From an uncultured candidatus Brocadiaceae bacterium (GTDB lineage: Bacteria > Planctomycetota > Brocadiia > SM23-32), in assembly GCA_964655775.1 (NCBI GenBank), contig CAZZNQ010000006.1:14534-78533 (forward strand): a stretch of 64,000 bases of DNA. The letters run 5' to 3'. The notes beneath the pieces were generated by a model, which was not told where the DNA came from, made no database searches, and saw only the letters and a list, made by a program, of their open reading frames with translations. Of the stretch, positions 1 through 64,000 are shown piece by piece. Position 1 is the first letter of the stretch. The number at the start of each line of letters is the position of its first letter. A program made the translations under genes and the position numbers.

Positions 1-2
1 AG

Positions 3-152
3 AAAAGACCGGACTGGATGGTCTATGACGTGAAGATCGAGGGCGTAAGCCTGGTACAGAACTACCGCTCACAGTTCAACGATATCATCGTCGGCGGCTC
101 GTACCGGGAACTGGTCAAGAAGCTGAAGGCAAAGGTCGGCGAAGATGACTAG
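3..152 (+). CDS. mlaC: MlaC/Ttg2D-family phospholipid-binding protein, C-terminal fragment (5' end outside the window)
   Basis: The frame is open from the window edge to TAG at 150-152. The translation KRPDWMVYDVKIEGVSLVQNYRSQFNDIIVGGSYRELVKKLKAKVGEDD matches the conserved MlaC C-terminal block (W-x-VYDV-x-IEGVSLV-x-NYRSQF). It overlaps the downstream mlaA start by 8 nt. Confidence 0.6.
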   Translation, partial: KRPDWMVYDVKIEGVSLVQNYRSQFNDIIVGGSYRELVKKLKAKVGEDD

Positions 153-843
153 GACAAAGAATGCGGCGGCGTCCGCCGTAGTGCGACTGGGAGTGCTCGT
201 TGTACTCGTTAGCGTCACGACGGGCTGCACCATAGGCAGTCGCGGGGAGCGGAACCTCGGCGACCCCTTCCGGCCGATGAACGAAACGTTCTTCACCTTC
301 AACGACAAGATGTACTTCTGGGTGCTGAGACCCGTTGCCACGGGCTACGGCTACGTGGTGCCCCGCCCCGCTCGGCGCGGAGTGAGGAGCTTCTTCTCCA
401 ACCTTGGCACCCCCATGCGGGTGTTCGGATGCGTCCTGCAGGCGCAGTTCAGGGGAGCCGGCACGGAGGTGGCGCGATTCGGCATCAACACCACTGTCGG
501 CGTGCTGGGCTTCTGGGACCCGGCCCGGGGGATGGGGCTGAAGCAGTACGAGGAGGATACGGGCCAGGCGTTCGCCGTCTGGGGCATAGGTCCCGGCTTC
601 TACCTGAACCTGCCATTCCTGGGGCCGTCTACCCTCAGGGACGCCGTCGGCGGCCTGTTCGACCTGGTGCTTAACCCCACGACCTACCTGCCGGGGCTGA
701 ACCTGGTGAACTCGGTGAACTCGATCTCCCTGAATCCGGACGACTACCCAGATCTCAAAGAGGCCGCGCTGGACCCCTACATCGCCGTGCGCAACGCTTA
801 CTGGCAGAACCGCCAGCATCTGGTCCAGGAGCGCTCGCCCTGA
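145..843 (+). CDS. mlaA: MlaA/VacJ-family outer-membrane lipoprotein
   Basis: 232-aa ORF with a lipoprotein-type signal (LVVLVSVTTGC). It carries MlaA signature blocks DPFRPMNETFFTFNDKMYFWVLRPVATGY, FFSNLGTP and RFGINTTVGVLGFWDPA. Confidence 0.85.
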   Translation: MTRTKNAAASAVVRLGVLVVLVSVTTGCTIGSRGERNLGDPFRPMNETFFTFNDKMYFWVLRPVATGYGYVVPRPARRGVRSFFSNLGTPMRVFGCVLQAQFRGAGTEVARFGINTTVGVLGFWDPARGMGLKQYEEDTGQAFAVWGIGPGFYLNLPFLGPSTLRDAVGGLFDLVLNPTTYLPGLNLVNSVNSISLNPDDYPDLKEAALDPYIAVRNAYWQNRQHLVQERSP

Positions 844-855
844 GGCGGCCCGGCG

Positions 856-2763
856 CTACTCCCCGGCAAGGCTCTCGGCGCGCATCTCCGGGTACCGGGG
901 GCCGTTCGGCATAAACTCGTACGCACCGACGTCCGGCGCGCTCCCCTGCGGCACGGGCGTGCCGACGAAATCCCGCTGGACGCGCACCGGCGTCCCCGCG
1001 TCGACAAGCGGACCACCCGCCACCGGTCGGTAATCCCGGTTACCGGCGTCGCGGAAGAGCCGATCCAGGTCGTCAACAACCTTCTCCCCTTCGCCGAGCG
1101 ATCGGCCGCGCTGCGCGGAACCCAACCGGGTATACACGTTGTGGCTGAGTTGGGCGTCCGGCTGGATCCTGCCGCCGAATCCGCCGATGATGTTGTTCCG
1201 GAACACCCATCCGGTTCCCGCGTTGCCGATGTAGATCTGGCCCAGGCAGACGTTGTTGACAACTGTCAGATTATTCAGGGGCCGACTGCGCCAGAGCCCC
1301 ATCGCCGAGCGGCCGTCCGGACTCGGATCGAACAGGTTGTTGCGTATGACGATGTTGTCGCCGTCATTGGTTGTCACGCCGTTGGCGTTGTAGCACTCGT
1401 TGCCCTCGACCAGGATGTCCGTGCACCCGACGTACATCGTCAGGCCGTTCGCGTGCATGCCCAGGTTGTCGCGCACGATGTTGCGCAGCAGCTTGCTGCG
1501 GTGACAGTCATAGTAGTCGACGGCCGTCGAACCGTTCTTGCCCAGCAGGTTGTACTGCGCCACGGAATCGTTGTAGCGCGAGAGCATCAGGCCCGCGCAG
1601 TAAGCGTTCTCGTGGATATGGTTCCACTCGATGAGGCTGTGATCCAGATCCGCCATGAGTACCGCTGCGGAGCGATTGGGATACGTGCGAACGCGCGATA
1701 TCTCGTTGTGCCGGATGGTCACGTCCGTCGACTGCTCGCGCCGGCTCTTGGTTATGCCGGCCGCGCGATTACCGCCCTGCTGGTAGACGGCGAAGCCCTG
1801 GATGACGACATGCCCGGCGGATCGAAGGTCGAAGCCGTATTTGCGCTTGCTGATGGTGATTCCCTCCGGCCCGTTTGGCCCAATCTCCGCCGGCCACAGG
1901 ACGAGTCGCACTTTGCCGCCGGAAGCGTTCTTCTCGTCCAGGTAGTACTCGCGCGGTCGGTCGAGGAACTTCAGGCTGTTTAGCATGCTGTAGCGCGCCC
2001 GCCGGTTCTCGTAGAGGTCGTTCTCGATCTTCTCAAGGCCGATCGTGTGCTTCTCGGGGCTATAGCCCAGCACGCGGGGATAGGCGATCACGTTCGGTCG
2101 CACCCACACGGCGGCATACGCGCCATCGAAGTAATCCGGATCGCGCTGGGTGAAATAGGCGGGATCCGTAATGCTCGTCGGGGTCACTTCCACCTGACCG
2201 GGCTCGGTCGGCAGGTAGGTGTCCAGCCGGTCGTGGTAGAACGGGATGTCCGGATTGGGATCCTGCGCGCAGTTCAGGTACGTGGAGCCCTGGTAGAGGC
2301 TAAAGCTGAAGAAGGTGCGGGCGTCGTCCAGGTAGGTATAGTAGAGTTCGCGCCAGTGGGGGTTGCCTTCCACTTCCTCCGGCCCGGACACTTTCCGCCA
2401 TCCGCCGACCGGCTCTCCGCCCTGAATCACGGCCCTGCCTTGACCGAAACTGCCGTCGGTGTTGCCGTCGTAGGTGATGGGCCGCTCCGGAGCGCCGGCG
2501 AAGGGGATCGCGACGATGCCCCTGTATTCCACGCCGCCCCGGAAAACCACCCTGTCACCGGGCTTCAACTCCGTCGCGGCGGCGTTACCAGTGGCCTCCT
2601 CGTCGCCCGGGCAATGCTTGAAAGCGCCGCCCCGCTCGGGGGAAAGGCCGCTCGCGCCGTCCGAGCCGGAGGCGTAGTCGACGTAGTACGTTCTGGCCAG
2701 CGCCGCCGGGCAGGCCAACGCCAGCACGATTGCCGCCACCACGAACATCCCGGACCCGCTCAT
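856..2763 (-). CDS. secreted right-handed parallel beta-helix repeat protein (polysaccharide lyase/hydrolase-like)
   Basis: The ORF spans 856..2778. ATG at 2763 is preceded by GGGAGGA, whereas 2778 is a GTG. Signal peptide MSGSGMFVVAAIVLALACPAALA. Beta-helix rungs are visible (NIVRDN, VEGNECYN, IVIRNNLF, VVNNVCLG, FRNNIIGG). N- and C-terminal modules are shared with the paralog at 36506..38794. Confidence 0.8.
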   Translation of the reverse strand: MSGSGMFVVAAIVLALACPAALARTYYVDYASGSDGASGLSPERGGAFKHCPGDEEATGNAAATELKPGDRVVFRGGVEYRGIVAIPFAGAPERPITYDGNTDGSFGQGRAVIQGGEPVGGWRKVSGPEEVEGNPHWRELYYTYLDDARTFFSFSLYQGSTYLNCAQDPNPDIPFYHDRLDTYLPTEPGQVEVTPTSITDPAYFTQRDPDYFDGAYAAVWVRPNVIAYPRVLGYSPEKHTIGLEKIENDLYENRRARYSMLNSLKFLDRPREYYLDEKNASGGKVRLVLWPAEIGPNGPEGITISKRKYGFDLRSAGHVVIQGFAVYQQGGNRAAGITKSRREQSTDVTIRHNEISRVRTYPNRSAAVLMADLDHSLIEWNHIHENAYCAGLMLSRYNDSVAQYNLLGKNGSTAVDYYDCHRSKLLRNIVRDNLGMHANGLTMYVGCTDILVEGNECYNANGVTTNDGDNIVIRNNLFDPSPDGRSAMGLWRSRPLNNLTVVNNVCLGQIYIGNAGTGWVFRNNIIGGFGGRIQPDAQLSHNVYTRLGSAQRGRSLGEGEKVVDDLDRLFRDAGNRDYRPVAGGPLVDAGTPVRVQRDFVGTPVPQGSAPDVGAYEFMPNGPRYPEMRAESLAGE

Positions 2764-2809
2764 ATCATCCTCCCGCACGCTGTGCGTGCACTTGCCTCTG
2801 CAAGCCTGC

Positions 2810-3802
2810 TTACTTCACGTAGACGACGGTCTCGGTGTTGAGGGACTCGATCGCGGCCGCCAAGACCTTCTGCGCGGCCAGACCGTCCGCCCCGGAGCCG
2901 TCGATCTCCTCGGAATCGGCCCCCTCGCTCACCTGTTCCAGGAACCGGTGAATGCGGTTGACGAAGGTGTCCACGAAGTCGCGCATGCCGCCGAACACCG
3001 GGTTCGTGTAGACGATCTTCTCGGGATCGCCGGCCGGATAGAGCGTGACCTCGCGCCACATGTCGTCCAGCACGAATCGGCCGTCGGTCCCGGCCACCTC
3101 GCAGCGTTCCATCGGATGGCCGCGTTCGATGTCGTAGCTGCCCGTCAGGCCTCCGACTGCACCGTTGACGAAGCGCATGTTGAAATGCGCGGTGGACCAG
3201 ATGCTGCGGCCGGGCGCCTTCAGAGCAAAGCATTGGACGGCCTCGATGTCGCCGCAGAAATACCGCATGACGTCGACCGTGTGGGGATGCAGGGCCTTGA
3301 GCTGGAAGTACGGCGAACTCTCCGCCGGGTTCTTGATCCACATCGCCATGTTCACGAAAAGCGGCCGACCGATCCGGCCCTCGTCCACCCACCTCCTCGC
3401 CAGCCGCGCGGCCGGCGTGAACCGGTGGTTGAGGTCGATGCCAAAGCAGCGACTGAGCTTCCGGGCCGTCGCCACCATCTCCTCCGCCTCCGGTATCTCA
3501 TTCGAGATCGGTTTCTCGCAGAGGACGTGGCAGCCCGCCTGCAGGGCCTGCATGGTGGGCTCGTAATGGTCGCTGCCGTATTCGTACCCTCCGGTGGCGA
3601 CGCTGCAGACGTCGGGGGCCAATGCCTCGAGCATCTCCGGCGCGCTGTAGAAACCGGGCACGCCCAGCCTCTCGGCCGAGGCGTCCGCCCGCTCCCTGTC
3701 GATGTCGCAGACGCCGATCAACTCGGCCAGTCCGTCGGCCTGGTAGATATCGGCGTGACGGTTTCCGATCGGTCCCAATCCGATAACGCAGACTCGCAGC
3801 AT
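2810..3802 (-). CDS. Gfo/Idh/MocA-family NAD(P)-dependent oxidoreductase
   Basis: The ORF track runs to 4090, but the Rossmann start MLRVCVIGLGPIGNRHADIY begins at ATG 3802, preceded by GAGAGGTGA. It has the EKP motif (VLCEKPISNE) and is about 55% identical by eye to 8685..9674. Confidence 0.85.
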   Translation of the reverse strand: MLRVCVIGLGPIGNRHADIYQADGLAELIGVCDIDRERADASAERLGVPGFYSAPEMLEALAPDVCSVATGGYEYGSDHYEPTMQALQAGCHVLCEKPISNEIPEAEEMVATARKLSRCFGIDLNHRFTPAARLARRWVDEGRIGRPLFVNMAMWIKNPAESSPYFQLKALHPHTVDVMRYFCGDIEAVQCFALKAPGRSIWSTAHFNMRFVNGAVGGLTGSYDIERGHPMERCEVAGTDGRFVLDDMWREVTLYPAGDPEKIVYTNPVFGGMRDFVDTFVNRIHRFLEQVSEGADSEEIDGSGADGLAAQKVLAAAIESLNTETVVYVK

Positions 3803-3869
3803 GACGTCACCTCTCGCACTTCGCACGGTCTCGAACTCTTTGCTTCCAAAGGTCATTCTGTAAGAGGCG

Positions 3870-5261
3870 CTAGTCGCCGCGCGCCTGCAGTCGCCTGGCG
3901 GCTTCCGGATCGCCGATGTGCAGCGTGCTGTATGCCTGCTCGGCCGATTCGAACGGGCCTTCGACCTCCTTCGAACCGTGCCAATGCAGGTTCCTGTACA
4001 TCGGGTTGGTCCGGCCCGTCTCCTCCTCCCGGCGGGCGATCCAGTCCTGCATCCGCTCCTCCAGGGCCGCAACGACCTTCGGCTCCACATCCGCCAGGTT
4101 CTCCGACTCCTCCGGGTCGCGCACCAGGTTGTACAGCTCCACCTCCGGCTTGAAGTGGAAGTCCGGCTCCAGCGCGTGGATCAGCTTCCACTGGGGCGTG
4201 CGCCAGCCGTGCTTGCGCATCCAAGTGCACTCGGTGATGTAGAACTCCGCCGTGGGAACGCGGCGTTCGCCCGCCATCTCCGGGAACAGGCTCTGTCCCT
4301 CGAAGTCGATCTCCCGGTCCACGCCCAGGATGTCCAGAATGGTCGGCATCACGTCCGCCAGCACGGCGTTGCCGCCGAAGCGGCCGCCCGCCGGCACGGT
4401 GCCCGGCATGCGGAACACCAGCGGAACGCGCAGCGTCGGCTCGTAGAGGCCGTGGTGGTCGAAGTAGCACTCGTGGTCGTAAAGCGTCTCCCCGTGATCG
4501 CTGTCAAAGACGATGAGGGTGTTCTCGTCCAGGCCCAGGGCGGAGACGCGGGCGAAGATGTTCTGGATGCAGGCGTCCATGTAGGCCACGGCGCCGTCGT
4601 ACTGGGCGATCACGTAGTCCTTGTCGGTGATGCCCGGCGGCATCCAGGTTGCAAAGAAGTCGCGGAACGGCCGGAACTCGAATACGGGGTCCATGGACTT
4701 GTTCTCGGGGTCGAACTCGTCTCCGCCGTAGAACGCACGCTCGAATGGCTGCGGGGGCAGGTAGGGCGCGTGCGGGTCCATGTGCCGCAGGAAGAGGAAG
4801 AACGGTTTGCCGGTCTTCGCCAGCCGCTCCAGTTCGGGCAGCGCCACCTCGTTCAGGTTCTCGGCCTTATGGCTCCTGCCTTCCTCCCAGCTTCCCCAAG
4901 CGGGGAAGTTCAGATAGTTGTCGAACCCCCTTGCGGCCGGATTCTTTTCGAAGCCGACGGATGTGGTCTCGTATCCTTCCTCGCGGAGCACCTCCGCCAG
5001 CGTCGGCACGCCCTCCGCCATCGGGCCTCGGTGCCGCAGGGCGACCGTGTCCGTGCCGAAGCAGTCCCGACCGGTAAGCATGCCGCCATAGCCGGAAGTG
5101 GTGGGTATGTGGGGGCTGAAGCAGTTCTCGAAGACCGCCCCTTCGGACGCGAAGCGCTCGATGTGCGGCGTCGTCAGGTGCTGATACCCGTACAGACTCA
5201 TGTGGTCCGCCCGAAGGCTGTCCACCCCGATCAGAAGCAGGTTGGGTTTCGATGTTGCCAT
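3870..5261 (-). CDS. sulfatase-family (alkaline-phosphatase superfamily) hydrolase, cytoplasmic, lacking the C/S-x-P-x-R formylglycine motif
   Basis: The ORF spans 3870..5285 with a TTG start. ATG at 5261 is preceded by GAGGAG and aligns with the paralog N-terminus (MATSKPNLLLIGVDSLRADH versus MTTDKANLLLIAVDSLRADH). The sulfatase fold blocks are present, but the nucleophile position reads T-T-S-G-Y (5097-5102 encode Thr-Thr). No signal peptide. Confidence 0.8.
   Translation of the reverse strand: MATSKPNLLLIGVDSLRADHMSLYGYQHLTTPHIERFASEGAVFENCFSPHIPTTSGYGGMLTGRDCFGTDTVALRHRGPMAEGVPTLAEVLREEGYETTSVGFEKNPAARGFDNYLNFPAWGSWEEGRSHKAENLNEVALPELERLAKTGKPFFLFLRHMDPHAPYLPPQPFERAFYGGDEFDPENKSMDPVFEFRPFRDFFATWMPPGITDKDYVIAQYDGAVAYMDACIQNIFARVSALGLDENTLIVFDSDHGETLYDHECYFDHHGLYEPTLRVPLVFRMPGTVPAGGRFGGNAVLADVMPTILDILGVDREIDFEGQSLFPEMAGERRVPTAEFYITECTWMRKHGWRTPQWKLIHALEPDFHFKPEVELYNLVRDPEESENLADVEPKVVAALEERMQDWIARREEETGRTNPMYRNLHWHGSKEVEGPFESAEQAYSTLHIGDPEAARRLQARGD
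3999..4475. repeat. near-identical duplicated tract, copy A (perfect identity 4135-4448)
   Basis: Manual alignment at a constant offset of 1473 nt to 5472-5948. Positions 4135-4448 equal 5608-5921 exactly (314 bp). Only a few mismatches flank this between 3999-4134 and 4449-4475. The rest of the two genes is clearly diverged. Confidence 0.9.
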
Positions 5262-5315
5262 CTGAATGGTGCTCCTCTCATGCAACTCGTTGTGTTATCG
5301 GCACCGACTGTGCCG

Positions 5316-6734
5316 TCAAAGGTATCCGAGGGCGGCGAGCATCTTCTCGCGCGGGTCCCGGTGCTGGGGCGCGCGGCCTAGCGCCCCGATTCGCAGAACG
5401 TCGTACGCCTGCTGCGACGACTCGAACGGCCCCTTCACGTCCCGAGCGCCGTGCCAGCGCGGGTTCGTGTGCATCGGGTTGGTCCGGCCCGTCTCTTTCT
5501 CCCGGCGGGCGATCCAGTCCTGCATCCGCTCCTCCAAAGCCGCACAGATCTTCGGCTCCACATCCGCCAGGTTCTCCGACTCCTCCGGGTCGCGCACCAG
5601 GTTATAGAGCTCCACCTCCGGCTTGAAGTGGAAGTCCGGCTCCAGCGCGTGGATCAGCTTCCACTGGGGCGTGCGCCAGCCGTGCTTGCGCATCCAAGTG
5701 CACTCGGTGATGTAGAACTCCGCCGTGGGAACGCGGCGTTCGCCCGCCATCTCCGGGAACAGGCTCTGTCCCTCGAAGTCGATCTCCCGGTCCACGCCCA
5801 GGATGTCCAGAATGGTCGGCATCACGTCCGCCAGCACGGCGTTGCCGCCGAAGCGGCCGCCCGCCGGCACGGTGCCCGGCATGCGGAACACCAGCGGAAC
5901 GCGCAGCGTCGGCTCGTAGAGACCGTGGTGGTCGAAGTAGCACTCGTGCTCGTAGAGGCTCTCGCCGTGATCGGCCGTGAGCACGACCAGCGTCGACTCG
6001 GCCAGCCCCAGATCGTCCAACGCCCCGAAAAGCCGCTGCAGGCAGATGTCCAGGTAGGCGATGGCGCCGTCGTACTGCGCCACGATGTAATCCTTGTCGG
6101 TGACGTTCGGCGGTATCCAGTTCGTGAAGAACCCGCGGAACGGCTCGAATGCCCGCACCGGGTCCATGGACTTGTTGGCGGCGTCGCACTCGTCGCCACC
6201 GTAGAAGATCCTCTTGAACGGATCCGGGGGCAGGTACGGCGCGTGCGGGTCCATGGCGCGCAGGAAGAGGAAAAATGGCTGCTCGGAATGCGCGGCCTTC
6301 TCGAGCTCCGGCACGGCGACGGCGTTCATCGCTTCCGCCTTGGGGCATTCCGTCTCGCCTTCCGAGGCCCATGCCTGGTAGCTGTGAAGACTCTCAAAGC
6401 CGCGCCCCGCAACGTTATGCTCGAAGCCGACGGAACTGGTCAGATAGCCCTCCTCGCGCAGCACCTCCGCCAGCGTCGGCACGCCCTCGGCCATTGGGCC
6501 GACGTGCCGGAGCGCGACGGTATCCGTGCCGAAGCAGTCCCGTCCCGTCAGGATACCGCCGAAGGCGGGCGTGGTCGGGATGTGCGGGCTGAAACAGTTC
6601 TCGAACACTGCCCCACCGGCCGCGAAGCGGTCGACGTGGGGCGTGGTCAGGTGGTGGTACCCGTGAAGACTCATGTGGTCGGCCCGAAGGCTGTCCACGG
6701 CTATCAGGAGCAGGTTCGCCTTGTCGGTCGTCAT
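5316..6734 (-). CDS. sulfatase-family (alkaline-phosphatase superfamily) hydrolase, cytoplasmic paralog lacking the formylglycine motif
   Basis: 472-aa ORF and tandem paralog of 3870..5261. It has DSLRADH, and the nucleophile position reads T-T-P-A-F (Thr-Thr at 6570-6575). A 125-aa C-terminal segment is identical to the paralog. Confidence 0.8.
   Translation of the reverse strand: MTTDKANLLLIAVDSLRADHMSLHGYHHLTTPHVDRFAAGGAVFENCFSPHIPTTPAFGGILTGRDCFGTDTVALRHVGPMAEGVPTLAEVLREEGYLTSSVGFEHNVAGRGFESLHSYQAWASEGETECPKAEAMNAVAVPELEKAAHSEQPFFLFLRAMDPHAPYLPPDPFKRIFYGGDECDAANKSMDPVRAFEPFRGFFTNWIPPNVTDKDYIVAQYDGAIAYLDICLQRLFGALDDLGLAESTLVVLTADHGESLYEHECYFDHHGLYEPTLRVPLVFRMPGTVPAGGRFGGNAVLADVMPTILDILGVDREIDFEGQSLFPEMAGERRVPTAEFYITECTWMRKHGWRTPQWKLIHALEPDFHFKPEVELYNLVRDPEESENLADVEPKICAALEERMQDWIARREKETGRTNPMHTNPRWHGARDVKGPFESSQQAYDVLRIGALGRAPQHRDPREKMLAALGYL
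5472..5948. repeat. near-identical duplicated tract, copy B (perfect identity 5608-5921)
   Basis: Same alignment as copy A. The identical 64-aa antisense ORFs at 4252..4446 and 5725..5919 in the ORF track confirm the identity independently. Confidence 0.9.
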
Positions 6735-6777
6735 GCGCCGCGCCTCCTTGCGGCCGATTCAGACATCTGCGCAGGTC

Positions 6778-7833
6778 TCAGATCTTGCTCTCTTCGAAGG
6801 TTACGCGCCGTCCCTGTTCCGCCGACTCGTAACAGGCCAGGACAAGGCGCAGCACCGCCCGTCCGTCCTCGGCGGTCGCTATCGGAGCTCGCTCGCCCCG
6901 CAGGAACTCCGCCAGGGGCCGTGCCAGCCCGGCTATCCGTTCCCTCTGGCCGCCGATGTCCGGCAGGTCGCTCACCGTCCATCCGTCCGCGCCCTGGACG
7001 TACCACTTCAACTGGATTCCGCCGGGCGGACGCGGCACGCCGGAACTCGGACCGTCGCCGTAGTTGCCGACGATCATGCCCTTCTCGCAGACGATCTCCA
7101 ACGTGTTCTCGCCCGCCGGGGCGACGAAGGTGCAGGAGACCTCCGCAAACGCGCCGCCGGCGCACCGGTAGACGGCGATGGCGTTGTCGTTTGGGACCGC
7201 CGGATTCAGCAGCGTGCCCATCTCCGCCACCACGCTCACCGGCATTCCCAGTAGCCAGTAGACGAAGTCCACGGCGTGGGCGGCGTCGTCGGCGAAGATA
7301 TCGCGATTCAGGTCCGGCTGCACGTGCCAGGTCTTCTCGAAGTCGGGCCAGAGCTGCGTGGAGAGGCAGTGCCGGCGCCGCACCATGTAGACCTTGCCGA
7401 GCCGACCGTTGCGCAGTAGGTCGCGCGCCTTCAGGTTCTGGGGATCGACGCGCATCTGCCAGGCCATCGTGAACGGCACGCCGCCCCGCTTCACGGCGTC
7501 GACGATGCGGTCGGCCTCGTCCATCGTCAGCGCGATCGGCTTCTGCAGCACGACGGCCTTGCCCGCCTCCGCCGCCGATTCCACGAGATCGGCGTGCAGC
7601 GACGTCTCGGCGGCGACGATAACCGCGTCCACGTCCTGTCGGGAAAGCAGCGCCTCAGCCGACGGCTCCTGCTCCAGTCCGTAGTCGTCGCAGGCCGCGC
7701 CAGCCCGGCCGTTGTCGTGATCCCAACCGGCAACAACGCGGACGCCGATCAAGGGGTCCTCGCGCCACTCGTCGCAGTAGGTGCGCACGTGCCCATGGGC
7801 GAAGCCGAGTATGCCGACGCGGACCGGTTCCAT
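6778..7833 (-). CDS. Gfo/Idh/MocA-family oxidoreductase
   Basis: 351-aa ORF with N-terminal VRVGILGFAHGHVRTY and a QKP variant of the EKP motif (AVVLQKPIALTMDEADRIV). Typical family length. Confidence 0.8.
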   Translation of the reverse strand: MEPVRVGILGFAHGHVRTYCDEWREDPLIGVRVVAGWDHDNGRAGAACDDYGLEQEPSAEALLSRQDVDAVIVAAETSLHADLVESAAEAGKAVVLQKPIALTMDEADRIVDAVKRGGVPFTMAWQMRVDPQNLKARDLLRNGRLGKVYMVRRRHCLSTQLWPDFEKTWHVQPDLNRDIFADDAAHAVDFVYWLLGMPVSVVAEMGTLLNPAVPNDNAIAVYRCAGGAFAEVSCTFVAPAGENTLEIVCEKGMIVGNYGDGPSSGVPRPPGGIQLKWYVQGADGWTVSDLPDIGGQRERIAGLARPLAEFLRGERAPIATAEDGRAVLRLVLACYESAEQGRRVTFEESKI

Positions 7834-7840
7834 GGCTCGG

Positions 7841-8638
7841 CTACCTTCCCAGTGCCTTCAGACAGGCGTTCATGTAGCCCCGGCTCTCTGCGGCCACAAT
7901 CGCCTTCTGGGACAGGTTCAGATGCTTCGCGCCGATCACCTCCAGGCAGACCGGTCCGTCGTAGTCGGCATCGACCATCGCCTTGAAGTAGCCCAACAGG
8001 TCGATGTCGCCGCGCCCGCAGGCCTGATCCTGAGCCAGACCGGGCGAGGGACCCGGGCCCTTGCAGTCGCGGATGTGGACGTGACGCACCCGGTCGATGA
8101 CCTTGGGCAGCGCTTCGGCCGGGTTCTCGCCCGCGCGATGGATGTGGCTGGGGTCCATGTCGATGCCGAACGCCGGGGACTGGATCTTCTCCATGGCACG
8201 CAGCGTAGTGGGCGTATCGTGAATGCAGGCGCCCACGTGCGCCTTCACGCAGAGCGTTACGCCGTGCTCGGTGGCCAGTTCCGCCATGGCCGCCATCTTG
8301 TCGGTCTGGCGGTCGAAGTCCTCCGGCACATCCTCCTTGCCGCCGGGGCCGATGTTTACCACCGGTATCCCCAGCGCCTGCGCGGCCGCGAACGCCATCT
8401 TCAGTCGCTCCGCGTCCAGCGATGCCTCCTCCATGGAGAGCAGTTCTAGACCCAGGTCGGACGCCAGGGCGGTGATATCGTCCGCCTGCTCCTCCCAGCG
8501 GTCCAGCTCCAGATGCTCGCACATGCCCTTTATGGCCGACAGCTCCACGCCGTCGTAACCGGCCCAGGCGATGTGCTCCATGGCCGTCTTCAGATCGTGC
8601 TCCACGAAGAGCACGGAGTTCACTCCCAGCTTGATCAT
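7841..8638 (-). CDS. sugar phosphate isomerase/epimerase (xylose isomerase-like TIM barrel)
   Basis: 265-aa ORF: MIKLGVNSVLFVEHDLKTAMEHIAWAGYDGVELS..., then HVHIRDCKG and DYDGPVCLEV, which are typical blocks of this TIM-barrel family. Confidence 0.8.
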   Translation of the reverse strand: MIKLGVNSVLFVEHDLKTAMEHIAWAGYDGVELSAIKGMCEHLELDRWEEQADDITALASDLGLELLSMEEASLDAERLKMAFAAAQALGIPVVNIGPGGKEDVPEDFDRQTDKMAAMAELATEHGVTLCVKAHVGACIHDTPTTLRAMEKIQSPAFGIDMDPSHIHRAGENPAEALPKVIDRVRHVHIRDCKGPGPSPGLAQDQACGRGDIDLLGYFKAMVDADYDGPVCLEVIGAKHLNLSQKAIVAAESRGYMNACLKALGR

Positions 8639-8684
8639 GTCGGTTGCCTCCGGTAGATCAGGTGCGTTAGTTCGAGACGCCGGA

Positions 8685-9674
8685 TCAGACGTCGACCGAC
8701 TCCCCGGTCTGGAACGATTTGATGGCGCCTTCGATTATGCGCTGTGCGCGCAGGGCCGCTTCGCCGGACGCCTCGATCTGGTCCGGCGGTGTGTCGGCAA
8801 TGAGCTGATCGACCCAGTGCGATATGCGGCTCTTGAACGTGTCGGCGAAGCTGCGCATTCCGCCCAGGTAGTCGTAGCGCTCGACCTCGATGCTGCGCCG
8901 CGGATAGAAGTACAGACGTTCGCAGGCGTCTTCGATCACGAAGCGTCCGTCGGATCCGGCCACGTCGCAGGTCTCCAGTCCGAAGCCGACGCCGGCGTCG
9001 TAACTGCCGGTGAGGTTGCCGACCACGCCGTTCTCGAACAGCATGCCCACCTGGGCATTGGACCAGATGGTGCGCCCCTTGCCCTTCGACAGGAATGCGT
9101 GCACGGTCTTCACATCGCCGCAGAAGTAGCGCATTACGTCGACCGAGTGCGGGTGCAGGGCCCGCATGTGGAACCACGGCGAGGTCTCGTTCGGGTTGTT
9201 GATCCACATGCGCATGTTGATGAGGTGAAGCTGCCCCAGGCGGCCCTGGTCGACCCATTCCTTGGCGCGCAGGGCGGCGGGGGTGAAGCGGTGGTTCAGG
9301 TCGATGGCGTAGGGGACATTCTTCTCCCTGGCCAGCGCGACCATCTCTTCGGCTTCCTCTATGTTGTTCGAGATAGGTTTCTCGCCCAGAACGGGAAACC
9401 CGGCGCCCAGAAGCTCCATAGTGGGCTCGTAGTGATCGCCGCCGTTCTCCACACCGGCGGTGCACATGCTGCACGCGTCGATCTCGATGCCGCTGTCCAG
9501 CATCTCCTGGACGCTGCAAAACGCCTTCGCGTCGTAGGCGTCGGCGGCCTTGTCGGCCTTCTCCTCGATGATATCGCACACGGCGACCACGTCGGCCTGC
9601 TCCAGGTCGGTGTAGACCTGCGCGTGCTTATTGCCGATGTTGCCCAACCCGACGATTCCGATCTTCAGTGCCAT
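8685..9674 (-). CDS. Gfo/Idh/MocA-family oxidoreductase
   Basis: 329-aa ORF: MALKIGIVGLGNIGNKHAQVY and VLGEKPISNNIEEAEEMV. Paralog of 2810..3802. Confidence 0.85.
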   Translation of the reverse strand: MALKIGIVGLGNIGNKHAQVYTDLEQADVVAVCDIIEEKADKAADAYDAKAFCSVQEMLDSGIEIDACSMCTAGVENGGDHYEPTMELLGAGFPVLGEKPISNNIEEAEEMVALAREKNVPYAIDLNHRFTPAALRAKEWVDQGRLGQLHLINMRMWINNPNETSPWFHMRALHPHSVDVMRYFCGDVKTVHAFLSKGKGRTIWSNAQVGMLFENGVVGNLTGSYDAGVGFGLETCDVAGSDGRFVIEDACERLYFYPRRSIEVERYDYLGGMRSFADTFKSRISHWVDQLIADTPPDQIEASGEAALRAQRIIEGAIKSFQTGESVDV

Positions 9675-9795
9675 CTGCTCTTCTCCGACCTGTTACGGGA
9701 TTTGCCGGCAAAACGGTTAGACAATACGTCGGGCGGGACGTCATATCCAGTGAATGCGGCGAAACACGGGGAAATCGCCGTGAAACTCACCGGCT

Positions 9796-10974
9796 TCAGG
9801 CCGGCCTTCCCTCATATTCGCTCTCCGCCGCCTGCACGGCACGTCCGTCGCCCGGCGCCGCGTCCATCTCCGCGAGCACGGTTTCCAGGGCGTGGAGGGC
9901 CGCTGTGACATGCTTTTTCGTGGCGCTCTCACCCATGAGACCGATGCGCCATGCTTTGCCCTTGAACTCGCCGAGTCCGCCGCCGAACTCGATGCCGTGG
10001 TCCGCCAGCAGACGCCTGCGCACTTCGGCCTCGTCGACCCCCTCGGGAGCGCCGACGGCATTGAGCATGGGAAGCTGGTGATCGGGGTCGGCCAGGTACC
10101 GCAGGTCCAGGGCCTCCAGCCCGGCCTTCAGCGCACGGTGATGGCCGAGGTGCCGTCGCCATCGCCGCTCAAGTCCTTCCTCCACCACGATGCCGAGGGC
10201 CGCGTGGAGGCCGTAGATCATGTTCACCGGCGCGGTGTGATGGTAGAGGCGCTCTGTGCCCCAGTACTGCCGCACCATGCCCATGTCCAGATACCAGCTC
10301 TGCACCTTGTCCTTCCGACTCGACATGGCATCTTCGGCGGCGCGGCTGAAGGTCACGGGCGCCAGGCCGGGCGGACAAGACAGGCATTTCTGGCTTCCTG
10401 AGTAGCAGGCGTCGATCTGCCAGCCGTCCACGTCCACCTCCATGCCGCCAAGGCTGGTCACAGCGTCCACGAGGAGCAGGGCGCCTTCTTCATGAACCAC
10501 TTCGCTGACCGGCTCGATCGGCTGGGCGGCGCCCGTGCTGGTCTCGGCATGAACGATGCCCACCAGCTTGAAAGGCCCCTCCTCCCACATGGCATCCCGG
10601 ATCTGCTCCGCGGCGAACACGCGGCCCCAGGGCACGCTGACGGTAGTCACCTCGGCACCGGCCCGCTCGGCCACGTCGGCCATGCGCGTGCCGAACACGC
10701 CCTGGACGCAGACCAGCATTCGATCGCCCGGCTCCACCAGATTGACCACACAGGTTTCCATGCCGGCCGATCCGGTCCCGCTGACAGCGAGCGTAAGTTC
10801 GTTCTCCGTCTGGAACACGACCTGGAGACGGGCTCGCACGTCGTTAAGGACTTCAAGGAACTGAGGGTCGAGGTGGCCGATCGTGGGTCGGGCCATCGCT
10901 TCAAGAACGCGGGGATTGACGTCCGACGGTCCCGGCCCCATCAGCATCCGCGGCCATATGTCTTCGGTGTTCAT
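9796..10974 (-). CDS. class V aminotransferase (alanine-glyoxylate/serine-pyruvate aminotransferase-like)
   Basis: The ORF track starts at 11133. ATG at 10974 gives [27 protein letters not shown]. Other blocks are [20 protein letters not shown] and the PLP-lysine context YSGSQKCL. Confidence 0.85.
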
Positions 10975-10999
10975 CTGCGGCTGTCTCCGTTCGTCGGGA

Positions 11000-11968
11000 T
11001 CAGCGGTTGTAGTCCGGAATCGGTCCGCGCAGCTCGTCCCACACGGCGTCACAGCCCTCCAGCACGTCCTCGGGCAGCGGCCCGCTGCAGGCGGCCAGGT
11101 TCTGGTCCAACTGGGCCGGCGAGCTGGCCCCAAGGATGATGCACGAGACGTCCGGCTGCGATAGCAGCCAACGCAGGGACAGCTCGACGAGCGAGATCCC
11201 CGCCTTGTCGGCGACTTCGCCGAGCCGGCTCACCGCGTCGAAGAGCCTGTCGTGCCAGTAGCGCCCGCGATACATCTCTTTTCGCCCGAAGCGCGTGTCC
11301 TCGTCCGGCTTCGTGCCCTTGGTGTGCTTGCCGGTCAGCAGTCCGCCGGCCAGCGGATTGTAGACCAGCGTCCCGAGGCCGAACTCGCGGCACATCGGCA
11401 GCAGTTCCTGCTCTATGCCGCGCGCGATCAGGTTGTACATCGGCTGCACGCTGACGATCGGGTGCCAGTCCCGACGGTCGCAAATCCAGAGCGCACGGCA
11501 GATCTGCCAGGCGGCGTAGTTCGAGACGCCGGCGTAGCGCACCTTGCCGGAGCGCACGAGTTCGTCCAGAGCGCCCAATGACTCCTCCAGCGGTGTGGTG
11601 TAGTCCGGCTGATGGAGCTGATACAGGTCGACGTAGTCCATCGAGAGTCGGCGCAGGCTGTCATCCACCGCCTTCAGGATGTGTCGCCGGGATAGCCCGC
11701 GGTCGTTCTCGCCGGGCCCCATCGGATTGAATACTTTGGTGGCGACGACGACCTCATCCCGCCGTCCGCGAAGGGCCTTGCCGAGAATCTCTTCGGAGAC
11801 TCCCTTGTTGTAGGCATCGGCGGTGTCGAAGAACGTCACGCCTGCGTCGAGGCACCGCTCCACCATGCGGATGGATTCGGCCTCGTCGGCTTGATCGCCG
11901 AACGTCATCGTGCCCATGCACAGCCGTGAGACTTTGAGTCCACAGTTTCCCAGACCCGGATAATCCAT
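11000..11968 (-). CDS. aldo/keto reductase
   Basis: The ORF track starts at 12463, and that extension overlaps the RraA-like gene in another frame. ATG at 11968 gives MDYPGLGNCGLKVSRLCMGTMTFG. It also has FFDTADAYNKG and VVATKV. Confidence 0.85.
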   Translation of the reverse strand: MDYPGLGNCGLKVSRLCMGTMTFGDQADEAESIRMVERCLDAGVTFFDTADAYNKGVSEEILGKALRGRRDEVVVATKVFNPMGPGENDRGLSRRHILKAVDDSLRRLSMDYVDLYQLHQPDYTTPLEESLGALDELVRSGKVRYAGVSNYAAWQICRALWICDRRDWHPIVSVQPMYNLIARGIEQELLPMCREFGLGTLVYNPLAGGLLTGKHTKGTKPDEDTRFGRKEMYRGRYWHDRLFDAVSRLGEVADKAGISLVELSLRWLLSQPDVSCIILGASSPAQLDQNLAACSGPLPEDVLEGCDAVWDELRGPIPDYNR

Positions 11969-11984
11969 GCTCTCGCCCCTTTCG

Positions 11985-12716
11985 CTACTGACCCTCCGGC
12001 TCCACCGTGAAGTCCATCGGAAGGCCCAGTTTCTCGTAGAGCTTCCGCCGCCCTGCGCTGTCGCCCTCGTGAACGGTGCGCGCATACGCGGCCACGTCCT
12101 TTGCCCGGTCGTAAGGCACGACGATGACGCCGTCCCCGTCCGCCACCACCACGTCTCCCGGCCGCACGAACACCCCGCCGACCGTGACCGGCTGCATGGT
12201 GGACTCCAGTTCGAGCCGGCCCGGTCGGATGCCGCGCCAGACGCCCGGACAGTAAACGGGGAAGCCCTGCTTGATGATCTCATCGGTGTCGCGCGCGCCG
12301 CCGTTGGTGACGGCGCCGACGATGCCGGCCGCCATCCAGTCCAGTGAATTCGCCGACCCGATGTAGCCGCAGTCCTTGACGCCTGCCGCGTCGATGACCA
12401 GGAAATCGCCGGCATGAATCTCAGCGGACCTGGGTCCCTGGGCCAGCTTGCCGTACCACTCACCGCGGAACTTCCGGTATTCTTCCACAGTGTCGAAAAC
12501 GGGTGCCCGCTTGTTCGTCGGCACGAAGCGTAAGGTATGGGCGATGCCGTAGGCGCGGTGCGAGAACGAATCGATGTCGCGCCAGAGCGGGCGGATCTCC
12601 CTGTCCATCAGGCCGACGTCCTGCAGCCCGACGGCGTCCATGCCGTCGCACACGTCGGTCACGCGAAGGCCGTTGAACAGCCCGAGCACCTCTTGCCTCT
12701 CGTCCTGCGTTGCCAT
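11985..12716 (-). CDS. RraA-family protein (putative 4-hydroxy-4-methyl-2-oxoglutarate aldolase/oxaloacetate decarboxylase-like)
   Basis: 243-aa ORF with LRVTDVCDGMDAVG, GDFLVIDAAG, GAVTNGGARDTDEI and VRPGDVVVADGDGVIVVP, which are typical RraA-fold blocks. Confidence 0.75.
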   Translation of the reverse strand: MATQDERQEVLGLFNGLRVTDVCDGMDAVGLQDVGLMDREIRPLWRDIDSFSHRAYGIAHTLRFVPTNKRAPVFDTVEEYRKFRGEWYGKLAQGPRSAEIHAGDFLVIDAAGVKDCGYIGSANSLDWMAAGIVGAVTNGGARDTDEIIKQGFPVYCPGVWRGIRPGRLELESTMQPVTVGGVFVRPGDVVVADGDGVIVVPYDRAKDVAAYARTVHEGDSAGRRKLYEKLGLPMDFTVEPEGQ

Positions 12717-12835
12717 CGTACGTCTCCCGGTCCATCGGATTCGTCGACACGGCCCGGCTGCATCCGGACCACCATCAGGGCGATTCTAACATCGGCGCGG
12801 CGGGAGTCCAACGGAGGGCAAATCCGGTCACGTGA

Positions 12836-12864
12836 TTGACTTGCCCCGGGCAGCCCTCTAGGAT
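12836..12864 (+). promoter_or_regulatory. sigma70-type promoter candidate for the ACS-like gene
   Basis: TTGACT (12836-12841), a 17-nt spacer, then TAGGAT (12859-12864). It lies in the divergent intergenic region, about 63 nt upstream of ATG 12934. Confidence 0.55.
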
Positions 12865-12933
12865 GGGAGTTGGCGGGGGGCGCCATGTACTCGGCCGCCG
12901 GCTCGCCCTGTTCCAGGTAAGCGAGACCGGCCG

Positions 12934-14766
12934 ATGATGATAGAAACCGTGGCCCAGTTACTGGCCGCCCTGCCGGAGAAGCTGCACACGTTCGAGGGAA
13001 GTGCATACCCGCTTCCGCTGTGCCAGGCCGTTCTTGGACGCCTTCCGGAGATATCGGAGATAGCAGACGCGGCGCGCTCCGATGACGGCGACGTGGGGCA
13101 CCACTCTCTGCACGTGGCCATGGCAGCGGAGTGCTACGAGGCGGCGCACCCGGACGCCGACGACGCGTTCGTGAAGGACGCCCGCCTGCGGAGTATGGTC
13201 TTCATGGGCGGCAAGTGGCGCGCCGGCTGGACCTTCATTCTGGGCGACGAGAGCGAGACCATCGTCCCGAGCCTGGAACAGAGGAACTTCATGGTCCAGG
13301 TTGGCGGGCCGCGCGCGACCTGGCCGGTGTACTGGCTCCAGATGATGGTGCGGTACGCAATGATCTGGGGTCAGATCCCGCCGGGCGAGGACCATGAGAT
13401 GGGCCATCTGCTGGAGGAGGATCTGCCCGGTGTGCTGATAGTACGCGGACGATGCAGCGAACTGGAATGCGTGCTGGCAATGGCGATGATGAAGCTGGGA
13501 TGCCCCGCCGTGGTGCCCCACGACTTCCCGTTCGAGGAGGGGCGGCAGGCCCGGGTCCATACCGAAGAAGAAGCCTTAAACGCCATCGCGACGCTGCCCA
13601 ACATGCGCGTGCGCGAGCAGGAAGGCGTGCGCACGGCCCTTCCCGACTACTGCAACCCCGCCCGTGCCAAGGAACCGTTTGAGGCCGCGTCAACCATCGG
13701 CGGCGGGGACAGCTTTCTGTTGTTGCGGCCCGGACAGGCCGGTGACGGCATCGAGATCATCGGTGATCCGACCGGCGGCATCGGCGTACTCATCGAGGTG
13801 GGCGACCCGCGCCTGGCCGTGGCCACGTCCGCCTACGTCGAGCGGACCGCGCTCGCTCTGCCTGACTACATGGAGGGGGTGCGCGTATTGGAGAAGGCGC
13901 CGCTGACCGTCGGACTGGCCGCGGGCGTCAGCCTGGATCCCGCCAAGCTGGCGAATGCACTTCACGCGGGCCTGCGGTGGCATTTCCCGCGCCTGCAGGA
14001 CATCCACGTGAAGCTGGTCTTTGAACCGGACGAGCTGGCAAGGGAAAGCACACGCGCGCGGCAGTTCGAACGCGAGCGAGAGCGAATCCGGGCAGAAGAG
14101 ACTGAGGCCGGCGTGGACCTGTTCGTGTCCTGCATCGAGTGCCAGACGTTTACGCACCGGCACGTGTGCATCGTCACCCCGGGGCGTCCTCCCATGTGCG
14201 GCCGCGACCCCGACCAGGTGCGGGCGGCGGCGCTGTTCGGCGCTACCTGGCACCCCTACCTGCGGCGTGGACTCAAGGCGCAGGACCTGCGGGAGATGGT
14301 GGACAAGGGCCGCTGCATCGATCCTCTGCGCGGCGAGTATGAAGGCGTCAACGAAGCGGTGCGACGGCTCTCCGACGGCGCGATCCAGCGCGTCTACCTG
14401 CACAGCCTGCGCGACTTCCCGCACAGTTCCTGCGGGTGCTTCCACTACCTGGCCTTCGAGATCGAGGGCTGCGGCATAGGGATCATGGATCGGAGCTTTC
14501 CGGGCAAGGCACCCAACGGCGAGACCTGGGACTCGCTGGCCAACCGAGCGGGCGGGAAGCAGACGCCCGGCATCACGGGCATCAGCGCCGGCTACCTGCG
14601 CAGCCCGGACTTCCTGAAGGCCGACGGCGGGCTCAAGAGTGTGGTCTGGGTAACTGCGAAGGTGATGGACCAGATAGAGGACTTGCTCCCCGGGGATCGG
14701 GGTCCCGCAACGGAACAGGATGCAGCGAGCATGGAGGAGCTGCGGGCTTACATCAGTCAAGGCTGA
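12934..14766 (+). CDS. acsB: acetyl-CoA synthase (CODH/ACS A-cluster subunit, AcsB/CdhC family) homolog, stand-alone
   Basis: 610-aa ORF. FVSCIECQTFTHRHVCIVTPGRPPMCG (14131-14209) reproduces the C-x2-C-x8-C-x9-C [4Fe-4S] pattern of ACS. SSCGCF (Cys-Gly-Cys at 14431-14439) matches the Ni-binding motif. Further ACS-like blocks are IDPLRGEYEGVN, GGKQTPGITGIS and FLKADGGLKSVVWV. Confidence 0.85.
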   Translation: MMIETVAQLLAALPEKLHTFEGSAYPLPLCQAVLGRLPEISEIADAARSDDGDVGHHSLHVAMAAECYEAAHPDADDAFVKDARLRSMVFMGGKWRAGWTFILGDESETIVPSLEQRNFMVQVGGPRATWPVYWLQMMVRYAMIWGQIPPGEDHEMGHLLEEDLPGVLIVRGRCSELECVLAMAMMKLGCPAVVPHDFPFEEGRQARVHTEEEALNAIATLPNMRVREQEGVRTALPDYCNPARAKEPFEAASTIGGGDSFLLLRPGQAGDGIEIIGDPTGGIGVLIEVGDPRLAVATSAYVERTALALPDYMEGVRVLEKAPLTVGLAAGVSLDPAKLANALHAGLRWHFPRLQDIHVKLVFEPDELARESTRARQFERERERIRAEETEAGVDLFVSCIECQTFTHRHVCIVTPGRPPMCGRDPDQVRAAALFGATWHPYLRRGLKAQDLREMVDKGRCIDPLRGEYEGVNEAVRRLSDGAIQRVYLHSLRDFPHSSCGCFHYLAFEIEGCGIGIMDRSFPGKAPNGETWDSLANRAGGKQTPGITGISAGYLRSPDFLKADGGLKSVVWVTAKVMDQIEDLLPGDRGPATEQDAASMEELRAYISQG

Positions 14767-14798
14767 TGTCCCTGCTGTCCCTCGCCTGCCTCTCAGGG

Positions 14799-14827
14799 TT
14801 GACCGGGAGCCGCCCTTCTGTTAGGCT
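14799..14827 (+). promoter_or_regulatory. sigma70-type promoter candidate
   Basis: TTGACC (14799-14804), a 17-nt spacer, then TAGGCT (14822-14827). It lies between the ACS-like stop and ATG 14870. Confidence 0.45.
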
Positions 14828-14869
14828 ACCGGAGCCGTATTCTCACGTCCTTTGACTGGGAGGCAGAGG

Positions 14870-16486
14870 ATGGAGGGCCTGCGCGGCCACAGGGCGGCGG
14901 TCTTTCTGGTGGTTGCTTTTGCTCCGCTCGCCCTGGCGGCGGGCTGTGCGCAGAGCGCCAACGGCGCTCGAAGCGAGAGAGCCCTGCCGAGGAAGTCCTC
15001 GATCGAGCAATACGGCATACGCTGGACCTTCGACCGTCCGACGCCTGTGGGGCAGTTCCTGAACGGCGACTGCTACGTGGTCGGGCCGGTAACGGTGACG
15101 GCCGTGGACCCGCCGCCGGTCAGAGCCGCGGACATCCCGCTTGACCAGCTAACTGGACGCGAACGGAAGATGGACGCCGCAAGCCGGATACGGAACGGGT
15201 CCATGCTCAACCCTCCGGCATGGGGCAAGGTATCCTACGACAGCCGAATCCGCAACGCCTACCGGCCCGATCTTATCACTCCGTTCCCGGTTCGGATGCA
15301 ACCGGGCGATACGCTGGTTTCCAGCGTAAGCTACCGGCAGATGGGAACCGCCCGCCGGATGCTCAATCCGTCCCGCAGGGCGGTGAGCCCGGTGCGAACC
15401 GCCGCCGTGCTGACCTGTCTTGCCGCGCCCGTGCCGGAAGACGCGTTCCGGCCTTGCTACGCAAATCCCGATCGGAAGATCTACCTCGGGCGAGATCTGC
15501 GGCGCCACCTGCTGCCGTCATTCAGCCGTGTGCCAAGCACCCCTCCAGTTGAGGAATGGGAGCGGGTGTTCCAGCGTCCCTGGCTGGACACGGTCTTCTT
15601 CGGCTTCGGGGCGCCCGAGGAGAACATGCCCGATTACGGTCGCGAAATAGGCGAGGCCTCAGGCATCGCAGCCCTGCTTCTGTGCACCGATCTGCCGATG
15701 GAGAGCAAGGAAAAGCTCATGGTCAACTTCGTGCAGGTCGGTATAGACAACTGGGGCCTGCTCCGAGCAGGCTGCCCGGGTTGGCGAGCCCACGGTGGCC
15801 ACGGCAGCGGCCGCAAACTGCCTATCGTATTCGCCGGGCTGTTGCTGGGCGATGAAGAGATGGCGTCGCCCACGAATAGTATCCCCGGCGCCGAGTTCAG
15901 CGAGGACATGCAGACGATGTACGACACCTGCTGGACCGGGGCGGAAGTGGTCTACGCCGGGCACGTCGGCAGGGACGGTGACGGCTCCTGGGGACCTTAC
16001 GAGCATCTGGAGCCGCGCGACTGGCTGGGACTGACCGGCGAGAGCTACCGCCGCTGCTGCACCAGCGTCTGCTGGGTGGGCCAGGCCCTCGCGGTCCACA
16101 TGCTGAACGCACGCCCGCAATGGAATCACGACGCATTTCTCGATTACTGCGACCGCTGGATGTTCGAGGACGACACCGAGCACGTCCGCATTATCAAGGA
16201 ACAGACCGGCCGCGACTTCTCAGCGGATTACCTGCGCCAGGGCCAGACGTGGTACCCCTTCGTAGACGAGATGTGGGCAAAGCACCGAAAGAACCTGCCG
16301 GCGCCGACCGACGGATGGAAGCGGCCGCACCGGCAACGTCGGCACCGGTTCCAGCCACGAGCAGAGGAACACAATGGTCAACATGTACCACGACGGCGAC
16401 GCGGATCTCGGCTGCCTGACGGGCCGGCGCATCGCCGTGATCGGCTACGGCAACCAGGGACGCTCCCAAAGTCTGAATCTGCGTGA
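14870..16486 (+). CDS. hypothetical lipoprotein (unknown function)
   Basis: The ORF starts at TTG 14852. ATG at 14870 is preceded by GGAGGCAGAGG. It has a signal plus lipobox (VVAFAPLALAAGC). The first roughly 500 aa have ordinary composition. The last roughly 37 aa are Arg-rich and overlap ilvC by 113 nt. Confidence 0.65.
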   Translation: MEGLRGHRAAVFLVVAFAPLALAAGCAQSANGARSERALPRKSSIEQYGIRWTFDRPTPVGQFLNGDCYVVGPVTVTAVDPPPVRAADIPLDQLTGRERKMDAASRIRNGSMLNPPAWGKVSYDSRIRNAYRPDLITPFPVRMQPGDTLVSSVSYRQMGTARRMLNPSRRAVSPVRTAAVLTCLAAPVPEDAFRPCYANPDRKIYLGRDLRRHLLPSFSRVPSTPPVEEWERVFQRPWLDTVFFGFGAPEENMPDYGREIGEASGIAALLLCTDLPMESKEKLMVNFVQVGIDNWGLLRAGCPGWRAHGGHGSGRKLPIVFAGLLLGDEEMASPTNSIPGAEFSEDMQTMYDTCWTGAEVVYAGHVGRDGDGSWGPYEHLEPRDWLGLTGESYRRCCTSVCWVGQALAVHMLNARPQWNHDAFLDYCDRWMFEDDTEHVRIIKEQTGRDFSADYLRQGQTWYPFVDEMWAKHRKNLPAPTDGWKRPHRQRRHRFQPRAEEHNGQHVPRRRRGSRLPDGPAHRRDRLRQPGTLPKSESA

Positions 16487-17366
16487 CAGCGGCTTGCAGG
16501 TGACGGTCGGATGCCGGGAGGACGAGTACGCCGCACGGGCACGCGAGGACGGATTCGAGGTGCTCGCACCCGTCGAAGCTGCCGCGGCCGGCGAGGTGAT
16601 TCTGATTCTCATACCCGATGAGGTCCAGCCGGGCGTCTTCGAGGCAAGCGTCGCACCGGGGCTTGTGCAAGGGGACGCTCTGGTCTTTGCCAGCGGATAC
16701 AACATCGCCTTCGATCTCGTCCACCCGCCGAGTTTCGTGGACATCTTGATGGTCGCTCCGCGGATGATCGGCCAGGCGGTTCGCAGCTGCTTCCTGGAGG
16801 GGGAGGGATATCCCTGCTTCGTCGCCTGCGAACAAGATGCTTCGGGGCACGCATGGGAGACGGCGCTGGCCGTGGCGCTAGCCATCGGTGCTACACGTGG
16901 CGGTGCAGTGGAAGCCACCTTCCTTGAGGAAGCCCTGATCGACCTGTTCGCCGAGCAGTTCCTGTGGGCGGGCATAGTGCGGCTGTTCCGCACGTACTAC
17001 GACGTACTGACGGCAGCGGGGTGCAGTCCCGAGACCGTGGCGACCGACATGTACCTCTCCGGCGAGATGGTGGAGATAGCGCGGGCAATGCGCGAAACCG
17101 GCTTCTTCAAACAGATGGAACTGCATTCGCAGACGAGCCAGTACGGGCAGCTCTCACGCGGCGACAGGGTGATCGGCCCACAGGTGCGGCAGGTCGCACT
17201 CGAGATCCTGGACGAGATACGCAGCGGCAAGTTCGCTGAAGAGTGGACCCGTGAACAGGCCGAAGGAAAGCCCCACCTGGCCCGTCTCAAGCAGGGAGCA
17301 TTCGCCCATCCGCTCAACCGGGTCGAAGAGCGCCTGAAGCGCACCGCAGAGGGAGAATCTCCCTGA
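16374..17366 (+). CDS. ilvC: ketol-acid reductoisomerase (class I)
   Basis: 330-aa ORF with RBS GAGGA 5 nt upstream. MVNMYHDGDADLGCLTGRRIAVIGYGNQGRSQSLNLRDSG matches the KARI N-terminus and NADPH loop. Typical class I length. Confidence 0.85.
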   Translation: MVNMYHDGDADLGCLTGRRIAVIGYGNQGRSQSLNLRDSGLQVTVGCREDEYAARAREDGFEVLAPVEAAAAGEVILILIPDEVQPGVFEASVAPGLVQGDALVFASGYNIAFDLVHPPSFVDILMVAPRMIGQAVRSCFLEGEGYPCFVACEQDASGHAWETALAVALAIGATRGGAVEATFLEEALIDLFAEQFLWAGIVRLFRTYYDVLTAAGCSPETVATDMYLSGEMVEIARAMRETGFFKQMELHSQTSQYGQLSRGDRVIGPQVRQVALEILDEIRSGKFAEEWTREQAEGKPHLARLKQGAFAHPLNRVEERLKRTAEGESP

Positions 17367-17373
17367 CCCGCAA

Positions 17374-19140
17374 CTACCGCAGTACGCGTTCCACCTCCGC
17401 CTGGAACCGCTCGGCGAACTCCTGCTCATGCTCCGTCATCCTGCGGCGGAGTTCGTCCTCGGGCAGCTTCGTCCAGCGTTTCCGGCCGTTCAACTCGTTG
17501 TGCAGCGACTTGTACGGCCCGAAGAAATGCCGGTCGAAGACACGGTCGGCGGCGGCGCTCAGTTGCCGCTGCTGGGCGGCCGTCGCTCCCGCGGCGACGT
17601 ATGGTCGGACGGCGTCCGCCTTGTAGGAATCCCACTGGCGCTGCGAACGGACGAGTGTGTAATACTCGTTCTCACGCGCGATGCGGTCCGGCAACGAGAG
17701 TTCGCGCCACTCCTGCGGGATGAACGGGTCCTCCGCCTTCGCAAGCCATCCGACCAGCTCGCCCTGCAACTCGGCCCTCACGTCCGCATAAGCCGGATCG
17801 TCCACCAGGTTGTTGAGCTGGAACGGATCCTCCTGATCGTCGTAGAGCAGCCATTCGCCTTCAGCGTACACCACGTACGTGTACCGTTTCGTGCGGACGC
17901 CGCGGAACGGGTAGAAGTAGTTCCAGTCGTCGGGCACGAGTTGGCTGCGGTAGTAGTTGCGCTGGAAGTTGTTGACCAGGATGAACTGGGAACTCGGGTC
18001 CGGACCGTTGCCGCCCAGCACCACCGGCGAGAAGTCCTGCCCGTCGCAGCGGTCGGGCGGCGCGATGCCGGCAAGGCCGCAGAGCGTCGGATAGAGGTCG
18101 ATTGTGCCCAACAGGTTATCGGCGATTCGGCCGGCCTCCACGCGTCCCGGCCATCGCACCATGAAGGGACAGTGGATCGCCTCGGTGTAGGGATTGCCCT
18201 TGCTGCCGACGCCGTTCGAGCCGAACGAACTGCCGTGGTCGGAGCTGTAGACCAACACCGTGTCTTCGTCGATACCCAGCTCCTTCAGTGCGTCCATCAG
18301 ACGGCCGAGCTGCCGGTCCACCGCGCTGATGTGGGCATGGTAGTGCTGGTAGTAGAGCAGGCTATTCCCCTGTTTGTACCTCTCCTCCGTCACGTTCGGC
18401 CGGAAGTAGAGGTCGTCCTGGGGATAGAGATCAACGAACTCCTCCGGCGCGTCGTCCCATCGCCAGTGCGGCGGATTCCAGGAGAGCATCACCAGGAACG
18501 GCTTGTCTCCGTGGGCATTGGCCCGGATGAAGTCCAGAGCCTGATCGGTCATGCCGATGGCGTTGTACCCCTTCACGGGATGGAAGTCCTCGCCGGACGG
18601 GATGTCGCGCACCGGCGTCTCCCAGTGGTTGTCGCCGTACTGCCAGTGCTTGAAATAGTCGAATCCCGCGTTGGCGCAGGTCTGGTTCTTCAGGTGCCAC
18701 TTCCCCACGTAGCCGGTGACGTAGCCGGCGTCCTTGAAGGTGTGGGCGATGGTGGGCGCGTCGATCCCGATGATGTCGCCGTTCTCGTAGTAGTCGTTGC
18801 TGATGATGCCGGTGCGGTGCGGCCACATGCCGGTGATAAGCATTCCGCGGAACGGGATGCAGATGGCGGAGGTGCTGAAGCAGTTGTCGAAGCGCGTTCC
18901 CTCGCGTGCCATGCGCTCCATGTTGGGAGTCACCATCTGCGGCATCTGCGTGAACGGCAGGCTGCACCATCGGTGCTCGTCGGTGAAGGCGAAGATGACG
19001 TTGGGGCGCTTCCGGCCGTGGCGGGCCTGCGACGCTTGAACTCCGGCCAGTGGGCCCAGGGTCGCCGCGGCGGCAGCGGCGGTACCCATCTTGAGAAAAC
19101 CTCGCCGTCCGATCCGCTTCGCTTTGTTGCCTGCACTCAT
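17374..19140 (-). CDS. Tat-exported formylglycine-dependent sulfatase (arylsulfatase family)
   Basis: 588-aa ORF with a twin-arginine signal (GRRGFLKMGTAAAAAA). The canonical FGly motif is present: SAICIPFRGMLITG (C-x-P-x-R). It also has NVIFAFTDEH and YSSDHG blocks. Confidence 0.85.
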   Translation of the reverse strand: MSAGNKAKRIGRRGFLKMGTAAAAAATLGPLAGVQASQARHGRKRPNVIFAFTDEHRWCSLPFTQMPQMVTPNMERMAREGTRFDNCFSTSAICIPFRGMLITGMWPHRTGIISNDYYENGDIIGIDAPTIAHTFKDAGYVTGYVGKWHLKNQTCANAGFDYFKHWQYGDNHWETPVRDIPSGEDFHPVKGYNAIGMTDQALDFIRANAHGDKPFLVMLSWNPPHWRWDDAPEEFVDLYPQDDLYFRPNVTEERYKQGNSLLYYQHYHAHISAVDRQLGRLMDALKELGIDEDTVLVYSSDHGSSFGSNGVGSKGNPYTEAIHCPFMVRWPGRVEAGRIADNLLGTIDLYPTLCGLAGIAPPDRCDGQDFSPVVLGGNGPDPSSQFILVNNFQRNYYRSQLVPDDWNYFYPFRGVRTKRYTYVVYAEGEWLLYDDQEDPFQLNNLVDDPAYADVRAELQGELVGWLAKAEDPFIPQEWRELSLPDRIARENEYYTLVRSQRQWDSYKADAVRPYVAAGATAAQQRQLSAAADRVFDRHFFGPYKSLHNELNGRKRWTKLPEDELRRRMTEHEQEFAERFQAEVERVLR

Positions 19141-19289
19141 TGCCTTTGCACGTCCTTGCGTCTTCAGTTCTTAGAGGATGCCACCGGCACCCACCGCGGG
19201 GGCTACACGCAAGATGATTGTTGCAGACCCCGCACAGGCTGGCAAGCGCAAGGCCCCTGCGGATCGGACGGCGCCGGGCGCAAGGCGTA

Positions 19290-22073
19290 TCAGTTTGATG
19301 TGGTATCCCGGTCGATCTCCGCCCGGGCCCGCAGGCCGTCGTTCTCGAAGGTCACGCCCAGGTTAGCGAACAGGACGTCGAGCGCCGCCTTCGGCCAGGA
19401 CGGCCCGTCCTTCTGCTCGCCCGGATGACCGTAGACCGTCGACTCCACGGTCTGCCATTCCTCGTTCCAGACGTACTCGCCTCCGCCGGGACAGACCGGC
19501 TCCGTCTGCCAGACGCGACGGTGGACGTCGACGGGGTCGCGGTCGGGATACCGGTCGTGCCACTCGTTGAGGATGGGCAGATTGGCGTAGCATCGACGCT
19601 TCATCGCGCGCTGGTAGGAACTCACGCTGAGATCGCGCACGACTTCCACGAAACGCTTGCTGACCTGAAGGCACATGCTCTCGCCCAGCCAGGCATGCTC
19701 CTGTTTGGGAGTCGGCTCGCCGTCTGCAGCCGCCTCCGCCCTCGCGTTGCGGCGGTCAAGGGCCCGCTTGAGGGCGGGCTCGCTGAACGTCACCAGCAGG
19801 TCCTGCGGCGAGGGCGAGTAGTAGAGCGCGACATCGGCAAACGCCGGGGCCGCTTGCGAAACGGCACTCCGTGACGGCGTGACCTTGACGTAAGGCTGAC
19901 CTGCGTACTCGAGCGTCTCCCAGACCGTCATCCCGGGCGCGCTCGACTCGATGTAGCCCCTGAGGGCCGTCAGGAAAACGGTCAGCCTGACGGCGTTCTT
20001 GACCTCCACGCAGAGCACTATCGGCAGACCGCCGAGTATCTCCTCGAGAAAGTCGCCGTCCTCATCCTCCAGCTTCGCGAGCTCCTGCCAGCGCGGCGAC
20101 TCGTCCGCATAGACGCTGAGAGTGCCACCCATCCAGGAGAGCGGCTCCTGCCGGAAGCTGGAGACCATGCTGCGCGCGAAGCCGCTGAACTCGCGCATCG
20201 GCTCGGACTCGATGTCGATGGCCATCGCGTAGTGGATTATGGTCCCTTCGTGGGGGTCGCCGTCGCCGGGATCAATCTGCGCGCCTCGGGTCAGATTCCT
20301 GACCTGGGAATACTCGGTGCCCTCCACCAGCGGGATCACCGTCAGGTCGCCGGTCAACCTTCGGTCAGACACGCCGAAGCGGATCGCAATCGGGTCAAAC
20401 ACGCGGCGCCATCGCCTCTCGTATCGGTCGCGCCAACGGTTGTAGCCTTGGGCCTCCGCGTCGGTCACCTTGCTCGGCGCGATCTCGATGATCGGCGTCA
20501 TGAACTTGAGCGTGCCGTAAACGGAGGACTGCACGCCCTGCGCACCGATGCTCATCTCGCCGGCGTTCGGCAGTGGAAACTCGGTGTCGACCGGACCGGG
20601 CGTGACAGTGCCCTTTACCAGCGCGTCCACGTGCCGGGCCTGCACGTCGGCCATCACCGCCGCCGCGCGCGTGCGCCGCGAGGCCGCTATCCGCCACGCG
20701 GGCCCGCACCAGCGCCGAATGGTGGGATCCGACACGACCAACAAGGCCGTCTCGTCGGCGTCGCCTTTGGAGTAGCGATGCCGGAAGAACTTGTATTCAT
20801 CCAATTCCGCAAGCGACTCCGTTTTGCCGTCGCCTGCATCGGCAATGCGCTCCAGTTGCGCGAGCGAGTTCGTGACAACAACGGCGTCGCCCACCGTCGC
20901 GACGTAAGAGCAGACCGACCGATCCGGCGAGCGATAGCCCGCGTACGGGACGCCGCTCGTTTCGCCTTTCACCGCCTCCACGCCCTGCGCCCCCTGGGCG
21001 TGCGTGGTCACGCGACCGTCGATCATGGGCCGGAGCACGGCGACGTCCTTGGCCTCGAACAGCACGGCCACGTCGGTGCCGGTTCGCATGTAAGGATCGC
21101 CGCCGGTGATGGCAACGCTCTTCACGACGGACGGCCCGATCATGCGGGAGAGCGCATCCGCCTGAAGGCAGAGCTGTTTCTGGTATCGCTGGTGCACGCG
21201 CGCATCTTCGGACCGCATCTCCATCAGCCGGAGGATGGGCGTGCCTTTGTCCCGGGCCTCGTCCATCATCCTCAGGAATCTGGAGAAATCCGGGAAGAAG
21301 ATCGCATGCTGGTCCGACGGAACGAGGTGGGCCAGCGCATCCAGGTCCGGGTCGGTGTCCTTCACCAGCGGCTCCCAGTCCATGGGATGCGTGGTGATGC
21401 CGGTGATGGAGTCGACTGCCACGGTCGGGCTGCCGTCGCCCTCGGCCTCCACGACCCGATCGAGCGCGAGGTTCTCGCTCACCGCCCGGCCGCCGGTCAG
21501 CAGGTTGTAGCTGTCTTCTACGTCGGTGGTGGATTGCCGCCGGGAACGGACCAGAGCGTCGTCGACCTCCACCGGCACGCCGCTCACCTCCGCGGCCTCG
21601 TTCCGGGCGAGATCGGCCTGATACCGGAACCACGCGGCGCCCGGCAGACCGCTTCGCCACAGGTTCCGGTAGTAGCGCGCCTTCACGTGGAAGAACTCCT
21701 CCTTCTGGGCCGGATCCGCCGCGTCGGACGGCACCCGGAACGCCAGTTTGGTGGAGTCCAGGTAGAGGTGGCCGGTGACCTCGCGCGCCGAGGGCGTCGC
21801 GATCGCCAGAGCAGACTGGCCCCCGTCACGATTCCGGCGCCCGGACGCATCCGAAGCCCGCGCGGACCTCGCCGCATAGGCTTCGCCCTCACCGTCCAAA
21901 ACGACCCGCGCGCGGGTGGTCATGCCGCTCCAACCGGTGAACACCCTCTCAGGCAGCTCACCCCCGGAGACCTCCAGCCCCTCCAGCGGCACCACGTAAT
22001 ACGCCCGGTCGGCGAAAGCTACCCCGCAAGCAACGCACATGACTACGACTGCGGCCACCATTCGCTTCAGCAT
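19290..22073 (-). CDS. large secreted protein of unknown function
   Basis: The ORF track starts at GTG 22118. ATG at 22073 is preceded by GGAAGGAGGGG and gives the signal peptide MLKRMVAAVVVMCVACGVAFA. 927 aa of ordinary composition with no domain I recognise. Confidence 0.7.
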   Translation of the reverse strand: MLKRMVAAVVVMCVACGVAFADRAYYVVPLEGLEVSGGELPERVFTGWSGMTTRARVVLDGEGEAYAARSARASDASGRRNRDGGQSALAIATPSAREVTGHLYLDSTKLAFRVPSDAADPAQKEEFFHVKARYYRNLWRSGLPGAAWFRYQADLARNEAAEVSGVPVEVDDALVRSRRQSTTDVEDSYNLLTGGRAVSENLALDRVVEAEGDGSPTVAVDSITGITTHPMDWEPLVKDTDPDLDALAHLVPSDQHAIFFPDFSRFLRMMDEARDKGTPILRLMEMRSEDARVHQRYQKQLCLQADALSRMIGPSVVKSVAITGGDPYMRTGTDVAVLFEAKDVAVLRPMIDGRVTTHAQGAQGVEAVKGETSGVPYAGYRSPDRSVCSYVATVGDAVVVTNSLAQLERIADAGDGKTESLAELDEYKFFRHRYSKGDADETALLVVSDPTIRRWCGPAWRIAASRRTRAAAVMADVQARHVDALVKGTVTPGPVDTEFPLPNAGEMSIGAQGVQSSVYGTLKFMTPIIEIAPSKVTDAEAQGYNRWRDRYERRWRRVFDPIAIRFGVSDRRLTGDLTVIPLVEGTEYSQVRNLTRGAQIDPGDGDPHEGTIIHYAMAIDIESEPMREFSGFARSMVSSFRQEPLSWMGGTLSVYADESPRWQELAKLEDEDGDFLEEILGGLPIVLCVEVKNAVRLTVFLTALRGYIESSAPGMTVWETLEYAGQPYVKVTPSRSAVSQAAPAFADVALYYSPSPQDLLVTFSEPALKRALDRRNARAEAAADGEPTPKQEHAWLGESMCLQVSKRFVEVVRDLSVSSYQRAMKRRCYANLPILNEWHDRYPDRDPVDVHRRVWQTEPVCPGGGEYVWNEEWQTVESTVYGHPGEQKDGPSWPKAALDVLFANLGVTFENDGLRARAEIDRDTTSN

Positions 22074-22124
22074 CTCACCCCTCCTTCCGGTTCCCCGTTG
22101 ACGGCACCAGACTACCACATCGCA

Positions 22125-22153
22125 AGCTTACGGCCCCGGCCGCCGCCCGTCAA
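22125..22153 (-). promoter_or_regulatory. sigma70-type promoter candidate for 19290..22073
   Basis: On the minus strand: TTGACG (22153-22148), a 17-nt spacer, then TAAGCT (22130-22125). The predicted TSS near 22118 argues for the ATG 22073 start. Confidence 0.5.
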
Positions 22154-22166
22154 GCCGGTCCACACC

Positions 22167-24200
22167 TCAGGCAAGGCGCACGGCGCCCCAGTAGAGCGGT
22201 ATGTGCCAGACGCCCGGCTTGCCCTCTGGGTCCAAGAACTGCTCCAGGACGTGCCCGCCGCCGCTGAGGACATAGTGGAATCCCAGCACGGCCCCCGGCG
22301 TCATCGCCGCTGCGGGCATCGCCGACGCCGGCACCAGAAACTCCACCGCGTATCCCCCGCGCCAGGCGCGCCAGCGCGCATCGATCATGTCGGGGCGGTG
22401 CATGCACGGCCCGTAGGACACGCGCACCCGCGCCCGCCCCTCGTCCTCCGCCGGGCCCGCCGAGTACTTGCCCGCGTGGGGGTTGCCGATCGCCGAGAAG
22501 CTCCGCGCGTGATCGTCCTCAATGTACAGCTCGATCCCCGCCCCCGCCGTGCCTCCGTCGGGCACCGCCACGGCCAGGTATATCCCCTTCTCACTCCAGG
22601 CCGCGCGCACGTACCGGCTCGGCGCATCCGTCGACGGAAGCTGGAGATAGGGCACGTGCTCCCAATCATCCAGCACCCCATCCACCACCATGCCGTTCGG
22701 CGCGTGCGGCACCGGCGACGGCGTCGGATCCGGAATCAGCAGCCGCACGGATGCACGCGTCAGCCCGGCGTCAATGTCCTGGCCCGCGTAGTCCACGCCG
22801 TCGTAGCTCACGGATCGGTGCAGGCGCGGCGTCGGCCGCAGAAACCCGGGGCGCACGTCGAGGTCGTCTGGGGCGATGATCGTCACCTCACGGACCGCAT
22901 CCCCCACCGTGAACTCGGTCAGCTCGACCTTCCACGGGCTCCCCTCGGCCGAGCTCAGCCGCACCACGGCCTCATCCGGCAGCGGGTCCCGCAGCACCAC
23001 GCCCGCCTGCACCCGCGCACCGGGTTCGGGCACGCCACGCAGGTCCAGCGCCACCCGGGCCGCCTCGACGTAGGCCAGTTGCGCGCCCTCCTCGGTCGTC
23101 AGGGCGTCCCGCATCACGGACTCCTGGTACGCACCGCCATCCTTCACCAGTTCCAGTTCGTCGATCACGTCGCCGTCGGGCGTCTTCACCGCCATCGTCA
23201 GCCGGTTACCGTCGATCTCGAACGCGCAGTAGTGCAGACCCACATAGTTCCGCGCCAGCACGGGGCTGGGCCGCAGCTCGTACTCCGGCCCCCCGCCGCC
23301 GCCGCTGACAATGTGGACCACCGGCTTGCCGCCCTCGGGCCCGATCGGCCGGAAGCGCTCGTAGATGTGGGAATGGCTCGCCAGCACCAGGTCCGCCCCG
23401 TGCCGCTCCAGCACTTCCAGCACGTCCCCGCGCCCCCATCGGCTCGCCGCGCCGCCGATGTTGAATATCGGCTCGTGGAACACCGCGATGATCCAGTCGG
23501 CCCCGCACCGGGCGAGGTCGCCGTCCAGCCAGCGGACCATCTCCGCGTGCGCCGCCCGGTCGCCGTCGTGGCCCAGCAGCTCCGAATCCAGCACCACCAG
23601 GTGCAGCCCGCCCGTATCGGCGCTGTAGTAGCACCTCTCCCCCGGCAGGTCGAACAGCGTCCGCACCAGCACGCCGTCCACCTCGTGGTTGCCGCGCACG
23701 GGCCAGAACGTCGTGCGCCGCCACACCTCGCGGCCGGGGTCGAAGAACTCCTTCTTCCACTGCGGCCACGCCGTCGCGTTCGCCGTCAGATCTCCCGTAT
23801 TCACGATGAAGGTGAACGGCAGCTCGCGCCCCACGGCCTCCAGCACGCGCCTGTGGCGCTCCGGGCCGGACCGGTTGTCGCCGTAGATCACGAACCGGAA
23901 CGCGTCGCCCGTATCGCGCGGTATGGCGGTTCGGAACTCGCCCTCCACCGCCCGCGCCCCGCGCCGCAGAACGTAACCATACCTGCGCCCCGGCTCCAGG
24001 CCGCGAACTTCGGCCACGTGCACCCGCTCCGGTCCCTGCACGATATCGCTGCCCTTGAGCGCGATGGCGGCCTCGGGAGCATCCGGCAGTTCCAGTCGCC
24101 ACTCGCCGTTCGCCTCGGGATGCGGCACCCAGCAGACCTTCGCCGTCGACTCCGTCGTCCCGGTCGTGTACGGTCCCATCAGCAGGTCGTCGGCGCTCAT
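22167..24200 (-). CDS. purple-acid-phosphatase-like metallophosphoesterase with a C-terminal CBM9/DOMON-like domain
   Basis: 677-aa ORF with calcineurin-like motifs (FVIYGDNR, NTGDLT, VRGNHE, FHEPIF, ASHSHIYERF). These follow an FN3-like N-terminal domain. The C-terminal roughly 200 aa (VVDGVLDDWEHVPYL...GFHYVLS) resemble carbohydrate-binding family 9-like modules. Confidence 0.75.
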   Translation of the reverse strand: MSADDLLMGPYTTGTTESTAKVCWVPHPEANGEWRLELPDAPEAAIALKGSDIVQGPERVHVAEVRGLEPGRRYGYVLRRGARAVEGEFRTAIPRDTGDAFRFVIYGDNRSGPERHRRVLEAVGRELPFTFIVNTGDLTANATAWPQWKKEFFDPGREVWRRTTFWPVRGNHEVDGVLVRTLFDLPGERCYYSADTGGLHLVVLDSELLGHDGDRAAHAEMVRWLDGDLARCGADWIIAVFHEPIFNIGGAASRWGRGDVLEVLERHGADLVLASHSHIYERFRPIGPEGGKPVVHIVSGGGGGPEYELRPSPVLARNYVGLHYCAFEIDGNRLTMAVKTPDGDVIDELELVKDGGAYQESVMRDALTTEEGAQLAYVEAARVALDLRGVPEPGARVQAGVVLRDPLPDEAVVRLSSAEGSPWKVELTEFTVGDAVREVTIIAPDDLDVRPGFLRPTPRLHRSVSYDGVDYAGQDIDAGLTRASVRLLIPDPTPSPVPHAPNGMVVDGVLDDWEHVPYLQLPSTDAPSRYVRAAWSEKGIYLAVAVPDGGTAGAGIELYIEDDHARSFSAIGNPHAGKYSAGPAEDEGRARVRVSYGPCMHRPDMIDARWRAWRGGYAVEFLVPASAMPAAAMTPGAVLGFHYVLSGGGHVLEQFLDPEGKPGVWHIPLYWGAVRLA

Positions 24201-24752
24201 CTGTGCTCCGCTGGCGTCGTGGACAGAGATTGCATCATCATGCTATACAACCATTTATGACGATTTGGGTTCGTTTCGCAATCGGACTGTTCTCCACAGC
24301 TATCTTCTGCTTCTGTCGGCAGACGCCGCCGTCGGACTGGCGCCCGGCCCAAGGCAGCGCGCCCGCCGTTGCCATGATACGCGTCTTTCCGGGGTCGTCA
24401 ACAGGCGGACCGGACACGAACGCCCATGAGCGCCCATAACGGACACCGGCATTCCGCGCGGCGTATCTGCGGGGCCATGTGCGGGCGATCAACCCGCGCG
24501 GTATGCAGCCTGCCACAAGCGTATCTACCCCCGTGTACCGTCCTGAGGTTACCTGCATTCTGTGCCGCTCGCGGCTTTTCAGGCTTGATTTCCAGGACCC
24601 CGGTGCGACAATGTAATCGGGTGTTGTGCCCCTTGGCGGGTCGATCCGGGCTGCAGTCTATCCGATCGAAGAGCCACTTCGGCTCTCGTCGGCCTGGGTC
24701 TCCATGCGAGAGAGCGGAAGACTTACTGGGGTGACTCTGGCAGGAGAGGGAC

Positions 24753-27700
24753 ATGAGCCGAACCGTCGTTGCCGTGCTTGCGGTCCTCCAGGCTACGCTA
24801 TGGAGCGGAAACGCACTCGCCACGCGCCGCTACTACAGCGACCTTGTGGCCCAGTCGCCGAACGAACGCTATCGTCTTGAGGCCAGGTCGCCCGACAACC
24901 GGAAAAAGGAGTACCCGACTCCGTTCCAGCACGACTTCGCCTACACCTGCATCGACATGGGAAACCGGCAGGTCCTTTGGAGAAGGCAACAGGCGGAGGG
25001 CTCCCCGGTCGAGGTGTTCATCGACGACGACTGCTGGGTGGTGATCAGAACGTCCGGCGATCGCCTCGTGATAGTCGACCCGGAAGGCGGCGACCGTGGA
25101 ACTGTCAACCTGCTCGAGGAGATGTCGGAGGACGGAGTTGCGCGGTACGTCCACCGTACGACCGCCGGCCCTTGGTGGGATCCGTCGTCAATCTGGTACT
25201 TCGCGGATTCCGGCGAGGCCAGGCTGTTCGCCGTGCGCCCCTGGTGGGGCGACAGGATCGTGGCGGACCTGGAGCAGGGCGTCCCCGTCGACCAGAGAGG
25301 AGCAACGTCTAGACACCTGGACCAGACCGAAAGGAGTTTCATCGTTGATGAACTCAAAGCCGGTTTGCAGCACAGGAACATCTGGGACAAGACGACCGAC
25401 TCCGGCTACCTCGAAGAAGGGGGCGTTGCGTTGCACCGGGTATGGACGGCGGCCTACCTGGCCGGCCGCACGGGCGCCGACGATGCGGTCGCACTGCTAC
25501 GCCAACTCGATGATGCCGCGCCTTGTGGGCGCTGGATGCACTTGCCGGGTGATGCTCCGCCCGCGGGTTCGGGACTGCCGATGCTTCACTACCGCAACTT
25601 CACAGTGCGACAGGCGGCCAAGTTGTCCCTGCTCCGGCTGGGCGAGATCCCACAACAGGTGGCGGGAACCCGGTTCTACGTCGGTACGGGCGATGGGAAA
25701 GCAAAACCGTATGAGCCGGCTGCTCCGGCACGGCCCCGGACCGAAGCCGCCCGGAGCATCCAGGATGGCATGACACCGATCGAGGTCCTCGCAGCACTCG
25801 GTGTGCCGGACTGCTGCAACTGGGAGGTCTGGTTTTACGAGTTGGATGCCGACCCGCCCTTCACCCTCGTTGTCCACTGGGGAGAGAACTGGGCCGCCGA
25901 GGTCGAGCGTCAGACACCGCCAATATGGAAAGGCACCCAGCTCGACGAAAATGTCCTCTGGGATCAAGGTACAGAGCTGAAGTTCCGGAATAACAGCGGG
26001 ACCTGCTGGGCAAGGCAGTGGGCCGAGGCGGAGCCAGGTTGGGTCAGCGTGGACGATCTCTTACTCCAAATGCCGTGCCGGGACACGCTAACCCCTCTGC
26101 AGTACGCGGCGGCCGTGGGCGATGGGGCAACGGCTAAACGTCTTCTCCGTGAAGGGGCGGAGCCGAACAAAGCCGATGCCGGGGGTTGGACGCCAATGCA
26201 CTGGGCGGCGGCCCGCGGGCACGAGGAGGTCGTTCGGCTGCTGCTCGACCATGGTGGCCGCCCGGACATTAGAGACAGCGTAGCGGGTAGCCCGCTGAAC
26301 TGGGCCGCCCTGACAAGCCATGACGACATTGCGGACACGCTCATCGCTGCACGAAAGAAGGTGGAGGCAACTCACCAGCCACGCAGTGAGAGTCCCGATT
26401 CACGCCGGGACGAGCAGGACAAGACAACTCGGAGTCCATGGCTACGCTCCGTGCGGATCAGGGGTCTGTGGGGCTGCGAGCCGGAGATTACAGCCGCCCC
26501 GGGCGAATGGGTGCAAATCCGACAGAACCTGTGGTGGTGTCTTACTGAAGGCAGCGACATGACCTTCAGTGAAGACGGCCCGCTGGTATCGCTGAGCATC
26601 GACGGAGGCCCGGCATCCGTGATGGGCTGCCGCGTCCGCGGTCACGAGGATATCCAGGTGCTGCGCAGCATCCTGCCCGAACGCAATGACGGTTTGACCG
26701 TCTGGGTAGAGAACCCGCTGGTGGAAGAGGTGGTCGGCCTTCCCGGCGCCGGGCGGATCACCTCCGTTGTCGTTGATGCACCTGTCACACCCGATGAAAT
26801 CGGACGATTGAGCGTCCTGCCCGGCCTGGAGTCGGCGGCCGTGAGTTGTCACTATCTCACCGATCTGACGTCCCTTGCGGGGCTGACAGGGCTTCGGTCA
26901 CTCAGGCTTACGGAGGGGGCCCGCATCAGAGATGTCTCGCCGCTGTCTTCCCTCGGCGCTCTCGCGTGCTTGGAAATGGAGGGCTTCAAAGCTCTTGAGG
27001 ACCTAGCCCCGATCGGGACGCTGACCCGTCTGCGCTCCCTCTCTATCGGGCGAATTGCAGAGGACGCGGATATGGCCCCCCTGGCATCGCTATCGGGTCT
27101 GAAAGCACTGGGCCTCGTCGGTTGCTCGGCCGAAAGCAACCTTCCCGCACTCGCCGGCCTGAAGCGGCTGCAGCGCTTCGAGGTCAACAGCTACGGCGGC
27201 GCGAACGTCTCGCCGCTGGCGCAGTTGCCGAATCTGACGGGCCTCGGCCTCTACCGCTGCGAGGACCGCATCGATCTCTCCCCGCTGAAAGCTCTGCCGG
27301 GGCTCCGCGATCTGTCGCTGACGATGCAGGCGGACCGACTCGACATCCAGGACACGCTGTCCTGGTTCCCTGGATTGGTCGGTCTTAGCCTGTCTATCAT
27401 CAATGGCTCCACGGACCTAAGCGCCGTCCGAGGGCGGTCGGATCTCAAGACACTGGAAGTGGACGATCTGGGACGCCTGCGGGACCTGTCCGATCTCTCA
27501 GTTCTGGAAGGTCTCAGGAATCTGAGTCTTCGTGGCAGTGGCAAAGTCCAGGACATTTCGGCGCTGTCCGGACTCGCGAAGCTGCGAATCCTGGCGCTGA
27601 GCTGGCTGACCGAGCTCCCGTTGGACTTCTCCGCCATGTCGACCTTGGCGGAGCTGGAGCGTTTGGAGGTCAGCCTCAGCGACCTGTCCGACCTGCGACC

Positions 27701-29399
27701 TCTGGCGGGAATGGTCCAGTTGCGCGTCGTTGATCTGGGTTTCAGTGAGCTCGATGAGGAAGCCGCAGGAGTCGGCCACCCAAATCTGGACACTGTGATG
27801 CTTCCCAGCCGCAACGGCCTGGCGACTGGGGTCCTGGCACTTGGCGCCCTGCCGGACCTAATCGACCTCTCGTTGCCCGAAGGCTGTTCGGACATGGAAC
27901 TCCGTGCCCTATCACCCGAACTCGCTCACTTGCAGCGGCTCGACCTCGAAAGTTGCGTCGACACCATAGGACATCCCTTCAGCCCAAGCTGGCAAGGCAT
28001 CTCCAGCTTCGCACCGCTAACACGTCTTGTGGAGCTTCGCGAGTTGCGTGCCTGCAAGACCGATCCGGAACGGCCCATCGACCTGACGCCGCTGACGAAC
28101 CTCCGGAAGCTTGAGATTCTGAATCTGTGGCGGTGCGGGGTCGCAGTGGATCTGGCCCCGCTCGCGAGCATGACCCACTTGCGCGACGTATCCCTGCCCT
28201 GGGCGAAGGAATACACGATTAAGGACCTGCGCCCGCTCCAGGCGGCCATAGCTCAAGGGGCACGAGTCTGGACGGCACCGGGCCCGTCGAACCCGGTCGA
28301 GCGAATGCTGACCGCCGGCGAGCCCGACCGGGGGCCTCCTGACGTCCATCGGGCCGCGCGGACTGCCGACCTTCCCGCGCTCCGCCAGTTGCTCCAAGAC
28401 GACGCCCGGGCGGCAAGGCCCCGGGACGATTTCTGTCGGACACCCCTGCACTACGCCGCTGGCGAGGGCCACGGCGAGGCCGTCCAGTTACTGACCGAAT
28501 CCGGGGCGGAACTCGATGCCCGGGATCCGAACGGTCTTTCACCTCTGCACTGGACAGTGCTGAACGCACGGCCTGACGCTGCCCGAAAGCTCCTGCAACT
28601 TGGAGCCGGAGCCGACGTCGTCGACCGGGAGGGCTTCACGCCCCTGCACTGGGCCGCGCACCTTGGGCACGAGCCGATCGCCCGACTTCTCGCCGAATCC
28701 GGCGCCGATCTGAGCGCGGAGGACTCAGAGGGTTGGACGCCTCTTCACAGGGCACTGGAAGCCGGATCCCGGAGCATCGCCGAGATGCTGATCGCCAGAG
28801 GTGCGGACGTGAACTCGGCCGACGGCCTCGCCCTGAACATGGCGGCCGCCGGAGGCGACGATCGGGTGACCAGGATACTGCTCGACGCGGGAGCACGGCC
28901 GAAGGGACTCCGCAAGGCGGCCATGGCCTTGATAGATGCGCTGGAGAAGGGGCACGAGTCGACGGCAGTTCTGCTGGTTGAGCACGGAGCGGACCCGAAC
29001 GTGGAAACCACGCTTGACGAGACGCCTCTGCACGTGGCCGCGGAGGAAGGCATGGTGAAAGCGGTCGAGGCACTGCTGGCCCATGGTGCCGCGGTCAACG
29101 CACGAGATTACTGGGAGAAGACGCCCCTCCACCGGGCGGCCCGGAGCGACGCCAAACACAACGCCGTCGAGATATCGAGGTTACTGCTCAAGGACGGCGC
29201 CGACGTGCACGCCAGGGATGAGCGAGGCGAAACGCCGCTCTTCATTGCCGCTGAACGCGGAATGCCCGAGTTGCTGGCGCTGCTGATTGAGGCCGGCGGA
29301 GACGTGCACACCCGCAATAAGTGGGGCGACGGCCCCCTGAGTCGCACGTATTCCAACGAGGTCAAGAAGATCCTCCGAGAGCATGGCGTGACCCAGTGA
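24753..29399 (+). CDS. giant secreted ankyrin-repeat / leucine-rich-repeat protein (ANK-LRR-ANK)
   Basis: 1548-aa ORF with RBS GGAGAGGG and signal peptide MSRTVVAVLAVLQATLWSGNALA. Architecture: an unknown roughly 420-aa N-domain, ANK repeats about 26085-26350, roughly 20 LRRs about 26815-28240 (L-x-x-L-x-x-L-x-x-L-x-L, for example LTGLRSLRL and LTRLRSLSI), then roughly 10 ANK repeats about 28340-29396 (TPLHYAAGEGHGEAVQLL and similar). Confidence 0.9.
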   Translation: MSRTVVAVLAVLQATLWSGNALATRRYYSDLVAQSPNERYRLEARSPDNRKKEYPTPFQHDFAYTCIDMGNRQVLWRRQQAEGSPVEVFIDDDCWVVIRTSGDRLVIVDPEGGDRGTVNLLEEMSEDGVARYVHRTTAGPWWDPSSIWYFADSGEARLFAVRPWWGDRIVADLEQGVPVDQRGATSRHLDQTERSFIVDELKAGLQHRNIWDKTTDSGYLEEGGVALHRVWTAAYLAGRTGADDAVALLRQLDDAAPCGRWMHLPGDAPPAGSGLPMLHYRNFTVRQAAKLSLLRLGEIPQQVAGTRFYVGTGDGKAKPYEPAAPARPRTEAARSIQDGMTPIEVLAALGVPDCCNWEVWFYELDADPPFTLVVHWGENWAAEVERQTPPIWKGTQLDENVLWDQGTELKFRNNSGTCWARQWAEAEPGWVSVDDLLLQMPCRDTLTPLQYAAAVGDGATAKRLLREGAEPNKADAGGWTPMHWAAARGHEEVVRLLLDHGGRPDIRDSVAGSPLNWAALTSHDDIADTLIAARKKVEATHQPRSESPDSRRDEQDKTTRSPWLRSVRIRGLWGCEPEITAAPGEWVQIRQNLWWCLTEGSDMTFSEDGPLVSLSIDGGPASVMGCRVRGHEDIQVLRSILPERNDGLTVWVENPLVEEVVGLPGAGRITSVVVDAPVTPDEIGRLSVLPGLESAAVSCHYLTDLTSLAGLTGLRSLRLTEGARIRDVSPLSSLGALACLEMEGFKALEDLAPIGTLTRLRSLSIGRIAEDADMAPLASLSGLKALGLVGCSAESNLPALAGLKRLQRFEVNSYGGANVSPLAQLPNLTGLGLYRCEDRIDLSPLKALPGLRDLSLTMQADRLDIQDTLSWFPGLVGLSLSIINGSTDLSAVRGRSDLKTLEVDDLGRLRDLSDLSVLEGLRNLSLRGSGKVQDISALSGLAKLRILALSWLTELPLDFSAMSTLAELERLEVSLSDLSDLRPLAGMVQLRVVDLGFSELDEEAAGVGHPNLDTVMLPSRNGLATGVLALGALPDLIDLSLPEGCSDMELRALSPELAHLQRLDLESCVDTIGHPFSPSWQGISSFAPLTRLVELRELRACKTDPERPIDLTPLTNLRKLEILNLWRCGVAVDLAPLASMTHLRDVSLPWAKEYTIKDLRPLQAAIAQGARVWTAPGPSNPVERMLTAGEPDRGPPDVHRAARTADLPALRQLLQDDARAARPRDDFCRTPLHYAAGEGHGEAVQLLTESGAELDARDPNGLSPLHWTVLNARPDAARKLLQLGAGADVVDREGFTPLHWAAHLGHEPIARLLAESGADLSAEDSEGWTPLHRALEAGSRSIAEMLIARGADVNSADGLALNMAAAGGDDRVTRILLDAGARPKGLRKAAMALIDALEKGHESTAVLLVEHGADPNVETTLDETPLHVAAEEGMVKAVEALLAHGAAVNARDYWEKTPLHRAARSDAKHNAVEISRLLLKDGADVHARDERGETPLFIAAERGMPELLALLIEAGGDVHTRNKWGDGPLSRTYSNEVKKILREHGVTQ

Positions 29400-29556
29400 A
29401 CAGCGCGCAAAAGAAGGACGGCCGCGGTGCATAATGGGGACAGGTGAGGCGCAGATGGCGGACAGAAACGGCCACGTCCCGGCCGGCCGGCGGTCGTGTG
29501 GCCATCGGATGGGACACCGGGCGGTCAAGCGGTCGGCCATCGCCGGGGCGGGGTGA

Positions 29557-29622
29557 GGCGGGCGGCGGTTGCCGGCGGGACGCTCGGATTTCCGTTGCGG
29601 CAACCCGCCCCTATGGCTTTTT
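29557..29622 (+). terminator. possible intrinsic terminator after the ANK-LRR gene
   Basis: Core stem GGTTGCCG (29567-29574) pairs with CGGCAACC (29598-29605), with extendable G/C-rich flanks. It is followed by GGCTTTTT (T-run 29618-29622). The loop is large and the T-run is offset, so this call is weak. Confidence 0.35.
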
Positions 29623-29795
29623 AAGGTGTTTCTTTGGCATTTCCGCGGTTTTTCGCGTTTTCCGGCCAAGAAACAGGCCCGTTCTTACGTCTAATAGGGT
29701 AGGTATCTGGAAGAGACATCCCTGTTACGAACAGGCACTTGCTCATCCGATATGGATAACCGGCTGCAGCACTCGAACCAAGCCCCAAGGAGGGC

Positions 29796-30602
29796 ATGAT
29801 GAAGCTCTTGCGGCGGCTAGGTCCGGCCCTTGTCATACTGGCAACGGTTATGGCCATCGTTCTGCTTGTCGCGTTCCGCAATGGTCGGACGCCCACCGAA
29901 GATGAATGGTACGACGCGGTCGAGTCCGCCTATGCCGGTGACTCGACTGCGTGTGAGAGGTTCCTCCAGGCAGGATGGGATCCGGACAGAAAGGACACTC
30001 CGACTGGCATGTCCATGGTTGCCCATGCACTGGGCACACGGAACGGGTCGCTCCTGGCGCTATGTCTTGAGTATGGGGCGAGCCGTGAGCCGGACTGGGG
30101 CAAAGAGTGGAGGCTCATCCATTATGCGGCGGAGCGAGGAGTTCCTGACCATCTGAAGGTGCTACTCGAACACGGCGCGGAACTGGACGTCAGAACCGCG
30201 GATGGGCTTGCTCCCATACACATCGCAGCGAGGTACGGCAATGCAGAAACCCTCAGGTGCCTCGCTGAAAGCGTTGCGGACGTGGACATGCGGGACCACC
30301 AGAGAGGCGCCACGGCGATGCATTGGGCCGTCTGGCATAACTCGCATCCCCGGGCGTGTGTGGACATACTCCGGAACACTGGAGCCGACGTGAACGCGCG
30401 CGAGAATGAAGGTAACACGCCGCTCCATTGGGCAGTCTACAATGGGGCAGAAGCTGTCGGAGCCCTTCTGGATGCGGGCGCCGACATCGGCAGGATGAAC
30501 GACGCCGACCAGACTCCGTATGATGTTGCTGCCCAATCCCGGCCCGGGCTCGCTCCGCTCTTGCGGAATCCCGGTGACCGCTCTGGTTCCCAGGGACAAT
30601 AG
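29796..30602 (+). CDS. membrane-anchored ankyrin-repeat protein
   Basis: 268-aa ORF with RBS AAGGAGG and an N-terminal TM helix (LGPALVILATVMAIVLLVAF). It has about 5 ANK repeats (LIHYAAERG, APIHIAARYGNAETL, TAMHWAV, TPLHWAVYNGAEAVGALL). Confidence 0.85.
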   Translation: MMKLLRRLGPALVILATVMAIVLLVAFRNGRTPTEDEWYDAVESAYAGDSTACERFLQAGWDPDRKDTPTGMSMVAHALGTRNGSLLALCLEYGASREPDWGKEWRLIHYAAERGVPDHLKVLLEHGAELDVRTADGLAPIHIAARYGNAETLRCLAESVADVDMRDHQRGATAMHWAVWHNSHPRACVDILRNTGADVNARENEGNTPLHWAVYNGAEAVGALLDAGADIGRMNDADQTPYDVAAQSRPGLAPLLRNPGDRSGSQGQ

Positions 30603-30674
30603 GAGTCTCGTGGTTACAGGGCATCGTGACCCACACGGCACGATCCGGTCTCCACGTCTGACAGGATAAGATAT

Positions 30675-31358
30675 GTGCGAAGAGGATCCCCTTCCTCGCA
30701 CGTGGCGGGTATACCAGGACGGTTACGTTGTGTCGTGGGGGCGCGCATTCCGGCAATAGACGAGGGTCGGCCAGTGGTCGCGAGCTTACAAGCTCTGACG
30801 CATGCAGGCATATCGGCCACGCCGAACAATGGGTCAGTAAGCAACCCACTGGCCGGGTTGCTACTGCTAGGTCTGTTCCTCGTCGTGGTCGCTGTGAACG
30901 AGTTGTTGGCGTGGCTGATATGGACAAAACTTATATGGCCGCGCACGGGATGGCCCGCTGTGAAACGCCTGAGGCACCTTTACGGCAAGGGGTCGCGCCG
31001 CGGTGCACGCCGCTGCGGCACGGCGTGCCTGATGTTCCCATTGGAGCAGAGGAAAGGGTGGCTCGCAGGGGCATTCACCGTAACCATGCGGGCAAATGCC
31101 GTTGGGCTGCACCTAAGGATAGGTCTCTTGATCCCGTGGCGACTTCAGTATGTTCCTAAATCTGCATTGCTCCGACCTCGTGAGGTAGAGCCACAGGACT
31201 GGGTTTGGCGCTATGCGCTCTGGAGTCACAATCTATTCCGAAGAACACCGGATACGCTCGTAGACATCGACGTGGCAGACAGCCACATCGTGCTGCGTCT
31301 ATATGGCTCCACATGGAAACGCGTGCAGGAGGCGCTCGGAGACACAGAATGCGCCTGA
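30675..31358 (+). CDS. hypothetical membrane protein (start uncertain)
   Basis: 227-aa ORF from GTG 30675 (AGGA 8 nt upstream). It has one clear TM helix (LAGLLLLGLFLVVVAVNELLAWLIW) followed by a plausible soluble domain. The N-terminal roughly 60 aa look less protein-like. No homology recognised. Confidence 0.4.
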   Translation: MRRGSPSSHVAGIPGRLRCVVGARIPAIDEGRPVVASLQALTHAGISATPNNGSVSNPLAGLLLLGLFLVVVAVNELLAWLIWTKLIWPRTGWPAVKRLRHLYGKGSRRGARRCGTACLMFPLEQRKGWLAGAFTVTMRANAVGLHLRIGLLIPWRLQYVPKSALLRPREVEPQDWVWRYALWSHNLFRRTPDTLVDIDVADSHIVLRLYGSTWKRVQEALGDTECA

Positions 31359-31440
31359 CACGTCACACTCCGAGTGCTAAACGAACCACAGACAGAAAAC
31401 CGGACTGAGGACGCGCCCTCTGATCGGGGAGTTCTGGGAC

Positions 31441-31791
31441 ATGGCGAAGCCCATACGGATCAACCGGCGGGCGGCGGTGGTGGCCGCCATCGTGTTGCTG
31501 GTTTCGGTGACGGGTTGGGTCGTCACAGCAATCTGGTACTTCGGTTCCTTTGAGCAAGATCGGATCGTGGAGAGGCGGGTTGCGGAACTCAGGCAGAAGA
31601 TCGCCGATGGCACGTTTACAGGGATGACGGTCGAGGAGGTCACCCGGACTCTGGGAACCGACCAGAGGCCGAGCGAGATGCGAGATTGGGACATCGGCTT
31701 TCGGATCGGCGCCTGCATGATTGACGTCTACTGGTTGGTCTTAAGAGTCGACGACGGCCGCGTGGCGGAGGCGGCCGTGATCTCCGACTGA
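31441..31791 (+). CDS. hypothetical small membrane-anchored protein
   Basis: 116-aa ORF with GGGGAG 9 nt upstream. It has an N-terminal TM helix (AAVVAAIVLLVSVTGWVVTAIWYF) and then a small soluble domain. Confidence 0.5.
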   Translation: MAKPIRINRRAAVVAAIVLLVSVTGWVVTAIWYFGSFEQDRIVERRVAELRQKIADGTFTGMTVEEVTRTLGTDQRPSEMRDWDIGFRIGACMIDVYWLVLRVDDGRVAEAAVISD

Positions 31792-31854
31792 CGTCGTGCG
31801 GCGGGACGTGCCGGCTCCGACACACTTCGGCAGTGGGACACAGAGGATAGGCCA

Positions 31855-33063
31855 GTGCCTGATCCGAATAGCAGAGCGATGAAGGTGTTCGACGCCCTGA
31901 CGGGGGCGCTGCGTGCGACGTTCCTCACGGTCATCACGCTGCTCCTGATGTTGCTCGGCCTCATCGTGCTGACGATGGCCGGCCCGTCGGCCTTCGGGTT
32001 CCCTGTCGGCCTCTACGTGGGTCCGCTCGCTATGGCGCTGCTGATCGGCGGACTGGTTCTGAACCACGTGCTCGCCGCGCGCGGCATACCTATGAGCGCG
32101 TGGCGGCGGGCCGCCGTGCTATTCGGAGGCACGGCAGCCGGACTGACGCTGCTGTTCGTGGCAACACTGCCGTCGCGGATCATCGCGCGACACCGTTTCT
32201 GGAGCATCCAGGTCGAGAGCGGAGCGGCGCTGGTGATTCCGCGTGCCGACACGGTGTACGTCACGGATTACGCGCAGCAGCAGTTGATTCCACTGATGCA
32301 GTTCAGCGATCCGGACGGGACGGCCATCGACATCTGCGCCGCCGCCTTGTCCGAAGATGGTCGGATGCTCGCGGCAGCGACCGACGACCGCCTCGTCGTC
32401 GTGAAGATCGATAATGCGGCAACCGTTCTGCTCGACCGGCGACTGCCCGTGGAACGTCCCAGGAGCGCGGTCCTGGGTTGGGCGCCCACGTCGGCGCGCC
32501 TCTGTCTGGCGATCGTGAAAGGACAGCAGGAAGCCGGCTTGTGGACGTGGGACGTTGGTGATGACACACTGCAGCGCTGCAATGTCGCCGACGCATCGCC
32601 CTTGACAGCGTCGCCGAGCTGGGATCCGGCCGGCAAGCGGCTGGCTTTCACTGCTCGCGACGGGGACGGCTCAGCGGTGGCGATCTACGACCTGGAAACG
32701 GCCGAGGAGCGATTGCTCTGGCCCGGCCGATGGCCCGGCTGGCTCGGGAAGGACACGCTGGCGTTCCTAAATGCAGGCCGATGGTTGGCGCGGGATCTCG
32801 GGTCGAACGAAGCTGACGAACTGGACTACGCCCCGCAGCCAGGATCGCCCGGGCCGCTAACCTGGTCGTCCAATGGCCTCACGTTTGCCACGAGCGGCAT
32901 CATCGAGTTCTGGGGCATGCGCTCGTTCTGTGTCCACGACCGGGGCGGCAGGAAAGGCAGAATCTTCCTCGATTGGCCGGTCGGACCGCCCTCCCCCACA
33001 GGCGCAGCAATCCTTGAGTTGCCCCGACCCCTGGCCGTTGAACTCGGGGGCGAGGTGCAGTAG
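31855..33063 (+). CDS. hypothetical polytopic membrane protein with a C-terminal TolB/PD40-like beta-propeller region
   Basis: 402-aa ORF from GTG 31855 (AGAGGA upstream). It has about 4 N-terminal TM helices. The C-terminal half carries propeller-like strands (LAAATDDRLVVVKID, RLAFTARDGDGSAVAIYDLETAEE, LTWSSNGLTFATSG). Confidence 0.6.
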   Translation: MPDPNSRAMKVFDALTGALRATFLTVITLLLMLLGLIVLTMAGPSAFGFPVGLYVGPLAMALLIGGLVLNHVLAARGIPMSAWRRAAVLFGGTAAGLTLLFVATLPSRIIARHRFWSIQVESGAALVIPRADTVYVTDYAQQQLIPLMQFSDPDGTAIDICAAALSEDGRMLAAATDDRLVVVKIDNAATVLLDRRLPVERPRSAVLGWAPTSARLCLAIVKGQQEAGLWTWDVGDDTLQRCNVADASPLTASPSWDPAGKRLAFTARDGDGSAVAIYDLETAEERLLWPGRWPGWLGKDTLAFLNAGRWLARDLGSNEADELDYAPQPGSPGPLTWSSNGLTFATSGIIEFWGMRSFCVHDRGGRKGRIFLDWPVGPPSPTGAAILELPRPLAVELGGEVQ

Positions 33064-33107
33064 AAACGAAGCGCCAGAACGAACGTGTCTGAGGAAGGAC
33101 GCCGACC

Positions 33108-34163
33108 ATGAACCGATTTGGGTTCGAGCCGGATTTCGACAACCTGCGCACCACGCTCACCGGCGGACGCGGCCACCGCGTGCCCAACATCGAACTGGTG
33201 ATCGACCGCGAGATCAAGGACGGGTTCCTGGGGCGGCCGGTCGTCACGCTGGCCGACGAAATCGAGTTCCGCTACCAGGCCGGCTATGACTACGCCTGGG
33301 TGACCGTCGGCATGATCGACCCCGCCGGCACCGTGAACAAGGAGTTCGTCCAGAAGAGCGACGAACGACACTTTGCCGGAGAAGACGAGCGCGTATGGGC
33401 AGACGAGCACGACGGCGCCATCCGCGATCGCGACGACGTGGAAGCCTACCCCTGGCCGGACCCGGACGCCCTGGACTACTCCCCCTTCACCGAGGCCCGC
33501 GGCCTGCTGAAGCCCGGCATGAAGCTGATTCCCATCCTGGGCAAGGTGTTCACCGCCGGATGGCAGCTCACCGGCTTCGAGCGCTACTGCGAGCTGGTCT
33601 ACGAGGACCCCGACCTGATACTGGACCTGACCGACCGCATTGGCCGACTGCAGGTGGAGGTGGCGCAGCGGGTGGCCCGGTTCGACACCGTCGGCGCCAT
33701 CTGGGTGCCGGACGACATCGCCTATCGCACGGGGCCGATGCTGAGGCCGGACTGGTTCGCCGAGCACGTGTTCCCGTACTACAGGCAGATCGGCGACATC
33801 TGCCGCGAGGCCGGTATGCCGTTCATCTACCACAGCGACGGCGACCTGACCAGCATGATCGACACCATCATCGACGCCGGGTTCACCGCGCTGCATCCGA
33901 TTGAGCCGGAGTCGATGGACATCTACGAGGTGCGCAAGCGCGTCGGCAAGCGCCTCTGCCTGCTGGGCAACATCCGCGTGCATACGCTGTCCACCGGCAC
34001 GCCGGAGGAGATACGCGAGCTGGTGCGCGACCGGGTGCTGAACCTGGGCCACGACGGCGCGTACTGCGTGGGGTCGAGCAACAGCGTGCCGAACTACGTG
34101 CCGCTGGAGAACTACCAGGCGATGCTCCGGGCGAGCGCCGACCACGCCGAGATCGAGAATTGA
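33108..34163 (+). CDS. uroporphyrinogen decarboxylase (URO-D) family protein (MtaA/CmuA-like fold; function unknown)
   Basis: 351-aa ORF with RBS GAGGAAGGA. Family-typical C-terminal blocks are IWVPDDIAYRTGPMLRPDWFAEHVFPYYRQI, FIYHSDGD, ALHPIEP and LLGNI. Paralog of 48563..49609. Confidence 0.7.
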   Translation: MNRFGFEPDFDNLRTTLTGGRGHRVPNIELVIDREIKDGFLGRPVVTLADEIEFRYQAGYDYAWVTVGMIDPAGTVNKEFVQKSDERHFAGEDERVWADEHDGAIRDRDDVEAYPWPDPDALDYSPFTEARGLLKPGMKLIPILGKVFTAGWQLTGFERYCELVYEDPDLILDLTDRIGRLQVEVAQRVARFDTVGAIWVPDDIAYRTGPMLRPDWFAEHVFPYYRQIGDICREAGMPFIYHSDGDLTSMIDTIIDAGFTALHPIEPESMDIYEVRKRVGKRLCLLGNIRVHTLSTGTPEEIRELVRDRVLNLGHDGAYCVGSSNSVPNYVPLENYQAMLRASADHAEIEN

Positions 34164-34180
34164 ACTCCGCCAAGCACCCC

Positions 34181-34843
34181 ATGCCCGACGCCTGGCCCAC
34201 GCCCGCCGAAGCCCTGCAGTCCCTGAAGGAAGGGAACGCGCGCTTCGCGGCGGGACGGGCGGAGAACCCGCATGCGGACCGAGCCCGGCTGGAGCTGGCC
34301 GGGCGGGCGGATCAGGCCGAGCACACCTACGCGACGATCGTGACCTGCTCGGATTCGCGGGTGCCGGTGGAGATCCTGTTCGACGCGGGCGTGATGGACC
34401 TGTTCGTGGTGCGCGTGATCGGCAATGCATGCGACGCGGCCAGCATAGCGTCGATGGAGTACGGGCTGGTGCACGTGCGGACGCCGGTGCTGGTGGTGCT
34501 GGGGCACACGCAGTGCGGCGCGATCACGGCGGCCACGCACGCCGTGCAGGGCCGCGGGCACGAGGTAGCCGAGACGATCTCACCGGTGCTTAAGGGGTTC
34601 GAGCCGGCCGTGCGCGCGGCGATGGAGCAGCACCCGGGCGCATGCGGCGACGACCTGGTGCCGCACGCGGTCGAGGAGAACGTGCGGGCGACGGTGGCGC
34701 AGTTCCTGCGTCGGAGCGCGGCTGCGCGCGACATGGTGGCGCGGGACGAGGCGCGCGTTGTCGGCGCCGTCTACGACGTGGCCACCGGCCGCGTGCGCTG
34801 GCTGCCGGAGGATGCCTCAGCGGGCCTCGGCGACGGCGCCTGA
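34181..34843 (+). CDS. beta-class carbonic anhydrase
   Basis: It has LKEGNARF, the zinc-ligand motifs TCSDSRV and GHTQCGA, and FVVRVIGN. The start is either ATG 34181 or TTG 34160. The TTG option overlaps the upstream stop as TTGA, which would indicate translational coupling. Confidence 0.8.
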   Translation: MPDAWPTPAEALQSLKEGNARFAAGRAENPHADRARLELAGRADQAEHTYATIVTCSDSRVPVEILFDAGVMDLFVVRVIGNACDAASIASMEYGLVHVRTPVLVVLGHTQCGAITAATHAVQGRGHEVAETISPVLKGFEPAVRAAMEQHPGACGDDLVPHAVEENVRATVAQFLRRSAAARDMVARDEARVVGAVYDVATGRVRWLPEDASAGLGDGA

Positions 34844-36301
34844 CGGACGGCCCACTCCCAGCGCCTCGCAGATGACGTGCGCGATGTCCGTGTTGTCCAC
34901 GTAGTCGCCGCGGACCGGATCCTCGCCGATAGTGCGTTTGAGGAACGCCTCCGCACCCCGTCCCTCGGCGTAGAGGGGCACGAGCGAGTTCGTGTGGCCG
35001 CCGCTGTTCCACGCCATGCCGGGCACCTTGCCGACGCCGTTGTTCCGGAGCGGCACGTTCGCGAACACGCCCTCCCCGGCCGTGAGGTAGCCGGTCTCGT
35101 GGTCGGCGGTAACGATCAACAGCGTCTCGTCCCAACTGCTGTTGTTCTCGACCCACTCGACGACGGCGTCGACCGCGCGGTTGAAGTCGATCTGCTCCTC
35201 GATGGTCCGCCCGGGCTGATTGCGATGGCCGGCCCAGTCGACCGCGCCGCCTTCGATCATCAGGAAGAGGCCGTCGGGGTCGTCGTCCAGCACGTTCAGG
35301 GCCGCGCGCGTCATCTCGACAAGCGTGGGCACGCTCTCGATCAGCGGCACCTCGAACGGGGCGGCGTCCCCGTCGCCGCTCCGGCGCTCCTGGAGCGTGC
35401 CGGCAACCTGCGGTATTCCGATCACGCGTTTAGGCGTGTCGCCGGACATCAGCCGCTGGAAGTCGGCGCGGCTCTCGACGAGCACCCAGGCGTCGTCGGC
35501 CTTGCGGTTGTGATCGGCGTCCTGCCATTCGCCGGGATCCGGCCGTCCGTTGCCGTTCGCGTCGTCGAGCGCCGGGTTCCACGCGCCGGCGGTTCCGGCC
35601 TGCAGGCGTTTCCACAGCGCCTCGTCGCCGACGGAGTCGAATCCACCGGCCTCCTCCAGCCGCTGTCCGTCGGCGTCGTAGTAGGGATGTCCGCCGCCCA
35701 TGATGCAGTCGGCCGTGCTACCTTCGATCATAGCGCGTGCGATCTCGGAGTAGGCCCCCCGGGAGACGTTGTGCGCGACGAACGCCGCGGGCGTCGCGTG
35801 GGCGAAAGGCACGGAGCTGACCACGCCGGTGGCCATCCGCAGTTTCTCGCACTTCTCCAGCACGGTCTCCAGCCGGCGGATCTCGACGTCGACGGAGAGG
35901 GCTCCGTTGTAGGTTTTCACGCCGGTGGCTATCGCTGTGGCCGAGGCGGCGGAATCGGTGACGCCGCTCCTGACGTATTCGAAATCGGTCCAGGCACGCT
36001 CCGGGTCGTAGTCCCCCTGCTCCCAGACCGGCTCCTCGTCGGTGCCGCGGTTGCGCATGGGCGGGGTTCTCATGCCCATCACCACGGGGAATCGCCCGTA
36101 GACCTGCGCGTTCGGCTCGCCGTGCGTGTAGAGGTCCGTGGCTTCCACATGCTTGTAGCCACACCCGTCGCTGATCATCAGTATCACGTTCTTGGCGCGG
36201 TTCCGTTCGGCCGGCCGCGCCGACTCGCCCGGCCGGCATGCGAAAGCGGCCAGCGAGAGTATAAATGCGGCGGCTACCCACCGCGTTCTGTTTCTGTCCA
36301 T
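34817..36301 (-). CDS. alkaline phosphatase (PhoA family), exported
   Basis: 494-aa ORF with a signal peptide (WVAAAFILSLAAFAC). It has ISDGCGY and the active-site block VTDSAASATAIATG (Ser nucleophile), plus TADHETG and GGHTN. The 3' end overlaps the convergent carbonic anhydrase gene by 27 nt. Confidence 0.85.
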   Translation of the reverse strand: MDRNRTRWVAAAFILSLAAFACRPGESARPAERNRAKNVILMISDGCGYKHVEATDLYTHGEPNAQVYGRFPVVMGMRTPPMRNRGTDEEPVWEQGDYDPERAWTDFEYVRSGVTDSAASATAIATGVKTYNGALSVDVEIRRLETVLEKCEKLRMATGVVSSVPFAHATPAAFVAHNVSRGAYSEIARAMIEGSTADCIMGGGHPYYDADGQRLEEAGGFDSVGDEALWKRLQAGTAGAWNPALDDANGNGRPDPGEWQDADHNRKADDAWVLVESRADFQRLMSGDTPKRVIGIPQVAGTLQERRSGDGDAAPFEVPLIESVPTLVEMTRAALNVLDDDPDGLFLMIEGGAVDWAGHRNQPGRTIEEQIDFNRAVDAVVEWVENNSSWDETLLIVTADHETGYLTAGEGVFANVPLRNNGVGKVPGMAWNSGGHTNSLVPLYAEGRGAEAFLKRTIGEDPVRGDYVDNTDIAHVICEALGVGRPSGAVAEAR

Positions 36302-36363
36302 GGTTCACTTCCTGTTGCCGTGTGGTGTTATCCTTCTCGAAAGCGTAACGTCCTTCCCTACAT

Positions 36364-36393
36364 ATACTAACCTGCCGGGACGACTCAGACCAA
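36364..36393 (-). promoter_or_regulatory. weak sigma70-type promoter candidate for the alkaline phosphatase gene
   Basis: On the minus strand: TTGGTC (36393-36388), an 18-nt spacer, then TAGTAT (36369-36364). It lies about 60 nt upstream of ATG 36301. Confidence 0.35.
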
Positions 36394-36505
36394 GGTGAGC
36401 GGCGAGCAAGTCGCTGTTGAAACTTCGCGCTCTCACGTATATCCTCGCAGGGGAGTATTAGGGAATCGTTTGGCACCGCGAACACTACTGTGGAGAAGGC
36501 AGGCA

Positions 36506-38794
36506 ATGGCACGCAGCGTTACCGTGATGATTCTAACGGCCCTCATCCTGTGCTGTGCGGGCTACGCCGGCGCAGAGACCTACTACGTCGACTTCGCGTC
36601 CGGCAGCGACACGGCCGACGGCCGGAGCCCGAGGACGGCGTTCAAGCACGCGCCCGGCGACCGCGACGCGGAGGGCGTTGCCGGCGAGGTCAAGCTCGCC
36701 CCGGGTGACAAGGTGGTCTTCAAGGGGGGCGTGACCTACTACGGGGAGGTCCAGTGCCGCTGGTCGGGCGCCCCGACCGCACCCATAGTGTTCGACGGCA
36801 ACACCGACGGCGCATTCGGCGAGGGCCCGGCCGTCATCGACGGCTCGGAGCCGCTCTCCGGCTGGACGCGGTGCCGTTCCGCCGCGGACTGCGCCGGCAA
36901 TCCCAACTGGCGCAATATCTACTATACGGACGCGCCGGAGGGAACCAATCCTTTCTGGTGCAACCTGACGCAGGACGACAGGCTTATGGCCGTCGCCCAG
37001 GACCCCAACCTACCGGACATGTTCTGGGAGGACGACCTGGCCAATTTCCAGCCGATCAACCCGCCCAATCCGGCGTCCGAGAGCGGGCTGCAGATAACCA
37101 AAGGCCCGGGAATGGCGGCCAACAGTTCCCGCCCGTACGTGCTGATGTTCGACGGCAATCGGAGGACCTCCGCCATCCTGGACCCGTGCGTCGGCGCTTC
37201 CATGACGTTCCGGTTCAGCCCGGCCGTAACCGTGCACAGCTTCGGCATCGAAGCCGTGCCCAGCTACACCATGCCCAAGGATTTCGTGCTGCTGGCCGAC
37301 GGAAAACGGGCGCTCTCGGCCACCCTGGCCAACGAACGCGGTATTCAGAAGTTCGAGCTTCCCCGGCCGGTCACCTTTAGCACGCTCGAGCTGAAGATCA
37401 CCTCGGCCCATCCGGAGGAACCGTCCTACGCGGCCATCGCGGAGATTCAGGGCTACGACGCGCAGGGCGAGAACGTGCTGCTCTCGCCGCCGGTGATGCG
37501 CTACAAGGATTCCGCATACTTCACGCAGGACGACGCCGACTTCTGGCGCGGCGCCTACTTCACCATCTGGGCAGGCTCCAACCAGATATTCCGCCGCAAA
37601 GTCGTGGGCTTTGAGCCCGAGACCGATAGCATTCTGTTCGACATGCTGTCCACGAAGCAGTACAGCACCGGCGGCAAGTTCGCCATGATGAACGCATTGG
37701 GAATACTCGACCGCCCGGGGGAGTACGTGGTGGACGAGGAGCCGCGCCCCGACGGCACGCGCCGGATCTACGCGTGGCCGCTGGACGCTACTCCGAAGCG
37801 CATCTTGCGGTCCGTCCGGCGCAACGCGTTCGCACTGCGCGACGTGAGTTACGTTACCGTCCAGGGCTTCAAGATGCAGAAGCAGGGCGGGCGGAGCGAC
37901 GCAGGGGCGGTCAACGTGGGAGGCTCGGATTACAGCAACGTCGTCATCCGCGACAACGAGATGACGCTGATCCGCTCGGGCCGGTTCCCCGTCATCTACG
38001 TGGCGGCGAACACGAACAGCAACGCCATCGACTGCCTGATCGCCGGCAACCACGTGCACCACAACCGGCGCGCCGCCGGCATACAGTTGCGCCGCGGCAT
38101 GCGGAGCGTCATCCGGGGCAACGTCCTGGACAAGAACGGCGCCACCGGCATGGTCCTCTACTGGGCGCGCGACTGCGAGGTGCGCGATAACGTCGTCAGC
38201 CGCCACAAGGGCGTGCACGCCAACGGACTCACCGCGTATCTGGACTGCCAGGGAGTGCTATTCGATGGTAACCGCGTGTTCGACGGCAACGTCTGCCTGA
38301 CCACTCAGCAGAGCAAGCGCATCGTCGTCCGCAACAACATCTTCGACGGACACGGGGTGACATCGGCGATCGGGCTGTGGAACGTGGGAACGCTGGAGGA
38401 CTTCACGCTGGTCAACAACCTGATCCTGCGCAGCCCCAAGGATTCCACGTGGGCGGCCGGCATCTACGGCGGCGGAAGCGGCCCCACCGGTTTCGTCATC
38501 AAGAACAACGTGATAGACGGCCTGTCGGGCGAGATCGACGGCGACATCAGTCACAACATCTGGACCCGCTGGGGACCGAGCCAGACCGCCGGCGAAGCCG
38601 GGCCGGGCAGCCTCTATGAGCCGGACCTGAGCAACATATTCGTCGACCCGGAGAACCATGACTACCGCCTGCGACCGGGCAGCCCGGCGATCGACGCGGG
38701 GACGGAAGTTGGCATCCAAACGGACATCGAAGGCACGCCGGTCCCCCAGGGCGCCGCACCGGACATTGGCCCGTACGAGCGGCCGGCACCGTAG
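36506..38794 (+). CDS. secreted right-handed parallel beta-helix repeat protein (paralog of 856..2763)
   Basis: The ORF track starts at GTG 36395. ATG at 36506 gives the signal peptide MARSVTVMILTALILCCAGYAGA. It shares an N-module (ETYYVDFASGSD..SPRTAFKHAPGD) and a C-module (DYRLRPGSPAIDAGT..GTPVPQGAAPDIGPYE) with the paralog. Beta-helix rungs are VVIRDNEM, IAGNHVHHN, IRGNVLDKN, VRDNVVS, VVRNNIF and VIKNNVIDG. Confidence 0.85.
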   Translation: MARSVTVMILTALILCCAGYAGAETYYVDFASGSDTADGRSPRTAFKHAPGDRDAEGVAGEVKLAPGDKVVFKGGVTYYGEVQCRWSGAPTAPIVFDGNTDGAFGEGPAVIDGSEPLSGWTRCRSAADCAGNPNWRNIYYTDAPEGTNPFWCNLTQDDRLMAVAQDPNLPDMFWEDDLANFQPINPPNPASESGLQITKGPGMAANSSRPYVLMFDGNRRTSAILDPCVGASMTFRFSPAVTVHSFGIEAVPSYTMPKDFVLLADGKRALSATLANERGIQKFELPRPVTFSTLELKITSAHPEEPSYAAIAEIQGYDAQGENVLLSPPVMRYKDSAYFTQDDADFWRGAYFTIWAGSNQIFRRKVVGFEPETDSILFDMLSTKQYSTGGKFAMMNALGILDRPGEYVVDEEPRPDGTRRIYAWPLDATPKRILRSVRRNAFALRDVSYVTVQGFKMQKQGGRSDAGAVNVGGSDYSNVVIRDNEMTLIRSGRFPVIYVAANTNSNAIDCLIAGNHVHHNRRAAGIQLRRGMRSVIRGNVLDKNGATGMVLYWARDCEVRDNVVSRHKGVHANGLTAYLDCQGVLFDGNRVFDGNVCLTTQQSKRIVVRNNIFDGHGVTSAIGLWNVGTLEDFTLVNNLILRSPKDSTWAAGIYGGGSGPTGFVIKNNVIDGLSGEIDGDISHNIWTRWGPSQTAGEAGPGSLYEPDLSNIFVDPENHDYRLRPGSPAIDAGTEVGIQTDIEGTPVPQGAAPDIGPYERPAP

Positions 38795-38825
38795 CCGTTG
38801 CCCCGAGAGCACGGAGGAAGGACGC

Positions 38826-40103
38826 ATGAGGGCGGTCCTGCTATTCACGCTGCTGGCGGCGGCTGCCGGCCTATCTTACGGAGCGGGAAGAGGCCGAACC
38901 ATGACTTACACGAACCCGATCCTGCCGATCGACAGGCGCGCCGGAGCTGATCCGGCGGTCCTCTACTACGAAGGCGCGTTCTACTTCTACTCCACAAACT
39001 CCGGGCTGAACGTGTTCGGCTCGCCGGACCTGGTGAACTGGAAGAAGGGGCCGCAGGTGCTGCCGGACGAGTTCAAGGGCATCTGGGCGCCGGAGGTCTA
39101 CCGCCACCCCGAAGACGGCTTGTTTTACATGTACTACACCCGGCGCTACAAGATCGGCGTCGCGGTCTGCGACCGGCCCGACGGCCGGTTCCGCGACCTG
39201 GGCCTGCTGGCGATCGACGGCATCGACGCCCATCCGTTCCGGGACGACGACGGACGACTCTACCTCTACTTCACGCACACGCCGCCCTTTACCATGTACT
39301 GCGTGCCGATGAAGAGCCCCACCCGCACCGGCGGCCCCGTCACGAAGTGCTTCGAGATATCGCAGGAATGGGAGAAGCACAGCTTTCCGATCAACGAAGG
39401 CCCCTGGATGCTGAAGCGGGACGGCGTCTACTACCTGCTCTACTCGGGCAGCAACGCGCAGTCCGTCTACTATGCCGTCGGGTACGCGACAGCGCCCACC
39501 CCGATCGGACCGTTCACCAAGTACGAGCACAACCCCGTGTTCCAGGACCTCCCCGACATCTACGGCCCGGGCCACGGATCGGTGGCGCGTGACCGCACCG
39601 GACAGCTCTGGCACCTCTACCACCAGAAGGTCGACACGAAAGAAGGCTGGGCGCGCGACATCTGCCTGGACCCCGTGGGATTCGATGAGAACGGCGTGTT
39701 CGGCGGCACACCAACCCGCGGTGTCGCCCGACCGGCGCCCGTCTTCGACCCGTCGCTCGTCTGGAGTCCGGAGATCCGTCCCCGCGGCGCCGTATTCCGC
39801 GATGAGGTGACGGTGACGCTGACGTCGCGCACGCCCGGTGCGCAGTTCCGCTACACGCTGGACGGATCGGAGCCGGACGTGGACTCGCGCCTGTATCGGG
39901 GACCGTTCACCCTCTCCGAGACGGCCACGGTCAAGGCCATCGCATTCAAGGACGGCATGCGGACCAGCACGGTATCGCGGATGCGGTTCACGCGCACGGC
40001 CGAGCCGTTGCCGGTCAACCCGTCCCCGGATGCCCCGGCCGGGGATCCGCCGTTCCCAGTGTTCCCCGAGCCGGTGCTCAACTGGCAGCCGCCCGAGCAA
40101 TGA
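38826..40103 (+). CDS. glycoside hydrolase family 43 protein with a C-terminal chitobiase/Fn3-associated-type domain
   Basis: ATG at 38826 follows GGAGGAAGGA and gives the signal peptide MRAVLLFTLLAAAAGLSYG. GH43 blocks are GADPAVLYYEGAFYFYST, IWAPEVY, DAHPFRDDDGRLYLYF and INEGPWMLKRDGVYYLLYSG. The C-terminus reads FRYTLDGSEPDVDSRLYRGPFTLSETATVKAIAF. Confidence 0.85.
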   Translation: MRAVLLFTLLAAAAGLSYGAGRGRTMTYTNPILPIDRRAGADPAVLYYEGAFYFYSTNSGLNVFGSPDLVNWKKGPQVLPDEFKGIWAPEVYRHPEDGLFYMYYTRRYKIGVAVCDRPDGRFRDLGLLAIDGIDAHPFRDDDGRLYLYFTHTPPFTMYCVPMKSPTRTGGPVTKCFEISQEWEKHSFPINEGPWMLKRDGVYYLLYSGSNAQSVYYAVGYATAPTPIGPFTKYEHNPVFQDLPDIYGPGHGSVARDRTGQLWHLYHQKVDTKEGWARDICLDPVGFDENGVFGGTPTRGVARPAPVFDPSLVWSPEIRPRGAVFRDEVTVTLTSRTPGAQFRYTLDGSEPDVDSRLYRGPFTLSETATVKAIAFKDGMRTSTVSRMRFTRTAEPLPVNPSPDAPAGDPPFPVFPEPVLNWQPPEQ

Positions 40104-40192
40104 CCGGCCCGTGCCCGCATTCCGCCCCGGAAGGGTGCTCTTGTGTGTTCGTGCGCAGGAAAGCGTGCCTCCGTGCGTTTACAGGTACGACC

Positions 40193-41149
40193 ATGAACGC
40201 ATTGCGAATGCCCCGATCAGGAACGGAAGTGTACCTTCTCGTGCTTCTGCTCTGGCTGGCAGCGGCATGGCCGACCTCGGCGTCTGAGGAGGCGGCATAC
40301 CCCAACGTTGCCAGGTGGCTCAACGTCCGGTATGCAAAGGCCCCGGAAGGAGTGGATCCCGACCTGCTAAGCCTGGACATCTACGGGCCCAAAGGGGCCG
40401 CGGACAGGCCGGTTCTGCTGATGGTGCACGGAGGGGGATGGCGGCGCGGCGACAAGGCGGGGCGGGCCATGACCGCCCTGAAGGTGCCCCACTTCGTCGC
40501 ACATGGCTACGTCTACGTCAGCGTCAACTACCGTCTCGCCCCGGAGGCTGTGCACCCCACCCACGTTCGCGACGTTGCCGCTGCGATCGCCTGGCTCAGC
40601 GAGAACGTGAGGGACTATGGGGGCGACCCGGGCCGCATCTACGTGATGGGACACTCGGCGGGCGCCCACCTCGCGGCCCTGGTGGCAACCGATGAACGCC
40701 ACCTTCAGTCGGCGGGAAAGGACCTGAAGACCATCCGCGGGGTGGTCCTGCTGGACAGCGCCGCCTACGACATCCCGCGATTCGTCAACGAACTCGGCGC
40801 CGGTCCGCTGATGCGCTCACTGTACACGCGGGCCTTCGGCAGCAACCCCACCGTCTGGCGCGACGCCTCGCCCCGCAGACACGTCGCACCGGGCAAGGGC
40901 ATCCCGCCGTTCCTCATATTCCACACCGGGAAACGGATCGCTGCGGCGACACTATCAAAGGAGTTCGCCGCCGCTCTCAAGGAAGCCGAAACGCCCGCAG
41001 AGGTGGTTCACGCCGCCGACAAGAGCCACGCTTCCCTGAACCGCGATATCGGCCGGGACGGCGACTGGGTGACCGAGCGCATCATGGACTTCCTGGAGAA
41101 CTGCCCGGCTGCGGACGCGGAGGCCAAGCCCGACGACGGCACAGAGTGA
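40193..41149 (+). CDS. secreted alpha/beta-hydrolase (esterase/lipase, carbohydrate-esterase-like)
   Basis: ATG at 40193 gives a signal peptide (VYLLVLLLWLAAAWPTSASE). The oxyanion motif is MVHGGGW and the nucleophile elbow is GHSAGAHL. Confidence 0.8.
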   Translation: MNALRMPRSGTEVYLLVLLLWLAAAWPTSASEEAAYPNVARWLNVRYAKAPEGVDPDLLSLDIYGPKGAADRPVLLMVHGGGWRRGDKAGRAMTALKVPHFVAHGYVYVSVNYRLAPEAVHPTHVRDVAAAIAWLSENVRDYGGDPGRIYVMGHSAGAHLAALVATDERHLQSAGKDLKTIRGVVLLDSAAYDIPRFVNELGAGPLMRSLYTRAFGSNPTVWRDASPRRHVAPGKGIPPFLIFHTGKRIAAATLSKEFAAALKEAETPAEVVHAADKSHASLNRDIGRDGDWVTERIMDFLENCPAADAEAKPDDGTE

Positions 41150-41180
41150 GCCCGACTTCCGGCTGCGGCTCCCAAAGGAA

Positions 41181-41206
41181 GAGGGCCGCGGCTGACCGCG
41201 ACCCTC
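41181..41206. terminator. GC-rich hairpin between convergent genes (possible terminator, better suited to the minus-strand gene)
   Basis: GAGGGCCGCGG-ctga-CCGCGACCCTC forms an 11-bp stem with one mismatch. On the minus strand it is followed by TTCCTTTGGG. There is no T-run on the plus strand. Confidence 0.4.
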
Positions 41207-41245
41207 GCAAACTCCGGTCCGTCCGGCGCTTCCGATATCCTCAGT

Positions 41246-42439
41246 TCACCGGATCAGTCCCCGGTCTTCCGGCGCGCGTGATTCGCGTCGCTCCGCGCGT
41301 GCGGCCGCCAGCTTCTCCTGCAGGGCTTCGCGCACCCAGTCGGCGTTCCTGCGCTCGAACTCCGCCGCCTCCTTCTTCGCCAGCAGGTAGGCGGGCACCG
41401 CGTTCATGCCGCGCCAGCTTTGGGGGTCGGCCTTAACAAACTTGCCCCAGAGAGCCATGATCGTTGGATCGAATCGCGCCAACTCCGTGTAGATGCCGGA
41501 CCGGACGTAGTCCGGATTGAACGTCCCCTGCGCGGTGTAGACCGGGTTCTCCATGTCGCCGTTCCATATCTCTTTTAGGAACGTGCGGCAGTGCATCTCG
41601 ACTTCCTCGCGGGTGAACACCAGGCCGTGGTCGTACGCCCTGGCGACGAAGGCGGTGTCCGAGGCGCCGTAGCCGCGGTGCTCGAGGTTCACCCAGTGGT
41701 GCTTCACGCCGGTCTCGTCATAGTCCCACGGGCCGGCGGGGTCCCAGTAGTGCCAGATGTAGTGGTCACCGGCGAGCTTCAGGTGTTTCCTCCAGCGGCG
41801 GGCCAGTTTGAGCGCCTTGTCCAGGTACTCGGCGCGGCGCTCGTCGCTGGGTGTGACTGAGGCCGCTGCCAGCAACATCACCGCGGAATGGGCGTTCTTG
41901 TTGTGCGGCAAGGTTATGCGGGGGCAGTAGGTGCCGCAGCCCATTGCGGTGTCCTGCCACGCACCGCGCTCGTCCCACTTGACGATCATACCCGGCTCCA
42001 GCGCCTCCAGGTAGCCGGCGGCCTTCGCCTTCAGGTCCTCCGGCATGTCCGGCCCCGTCTGCACGGCGTGGATGAACTCGAAGATCGGCTCCATGATCAG
42101 CGCCTCGCCGGTAATCGAGTCGCCCCAGCCCGGCGCACCGTTTTCGACCTCGATCCTGTCCATCAGCACGTCCACCTGGTCGGCCATGTGGCGCAGCCAC
42201 TTCTGGTCCCCGCTGTACTTGTAGCCGGCCACCAGGCCGCGCAGCATCGGCGCCTCCTGCCAGCCCAGGCTCTCGTTGTAATAATCCTTGTGGGCGCTCC
42301 ACTCGGGAAGGATCCGCTCCATGTAGGATTCCCACTGGGCGTACAGCTCCTCGTCCGTCATGTCCGCGTTCTCCTCCGCAGCGAAGGCCTGTCCGAACGC
42401 AAGCGCCGCCATCAATAAACACGCCAAGATACCGCGCAT
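41246..42439 (-). CDS. hypothetical secreted protein (all-alpha; function unknown)
   Basis: The ORF track starts at 42658. ATG at 42439 is preceded by AAGGAGGA and gives the signal peptide MRGILACLLMAALAFGQAFA. 397 aa of ordinary composition with no domain I confidently recognise. Confidence 0.65.
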   Translation of the reverse strand: MRGILACLLMAALAFGQAFAAEENADMTDEELYAQWESYMERILPEWSAHKDYYNESLGWQEAPMLRGLVAGYKYSGDQKWLRHMADQVDVLMDRIEVENGAPGWGDSITGEALIMEPIFEFIHAVQTGPDMPEDLKAKAAGYLEALEPGMIVKWDERGAWQDTAMGCGTYCPRITLPHNKNAHSAVMLLAAASVTPSDERRAEYLDKALKLARRWRKHLKLAGDHYIWHYWDPAGPWDYDETGVKHHWVNLEHRGYGASDTAFVARAYDHGLVFTREEVEMHCRTFLKEIWNGDMENPVYTAQGTFNPDYVRSGIYTELARFDPTIMALWGKFVKADPQSWRGMNAVPAYLLAKKEAAEFERRNADWVREALQEKLAAARAERRESRAPEDRGLIR

Positions 42440-42530
42440 CTCCGTCCTCCTTGAATCGTTCCGTCCCGTTCTACCGGACACAGACGATTGTAGCGGTTGG
42501 GCCCGGCGATGCAATGCGCGAGGGCGGTGC

Positions 42531-42563
42531 AATAAAGAAAGCCGGCCCCGAAGCGGGGCCGGC
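42531..42563 (-). terminator. canonical rho-independent terminator of 42591..44321
   Basis: A perfect 10-bp stem GCCGGCCCCG (42541-42550) / CGGGGCCGGC (42554-42563) with a 3-nt loop. On the minus strand it is followed immediately by TTTCTTTATT (42540-42531). It lies 28 nt after the stop codon. Confidence 0.8.
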
Positions 42564-42590
42564 TTCCGATGCGACGTGGGAGGAAAACGG

Positions 42591-44321
42591 TCAGCGCCGA
42601 CTCGGTGAGGAGAGGTCCATCCGGATGGCAGCATAGTTATGAAGGAGGGCTCCCTCATAGGAGGCCGCCAGCTCGACGTTCCGGAAAAGCGACAGCACGC
42701 TCGCCAGCGTCTCCAGATCCTGGCGGGCCCGTTCCGGCGACTTGCCTTCTTCCCTCACGGCGTGCTGGACCAGCAACTCCTTGTGCTGCTGCAGCAACGC
42801 CCGCACGGCGTTCACGTCCATGTAGGCGCGGGCGTGGGGCGTGCCGTCAACCGTCGCCGGCCGCATCGCCGCACCGCTCAGAGCTCCGTCGACCAGTTGC
42901 CTGGCGGATTCGAGCGTACTGGCCACGATCAGGTCACTGCCCGCCACTCCGAATGTCGGGCTCACAAACCGCGTCCAGTTGGCTTCGCTTTCGCTGCCGA
43001 TGGTGAGCAACCGCGCGCCGCGGTACTCCTCATTCGACATGGTAAGGGGTGTGCCTCCCTGCCGGGCACCCATCACAAGCATGCCGGCAAGGCTCTCCAG
43101 GAGCACCGGTATGTGCTGGGTGTTGCCGAGTCTCAGCACTATCGCCCCTCCCGGTGGCGCGTCCCCCTCTGCGGACGGCACCGCCAGCAGCATCGACTGC
43201 CCTCCGATTTCCTCGAAGAACTGCTCCGCGCTGTACACGCCGGGCGTCATGTTCACAAGCGCGTCCATTCCCTGACGCATGGCGGCCGCTGCTGAGGGAT
43301 CGCCCTGCTCCAGTGCACGCATCACCGTGCTGCGGGCCGCGGCCGCGTTGATGTTGCGCGCCACCGCGAAGATGGTTCCCTCGGGCGCCGCATCCAGGAT
43401 GTCGATGCGACTGCCGGGCGACGGCATCCAGTCGCCGATCAGAGCCGGCAAGCGGCCCTCATCGAACGCGACAACGCCGTGGGCCAGCAGCCCGTCTTCG
43501 CTGCGCACCGACCCGACGGCGAAGCGGATGTGGTCGACCACTTCCGCCATGACGGTACGCAGCATGCCGATCGCCACTCTCTTGCCGGGATCCCCTGCGT
43601 CCATGCCGCGAAGCCCCGCTTCCAGTTCATCGCGGTCCGGGGCGAAACGGGGGACATCCAGGTAGACGCTCAGGGCCGCGTCGGTCGGCACCAACTTCAT
43701 CGCATCGCGGAACTTGCCGGCGCCGGAGATCGGCTCCATCCGCCCGGAGATCGTATCCAGCACCTTCTGCAGCGCGATGAGGTCGCTGCCGACGGCCAGC
43801 ACGCGGCCGGAAACCGCATGGTACCTCTCGCCTTTGGGCGTGTCGCATACCTGGATCTCGGTGCCCTGGTACTCGACGGTGCGCTGCCCGAACGAACCGC
43901 CGGTCTGCTGCTCGACGCTGAGAAACCGCGTGACGGCGTCATTGAGCGACCGCGCGTTGGCCACTTCGGAGACGGCCACACCCGTCTCGTCCGTGAAACC
44001 CACCAGGGCCACGTCACCGCCGGCCATGTCCATGAGCAGTTGTCGGACATCCACGTTCTGAGCTCGCTCGAACTCCGCCAGCCCGGCCCGTCCCTCGCGG
44101 ATCTTCTCCGCCAGTTCGGGCAGGGATCCGGGGTCCTCGAGACGCTCCATCAGGGCGCTGTTCCGGAAGCGGTCGAAATGCTCCTCCACGCCGCGGACAG
44201 TCACCACAACGGCGGCGTCGCCGGGGACATAGTCCTCGACGGCGGCGCGCGCCGCCCCCGTCAGCAGACAGGCCAGCACAACCACGGCGAGCCCTACACG
44301 TCTGATCTTATGCATCGCCAT
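42591..44321 (-). CDS. hypothetical secreted protein (possibly DUF3352-like), last gene of the ECF sigma operon
   Basis: 576-aa ORF with RBS GGAGGA and signal peptide MAMHKIRRVGLAVVVLACLLTGAARA. It overlaps the anti-sigma gene by 14 nt. The family assignment is from memory only. Confidence 0.7.
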   Translation of the reverse strand: MAMHKIRRVGLAVVVLACLLTGAARAAVEDYVPGDAAVVVTVRGVEEHFDRFRNSALMERLEDPGSLPELAEKIREGRAGLAEFERAQNVDVRQLLMDMAGGDVALVGFTDETGVAVSEVANARSLNDAVTRFLSVEQQTGGSFGQRTVEYQGTEIQVCDTPKGERYHAVSGRVLAVGSDLIALQKVLDTISGRMEPISGAGKFRDAMKLVPTDAALSVYLDVPRFAPDRDELEAGLRGMDAGDPGKRVAIGMLRTVMAEVVDHIRFAVGSVRSEDGLLAHGVVAFDEGRLPALIGDWMPSPGSRIDILDAAPEGTIFAVARNINAAAARSTVMRALEQGDPSAAAAMRQGMDALVNMTPGVYSAEQFFEEIGGQSMLLAVPSAEGDAPPGGAIVLRLGNTQHIPVLLESLAGMLVMGARQGGTPLTMSNEEYRGARLLTIGSESEANWTRFVSPTFGVAGSDLIVASTLESARQLVDGALSGAAMRPATVDGTPHARAYMDVNAVRALLQQHKELLVQHAVREEGKSPERARQDLETLASVLSLFRNVELAASYEGALLHNYAAIRMDLSSPSRR

Positions 44322-44775
44322 CTTCTTCGTCCTCCGATAGTGGAAGTATGCCGGCGCCCCGCTTCAGAACACCCGGCAGAGCCGGAACGCTCGGCTTGAA
44401 TCGTCTGAGGTCCTGGAAACGGTCTGAGCCGACGCTGACGACGGCCGACCCCGCGCAGCGCGCGCCTTCCCATGCGGCGGAAAGCTCGGACCGCAGGGCC
44501 TGCTCCCATTCGTCCAGGGCGAGCAGTCCCCCGGCGACCGAAGGCGGCGCAGGCTCCCGGGGCGAACGCGAGAACGCGACGACGAGGGCTGCCGCCAGCA
44601 GGCAGGCGGCCACGGCACCGATCGCGCACCGACGGATCCACACACGGCGACGCTTTGCCGACTGGAGGAGCTTGATTCGCTCCAGGAAGGCGTCGGCGTC
44701 GACCCGCTCCGCCCGCGCATCCAGCACCCGCCTGACCAGCAGGTCCGGTTCCCGATCCCGTTCTCGCTCGTTCAT
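44308..44775 (-). CDS. putative anti-sigma factor (single-pass membrane protein)
   Basis: 155-aa ORF whose ATG overlaps the sigma gene stop (ATGA coupling at 44772-44775). It has a short cytoplasmic N-domain and then a TM helix (CAIGAVAACLLAAALVVAF). Confidence 0.6.
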   Translation of the reverse strand: MNERERDREPDLLVRRVLDARAERVDADAFLERIKLLQSAKRRRVWIRRCAIGAVAACLLAAALVVAFSRSPREPAPPSVAGGLLALDEWEQALRSELSAAWEGARCAGSAVVSVGSDRFQDLRRFKPSVPALPGVLKRGAGILPLSEDEEDGDA

Positions 44776-45308
44776 CGCAACGCTCCCGGCAGGCTCTCGC
44801 CCAGCCTCTCCTTCAGTTCGCGTCTGCCGCGGTGCACCAGCACGCCGGCATTCTGAACGCTGACATCCAGCACCTCCGCAATCTCCTTCAGGGACTTGCC
44901 CAGTGCCTTCAGCTCGACGGCCGCCCGCTTCATCGGCGTGATCCGCGCCAGCTCCGCCTCCACCTCGCGCATCAGCTCGCGGCTTGCCGCCACATCCGCC
45001 GGATCGGCCTCGCTATCGTCCGCGAGCGTGTCCAGCAGGCGAAAGCCGTCCTCATCGCCTCTGTCCAGCGCCAGCAACTCGCGCCTGCGCGTGGTCGCGT
45101 TTATGCACGCGTTGGTAACGGATCGGAACAACAGCTTTTCTCCGTCCCTGGGCAGATCGTATTCCGAATGCTGCAGCAGGCGCAGGTAGACTTCCTGCAC
45201 AACGTCTTCGGCCGAGGCGGCGCGCGGCAAGAGCAAGCTTGCGTAGGCGATGGCCCGCGGAGCCGTCCGCCTAATCCACTCGTCCAGTGCCTTGCGCGAT
45301 CCGGCCAA
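44772..45308 (-). CDS. ECF-type RNA polymerase sigma-70 factor
   Basis: 178-aa ORF with a TTG start preceded by GGAG. Region 2 reads AEDVVQEVYLRLLQH...LLFRSVTNACIN. The region 4 HTH reads MKRAAVELKALGKSLKEIAEVLDVSVQNAGVLVHRGRRELKERL. Confidence 0.85.
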   Translation of the reverse strand: MAGSRKALDEWIRRTAPRAIAYASLLLPRAASAEDVVQEVYLRLLQHSEYDLPRDGEKLLFRSVTNACINATTRRRELLALDRGDEDGFRLLDTLADDSEADPADVAASRELMREVEAELARITPMKRAAVELKALGKSLKEIAEVLDVSVQNAGVLVHRGRRELKERLGESLPGALR

Positions 45309-45490
45309 AGCCGTTCTCCGCTGAGTTCGGGCGTCCCTTCCACTATCAAGAACACACAGGACACCTCGATTTTACAGCAGTTTTCGCCGGGAGACGGGGA
45401 AAGACACCGATTACGGGGAGGGTCAGTCGTCAATCTCGGCCGATGCTAAGCGGTCTTATATAAGTACTCCACTGTTCGGCTTGCAGCAAC

Positions 45491-45548
45491 GCGGCCGAGA
45501 CGGCCGCGCTACCCCTGCAATGGGTAGAGCGGGGCGTCTCGCCCCGCT
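45491..45548 (-). terminator. cluster of three adjacent GC-rich hairpins downstream of 45591..46871 (possible terminator or structured element, no U-tract)
   Basis: Three hairpins: GCGGCCG-aga-CGGCCGC (45491-45507), CTACCC-n7-GGGTAG (45509-45527) and AGCGGGGCG-tct-CGCCCCGCT (45528-45548). Confidence 0.35.
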
Positions 45549-45590
45549 GCGTCGATGAAGCAGAACCGGCGACGACTAATGTTCGCCCGT

Positions 45591-46871
45591 TTAGTGTCCG
45601 GACGGCGGCCCTGCGGCCGGCATCGGCTGGGTTCCGGCCAGAGCGCGGGAGGTGGCGTTGGCGAGACGGATCGATCTGTCGATCTGCCGGACGACTTCTT
45701 CCTTGGATTTCCGCCATGCCTGTTCGGACGCAGGATGGGCATCGTTGGGATGGACCGCGCCGAACCACCCCAGGAAATGGTGCAGTTCCGAGGCGCGCGC
45801 GGCGAACAACGACAGCTTCCTCAGCGCGGCATCGCGCCGTTCCACCGCCTCCGCATGCCGCCCGCGCACCTGGGCAATCTCGGCGCGCAACAGGTCGGGT
45901 CGCGGGTCGGCCTGGTCCCGGGCGGCGGCCTCACGAGCATCGGCCTCAGACTCGTCCAGAAGACCGGCGCCCAGGTTCAGATGTCCGCGCAGGCCCAGTA
46001 GGCAGCCGCGCACTTCGGGATCGGACGCTGTCCCCAGGAGCGCGTTCGCCACCGCCACGCCCTCCTCGACCGTCGCGCGAAGCTCGTCGTCCACGGACTC
46101 GAAACCGGCGCTGCGTTCGATGTCCGCGATCCGGGCGTCCCAGTCGACGCGCCGCTTCGCATCATCGCCCAGACCCTCCATCGCGTCGGAGAGGCCCGTG
46201 AGCGTCCGCAGCATCGTCGCCTTGCGCGCGCAGGCGTCCGCAAGTCTCAGCCCGGCGGAAACGTCCGCAGGGCCGCGGCCGTATGCGGCGCGCAGTTCCG
46301 CGATCCTGTCGCCAATCTCGCGCACGCCTTTCCCGTAGGCATTCTCCCTGAGATCGCGACGCAACGCCAGAAGCTGCAGGCCAACACCGATCGCGATGAC
46401 GAGGCCCACAAGGCCCAGTCGCAACAGCACGGGGCGCCAGACGAGGCGCGGACCCCATTTACCGCCGGGAGGGATGAAGAACTCGGGGGAAACGCCGTCC
46501 ACCAGGTCGCCCGCAGGCAGGGCGTGCGAACCCGGTCGCATCACTGTGCGACGGACCACTCGCCGGTTGCCGGGAACGGAGTCCGTGCGGCTGCCTGAAC
46601 GACGCACGGTACCCGTGACACGGACGATCGCTCGCCCCTGTGCCAGTTCTTCGGCCGCCGGACGCAGTTCCTTGCCCGTGCGCCCGGCGTGGCGTTTCAG
46701 GGCCTCCCAGGCGATGTCGGCAGCGGTGTCGCCCAGATCGGGATAGAGTTCGCAGCAGACCCGGCGCACGGCCATGCGCATGCCGGCGTCGCCCTGCCAT
46801 GAGCCCAACACCCGCCGGAAGACGCGTCCGATGTCCAACTCGGTCGACAGATCGGAGGTCCCTTCCGACAT
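45591..46871 (-). CDS. hypothetical single-pass membrane protein
   Basis: The ORF starts at GTG 46880. ATG at 46871 is preceded by AAGGTG. It has a central TM helix (LLRLGLVGLVIAIGVGLQLLAL) and a helical, Ala/Arg/Glu-rich C-domain. No recognised family. Confidence 0.6.
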   Translation of the reverse strand: MSEGTSDLSTELDIGRVFRRVLGSWQGDAGMRMAVRRVCCELYPDLGDTAADIAWEALKRHAGRTGKELRPAAEELAQGRAIVRVTGTVRRSGSRTDSVPGNRRVVRRTVMRPGSHALPAGDLVDGVSPEFFIPPGGKWGPRLVWRPVLLRLGLVGLVIAIGVGLQLLALRRDLRENAYGKGVREIGDRIAELRAAYGRGPADVSAGLRLADACARKATMLRTLTGLSDAMEGLGDDAKRRVDWDARIADIERSAGFESVDDELRATVEEGVAVANALLGTASDPEVRGCLLGLRGHLNLGAGLLDESEADAREAAARDQADPRPDLLRAEIAQVRGRHAEAVERRDAALRKLSLFAARASELHHFLGWFGAVHPNDAHPASEQAWRKSKEEVVRQIDRSIRLANATSRALAGTQPMPAAGPPSGH

Positions 46872-46904
46872 GGGTCGCACCTTTGCGGTTGCGGAGGCGG
46901 CGGA

Positions 46905-47252
46905 TCAGGGGGCGCGCTCTTTGCGGCTCAGCCAGCGACTTACGCGCACCACGGTTGGGCGATGCAGGACCCAGTGCACCACAGAGGCAAGGATCAGGAC
47001 GAGTACCAGGGAGAGCCCCATGAGGACGGCGAAGATCATCCCGGCCATCATCAGCGTGCTGCCGCCCGGTGCCCGTGCGGAAGACCCCACCAGTGCGTGC
47101 CGCTGTCGCGAGCGTATGTCGCTCACTGCACCGACGGCGACTCGCGTGGGATTGTGCCTCCTGGCGAGCCATAGCGAAACGAGCATGACGACTGCCGCGT
47201 AAACCCCGAGCAAGGCCAGCGCCCGCAACGTTCTACCCCGTCGAGTGTACAT
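46905..47252 (-). CDS. hypothetical small membrane protein (2 TM)
   Basis: ATG at 47252 is preceded by GGGGAG with 6-nt spacing. The ORF-track start at 47315 lies upstream of the predicted TSS. TM helices are ALALLGVYAAVVMLVSLWL and MAGMIFAVLMGLSLVLVLILASVV. GC3 is high. Confidence 0.5.
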   Translation of the reverse strand: MYTRRGRTLRALALLGVYAAVVMLVSLWLARRHNPTRVAVGAVSDIRSRQRHALVGSSARAPGGSTLMMAGMIFAVLMGLSLVLVLILASVVHWVLHRPTVVRVSRWLSRKERAP

Positions 47253-47317
47253 TCCACTCCCCTTTGGCCTGCAGTTCGCGTCATCCGATGAGGTCACCCG
47301 CAACTCGCCCGGCAAGA

Positions 47318-47346
47318 AGATACCGCATGGCCAGTGCGTCGGTCAA
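47318..47346 (-). promoter_or_regulatory. sigma70-type promoter candidate for 46905..47252
   Basis: On the minus strand: TTGACC (47346-47341), a 17-nt spacer, then GTATCT (47323-47318). Confidence 0.45.
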
Positions 47347-47402
47347 GGCCGATTTCCGTAAGCGAACGCGGCCGCGCTCGCGAGGACAAACACTCTTTTG
47401 GA

Positions 47403-47431
47403 TTGACAAACGTGGCACTGTCGGGCATAAC
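47403..47431 (+). promoter_or_regulatory. sigma70-type promoter candidate for 47502..47762
   Basis: TTGACA (47403-47408), a 17-nt spacer, then CATAAC (47426-47431). It sits back-to-back with the minus-strand promoter 57 nt away. Confidence 0.5.
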
Positions 47432-47501
47432 ACTATCCGATGCGTTGCAGTGCAACGGGCGGCAAGGAGGGAGAAGCAGCGTAACGGGGAGATCTGCGGT
47501 A

Positions 47502-47762
47502 ATGGCAAAGGCTCTCATATCAGTCCTGGCGGCAGCCCTGTTCGCGCTGGTGGGCTGGGTGCTCGCGCGCGTTCTGCGGAACGCCGCCAGGGGGTTGGTG
47601 CGTGCGAAGCGAGAGGGATGCTACGTGCGCAGCGCACAGGGCCAGGCCGGATCGGAGCCGGACACCGTTCTCGGATGGCTGCTGGCCATACTGGTGATGG
47701 CCATGGCGCTGGCGGGCCTGGCCATTCTGCTCATATACATAGTCGCCCGGGTGTGGACGTAG
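47502..47762 (+). CDS. hypothetical small membrane protein (2 TM)
   Basis: ATG at 47502 has GGGGAG 10 nt upstream. 86 aa: MAKALISVLAAALFALVGWVLA...LGWLLAILVMAMALAGLAILLIYIV. Confidence 0.5.
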   Translation: MAKALISVLAAALFALVGWVLARVLRNAARGLVRAKREGCYVRSAQGQAGSEPDTVLGWLLAILVMAMALAGLAILLIYIVARVWT

Positions 47763-47803
47763 CGCTTTGCCGACGAATCTAGCCGCGTTAGGGATGTACC
47801 GCA

Positions 47804-48553
47804 GTGAAGTCACTGATCTTCTCGGACGTTCACGCGAATCTGCCGGCCCTGGAAGCGATACTGCAGCGGGAAGCAGACTTCGATGAGGTCGTCTTCCTGG
47901 GGGACGCAGTCGTAGGCGGGCCGCAACCCGATGACGTCCTGTCACTGCTGCGTACGCTCCCGGGTGTCTTCATAATGGGCAACCACGACCGGGACGCTCT
48001 GTTCGGCGATCACTCGCTGGAGGACGCGAATCCGGACCGCGCCTGGATTGCGTGGACGCGCGAGCAGATCTCGAAGGCCAATCGTGCGTTTCTCGCGGGG
48101 TTCCGGCGGGCTCACACAATCGAACGGGGGGCACTAAGACTCCATCTTGACCACGGCGTCCTGCCACCCGAGCTCGGCAGGCGCCTGTGGCCCGATTCTC
48201 CCCGGGCGGCCTTCGATCACCTGGCTGAGGGAAACGACGCTTCCGTGCTGCTTGTTGGCCATTCCCACGTTCAGTTCCGGCGGGATCACGCCTCACGCAC
48301 TGTTGTCAATCCCGGTGGGGCCGGCCAACCCCGGCTTTCCAAACCCGTCGCCTGCTACGCAATACTCCAGGACGGCCGCATATCGCTTGAGGCCACACCA
48401 TACGACGTGGAGAACGTGTGCCGAGCCATGGACCGAGTACCCCTCCCGACGGTTTTTGTCGATGCATGGAAGCAATGCTACCGCGCCGGGCGGTTGCCGG
48501 ACCGGTATCCGTTAAGGCGATGGGACACACTGGTGCAGCAAGGCTATAGGTGA
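47804..48553 (+). CDS. metallophosphoesterase (YfcE/MJ0936-like)
   Basis: 249-aa ORF with a GTG start. Motifs are SDVHAN, FLGDAV, MGNHD and VGHSH. Confidence 0.8.
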   Translation: MKSLIFSDVHANLPALEAILQREADFDEVVFLGDAVVGGPQPDDVLSLLRTLPGVFIMGNHDRDALFGDHSLEDANPDRAWIAWTREQISKANRAFLAGFRRAHTIERGALRLHLDHGVLPPELGRRLWPDSPRAAFDHLAEGNDASVLLVGHSHVQFRRDHASRTVVNPGGAGQPRLSKPVACYAILQDGRISLEATPYDVENVCRAMDRVPLPTVFVDAWKQCYRAGRLPDRYPLRRWDTLVQQGYR

Positions 48554-48562
48554 GCCGCCGCT

Positions 48563-49609
48563 TCAGGATGTGGTCTCCGAAGGATACTTCAGTACGGGCA
48601 GCTTCGGCTCCAGTTCCCGCCAGAGCCTCGGGGCGCCGTACTTCACGAACGCCCGGCACGCCAGGTCCTGCCAGCATGGGTCCAGGCCCAACGCCTCGTT
48701 CGAGGCGTAGTAGCCGGCGATGAAACCGCCCCCCCTGCCGAGTTCCTCGACCATCGCCCTCGCGTCCGCCTCGATCTTCTCCGCGTCGCGGGTCTGGAGC
48801 GTGGCCTGGATATCCACCGGGCACCAGAAGGTCGCCCGGCCGTCGAACTCGGCCGCCAGCTTTCGGATGCCGTAGAGCGTCGGCTGGTCGAACTGAAACA
48901 GGTCGATGCCGGCCTCGATCATGTCGTCCATCACCTCGTGGACGTAGCCGCAGGTGTGAATGAACACGTAGAGGCCGCGCTCGTGCGCAGTTGCGCACAG
49001 GCGCTCGAATCCGGGCTTGAACAGGCGGCGCCAGGTCGCGGGGCTTACGAGCAGCCGGTCCTGGGTGCCCCAGTCCTCGCAGAAGAAGACCGCTTCCGCA
49101 CCGGCCTCCGCCAGGTGGCGGATGGCGTGATGCATCTGCTCCTCGCAGAGGGCCAGGAGCCGCTCCGTCCTCTCCGGCTCGGCGACCACGTCCATCAGGA
49201 AGTTGTCCAGCCTGCGCATCTTGCGCGCGATGTTGAACGGGAATCCCGGGATGGTGCCCACGTGGAACCGATCGGGCATGCCGTCGAAGACCGAGCGCGC
49301 CCGCTCGTAGCGGGCCGGCATGTCGTAGTCGGGCAGTTCCAGGTCGTCCAACCGGTCCCAGTCCTCCAGGGCGCCGCGGGCCACCTCACCCTTGCTTATC
49401 CCTTCTATGCGACGCCAGAGATTGCCCCACTCGTCTGTCCGTTCCCAACTGCCGTCCGCAAGCTGGCGCCACTGGGTCTCCGGGTGCGCGGGATCGGAAG
49501 TCGGGCCGGCGGTGCAGATGTCGTTCGGGTACGGGTCCGGCAGCGTCATCGCAACGCGCTCGGGGTCCTCGAAATCCAAGGTTCTCCTGACGGTCTCCCG
49601 GCTGTCCAT
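48563..49609 (-). CDS. uroporphyrinogen decarboxylase (URO-D) family protein, paralog of 33108..34163
   Basis: The ORF track starts at TTG 49639. ATG at 49609 is preceded by GGAG and lies 35 nt downstream of the predicted TSS. Blocks are FFCEDWGTQDRLLVSPATWRRLFKPGFERL, FIHTCGY and LFQFDQP. Confidence 0.7.
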   Translation of the reverse strand: MDSRETVRRTLDFEDPERVAMTLPDPYPNDICTAGPTSDPAHPETQWRQLADGSWERTDEWGNLWRRIEGISKGEVARGALEDWDRLDDLELPDYDMPARYERARSVFDGMPDRFHVGTIPGFPFNIARKMRRLDNFLMDVVAEPERTERLLALCEEQMHHAIRHLAEAGAEAVFFCEDWGTQDRLLVSPATWRRLFKPGFERLCATAHERGLYVFIHTCGYVHEVMDDMIEAGIDLFQFDQPTLYGIRKLAAEFDGRATFWCPVDIQATLQTRDAEKIEADARAMVEELGRGGGFIAGYYASNEALGLDPCWQDLACRAFVKYGAPRLWRELEPKLPVLKYPSETTS

Positions 49610-49650
49610 CGTGCCATCTCCAAAGGTCGTGCGGTACAAGCAACGGGGCG

Positions 49651-49679
49651 ATTACACCACGCCGAGTGACGGATGTCAA
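49651..49679 (-). promoter_or_regulatory. sigma70-type promoter candidate for 48563..49609
   Basis: On the minus strand: TTGACA (49679-49674), a 17-nt spacer, then TGTAAT (49656-49651). Confidence 0.6.
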
Positions 49680-49758
49680 AGCAGCTCAGGAAGGGCCTTG
49701 CCCGCGAGGACCAGGGAGTTTACACTCTGCAGGTCGAAACCCTTTGAAGGAAACCGCC

Positions 49759-51792
49759 ATGCCGCAGAAGACCATATCCATTGACGACCTGCTTGCCCTG
49801 AAGTGCATAACATCCCTGCGGTGCAGCCCGGACGGGCGCCATGCCGTGGTGGGAGTGCGAACGGCGGACCTTGAGCAAGGCCGGAACGTCAGCACGCTCT
49901 GGCTCTATCGACGGGAGGACGACTCGTTCGAACAGGTGACGCACGGCCCGGCCGACACCGAGGCCCGATGGCTGGACGAGACAACGTTCCTGTTCGTCGG
50001 CGCGAAACGCGAGAAGGAGAAGGAGGACGCCGAGAAGCCGTACGTGCGGACGCGTATCTACACGATGTCCGTCCGGGGCGGCGAGCCGACGTTGCGAGCG
50101 ACGCTGGACGGGCGCGTGTGGGACATGGACGTCTGCCGCGCGGAACCCCGGATTGCCCTGAGCTACACGCCCCATCCCCCGGCCGACGACGAGCGGCGAC
50201 AACGCTGGGCAAAGACGCCCCCGCCTCTGGTTGCCGGCTACAAGCGCTGGAAGCTGGACGCCGTCGGCAACCTGCCCGAACGGTGCGCGGCCGTCTACCT
50301 GCTTGAAGCGGGCAAGGACGAGTGGCCGGAACCGGCGGAACTCGTAGCTTCGCCCACGCACTGGCACACCGGAGTGAGGTGGGCGGGCGCCGATCGCATA
50401 CTTTTCCTTCGCCGGGACGTCAACCAGAAACACATGACCGTCGACCTGGGGCTCGTAGACCTGGACGGGCACGTGGAGATGCTGGCATCGCCCGTTCGCG
50501 TCATCACCAGCGCCATGCCCAATCCCGAAGGGACGGCGGTGGTGCTGACCGGCAACGACGATCCCGAACGCAGCAGCTATCTCCCGACTTCGCTTCATGT
50601 GCGCTCGACCGACCCGGCGGACGAGTCGTCCCGTCTGCTGGCGTCCACGGACGGCAAGATGGGCCATCAGTCCGTCCTTTCCGACGTGGTCAGCACGGGC
50701 AGCGGCGAGTTCAGTTGGGAGGACTCGGAGCACGTCATCGGGCTGCACAGCATCGGCGGGCGCACCGAGCTGCTGCGTGTGGACGTCTCCGACGGCCGGC
50801 GCGAGGTCCTGGCCGGGGACGAGGGCGTTGTGCAGTGCTTCGACTGCGCCGCCGGCACGACCCTCTACGCCTGGGGCGACTACACCAACCCCGTGGAGCT
50901 TCTCCGCCTGGGACGGAAGCGGCCGGTCGAGCGACTGAACGGCAGGATCGCCCGGCGCTTCGACGTGGAGCCCGACCGCTGGCTCACCACGCCCGAGACG
51001 GACGTGGAGGTGGACACCTTCCTCTGGGCAACGCCGGAGCAGTTGAAATCGCGCCGCAAACATGCATTTCCGCTGGTGGTTTACGTGCACGGCGGGCCCG
51101 CGCTGCAGACCGGCGAGGCGCCCTTCTTCGAGTATGCCTGGCTGGCCCACGAAGGTTTCGCGGTGGTCACCTGCAATCCGCGCGGGTCCACCGGCTACGG
51201 AGCCGACCACGGGACCGCCATCCACGGTGGCTGGGGCGAACGCGACGCCGACGACGTGCTCGCCGTCCGGGAGGAGACCCTCCACCGCTATCCGCAGTTC
51301 GACCCGGAGCGCACGTTCATCGTCGGCGGCTCATACGGCGGGTTCATGGCGAACTGGATGATCACCCAACATCCGGGCGTGTTCCGCGCCGCCGTGTCGC
51401 AGCGGTCCATATCCAACCACGTGAGCTTCGCCGGCACGGGAGACATGCCCATGCATTTCCTTGTCGGCGGCACCGGGATTCAGCACGTGTGGGAGAACCC
51501 GGACCGGGCATGGGCGATGTCGCCGCTTGCGAAGCTGCCGGACGTGACCGAGCCGATACTGCTCATCCACTCGGAGGCGGACCTACGCTGCCCGCTGGGA
51601 CAGGGCGAAGAGATGTTCGCCGGCCTGGTCGAGCTGGGCAAACGCATCAACGAGGACGTGCGCTTTGTGGTGTTCCGCGGCGAGAGCCACGGCCTGTCGC
51701 GCGGCGGCAAGCCGGACAACCGGCGCCGGCGCCTGGACGAGATCATCGCCTGGCTGCGCAAGCACGACAATCGGCGCAAGCACCACCGCTGA
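49759..51792 (+). CDS. S9-family serine peptidase (prolyl oligopeptidase / acylaminoacyl-peptidase-like)
   Basis: ATG at 49759 gives MPQKTISIDDLLALKCITSLRCSPDG, followed by a beta-propeller half. The catalytic half has the nucleophile GGSYGGFMANW, VYVHGGP, and later Asp/His blocks (LLIHSEADLRCP, GESHGLSR). Confidence 0.85.
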   Translation: MPQKTISIDDLLALKCITSLRCSPDGRHAVVGVRTADLEQGRNVSTLWLYRREDDSFEQVTHGPADTEARWLDETTFLFVGAKREKEKEDAEKPYVRTRIYTMSVRGGEPTLRATLDGRVWDMDVCRAEPRIALSYTPHPPADDERRQRWAKTPPPLVAGYKRWKLDAVGNLPERCAAVYLLEAGKDEWPEPAELVASPTHWHTGVRWAGADRILFLRRDVNQKHMTVDLGLVDLDGHVEMLASPVRVITSAMPNPEGTAVVLTGNDDPERSSYLPTSLHVRSTDPADESSRLLASTDGKMGHQSVLSDVVSTGSGEFSWEDSEHVIGLHSIGGRTELLRVDVSDGRREVLAGDEGVVQCFDCAAGTTLYAWGDYTNPVELLRLGRKRPVERLNGRIARRFDVEPDRWLTTPETDVEVDTFLWATPEQLKSRRKHAFPLVVYVHGGPALQTGEAPFFEYAWLAHEGFAVVTCNPRGSTGYGADHGTAIHGGWGERDADDVLAVREETLHRYPQFDPERTFIVGGSYGGFMANWMITQHPGVFRAAVSQRSISNHVSFAGTGDMPMHFLVGGTGIQHVWENPDRAWAMSPLAKLPDVTEPILLIHSEADLRCPLGQGEEMFAGLVELGKRINEDVRFVVFRGESHGLSRGGKPDNRRRRLDEIIAWLRKHDNRRKHHR

Positions 51793-51805
51793 CCGGCGGG
51801 CGACC

Positions 51806-54163
51806 TCAGTCGCCCCAGTCCTCGACGGAGCCGACGTGCTGGACCTGCGGCACCGGCTCTTCGCGTTGGCCCGCCAGTATGGAATGGATCGCCTCGTTCA
51901 TCTTGCGATCGGTAACGTCGCGCAGTATACCGTGGACGACCGCTTCCTCGTCGCCTGAGCCGGGCAGCAACGTGAGTTCCATCCAGCGCCGCCGGCCGTC
52001 GGCACGGCGGATAAGGACTTCCTGTGCCTCACGCCCGGCGCCGTCCGCGATGGCGTCGCGCACGATATCCTCCATCTGCCACCGCTCCTCGCCCGGAGCA
52101 AGGTCGGCCAGTGTCATGTGCGCAAGCTGTTCCCAGCTATAGCCCGAGACGGTGGCAGCGGCCTGGTTGCACCAGGTTATGGTGCCGGACTGGTCGATGG
52201 CGAACAGCATGTCCGCTACCGACGCGGCGATGTGAGCCAGCGCATCCGAGTTCTCATCCAGAACCGGGAGCGGAACCGGGGGGGCGGCGGAGACGCTCAT
52301 GAACTGCTCGACGCGGCGCACCGCAGGCGGCCCGTCCTGGACCGGCTTGCTGCTGTATTCGAAGCGCCACTGGCCGGACAGCGACTCCATTGTCATCGAG
52401 TCCACGGTTTCGCCGCCGGCGTGGGCCGAGGCTATGGCGGCCGATATACCGGGGCCGTCCACCGCTTGGGTCTCCAGCGCGGCGGTGAGGGCCTGTGCGT
52501 ACGACGCTCCCCTCAGCGCCTCCTTCTCCGAGCCGAGGAAACGCGCGGCCATGGCATTCAGCCAGGTGATGTTCCCGGCGTCGTCCAGCGTCACGATACC
52601 GCAGTCTACCTTGTCGATTGCGTCGTCCAGCATGCTTACGGCGGAACCGGCCTCGGCGGCTCCGGCTGCCGCAGCCGTTTCGCTCACGTCGACAAGACTG
52701 ACAACCAGACGGCGGTCTCCGGCGTGTTCGAGGGAGGCGAACCGGGCCTCCACGGGCAGCATGGTATCGTCCTCCCGGCGCAGATTCAGCCGAGCGGATG
52801 CCCTCCCTTCGGCCTGAGCCGTGCCGGCGTATTCCTCAAAACCATCCTGGTCGGCGGCCGAGAAGATGCTCTCCATCGGCTGCCCGACAAGGGCGTCGCG
52901 CTCACGCGCGAGCATGCCGCAGAGGGCCGCATTGACGTACTCCAGCTTGCCCACGGGCCCGGCCACGGCAACGCCGGTGTCGATGGCCTCCACAAGCTGC
53001 CCGTAATCGCCGGCTCCGGCTTCGGCCCTGCGCAGGCACACGGTCGCGCCGGCGACCTCGCCGTCGGTCCCAACGATCGGCCAGGCGTTCACGGCATAGC
53101 TGGCACCGAGCCCCGGGCGTTCCAGGTAGCCGGCGCTCGCTTCACCGGTCTGCACGGCCTGCTGCACGGGGCAGGACTCCGGCGCATCCTCGGCTGCGTA
53201 GAACACGTCGGCGTAGTCGCTGCCGATCATCTGTTCCTCGCCGCGCGCGAAACCGCGCAGGCTGGCGGCGTTGGCATGGACAACGGTGCCGTCCGCGTCG
53301 ATGATGAGCAGCATCTCGCCGACGGCATCCAGGGCCTCGGACCAGGGCTGCGACTCAGCGCCGGCGGAACCGCTCTCCTGTTCCACCACGGCGTAGTCGC
53401 GGTCGGACCACTGCGCGAGTATCAGGGGCAATGCGCTGCAGAAGTGAGCATTCTTCACCAGGTGGTAGTCCGCACCGGCCTCCAGGACTTCGACGGCGGT
53501 TTCGGGGTCCCAATCGTCCGTGAGGCATACGACGAACAGAGTCGGCCGCTTTATTTTAAGGATTTGAATAAGCCCGGCCGTCGCGTCGGGAGCTTTGTCC
53601 CAGTCAAGCACGGCCACGTCGTAGTGAACGGTGCCGCTCATTGTCTCGCTGGTGGACACGCTGTACGGCACTGGCACCACTTCCACGTCACTGAGGCAGC
53701 CTTCTATGGAACGCTTGATGGTGGCGCGCTCCTTCTCGTCTTCCTCGACGAGCATGATGCGCAGGGGCTTTACGAGGTCGATGCGGTCCTCTGCGCTGCG
53801 CACGGTCGGCCGCGGAGGCGGGGTTTTTCCGACGTTGCGTTCTGTTGCGCGCTTCTCCGCCCGCCGCGACTCCGCAGTGCCGTGAGCGCCGGTCTTCTGC
53901 TCGGATCTCTTCTGTTCGGCCGCCATCACCCGCGCGAGCGCTTCGTCCGCTCGCGGGTAACCCATGTGACGGGCTCGCTCCAGGGCGATGCGGGATACGT
54001 CCAGGTTGCCCACCCGGAACAGACAGACGCCCAGACCGAACCACGCTCGCGAGTCGCTGGGGGCGGCCTCGGTAGCCCGCAGGTATACCTCAACGGCGTC
54101 CTGGTAGCGCTTCTCGCGGACCAGCTCGCTGGCCTTCCTGAGCAGATAGGTTGCTTTCGCCAT
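51806..54163 (-). CDS. TPR - receiver (REC) - 4x PAS sensory protein without a recognisable output domain
   Basis: 785-aa ORF with RBS GGAGAG. It has N-terminal TPR-like helices and a REC domain (IMLVEEDEKE, DVAVLDWD, VVCLTDD, ADYHLVKN). Four PAS cores follow (LLIIDADGTVVHANAA, VAVAGPVGKLEYVNAA, IVTLDDAGNITWLNAM, LFAIDQSGTITWCNQA). The protein ends right after PAS4. Confidence 0.8.
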   Translation of the reverse strand: MAKATYLLRKASELVREKRYQDAVEVYLRATEAAPSDSRAWFGLGVCLFRVGNLDVSRIALERARHMGYPRADEALARVMAAEQKRSEQKTGAHGTAESRRAEKRATERNVGKTPPPRPTVRSAEDRIDLVKPLRIMLVEEDEKERATIKRSIEGCLSDVEVVPVPYSVSTSETMSGTVHYDVAVLDWDKAPDATAGLIQILKIKRPTLFVVCLTDDWDPETAVEVLEAGADYHLVKNAHFCSALPLILAQWSDRDYAVVEQESGSAGAESQPWSEALDAVGEMLLIIDADGTVVHANAASLRGFARGEEQMIGSDYADVFYAAEDAPESCPVQQAVQTGEASAGYLERPGLGASYAVNAWPIVGTDGEVAGATVCLRRAEAGAGDYGQLVEAIDTGVAVAGPVGKLEYVNAALCGMLARERDALVGQPMESIFSAADQDGFEEYAGTAQAEGRASARLNLRREDDTMLPVEARFASLEHAGDRRLVVSLVDVSETAAAAGAAEAGSAVSMLDDAIDKVDCGIVTLDDAGNITWLNAMAARFLGSEKEALRGASYAQALTAALETQAVDGPGISAAIASAHAGGETVDSMTMESLSGQWRFEYSSKPVQDGPPAVRRVEQFMSVSAAPPVPLPVLDENSDALAHIAASVADMLFAIDQSGTITWCNQAAATVSGYSWEQLAHMTLADLAPGEERWQMEDIVRDAIADGAGREAQEVLIRRADGRRRWMELTLLPGSGDEEAVVHGILRDVTDRKMNEAIHSILAGQREEPVPQVQHVGSVEDWGD

Positions 54164-54355
54164 CTTCGTCTCTCTCCATCCTGTCCTGAATTATGCCGTC
54201 CGCTATGTCAATTTGAGTCAGTGTCTCAACTTGTGCACCGACGCGCATCCCGCTCAACGGGTTTCGGCCTGTGATTCTGGCGTGCCGAAAGTATCGCTCT
54301 CACGGGCATATGTTGCTTCCTCACCGTCATTTACGTGCCTCAGCGTTATTCTGTT

Positions 54356-54383
54356 TTGTTACGTCTCGGGCGTTCGGTACAAT
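54356..54383 (+). promoter_or_regulatory. sigma70-type promoter candidate for the Ser/Thr kinase gene
   Basis: TTGTTA (54356-54361), a 16-nt spacer, then TACAAT (54378-54383). The predicted TSS near 54390 leaves only a roughly 12-nt leader before ATG 54403. Confidence 0.45.
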
Positions 54384-54402
54384 GTGTGCTCTAACCTGCA
54401 AC

Positions 54403-57126
54403 ATGCGCATCGGCGAAGCAGAACAGGTAAACGCAACAAACGTGCCAGCGAGGTTCGAGACGCCCGTGAACACTCAGGACAAAGCACAACGGTTCGGCAA
54501 GTGCCTGGTCGAGCGCGAGATCGGTCGCGGCGCCAGAGCTACCGTCTACCTGGCCTGGCATGAGGGATTCCAGATACCCGTTGCCGTGAAGGTCATCACT
54601 CAGGAGAACGCCCTCGGCGACGACCACTTCGCCGAGAGGTTCATGCGGGAGGCCCGCATCGCCGCCCAACTGAACCACAGCAGCATTGTGCGCGTCTACG
54701 ACTGCGGCGAGAATGAAGCCGGCTACTACCTTGTGATGGAGTACGTGGAGGGTGAAAGCTGCAAGGAGAAGATGGAGCAGTGGGGCGCCTTTGACTGGCA
54801 ACGGGCGCTGCAGATCATTGGACAGGTGGCCGAGGGGCTCCAATACGCCAACAGGAAAGGCATAATCCACCGCGACATCAAGCCCGAGAACATCATGATC
54901 GGCTCGGACGGCGACGCGCGCCTGACCGATCTGGGCCTGGCGAAGCAGGTGGTGCAGGGCCGCGGTTCGGCCACCGCAGACGGCGACGTGCTCGGAACGC
55001 CTTACTACATGAGCCCCGAGCAGGTCCGCCAGCCAAGCAGCGTGGACTTCCGCTCGGACATCTACTCCCTCGGCGCAACCCTCTATCACATGGCCACCGG
55101 GGAGGTGCCGTTCGAGGCGGCCACGCCGTACGAGATAATGACCATGCACCTCAGCGCACCCCTGGTGCCGCCCGAACAGCGCAAGCCCGACCTTCCACCC
55201 GCGCTGTGCCGCCTGATAATCAAGGCGATGGCGAAGGAACCGGAAGACCGCCACCGAGACTACAACGAGCTTCTGGCGAACATCGATGCAGTGCTCGAGG
55301 GAACGGACATCGTCGCCTCGTCCGCCAGGCCGAATGCCACCGACTCCGCAGAGGACATGATGGGACCGGTGGAGGCGAGTATCGAGGACTCGGGGGACTC
55401 GGCAGGGGAAACGGCACGAGCGCCGGCACCCCAGAAGAGCCCGGCCCGCGTCGTTCGTCCGGTGCGCCCGGTGGAACTGCCCATAACGCCACAGAACGTA
55501 ACCACGCGCCTTCTCGGCCTGCTGGCGGTTCTGCTACTCGTCTCAAACTGGGTCTGCATCTACCTGTTCACTGCGGCCGGCGCCGGGGCGTTGGTGGGCC
55601 TGGTCGTCCTGGCACCGGTTGTCGCCGCCTGCATAGGGTGGGGCTGGCACTGCTCGCAGACTCACCGGAAAGCGCCGGCCGACCACGAATCCCTGCTGGT
55701 CGACGAACTGGTGAGCTCTGCCCTGGCTACGTTCTGTGAACGCCTGGACCTTCCCGCGCCGCGCATACGCCTGACCCGTGCGGACCTGGGCCCCTGCTAC
55801 GCCTACAGCATGTTCGCCCGCAAGGCTTCGCTGCACGTGCCCGCCTCCTGGATCCGCAGGGGCCGTCTGACCGACGATGAACGCGAGGCGCTCCTGGCAC
55901 ACGCCCTGTGCGGCGTGTACACTGGCGATTCGGACATCCGGGCCGTACTCGCGGCGCCCACCGGCGTGCTGAGAACCGGTCACCGGGCCGCCTGTCTGCT
56001 GCGCAGGTTCACCGACGGATTCACCCCGTCCGGAGCCCGCAAGGCGTCACTGATGATGGGCGTGCTGACGCTGGTGCTGGCGTGCGGCCTTACCGCGCTG
56101 CTTTACGTGATATCGCTGGGCGCCGGCGTGGTCGGAACCGCCTTCCTGTTGACCATCCTGGCGACCGCCGCCTTCGAGCGCCACAGCCAACTGGCAGGCG
56201 ATGTCTTCGCGACGGCGTTGACCAGCCCTGAAGCGGTTCGCTCCACGGCCATCGCCATGGGACTGAGCCGGCCCGAGAGCTACCGCCTGCTCGCGGACAG
56301 CGTCGACGAAGAGACGGCGGAGAAATGGGGCGGCGCACTGCCTCCCGCCATACAGAGAGAGCGACTGAACGACGACGTAGTCGGCCATTTCAGCGAGGTG
56401 GAATACCTGCCCGAGATGGCCGAGATAGCCTGCAAGCTCTTCGCGACCGTTCCCTTTGCGGCGGACCGCCTTAACCGCCTTGCGGGCATACCCAGCCGCC
56501 CGTCCGCCACGGTTGCGACCGTGAACGCATTGAAAAAGTTCTACATTGGCCTGCTGGGCACGCCCGAGCCGCGCCCCACATGCATGATCGACCTGGCCAA
56601 GACCGCCTCAAGCTCGCTGGTCGGCGCCGCAGGCGGGCTACTGGCCGTCGCGGTCATGTGGCTTCTGGCTTTGGGCGGGGGCGCGCAGTACGCGACGTTC
56701 GTGATCGTATTCAGCCTGGCTGGTCTTGCCATGGGGCTGGTGATCACGCCCCTCACCGGCCAGTTTGGTTCACGGCCGGGGCAGATGGGCTGGAACATGA
56801 TGACCGCCGGAGTGGCCTTCTGCACCGTGGCGATGGTGGCGTTCTGCACGATAGGCGGAACCACGCTTTCGCGGTACGCCATTCAGTGCCCGGTGGCCCT
56901 TATCCTCATGCTGCTGGTGGCCTACGGTGCATCCGCCGTGTTTTACCGACTGGCCCCCGCGCTCGGAATCGAGATGACCGGCAGAAGCGAGGGCCTGGGT
57001 GGTAAGACGGCCCATACCGTGATCATGTCGGTGGCCGAGCATCATTCCGCCACCACGACCGTTGAGGCGCAGACCGGCAAGCCGGAGGAGACGACCGCCG
57101 CCACAGAAGTGGACGCCGAGGTCTGA
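54403..57126 (+). CDS. Ser/Thr protein kinase fused to a polytopic membrane domain with a degenerate peptidase-M48 (HtpX)-like segment
   Basis: The ORF starts at GTG 54271; ATG 54403 is chosen because it lies downstream of the promoter. Hanks kinase motifs are GRGARATVY, VAVKVI, HRDIKPENIM, DLGLA and GTPYYMSPE. After about aa 370 there are at least 8 TM helices. The M48-like layout reads LPAPRIRL...HVPASWIRRGRLTDDEREALLAHALCGVY, where HExxH is replaced by HALCG (55900-55914). Confidence 0.8.
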   Translation: MRIGEAEQVNATNVPARFETPVNTQDKAQRFGKCLVEREIGRGARATVYLAWHEGFQIPVAVKVITQENALGDDHFAERFMREARIAAQLNHSSIVRVYDCGENEAGYYLVMEYVEGESCKEKMEQWGAFDWQRALQIIGQVAEGLQYANRKGIIHRDIKPENIMIGSDGDARLTDLGLAKQVVQGRGSATADGDVLGTPYYMSPEQVRQPSSVDFRSDIYSLGATLYHMATGEVPFEAATPYEIMTMHLSAPLVPPEQRKPDLPPALCRLIIKAMAKEPEDRHRDYNELLANIDAVLEGTDIVASSARPNATDSAEDMMGPVEASIEDSGDSAGETARAPAPQKSPARVVRPVRPVELPITPQNVTTRLLGLLAVLLLVSNWVCIYLFTAAGAGALVGLVVLAPVVAACIGWGWHCSQTHRKAPADHESLLVDELVSSALATFCERLDLPAPRIRLTRADLGPCYAYSMFARKASLHVPASWIRRGRLTDDEREALLAHALCGVYTGDSDIRAVLAAPTGVLRTGHRAACLLRRFTDGFTPSGARKASLMMGVLTLVLACGLTALLYVISLGAGVVGTAFLLTILATAAFERHSQLAGDVFATALTSPEAVRSTAIAMGLSRPESYRLLADSVDEETAEKWGGALPPAIQRERLNDDVVGHFSEVEYLPEMAEIACKLFATVPFAADRLNRLAGIPSRPSATVATVNALKKFYIGLLGTPEPRPTCMIDLAKTASSSLVGAAGGLLAVAVMWLLALGGGAQYATFVIVFSLAGLAMGLVITPLTGQFGSRPGQMGWNMMTAGVAFCTVAMVAFCTIGGTTLSRYAIQCPVALILMLLVAYGASAVFYRLAPALGIEMTGRSEGLGGKTAHTVIMSVAEHHSATTTVEAQTGKPEETTAATEVDAEV

Positions 57127-57147
57127 GCCGAGACATGCCCCACTGCG

Positions 57148-57176
57148 TTGAACGCTCCCGGCCAATCGCATAGAAT
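57148..57176 (+). promoter_or_regulatory. sigma70-type promoter candidate for the RseC-like gene
   Basis: TTGAAC (57148-57153), a 17-nt spacer, then TAGAAT (57171-57176). It lies 50 nt upstream of ATG 57227. Confidence 0.6.
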
Positions 57177-57226
57177 GGAATACGTGGGGGCAACGGTAGA
57201 GCCCGTCGAGGGAGTCTGGCAAACCA

Positions 57227-57655
57227 ATGAAAAAGCGTGAGCACATCGGAACCGTTGTGTCGGTGGAGGGACGCACGGCCCTGGTCCGCCTGAAGGCGGA
57301 TCCGAACTGTGGCTCGAAGTTCTCCTGCTCCTGCTGCTCGGTGAAACCGGAGGCGCAGACACTCAGGGTCCCGGGAACCGGCCTTGAAGAGGGCGACACC
57401 GTGAAGGTGTCCGTGCCGGCCTACGTCGGTTACCTGAGCACGGTGGTAGTGTTCGTCATGCCGCTGGTGCTCGCCATCGTCGGCTTTGCCCTGGGCGCCC
57501 GTTTTGAGGATACGCCCGAGGCGCAGGGAATGCCTACCATCGTGGGCGGCGTTGCGGGTTTCGCACTGGCCGTGGTCATCGCAATGCTGGTGAACCGCGC
57601 CCTGACGAATGCGCGCAGTTGCGAGGTGCAGCAAGTCAAGACCGGGCAGGCATAG
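57227..57655 (+). CDS. RseC/MucC-family (SoxR-reducing system RseC-like) membrane protein
   Basis: 142-aa ORF: HIGTVVSVEGRTALVRLKADPNCGSKFSCSCCS, followed by two TM helices. This is the typical RseC_MucC architecture. Confidence 0.7.
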   Translation: MKKREHIGTVVSVEGRTALVRLKADPNCGSKFSCSCCSVKPEAQTLRVPGTGLEEGDTVKVSVPAYVGYLSTVVVFVMPLVLAIVGFALGARFEDTPEAQGMPTIVGGVAGFALAVVIAMLVNRALTNARSCEVQQVKTGQA

Positions 57656-57683
57656 GCCGCCAGGCACGGCGCCGGCAGGCGCG

Positions 57684-57712
57684 TTGACAGGAGCGTAAAG
57701 GGCTCGTATACT
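57684..57712 (+). promoter_or_regulatory. near-consensus sigma70 promoter
   Basis: TTGACA (57684-57689), exactly 17 nt, then TATACT (57707-57712). The predicted TSS is near 57717-57719. The next plausible start codons are GTG 57880 and ATG 57955. Confidence 0.65.
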
Positions 57713-57879
57713 CCGCATGCGTTCCAGATATGGTGCTCGCCGACAGAAGGGGCTCCGCAATGCCGTAGCTCACTTTACGGGCCTGCGGACCGGCCGACGC
57801 GCGGAACCAAAGCTCACTCGCATGTTTCCACTGAGAGAAAGACGCGGCATACTCCGGGCCGCCTGCAAGGATTCAATCC

Positions 57880-59001
57880 GTGCTATTCCAGGCTAAAGCC
57901 GTCCGCGTGCTCACCAGTTCGCCCACGTTGCAGGTGAACGCGCAACTGGGCGAAATGCCCTCCCCGCTGCTCTGGGGCCTGGCGGTCGCCGCCTTCGGCG
58001 TTCTGCTCATCGTCAGCGTGCTCATCCTTCTGAGACGCCAGCCCGAAGAGAACCTGCCCTGGGACATCGCTCACGGGGCGGGCGAGCAAACGGGCCGGTA
58101 CCTTCAGCACCTGCACCGACTTCTGCGCGCGATCCGAGCCATGAACAGCGTGATTGTCACCGAGCGGGACCGCGACCGGCTGATGGAGAAGGCATGTCGC
58201 ACGCTTACCACCACCCGCGGCTACAAAATGGCCTGGATTGGGCTGGTCCAGGAGGGTAACAAACGCGTCATCCCCGCGATGAGCGCCGGTATGGAGGAAG
58301 GCTACCTGGAGAACGTCAACATCACGTGGGACGACAGCCCGCAGGGACAGGGACCGACCGGCCGCTCGATAAAGACCGGCGAACCGTACATCATGCGCGA
58401 CATCGAGACCGCCCCGGAGTTCCGCCCCTGGCGCGAAGAAGCCCTCCAACGCGGCTACCGGTCCTCCGCCTCGCTGCCGCTCAGGTGCCACGGTCGCGTG
58501 CTCGGCTCGCTGAACGTCTATTCCGAAATGCCGGATGCCTTCGACATCGAGGAGGTCGGCCTGCTCCAGGAAGTGGCCGACCACCTGGCATACGCCCTCG
58601 CCGCAATAGAGAGGGACGAGGAGCTTGCCCTGGCGCGCACCGAGGCCCGCGCAGCCGCGGATGTATGGCGAATCTTCCAGAACTCACCCACCGGTATGAT
58701 GAGCACCGACGCCGCAGGCGACCTCACCACCATAAACCCCGCAATGGTGGCGCTGCTGGACCGTCCCGAGGATGCCGCCCAACTGGTGGGCTCCACCAGA
58801 CTGCTCGATCTGGGGCCGTTCGGCTCCGGCAAGGCGCACTCGCAGGTCGCCCACCTGCTCTCGGAATCGGAACCGGTGTCGTTCGAATGCATGATGAACG
58901 TAAATGGCGCCGAGCGGAAGCTGCGAATCACCGGCTCGCCGATCAATGCCGAGGACGGAGAACTCACAGGAACCGTCTGGTACGCCGAGCAGATCGCCTG
59001 A
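57880..59001 (+). CDS. membrane-anchored GAF-PAS sensory protein without an output domain
   Basis: 373-aa ORF. The start is GTG 57880 (AAGGA 8 nt upstream) or ATG 57955. It has a TM helix (LLWGLAVAAFGVLLIVSVLILL), a GAF domain (YKMAWIGLVQEG...GSLNVYSEMPDAF) and a PAS core (MMSTDAAGDLTTINPA). Confidence 0.75.
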   Translation: MLFQAKAVRVLTSSPTLQVNAQLGEMPSPLLWGLAVAAFGVLLIVSVLILLRRQPEENLPWDIAHGAGEQTGRYLQHLHRLLRAIRAMNSVIVTERDRDRLMEKACRTLTTTRGYKMAWIGLVQEGNKRVIPAMSAGMEEGYLENVNITWDDSPQGQGPTGRSIKTGEPYIMRDIETAPEFRPWREEALQRGYRSSASLPLRCHGRVLGSLNVYSEMPDAFDIEEVGLLQEVADHLAYALAAIERDEELALARTEARAAADVWRIFQNSPTGMMSTDAAGDLTTINPAMVALLDRPEDAAQLVGSTRLLDLGPFGSGKAHSQVAHLLSESEPVSFECMMNVNGAERKLRITGSPINAEDGELTGTVWYAEQIA

Positions 59002-59004
59002 GGC

Positions 59005-59241
59005 TCAGGATCGCCTTCGGGCCAGCACGCCGCCAAGTATCGTGCCCAGCACAAGCCCCACCAGCAGGGCAGCCAGCAGCCACGCGAACAGCGGCAGACT
59101 CGGTTCCCAACCGAGCAGGTTCAGAGGCGTGGTCTCGCGATTGTGGACGACGATGATCAGCACAAGAAGGCCCATTAGCACCCACAGGGCCACCTTCAGG
59201 TGCCTGACGGTCCGCTTCAGTGACGACGTCTTCTCGGCCAT
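59005..59241 (-). CDS. LapA/DUF1049-like small inner-membrane protein
   Basis: 78-aa ORF with two TM helices (LKVALWVLMGLLVLIIVV; LFAWLLAALLVGLVLGTILG) and a basic C-terminus. The architecture is typical of the lipopolysaccharide assembly protein A domain. Confidence 0.55.
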   Translation of the reverse strand: MAEKTSSLKRTVRHLKVALWVLMGLLVLIIVVHNRETTPLNLLGWEPSLPLFAWLLAALLVGLVLGTILGGVLARRRS

Positions 59242-59256
59242 GGCAGTCTCCCTCGC

Positions 59257-60549
59257 TCAGTCACCGGCGTGCGCTTCCGGCCCGCCCTCTTCCGGACCCT
59301 CCAGGTCCAGCATGTGGCCCATCTTCTCCTTCTTGGTGAGAAGATACCGGCGGTTCTCCCGCCGCGGCGGGACCTCCAGTGGCACGCGCTCCACTATCTC
59401 CAACCCGTACCCGCCCAGCGCGTGGAACTTGCGCGGGTTGTTGGACATCAGGCGCATCTTGCGCACGCCCAGGTGCCGCAGTATCTGCGCGCCCACGCCG
59501 TATTCGCGCTTGTCCGGCGGGAAACCCAGGTGCACATTCGCTTCCACGGTGTCCATCCCCTCGTCCTGCAGCACATACGCGTGGAGCTTGTTCTCCAGAC
59601 CGATCCCCCGGCCCTCCTGCCGCATGTAGAGCAACACGCCACGGCCCTCCTCCTGGATCTTATCGAGCGCCATGTCGAGCTGCTCGCCGCAGTCGCAGCG
59701 CACGGATCGGAGGATCTCGCCGGTGAAGCACTCGTCGTGAACGCGCACCAGAATCGGCTCGTCGATCGGCGGGGCGGGCACGTCCTCGTCGGCGCCTATC
59801 TCACCGCAGCAGACGGCGATGTGCTCGCGCTTGTCGACAAAGGACCGGTAGTAGTGCACGCGGAACGGCCCATGCATGGTGGGCAGGTCCACGCAGACGG
59901 TCTTGGAGACCAGGTATTCGGACTGGTGCCGATGGCGGATCAGCGCCTCGATGGTGCAGATGGGAAAGCCGGTGCGCTCCGCCAGTCTCCGCAGATCGGG
60001 CAGCCGCGCCATGGTGCCGTCGTCGTTCATCACCTCGCATACGAGCGAGGCCGGCTTGAGGTCCGCCAGGCGTGCCAGGTCCACGGCCGCCTCCGTGTGA
60101 CCGGCCCGCACCAGCGTGCCACCGGCACGCGCCACCAGGGGCAGGATGTGGCCGGGACGGACGAGATCGTCCGGCTCGGCATCGTCGGCGATCATGGTGC
60201 CGATGGTGCGCGCCCTGTCCCGGGCGCTGACGCCGGTGGTGATGCCCTCGCGCGCGTCCACGGTCACCGTGAACGGAGTGCCGAACGCGCTGCGGTTCTC
60301 GACGACCATCGGCGCCAGGTCCAGCTTCTCGGCCAGCTCCGGCCCCACCGCCACACACAGGAATCCGCGCGCCTCCTTCAGCAGGAAGGCGATCGCCTCC
60401 GACGTGACGCGTTCCGCCGCCAGGCACAGGTCGCCCTCGTTCTCACGGTTCTCGTCATCCACGACAACAACGAACTTGCCGTCCCGGTATGCTTCCAGCA
60501 CGGACGGGATATCGCTGAAGACGCTCTCGGCGTCGGAACTATGGGCCAT
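59257..60549 (-). CDS. ribBA: bifunctional 3,4-dihydroxy-2-butanone-4-phosphate synthase / GTP cyclohydrolase II
   Basis: 430-aa ORF. DHBP synthase blocks are [14 protein letters not shown] and [15 protein letters not shown] cyclohydrolase II blocks are [34 protein letters not shown] and [12 protein letters not shown]. Confidence 0.95.
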
Positions 60550-60606
60550 GGTCTGCGGTCCGAACGATAGAAAGGGGCGGTGAAGACGGATGCGGGCGGA
60601 AACGGG

Positions 60607-61569
60607 CTAAGTGCCCCTCAACCATTCTACGAACTCGGCCATTCCGCGCGCAATCGGGAACTCGGGCGAGTAACCCAGAAGCCGGCGCGCCTTGTCGATG
60701 TCCGCATAGGTGACCGGAACGTCCCCCGGCTGCATCGGCAGGCGGTCGATGCGCGCCTTCCGTCCGAGGGCGTCCTCGATCAGGGCGATCAACTCCCGAA
60801 GCATCACCGGTTCCGAGTTGCCCAGGTTGATGATCTCGAACTCCAGCGGCTCGCCCTTCGGACCCAGCACAGCCATGATACCGTCCACAATATCGCTGCA
60901 GTAGGTGTAGTCTCGGCGGCTGGTGCCGTCGCCGAACACCGGGATCGGCTCGCCGCGCGAGATCAGCCGGGCGAACTTGTGGATGGCCAGATCCGGCCGC
61001 TGCCGGGGGCCGTATACGGTGAAGAAGCGCAGGCAGACGATGGGGATGCCGTAGAGGTGGTGGTAGACGCGACAGAGCATCTCGCCCGCCCTCTTGGTGG
61101 ACGCGTACGGCGAGATGGGCTGCTCAACGGGATCGGCTTCGCTGAACGGCACCTTGCTGTTGACGCCGTAGACGGAGGAACTCGATCCAAACACGAAGCG
61201 CTCCACTGTCCCCACCTTGCGCGCCGCCTCCAGCAGGTTCACCGTTCCTGTGCAGTTCACATCGTAGTAAAGCGCGGGCTCCCGGATCGAGGGCCGCACG
61301 CCGGCGCGCGCCGCCAGATGCACCACCTGCCTCACCGGCCCCTGCGCCAGCGCCTCCTCGCAGACGTCCGCGTCACGTATGTCCCCCTCGATCAGAACCA
61401 GGCGGCCTGTCTCCAGGGCATCGGCGATGTTGGCCCGCTTCACGGCGGGGTCGTAATACGGATCGAAGCTGTCCAGGCAGACGACGCTTTCGTCCGGCCG
61501 GTCGGCCAGCAGACGATCGATCAGGTGGCTGCCGATGAAGCCCGCGCCGCCGGTCACCAGTACGCTCAT
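60607..61569 (-). CDS. NAD-dependent sugar-nucleotide epimerase/dehydratase (UDP-glucuronate 4-epimerase-like SDR)
   Basis: 320-aa ORF with VLVTGGAGFIGSHL, catalytic YASTKRAGE (YxxxK) and FTVYGPRQRPDLA. Confidence 0.85.
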   Translation of the reverse strand: MSVLVTGGAGFIGSHLIDRLLADRPDESVVCLDSFDPYYDPAVKRANIADALETGRLVLIEGDIRDADVCEEALAQGPVRQVVHLAARAGVRPSIREPALYYDVNCTGTVNLLEAARKVGTVERFVFGSSSSVYGVNSKVPFSEADPVEQPISPYASTKRAGEMLCRVYHHLYGIPIVCLRFFTVYGPRQRPDLAIHKFARLISRGEPIPVFGDGTSRRDYTYCSDIVDGIMAVLGPKGEPLEFEIINLGNSEPVMLRELIALIEDALGRKARIDRLPMQPGDVPVTYADIDKARRLLGYSPEFPIARGMAEFVEWLRGT

Positions 61570-61688
61570 GGCGTGCTCCGAGTATGCATTGCAGGAAAGG
61601 GGAAATCACGGTGGATCGGCGGAGGCAAGTCTACGCGCGGAGGGCGCGGAAAGCAAGGCGCAGCGACCGGGCGGGTCTGCAAGCCGGA

Positions 61689-62621
61689 TCAGAGCTGCCG
61701 GGGCGAGTACGAGCTGCGGAAGGACTGAACGCGGAACCGGTTCTCCGACCCGTACGCGACCGACACCAGCACTTCCGCCAGGGCGCCCCTGGCATTGGTG
61801 GGGTAGATCTGCACCGCGTAGTAGTAGCCGGGGTAGCGGGGGTGCTCGCGGGCGATGGTCACCGGCGTGCCCGCCTTGTGCTCAACCGCCGCGTCGTCGT
61901 CCTGCCCGACTCGCCGCATGTCGCTTTCCACCTCAAACTGAGCGGTGGACGCACCTGACGTGACGTTGTTCACTTTCATCCACTCGTCGTCGACGACGAC
62001 GTAGAAATCCGCCCAGCCGTCGGGATCCTCCGTCCAGCGCACGTCGAGTGTGATCGCGGAGGTGGGCTCGCCGGTGTTCCGGTCCGCGGGCACCAGGTCC
62101 TGTGCAATGTCGGCGTCCAGCACGAAGTCCCAGGTCAGGGGCTGCAGCACGCGCGCCCCGTCGCTGTGAGAAGGAGCGGGCGAGGGTACCGGCCAATTCG
62201 CGGGAATGCTGACGCCCATGAACTGTGGAGTGACAGGCGATACGCGACCATACCAGTACCACTGCCCTCCCACCAGCAGCGGCCCTCGGTCGTCGAAGTC
62301 GGCCGCAACGGCCCCCGGACCCGGCTCCACGTCATCCACCTGCATACTGGGGTCACCAGCGTTATAAGGCCCGTCCAGCCGCGTCTTCGCGAAGACCTCA
62401 CGCATGCGCTGGGCGTTCAGCTCGGCCAGGAGTTCGGCTGCGATGTAGGAGGCGGTGCGGCGGTTGACGGCCTCGCTGTGCAGAACGCCGGCGGCGACGA
62501 ACAGGCCCATGATGCCCAGCGAGCCCACCAGGAAGATGGCCAGCGCCAGGATGACCTCCACCAGCGTGAGGCCGGAACGCCCGCGGAGCCGCATGTCGAG
62601 GATTTTCCGCTGTCGGTTCAT
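61689..62621 (-). CDS. prepilin-type N-terminal cleavage/methylation domain protein (type II secretion / type IV pilus pseudopilin-like)
   Basis: 310-aa ORF with RBS AGGAG. The leader plus processing motif is MRLRGRSG|LTLVEVILALAIFLVGSLGIMGLF (G-x-T-L-V-E followed by a hydrophobic helix). Confidence 0.75.
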   Translation of the reverse strand: MNRQRKILDMRLRGRSGLTLVEVILALAIFLVGSLGIMGLFVAAGVLHSEAVNRRTASYIAAELLAELNAQRMREVFAKTRLDGPYNAGDPSMQVDDVEPGPGAVAADFDDRGPLLVGGQWYWYGRVSPVTPQFMGVSIPANWPVPSPAPSHSDGARVLQPLTWDFVLDADIAQDLVPADRNTGEPTSAITLDVRWTEDPDGWADFYVVVDDEWMKVNNVTSGASTAQFEVESDMRRVGQDDDAAVEHKAGTPVTIAREHPRYPGYYYAVQIYPTNARGALAEVLVSVAYGSENRFRVQSFRSSYSPRQL

Positions 62622-62729
62622 CTCTTTCTCCTGTATGTCGGCGCCAAACGCCGTCCGTTACCGCCTGTATCCGGGGGCTACCGGGGCCCGCGCACCCGCC
62701 CTCTCCTCCCACCTAAGGGCGGAGTCGCC

Positions 62730-64000
62730 TTACTGGCCCCAGTAGTCCCGGCCGGCCGGGTTGTCGAACACCCGGCTGAATGTCGTTCCTATCTTCACAA
62801 GGTCGCCGGTATCGTGAGTGTCGGCTGCGGTCCCGCGTTGGCCACGTCCTTCCGGGGGCACCACGAAGTATCCGCCCTGGGGGTCCACCTCGTAGCGATC
62901 GTAGCGCATCCACTCGTCCCCCGCGTCGTCCTCTATCAGCAGGTAGGGCCACTCCGGGTTCAGCACCGGCTGCGCACCGGCCACTTCGATGTCCACTGCG
63001 CCGCTTGCGGGCACGTTCGAGCGCAGCCGCAACGGGTTCGGATCGCGCATCTTCTCCGGCGGTTCCACCACCAGCACCATCATCAGCGAGCGCGGGAACA
63101 CATTGTCGCGCACGTAGTCCTCGTCCTCGCCGTTGTCCTCGGTATCGAAATCGCTGTTTGTATCCGGGTAGTAGTTGGTGGTTACGCCGCTGAGCCAGGG
63201 CACCGAGTCCCAATACACCGTGCCCCAGTCCATCGCGAACGGCGGAGTCGGCCAGTCGGTGAAGTCGCGGTCCAGGTCGCCGTTTATGCGGTCGCTGTCC
63301 CAGGTCGGCACAGGCGCGCAGTCGTCGCGCGTGTAGGAGTTCACCCACTTCTGAAAGTCCTCCGTCGGATCCCAGAGGGTGCGATCCGGGTCGATGGTCG
63401 GCCACCAGAAATCTCGCGGGCTGTTCTCCCAATCCACGCTGGTGTACTGCGATCGGCACCAGATGCCCATGTAGAGCACGTTCTCGGCCAGCGGCAAGGC
63501 CACGCCGGGCCATCCGGCGGCCGTATTGCCGACGATCTTGTCCTGCGCATCGGAATCGTCGGCATCGTCGATGTGGGCGTTGCTGAAAAGGCTGCATCCC
63601 GCCTCGTCAATATCAAGGTCCTGGCCGATGGGCGAGAGCACCGCCCGGTACAGCGTGCGCCGACCGCCGGCCCGCCCCATCAGGTAGGCCACCTCGCACA
63701 TGCCCTCCAGGGGCATCAGGTCCTCGTCGATCAGCCCGTCGTCGTCGTCATCGCGCAGGTTGTAGATCTCCTCGTCGATCTCGCCGCCGCTGTCGTTGTC
63801 GTTGTCTACCCCGTCGCCCGCCTGGCGCAGGCGCGGGTTCACCGCGTCGTCGGGGATGCCGCGCACGAACCGCAGCCGCTGGCGGCCGCGCTGGTCGAAA
63901 TCCACCCAGAACTTCACGCGCGTGTCGAACGCGTCGGCGTCCTGTCCCCAGAACTGGTTCTTGGCGGCGCCCAGGTCGTCCTGAAGCTGCTGGAAGGCGA
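62730..64000 (-). CDS. hypothetical Asp-rich (putative Ca-binding) protein, 5' end outside the window; probably part of the pseudopilin cluster
   Basis: The frame stays open from stop 62730 past the ORF-track GTG (63917) to the window edge; the upstream in-frame codons read ...AFQQLQDDLGAAKNQFWGQDADAFDTR. It contains the acidic tract GDGVDNDNDSGGEIDEEIYNLRDDDDDGLIDED. Confidence 0.6.
   Translation of the reverse strand, partial: AFQQLQDDLGAAKNQFWGQDADAFDTRVKFWVDFDQRGRQRLRFVRGIPDDAVNPRLRQAGDGVDNDNDSGGEIDEEIYNLRDDDDDGLIDEDLMPLEGMCEVAYLMGRAGGRRTLYRAVLSPIGQDLDIDEAGCSLFSNAHIDDADDSDAQDKIVGNTAAGWPGVALPLAENVLYMGIWCRSQYTSVDWENSPRDFWWPTIDPDRTLWDPTEDFQKWVNSYTRDDCAPVPTWDSDRINGDLDRDFTDWPTPPFAMDWGTVYWDSVPWLSGVTTNYYPDTNSDFDTEDNGEDEDYVRDNVFPRSLMMVLVVEPPEKMRDPNPLRLRSNVPASGAVDIEVAGAQPVLNPEWPYLLIEDDAGDEWMRYDRYEVDPQGGYFVVPPEGRGQRGTAADTHDTGDLVKIGTTFSRVFDNPAGRDYWGQ

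Follow-up and report, generated by a model that had tools for sequence, protein, structure and literature searches.

We describe here a gene for an intact but very divergent three-domain homolog of acetyl-CoA synthase (ACS, AcsB-type), encoded at positions 12934..14766 of the plus strand (610 aa, stop codon included) in a 64,000-nucleotide stretch of DNA, referred to below as the window. ACS is among the very few enzymes that use nickel-carbon bonds, and its presence is usually taken to indicate the Wood-Ljungdahl pathway and ancient autotrophy. The novelty lies in a distinct ACS family that is divergent, partner-less and remodelled around the active site. We give about even chances to the reading that the ORF encodes a working representative of an AcsB-type subfamily that is deeply divergent, orphan-encoded and apparently undescribed. 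The window protein probably carries out nickel-based one-carbon chemistry in a new metabolic setting, because it is an intact, divergent ACS relative that is always encoded without a CO-making partner.

The ORF has a coding-type composition (GC3 0.83, GC2 0.46). In a Pfam scan, PF19436 is the sole match of the protein (residues 383-585, E 6e-40), with no match to PF03598 (CdhC), and the acsB/cdhC models of NCBIfam match as well (190-217 bits). Among PDB sequences, phmmer finds CdhC (E 1.5e-42) and bacterial ACS (E 8e-38), while hhalign aligns the protein to the canonical ACS profile with a probability of 100% over 596 columns. The AF2 model (pLDDT 93, pTM 0.88) has the three-domain ACS fold, including domain A1, and its best Foldseek matches are full-length bacterial ACS structures in the closed state (E 1e-39 to 1e-40, TM 0.64). 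An earlier note, made from the letters of the window, had proposed a stand-alone A-cluster homolog; this is borne out by the profile searches, the structure model, the phylogeny and about 112 distinct related loci.

The A-cluster domain, A3 (aa 386-585; 14089..14688, +), is identified by Pfam (PF19436, E 6e-40), phmmer and hhalign. It contains the predicted [4Fe-4S]/proximal-Ni ligand motif Cys400-x2-Cys403-x8-Cys412-x9-Cys422 (14131..14199, +), inside which lies the gate residue Phe406 (nt 14149-14151, +; aligned with Phe512), and the predicted distal/proximal Ni-binding tripeptide Cys500-Gly501-Cys502 (14431..14439, +), which is part of an SCGCF found in nearly all family members. In phmmer, both motifs match the A-cluster ligands of solved ACS/CdhC column for column, and hhalign concurs: all seven positions (Cys506/509/518/528 and Cys595-Gly596-Cys597 in M. 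thermoacetica numbering, for which a Moorella-like sequence with a constant +4 offset was used as reference) correspond to Cys400/403/412/422 and Cys500-Gly501-Cys502. The tripeptide thus lies where the earlier note had placed it, and the flanking ACS blocks that it had listed are found in the translation, namely GGKQTPG (residues 540-546) and ADGGLKSVVW (563-572). The four-Cys motif with AcsB spacing is likewise present, but it had been extended a few bases too far, to 14209. Between the two Cys motifs is a family-specific insertion (aa 435-446; 14236..14271, +) that falls in a gap of the canonical profile in hhalign and in which Pro441 and Arg444 are nearly invariant among 30 family members; it had been counted as 11 residues and has 12. 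Across these 30 members, which share 32-70% identity, C400, C403, F406, H410, C412, C422, C500, G501, C502 and F503 are invariant (the four-Cys motif in 30/30). Such invariance of ligand and gate residues argues for purifying selection on the orphan ACS-like family.

The cluster motif begins 106 residues earlier than in Moorella-type AcsB (Cys400 vs. Cys506). The shortening of about 100 aa reported N-terminal to the cluster is therefore real, yet it leaves the N-terminal domain in place, shorter and conserved. This domain, A1 (aa 1-235; 12934..13638, +), is Rossmann/prismane-like according to Foldseek and hhalign, and the model matches the isolated ACS N-terminal domain 6yua_A with an E of 2e-10. 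Of the two domains without the cluster, A1 is the more conserved in the orphan family, with a mean column identity of 0.44 vs. 0.30 for the same domain of canonical ACS, while A2 is poorly conserved. By this measure of the alignments, selective constraint has moved from A2 to A1 relative to canonical ACS.

Domain A1 also holds the family signature segment MMVRYAMIWGQIPPGEDHEMGH (13345..13407, +), with Met138, Trp145, His154 and His158 located from alignments. Met138 aligns with the tunnel residue Ala222 and Trp145 with the alcove residue Phe229 (M. thermoacetica numbering), while His154 and His158 are invariant in the orphan family. Among 138 full-length proteins, the His pair is present in 95 and in 0 canonical ACS. 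The same set has W/Y in the family vs. F in canonical ACS at position 145, M/L vs. A at position 138, and F vs. L/I/V at position 90, while position 307 is His in 27 canonical proteins and L/A/I/V in the orphan family. The window protein has the full family signature: Phe90, Met/Leu138, Trp/Tyr145, His154-x3-His158, a non-His residue at 307, and CGC. A zincin reading of HEMGH was rejected, since the Glu is not conserved (HRMGH, HQMGH and HAASH in relatives). Phe229 is a CO alcove residue of Moorella ACS, in which the F229W substitution raises CO binding 80-fold (PMC11321310); Trp is the natural residue at the equivalent position of the window protein. As for the other alcove residues, Phe512 is kept as Phe406, and the Gly145/Ile146/Val149 segment is aligned by hhalign, with low confidence, to Val89/Phe90/Gly93. 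A manual alignment with Arg96 at the alcove Val149 position was dropped for this hhalign register, which is itself of low confidence. We infer the spatial placement of His154/His158 and of the alcove residues from the sequence.

The middle domain, A2 (aa 236-385; 13639..14088, +), is poorly conserved and has Leu307 and Thr325 in place of the canonical CoA-contact His and Trp. In C. autoethanogenum, the acetyl-CoA contacts in A2 are Arg383, His386, Gly399-QRD and Trp405 (bioRxiv 10.1101/2024.08.05.606187). Two independent alignments indicate that the conserved contacts are not kept in the window protein (His386 is replaced by Leu307, Trp405 by Thr325, and QRD is absent). The QRD..W..RIS motif of canonical ACS is missing from it, and Arg304, the equivalent of Arg383, is variable in the family (R/K/Q). 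Without the CoA-contact His and Trp, acetyl-CoA is a less likely substrate.

The distance from canonical AcsB and CdhC is evident in the profile scores of the window protein, namely: 192.6 bits vs. a cut-off of 355.95 for TIGR00316 (cdhC), 190.7 vs. 800 for NF040764, 195 vs. 809 for NF007078, and 217 vs. 372 for NF003379. In NJ trees, the protein groups with the orphan ACS-like family, which we define here as proteins of about 600-650 aa that have PF19436 only and the signature residues, and that are without a Pfam or NCBIfam model of their own. An orphan superclade apart from AcsB/CdhC is recovered in 91/100 NJ bootstraps, as the distinct clade envisaged in the earlier note would lead one to expect; monophyly of the CGC-bearing family alone is recovered in 46/100. 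The branches of the superclade are CGC, CSC and Ni-less. Sister clades have lost the Ni-binding Cys, and the clade without the Ni-binding Cys pair is also without the His pair. In the literature, we found no description of an orphan, stand-alone or ACS-like family, and a July 2026 preprint on ACS phylogeny makes no mention of such an orphan clade. The family is apparently undescribed.

About 112 distinct loci make up the orphan ACS-like family, 48 of them genome-derived, all from MAGs, and spread over more than 10 phyla. In the genome scan, the single window protein as query gave no matches, whereas the family alignment did. The distribution is patchy and HGT-like, and almost every intact locus encodes a full-length protein. 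Polysaccharide degraders rich in sulfatases are frequent among the carriers, and the habitats of origin include freshwater sediment, peat and termite gut. The nearest homologs and the gene content suggest a Planctomycetota-like organism as the source of the window. The carrier lineages found in the scan include Peptococcaceae, Eubacteriaceae, Dehalococcoidales and Spirochaetota, which include acetogens or Wood-Ljungdahl users.

Within the 64-kb window, a Pfam scan of the 41 called genes revealed no CODH, CFeSP, methyltransferase AcsE or CooC, in agreement with the earlier note, and B12-binding, RACo and MetE-like genes are likewise absent from it. Two URO-D-like genes are present, 18 and 34 kb from the ACS-like ORF. 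The immediate neighbours are those described previously: an RraA-like gene (-), a gene for an unknown 544-aa protein (+), ilvC (+) and a sulfatase gene (-). About 70 nt upstream of the ATG is a sigma-70-like promoter match, TTGACT-17-TAGGAT (12836..12864, +). The site had been read as the gene's own promoter; it exists, but as a consensus match only (9/12 positions), and 2 promoter-like sites were found in the region vs. 0.2 expected. No terminator-like site was found downstream of the gene, and the sequences preceding the gene in the window and in 49 loci contain no SAM, cobalamin or NiCo riboswitch at or above the Rfam gathering score.

In the relatives, whose contexts were covered over +/-4 to 10 kb around each locus, there is no CODH, CFeSP or CooC among the 117 nearest neighbours of 40 loci, and none of these is recurrent in the 112 distinct loci. 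The commonest Pfam family among the 117 neighbours has only 3 members (Pfam census), and neither all-versus-all neighbour clustering nor the Pfam census yielded a universally conserved partner gene in the 112 distinct loci. For most loci, the neighbours give no functional hint. The two genes that recur most often, both immediately 5' of the ACS-like gene and in its orientation, encode a MerR-family regulator (9-11 loci) and a flavodoxin (8-11 loci); they point to a stress/redox regulon rather than methionine synthesis. Other neighbours are Crp/Fnr with a PNPOx-like flavoprotein, HxlR with a nitroreductase, an AhpC fusion, rubrerythrin/ferritin/Fur, and pyridine-nucleotide disulfide oxidoreductases. 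When the adjacent Crp, MerR and HxlR regulators were compared with the CooA, HcpR, SoxR and NmlR models, all scores were far below the cut-offs.

In a Planctomycetota operon, the ACS-like gene is located within a sulfate-to-homocysteine cluster. In five loci (L014, L013, L053, L072 and L086) it directly follows ThiF and JAB with overlapping starts and stops, while L103 retains only JAB upstream. MetY and ThiS were both identified upstream only in L014, which also has PAPS reductase and sulfite reductase; a MetY match was found in L053 as well. This MetY/ThiS/ThiF/JAB context is confined to one subclade. The operon of L025 (Phycisphaerales) encodes the ACS-like protein, MetY, a B12-binding corrinoid protein, an MtaA-like methyltransferase (best PDB match 4ay7, 1.6e-26) and RACo, and it is the one locus in which the corrinoid/MtaA/RACo cluster was found. 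In addition, L008, a member of the window's own subclade, has a URO-D/MtaA-like gene upstream, separated by 4 nt, and such a gene is also present in L007 and L061. These operons suggest that relatives perform CODH-independent methyl/CO/acetyl chemistry, possibly with a putative role in supplying methyl groups for methionine.

Bacterial AcsB (M. thermoacetica, C. hydrogenoformans and C. autoethanogenum; 1OAO, 1MJG, 7ZKJ and 6YTT) shares the A1-A2-A3 architecture and fold with the window protein, and the two are identical in the four [4Fe-4S] Cys, the Cys-Gly-Cys, the gate Phe (F512), the Phe after CGC, and GGKQTPG. However, the window protein is only 21-23% identical to it, has an A1 about 100 residues shorter, is encoded without the CODH, CFeSP and CooC gene cluster, and differs by the invariant His154/His158, the 12-residue A3 insertion, and the replacement of Phe229 by Trp and of Ala222 by Met. 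Archaeal/bacterial CdhC (ACDS beta subunit, 9C0S), the best single-sequence PDB match (1.5e-42), is matched over A2-A3, including the C-terminal ATE..L..F tail. Unlike the window protein, in which A1 is strongly conserved, CdhC is without this domain, and it works in a five-subunit complex with CODH and CFeSP, none of which is encoded near the window gene; with the CdhC models, the window protein reaches 193-217 bits vs. cut-offs of 356-372. The model also resembles the closed form of the monomeric C. hydrogenoformans ACS (1RU3, 7NYP; 7nyp_A, TM 0.63 in Foldseek). That enzyme can occur as a free monomer and, in this form, use external CO, and it is presumably an ordinary acs-operon product; its sequence features are canonical, unlike those of the window protein.

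A CODH-independent ACS had been regarded as functionally novel, but it has a precedent. According to a passage of PMC7005905 that cites Zhuang et al. 2014, Dehalococcoides mccartyi has a canonical AcsB with AcsCD and without CODH that supplies the methyl group of methionine. The same source (Deobald et al. 2020, PMC7005905) contains the proposal that this AcsB cleaves acetyl-CoA, CO being released and the methyl group passing via a corrinoid protein to homocysteine; AcsB is accompanied there by AcsCD (CFeSP) and core-MetE (PMC7005905). A pathway of this type resembles the L025 operon of a relative and not the window, from which AcsCD and a corrinoid-dependent methionine synthase are absent. 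The orphan family forms its own clade with altered CoA contacts; its genes have no AcsCD nearby and mostly stand without any partner. The set analogous but non-homologous to that of Dehalococcoides (MtaC-like, MtaA-like, RACo and MetY) occurs only in L025.

In the mechanism that we propose, the A-cluster would be assembled and would support nickel-centred methyl/CO/acetyl chemistry without a tunnel-coupled CODH. Judging from the alignment, the gas pocket beside the proximal Ni would be retained but tighter, and because Met takes the place of the tunnel-side Ala, CO would enter or leave via the solvent on domain opening. The thiol or acyl partner would differ from the CoA of canonical ACS, or would bind differently. 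The methyl partner would not be the two-subunit CFeSP; a small corrinoid protein acting with a methyltransferase of the MtaA type (URO-D family) is more likely, the corrinoid protein possibly being reactivated by RACo and/or low-potential flavoproteins. [quoted passage not shown] In the alternative direction, CO and methyl groups would be scavenged into an acetyl thioester. A more elaborate version, of which we are more doubtful still, is that the family may be the methyl-generating (or -accepting) Ni module of a folate-independent methionine/methyl-thiol route and an ACS sister superclade outside the Wood-Ljungdahl pathway. An A-cluster devoid of CODH and CFeSP would split the acetyl thioester, the methyl group would reach homocysteine or sulfide on a small corrinoid protein with the help of an MtaA-type methyltransferase, or even through C-S bond formation mediated directly by Ni, and His154/His158 would act at the A1-A3 interface. 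Against a methionine role, no partner gene adjoins the ORF in the window.

The retention of all A-cluster ligands and of the three-domain fold would also be expected of an ordinary Wood-Ljungdahl ACS that is encoded away from cooS/acsA, acsCD, acsE and cooC located elsewhere in the genome. The absence of CODH and CFeSP covers the 64-kb window and +/-4 to 10 kb in relatives, and some carrier lineages (Peptococcaceae, Eubacteriaceae, Dehalococcoidales and Spirochaetota) are generally known to include users of the pathway. We nevertheless consider this explanation quite improbable in view of scores far under the equivalog cut-offs, the separate superclade (91/100), the loss of the His386/Trp405 equivalents and of the QRD..W..RIS motif, the change of the tunnel Ala to Met, and an A1 shorter by about 100 residues. 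Canonical acsB is typically clustered with CODH/CFeSP genes, yet no such neighbour is recurrent in the 112 distinct loci, and many carriers are sulfatase-rich polysaccharide degraders.

A second explanation, which we hold to be unlikely, is that the protein belongs to a stress/redox regulon and that its Ni-Fe-S site binds or converts a toxic small ligand (CO, possibly NO, N2O or an electrophile) with flavodoxin-type electrons, rather than forming C-C bonds in anabolism. The MerR-family regulator (9-11 loci) and flavodoxin (8-11 loci) that are commonest upstream on the same strand fit this explanation, as do the Crp/Fnr, HxlR/nitroreductase, AhpC fusion, rubrerythrin/ferritin/Fur and disulfide oxidoreductase neighbours, and the alcove Trp would favour tight CO binding. 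However, the regulators matched no specific signal model (scores far below the cut-offs), such contexts occur in some subclades only and not in the window, and the flavodoxin is equally explicable as the reductive activator needed by any A-cluster; moreover, ACS chemistry alone could not detoxify CO without a methyl donor. Finally, the protein could be a non-catalytic relic or an accessory protein (for example a sensor, or a carrier of Ni or Fe-S) in which the ligands persist but no turnover takes place. This would account for the missing obligate partner and the patchy, HGT-like distribution, and the loss of Ni ligands in sister clades implies that the scaffold tolerates loss of ACS chemistry. 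It is made highly improbable by the metal ligands and the gate Phe, which are strictly invariant across phyla along with about 50 other positions, by the full length retained in nearly all intact loci, and by the co-variation of the His pair with the Ni-binding Cys pair, as expected of a working active site.

If the protein is instead a functional, orphan-encoded ACS relative, a widespread family keeps the residues of the Ni-Ni-[4Fe-4S] site and has shed CODH, CFeSP and the CoA-binding residues, which suggests that evolution has put the A-cluster scaffold to other chemical uses. The family would also amount to a naturally occurring test of changes in the CO alcove (Phe to Trp, Ala to Met) and of how an ACS works with free rather than tunnelled CO. 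Should the methionine link be true, folate-independent methyl supply of the Dehalococcoides type would extend to many uncultured anaerobes. Since the orphan family retains the site but not the partners, an 'acsB/cdhC' label that is assigned automatically in a metagenome can wrongly be read as a sign of carbon fixation; several family members are labelled 'acetyl-CoA decarbonylase/synthase beta subunit' by JGI.

The ACS-like gene occupies an open reading frame of 610 aa at 12934-14766 (+). Its codon-position GC values (GC1 0.70, GC2 0.46 and GC3 0.83) mark it as a real gene for a window with a GC content of 65.7%, and the long antisense ORFs across it were rejected as high-GC artefacts with an inverted codon-position pattern. 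The earlier note had described two cysteine motifs, two flanking sequence blocks and a promoter, and all of these are present with only small coordinate slips: C400-x2-C403-x8-C412-x9-C422 (nt 14131-14199, +), C500-G501-C502 (nt 14431-14439, +), the GGKQTPG and ADGGLKSVVW blocks and, 5′ of the gene, a promoter-like TTGACT-17-TAGGAT at 12836-12864 (+) that is a consensus match only. No terminator-like site was found 3′ of the gene. A second promoter-like site (TGGACT-16-TAGAAT, extended TG; 12783-12810, -) faces the divergent RraA-like gene, and the 218-bp intergenic region between the RraA-like and ACS-like genes may hold two divergent predicted promoters.

Profile searches matched the protein to ACS/CdhC, as had been proposed from its motifs. 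The only Pfam match is PF19436 (ACS/CODH beta subunit C-terminal; E 6e-40, residues 383-585), and four NCBIfam cdhC/acsB models match at 190-217 bits, their cut-offs being far higher (356-809). Using phmmer against PDB sequences, matches were obtained to Methanosarcina CdhC (9c0s_E, 1.5e-42) and C. hydrogenoformans ACS (8e-38; query 131-585, chain 214-681), the Cys motifs being in register in the latter; Cys400 is the equivalent of Moorella-type ACS Cys506. An AlphaFold2 model built from a 30-sequence family alignment (mean pLDDT 93.1, pTM 0.88) was placed by Foldseek nearest to full-length closed-state bacterial ACS in the PDB (8cjc_B, 1mjg_M, 7zkj_B and 7nyp_A; E about 1e-39 to 1e-40, TM 0.63-0.64, 21% identity). 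When the family was compared, profile against profile, with 12 canonical AcsB representatives, the probability was 100% over 596 columns (23% identity), with a 12-residue insertion (residues 435-446) between the two Cys motifs. The structure matches and the profile-profile alignment therefore identify the window protein as a three-domain AcsB-type homolog. Of the earlier description of a truncated N-terminal region, the shortening holds but a domain loss does not: the isolated N-terminal ACS domain 6yua_A was also matched (E 2e-10), and the N-terminal ‘prismane/Rossmann’ domain is shortened yet present.

A word-indexed search returned 85 homologous proteins, including one group at 57-70% identity and one large group at 36-45% (600-650 aa, PF19436 only), labelled, where named, as Sumerlaeota, Chloroflexota, Anaerolineae, Poribacteria, Humimicrobiaceae and Coriobacteriia; a canonical ACS appears only at E 3e-25. 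An exhaustive representative search gave 422 ACS-superfamily clusters (E ≤ 1e-3), with scores declining steadily from the family, i.e. orphan ACS-like proteins keeping Cys-Gly-Cys and a His154/His158 pair, to canonical AcsB/CdhC. A neighbor-joining (NJ) tree computed on the shared core sets the family apart as a separate block, with two more non-canonical groups beside it. The CSC clade (P0099, P0101, P0103 and P0113) has Cys-Ser-Cys instead of Cys-Gly-Cys and keeps the His pair, while the Ni-less clade (P0123, P0128, P0130, P0159, P0166 and P0111) retains the four [4Fe-4S] cysteines but neither the two Ni-binding cysteines nor the His pair. This distribution suggests that the His pair functions jointly with the Ni site. 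NJ bootstrapping (248 columns, 100 replicates) separated an ‘orphan’ superclade, comprising the family and both clades, from canonical AcsB/CdhC in 91/100 replicates, in line with the distinct clade envisaged earlier; the CGC-bearing family alone was recovered in 46/100. Pfam and NCBIfam hold no dedicated model for the family, whose members are annotated at source as ‘hypothetical protein’ or, automatically, ‘acetyl-CoA decarbonylase/synthase beta subunit’, and no description of a partner-less ACS clade was found by full-text literature searches or in the most recent ACS phylogeny preprint (July 2026).

Across 30 members, C400, C403, F406, H410, C412, P416, R418, C422, C500, G501, C502 and F503 are invariant in the A-cluster domain (A3), as are K94, G98, W99, T129, R140, Y141, G151, H154 and H158 in the N-terminal domain (A1). 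Canonical positions were read from a Moorella-like representative (P0209) that differs from M. thermoacetica numbering by a constant +4, verified at Gly145/Ile146/Val149, Ala222, Phe229, Cys506 and Cys595-597. By alignment, tunnel Ala222 becomes Met138, alcove Phe229 becomes Trp145, gate Phe512 remains phenylalanine (Phe406) and, with low confidence, alcove Ile146 becomes Phe90. An A222L variant was reportedly designed to obstruct the ACS tunnel. Assuming that the constant +3 offset of Phe512/Phe515 applies, Ala222 would equal C. hydrogenoformans Ala225, variants of which have been crystallised (PDB titles). Phe229 is a wall residue of the CO alcove, and the F229W exchange increases CO binding 80-fold (PMC11321310). 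In C. autoethanogenum ACS, acetyl-CoA is contacted by Arg383, His386, Gly399 and Trp405 (bioRxiv 10.1101/2024.08.05.606187); these residues fall within an ERRxH...GQRDxxW motif. The counterpart of Arg383 is Arg304, which varies among Arg, Lys and Gln; those of His386 and Trp405 are Leu307 and Thr325, and Gly399 has no equivalent. This stretch was aligned with high confidence by hhalign, and MAFFT independently produced a concordant alignment.

These substitutions recur among 138 full-length superfamily proteins, 95 of which have the His pair at 154/158 (92/95 also with C-x-C) and 43 of which, canonical ACS and non-canonical clades, do not. In the His-pair proteins position 145 is W in 77 and Y in 17, position 138 is M in 76 and L in 15, position 90 is F in 89, and position 307 is L/A/I/V; in the other 43 these positions are F (26), A (20), L/I/V and His (27), respectively. 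Mean column identity in the family vs. the canonical set is 0.44 vs. 0.30 for A1, 0.34 vs. 0.39 for the middle, CoA-contact domain (A2) and 0.52 vs. 0.50 for A3. Constraint has shifted to the N-terminal domain, away from the CoA-binding domain.

The absence of CODH and corrinoid partners near the gene was borne out: a Pfam scan of the 41 called genes in the 64-kb window found no CODH, CFeSP, AcsE, CooC, B12-binding protein or RACo, and tblastn with a relative's proteins of these types gave no match. A scan of GTDB representatives with the family alignment yielded 48 loci, all in MAGs, spanning Planctomycetota, Sumerlaeota, Chloroflexota, Spirochaetota, several Bacillota orders, Armatimonadota, Actinomycetota, Nitrospirota-labelled bins and candidate phyla; a further 80 came from a metagenome scan, for a distinct total of 112. 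The protein tree does not track taxonomy. No universal neighbour exists among the 112 loci, no riboswitch was found upstream of the copies in the window and 49 loci, and when 117 nearest neighbours were sorted by Pfam family, the largest family had only 3 members; by its genomic context the ACS-like gene is a true orphan. Unbiased neighbour clustering over the 112 loci recovered a MerR-type regulator (9), flavodoxin (8), an Mrp/Nuo antiporter-like subunit (6), and an MFS transporter, a URO-D-like protein and an AhpC fusion (5 each), while targeted tblastn found JAB/ThiF in 5-6 loci. A-cluster activation requires a low-potential reductant, so the recurrent small flavoprotein neighbours (flavodoxin, PNPOx-like, nitroreductase) fit an A-cluster enzyme.

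In the most divergent subclade (L042 392-5275; L132, L135, L127, L112 and L105), 1-3 Mrp/Nuo antiporter-like (Proton_antipo_M) genes directly precede the ACS-like gene, an arrangement that may point to a connection with an energy-converting membrane complex. Two ACS-like copies occur within 8 kb in a Spirochaetota MAG (L028; 9091-10950 and 18659-20020) and on different contigs in a Peptococcaceae MAG (L033 and L047). A Planctomycetota MAG labelled Brocadiaceae (L009) has a tRNA-Sec gene (2942-3032, +; Rfam RF01852, 77.6 bits) 7 kb 5′ of its ACS-like gene.

Methyl-transfer and sulfur genes adjoin the ACS-like gene in some relatives. On a 1.5-Mb contig of a Phycisphaerales MAG (L025), a one-strand operon (9783-16672) encodes the ACS-like protein, a MetY-type sulfhydrylase, a 213-aa B12-binding protein, a full-length URO-D family protein whose nearest solved relative is the methylcobalamin:CoM methyltransferase MtaA (4ay7, 1.6e-26), and RACo with Fer2, RACo middle and ASKHA domains. 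The apparent frameshifts in its ACS-like and RACo genes are probably long-read assembly errors. By gene content this is a complete corrinoid methyl-transfer system, with the ACS-like protein as its only obvious methyl-loading enzyme. In L014 (2534-15036) the order is Rrf2 regulator, PAPS reductase, SAM methyltransferase, MetY, ThiS-like, ThiF, JAB, ACS-like, PD40-HEAT-AhpC fusion, C92 amidase and sulfite reductase-TusA, the start and stop codons overlapping all the way from MetY to ACS-like. The ThiF-JAB-ACS-like part is common to L013, L053 (also with a MetY match), L072 and L086, and only JAB is found in L103. The cluster joins sulfate assimilation to a set of genes like that by which Wolinella makes homocysteine via a protein thiocarboxylate, and its ACS-like gene occupies a slot where methionine synthase might be expected. 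At the L025 locus and in the L014 subclade, the ACS-like proteins are 41-42% identical to that of the window. Members of the window's own subclade carry a divergent URO-D/MtaA-like gene immediately 5′ of the ACS-like gene, separated from it by 4 nt in L008 and found again in L007 and L061. Dehalococcoides offers a precedent: without CODH, it cleaves acetyl-CoA by AcsB/AcsCD with release of CO, and a corrinoid-dependent core-MetE is proposed to pass the methyl group on to homocysteine (PMC7005905).

The best-supported reading is that the ACS-like protein would belong to a new orphan subfamily and work as an A-cluster enzyme, carrying out CODH-independent methyl/CO/acetyl chemistry with a putatively tightened gas pocket, a probably altered thiol or acyl site and predicted methyl partners other than CFeSP. 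Among specific roles, the foremost candidate is methyl supply for methionine or for methyl-thiols; its strongest operon support comes from one locus and one subclade, and the window is without a partner gene. The commonest context, MerR with flavodoxin, matches a redox or stress role just as well.

The gene content of the window is sulfatase-rich and carbohydrate-oriented, similar to that of the Planctomycetota MAGs holding the nearest homologs (58-63% identity), and includes GH43, beta-helix proteins, an ECF sigma factor, a Ser/Thr kinase and ankyrin-repeat proteins. A dense set at 3870-6734 (-), 17374-19140 (-), 2810-4090 and 6778-9674 (-) comprises three sulfatases, three GFO/IDH/MocA oxidoreductases and one xylose-isomerase-like TIM-barrel, with GH43 and beta-helix genes further on. 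The ACS-like gene thus lies in a sulfated-polysaccharide utilisation neighbourhood; a similar context surrounds a distant family member (P0083, L055). Directly downstream, a 544-aa ORF (14852-16486, +) matches nothing in Pfam or NCBIfam and lacks homologs in all 137 related loci. It extends at its 3′ end over the predicted ilvC start (16374), overlapping it by 113 nt, so that one of the two boundaries is probably wrong. Two URO-D/MtaA-family paralogs (PF01208) lie at 33108-34163 (+; E 1.5e-21) and 48563-49639 (-; E 4.9e-20); their identity to the URO-D-like genes adjoining the ACS-like gene in related Planctomycetota loci is only about 25%. The former is preceded by a 402-aa ORF with no assigned function (31855-33063) and overlaps a beta-carbonic anhydrase gene (34160-34843, +) by 4 nt. 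Finally, a 1548-aa protein (24753-29399, +) with many ankyrin repeats as well as leucine-rich repeats, a eukaryote-like architecture unusual in a bacterium, is followed by a 268-aa ankyrin-repeat protein (29796-30602, +).
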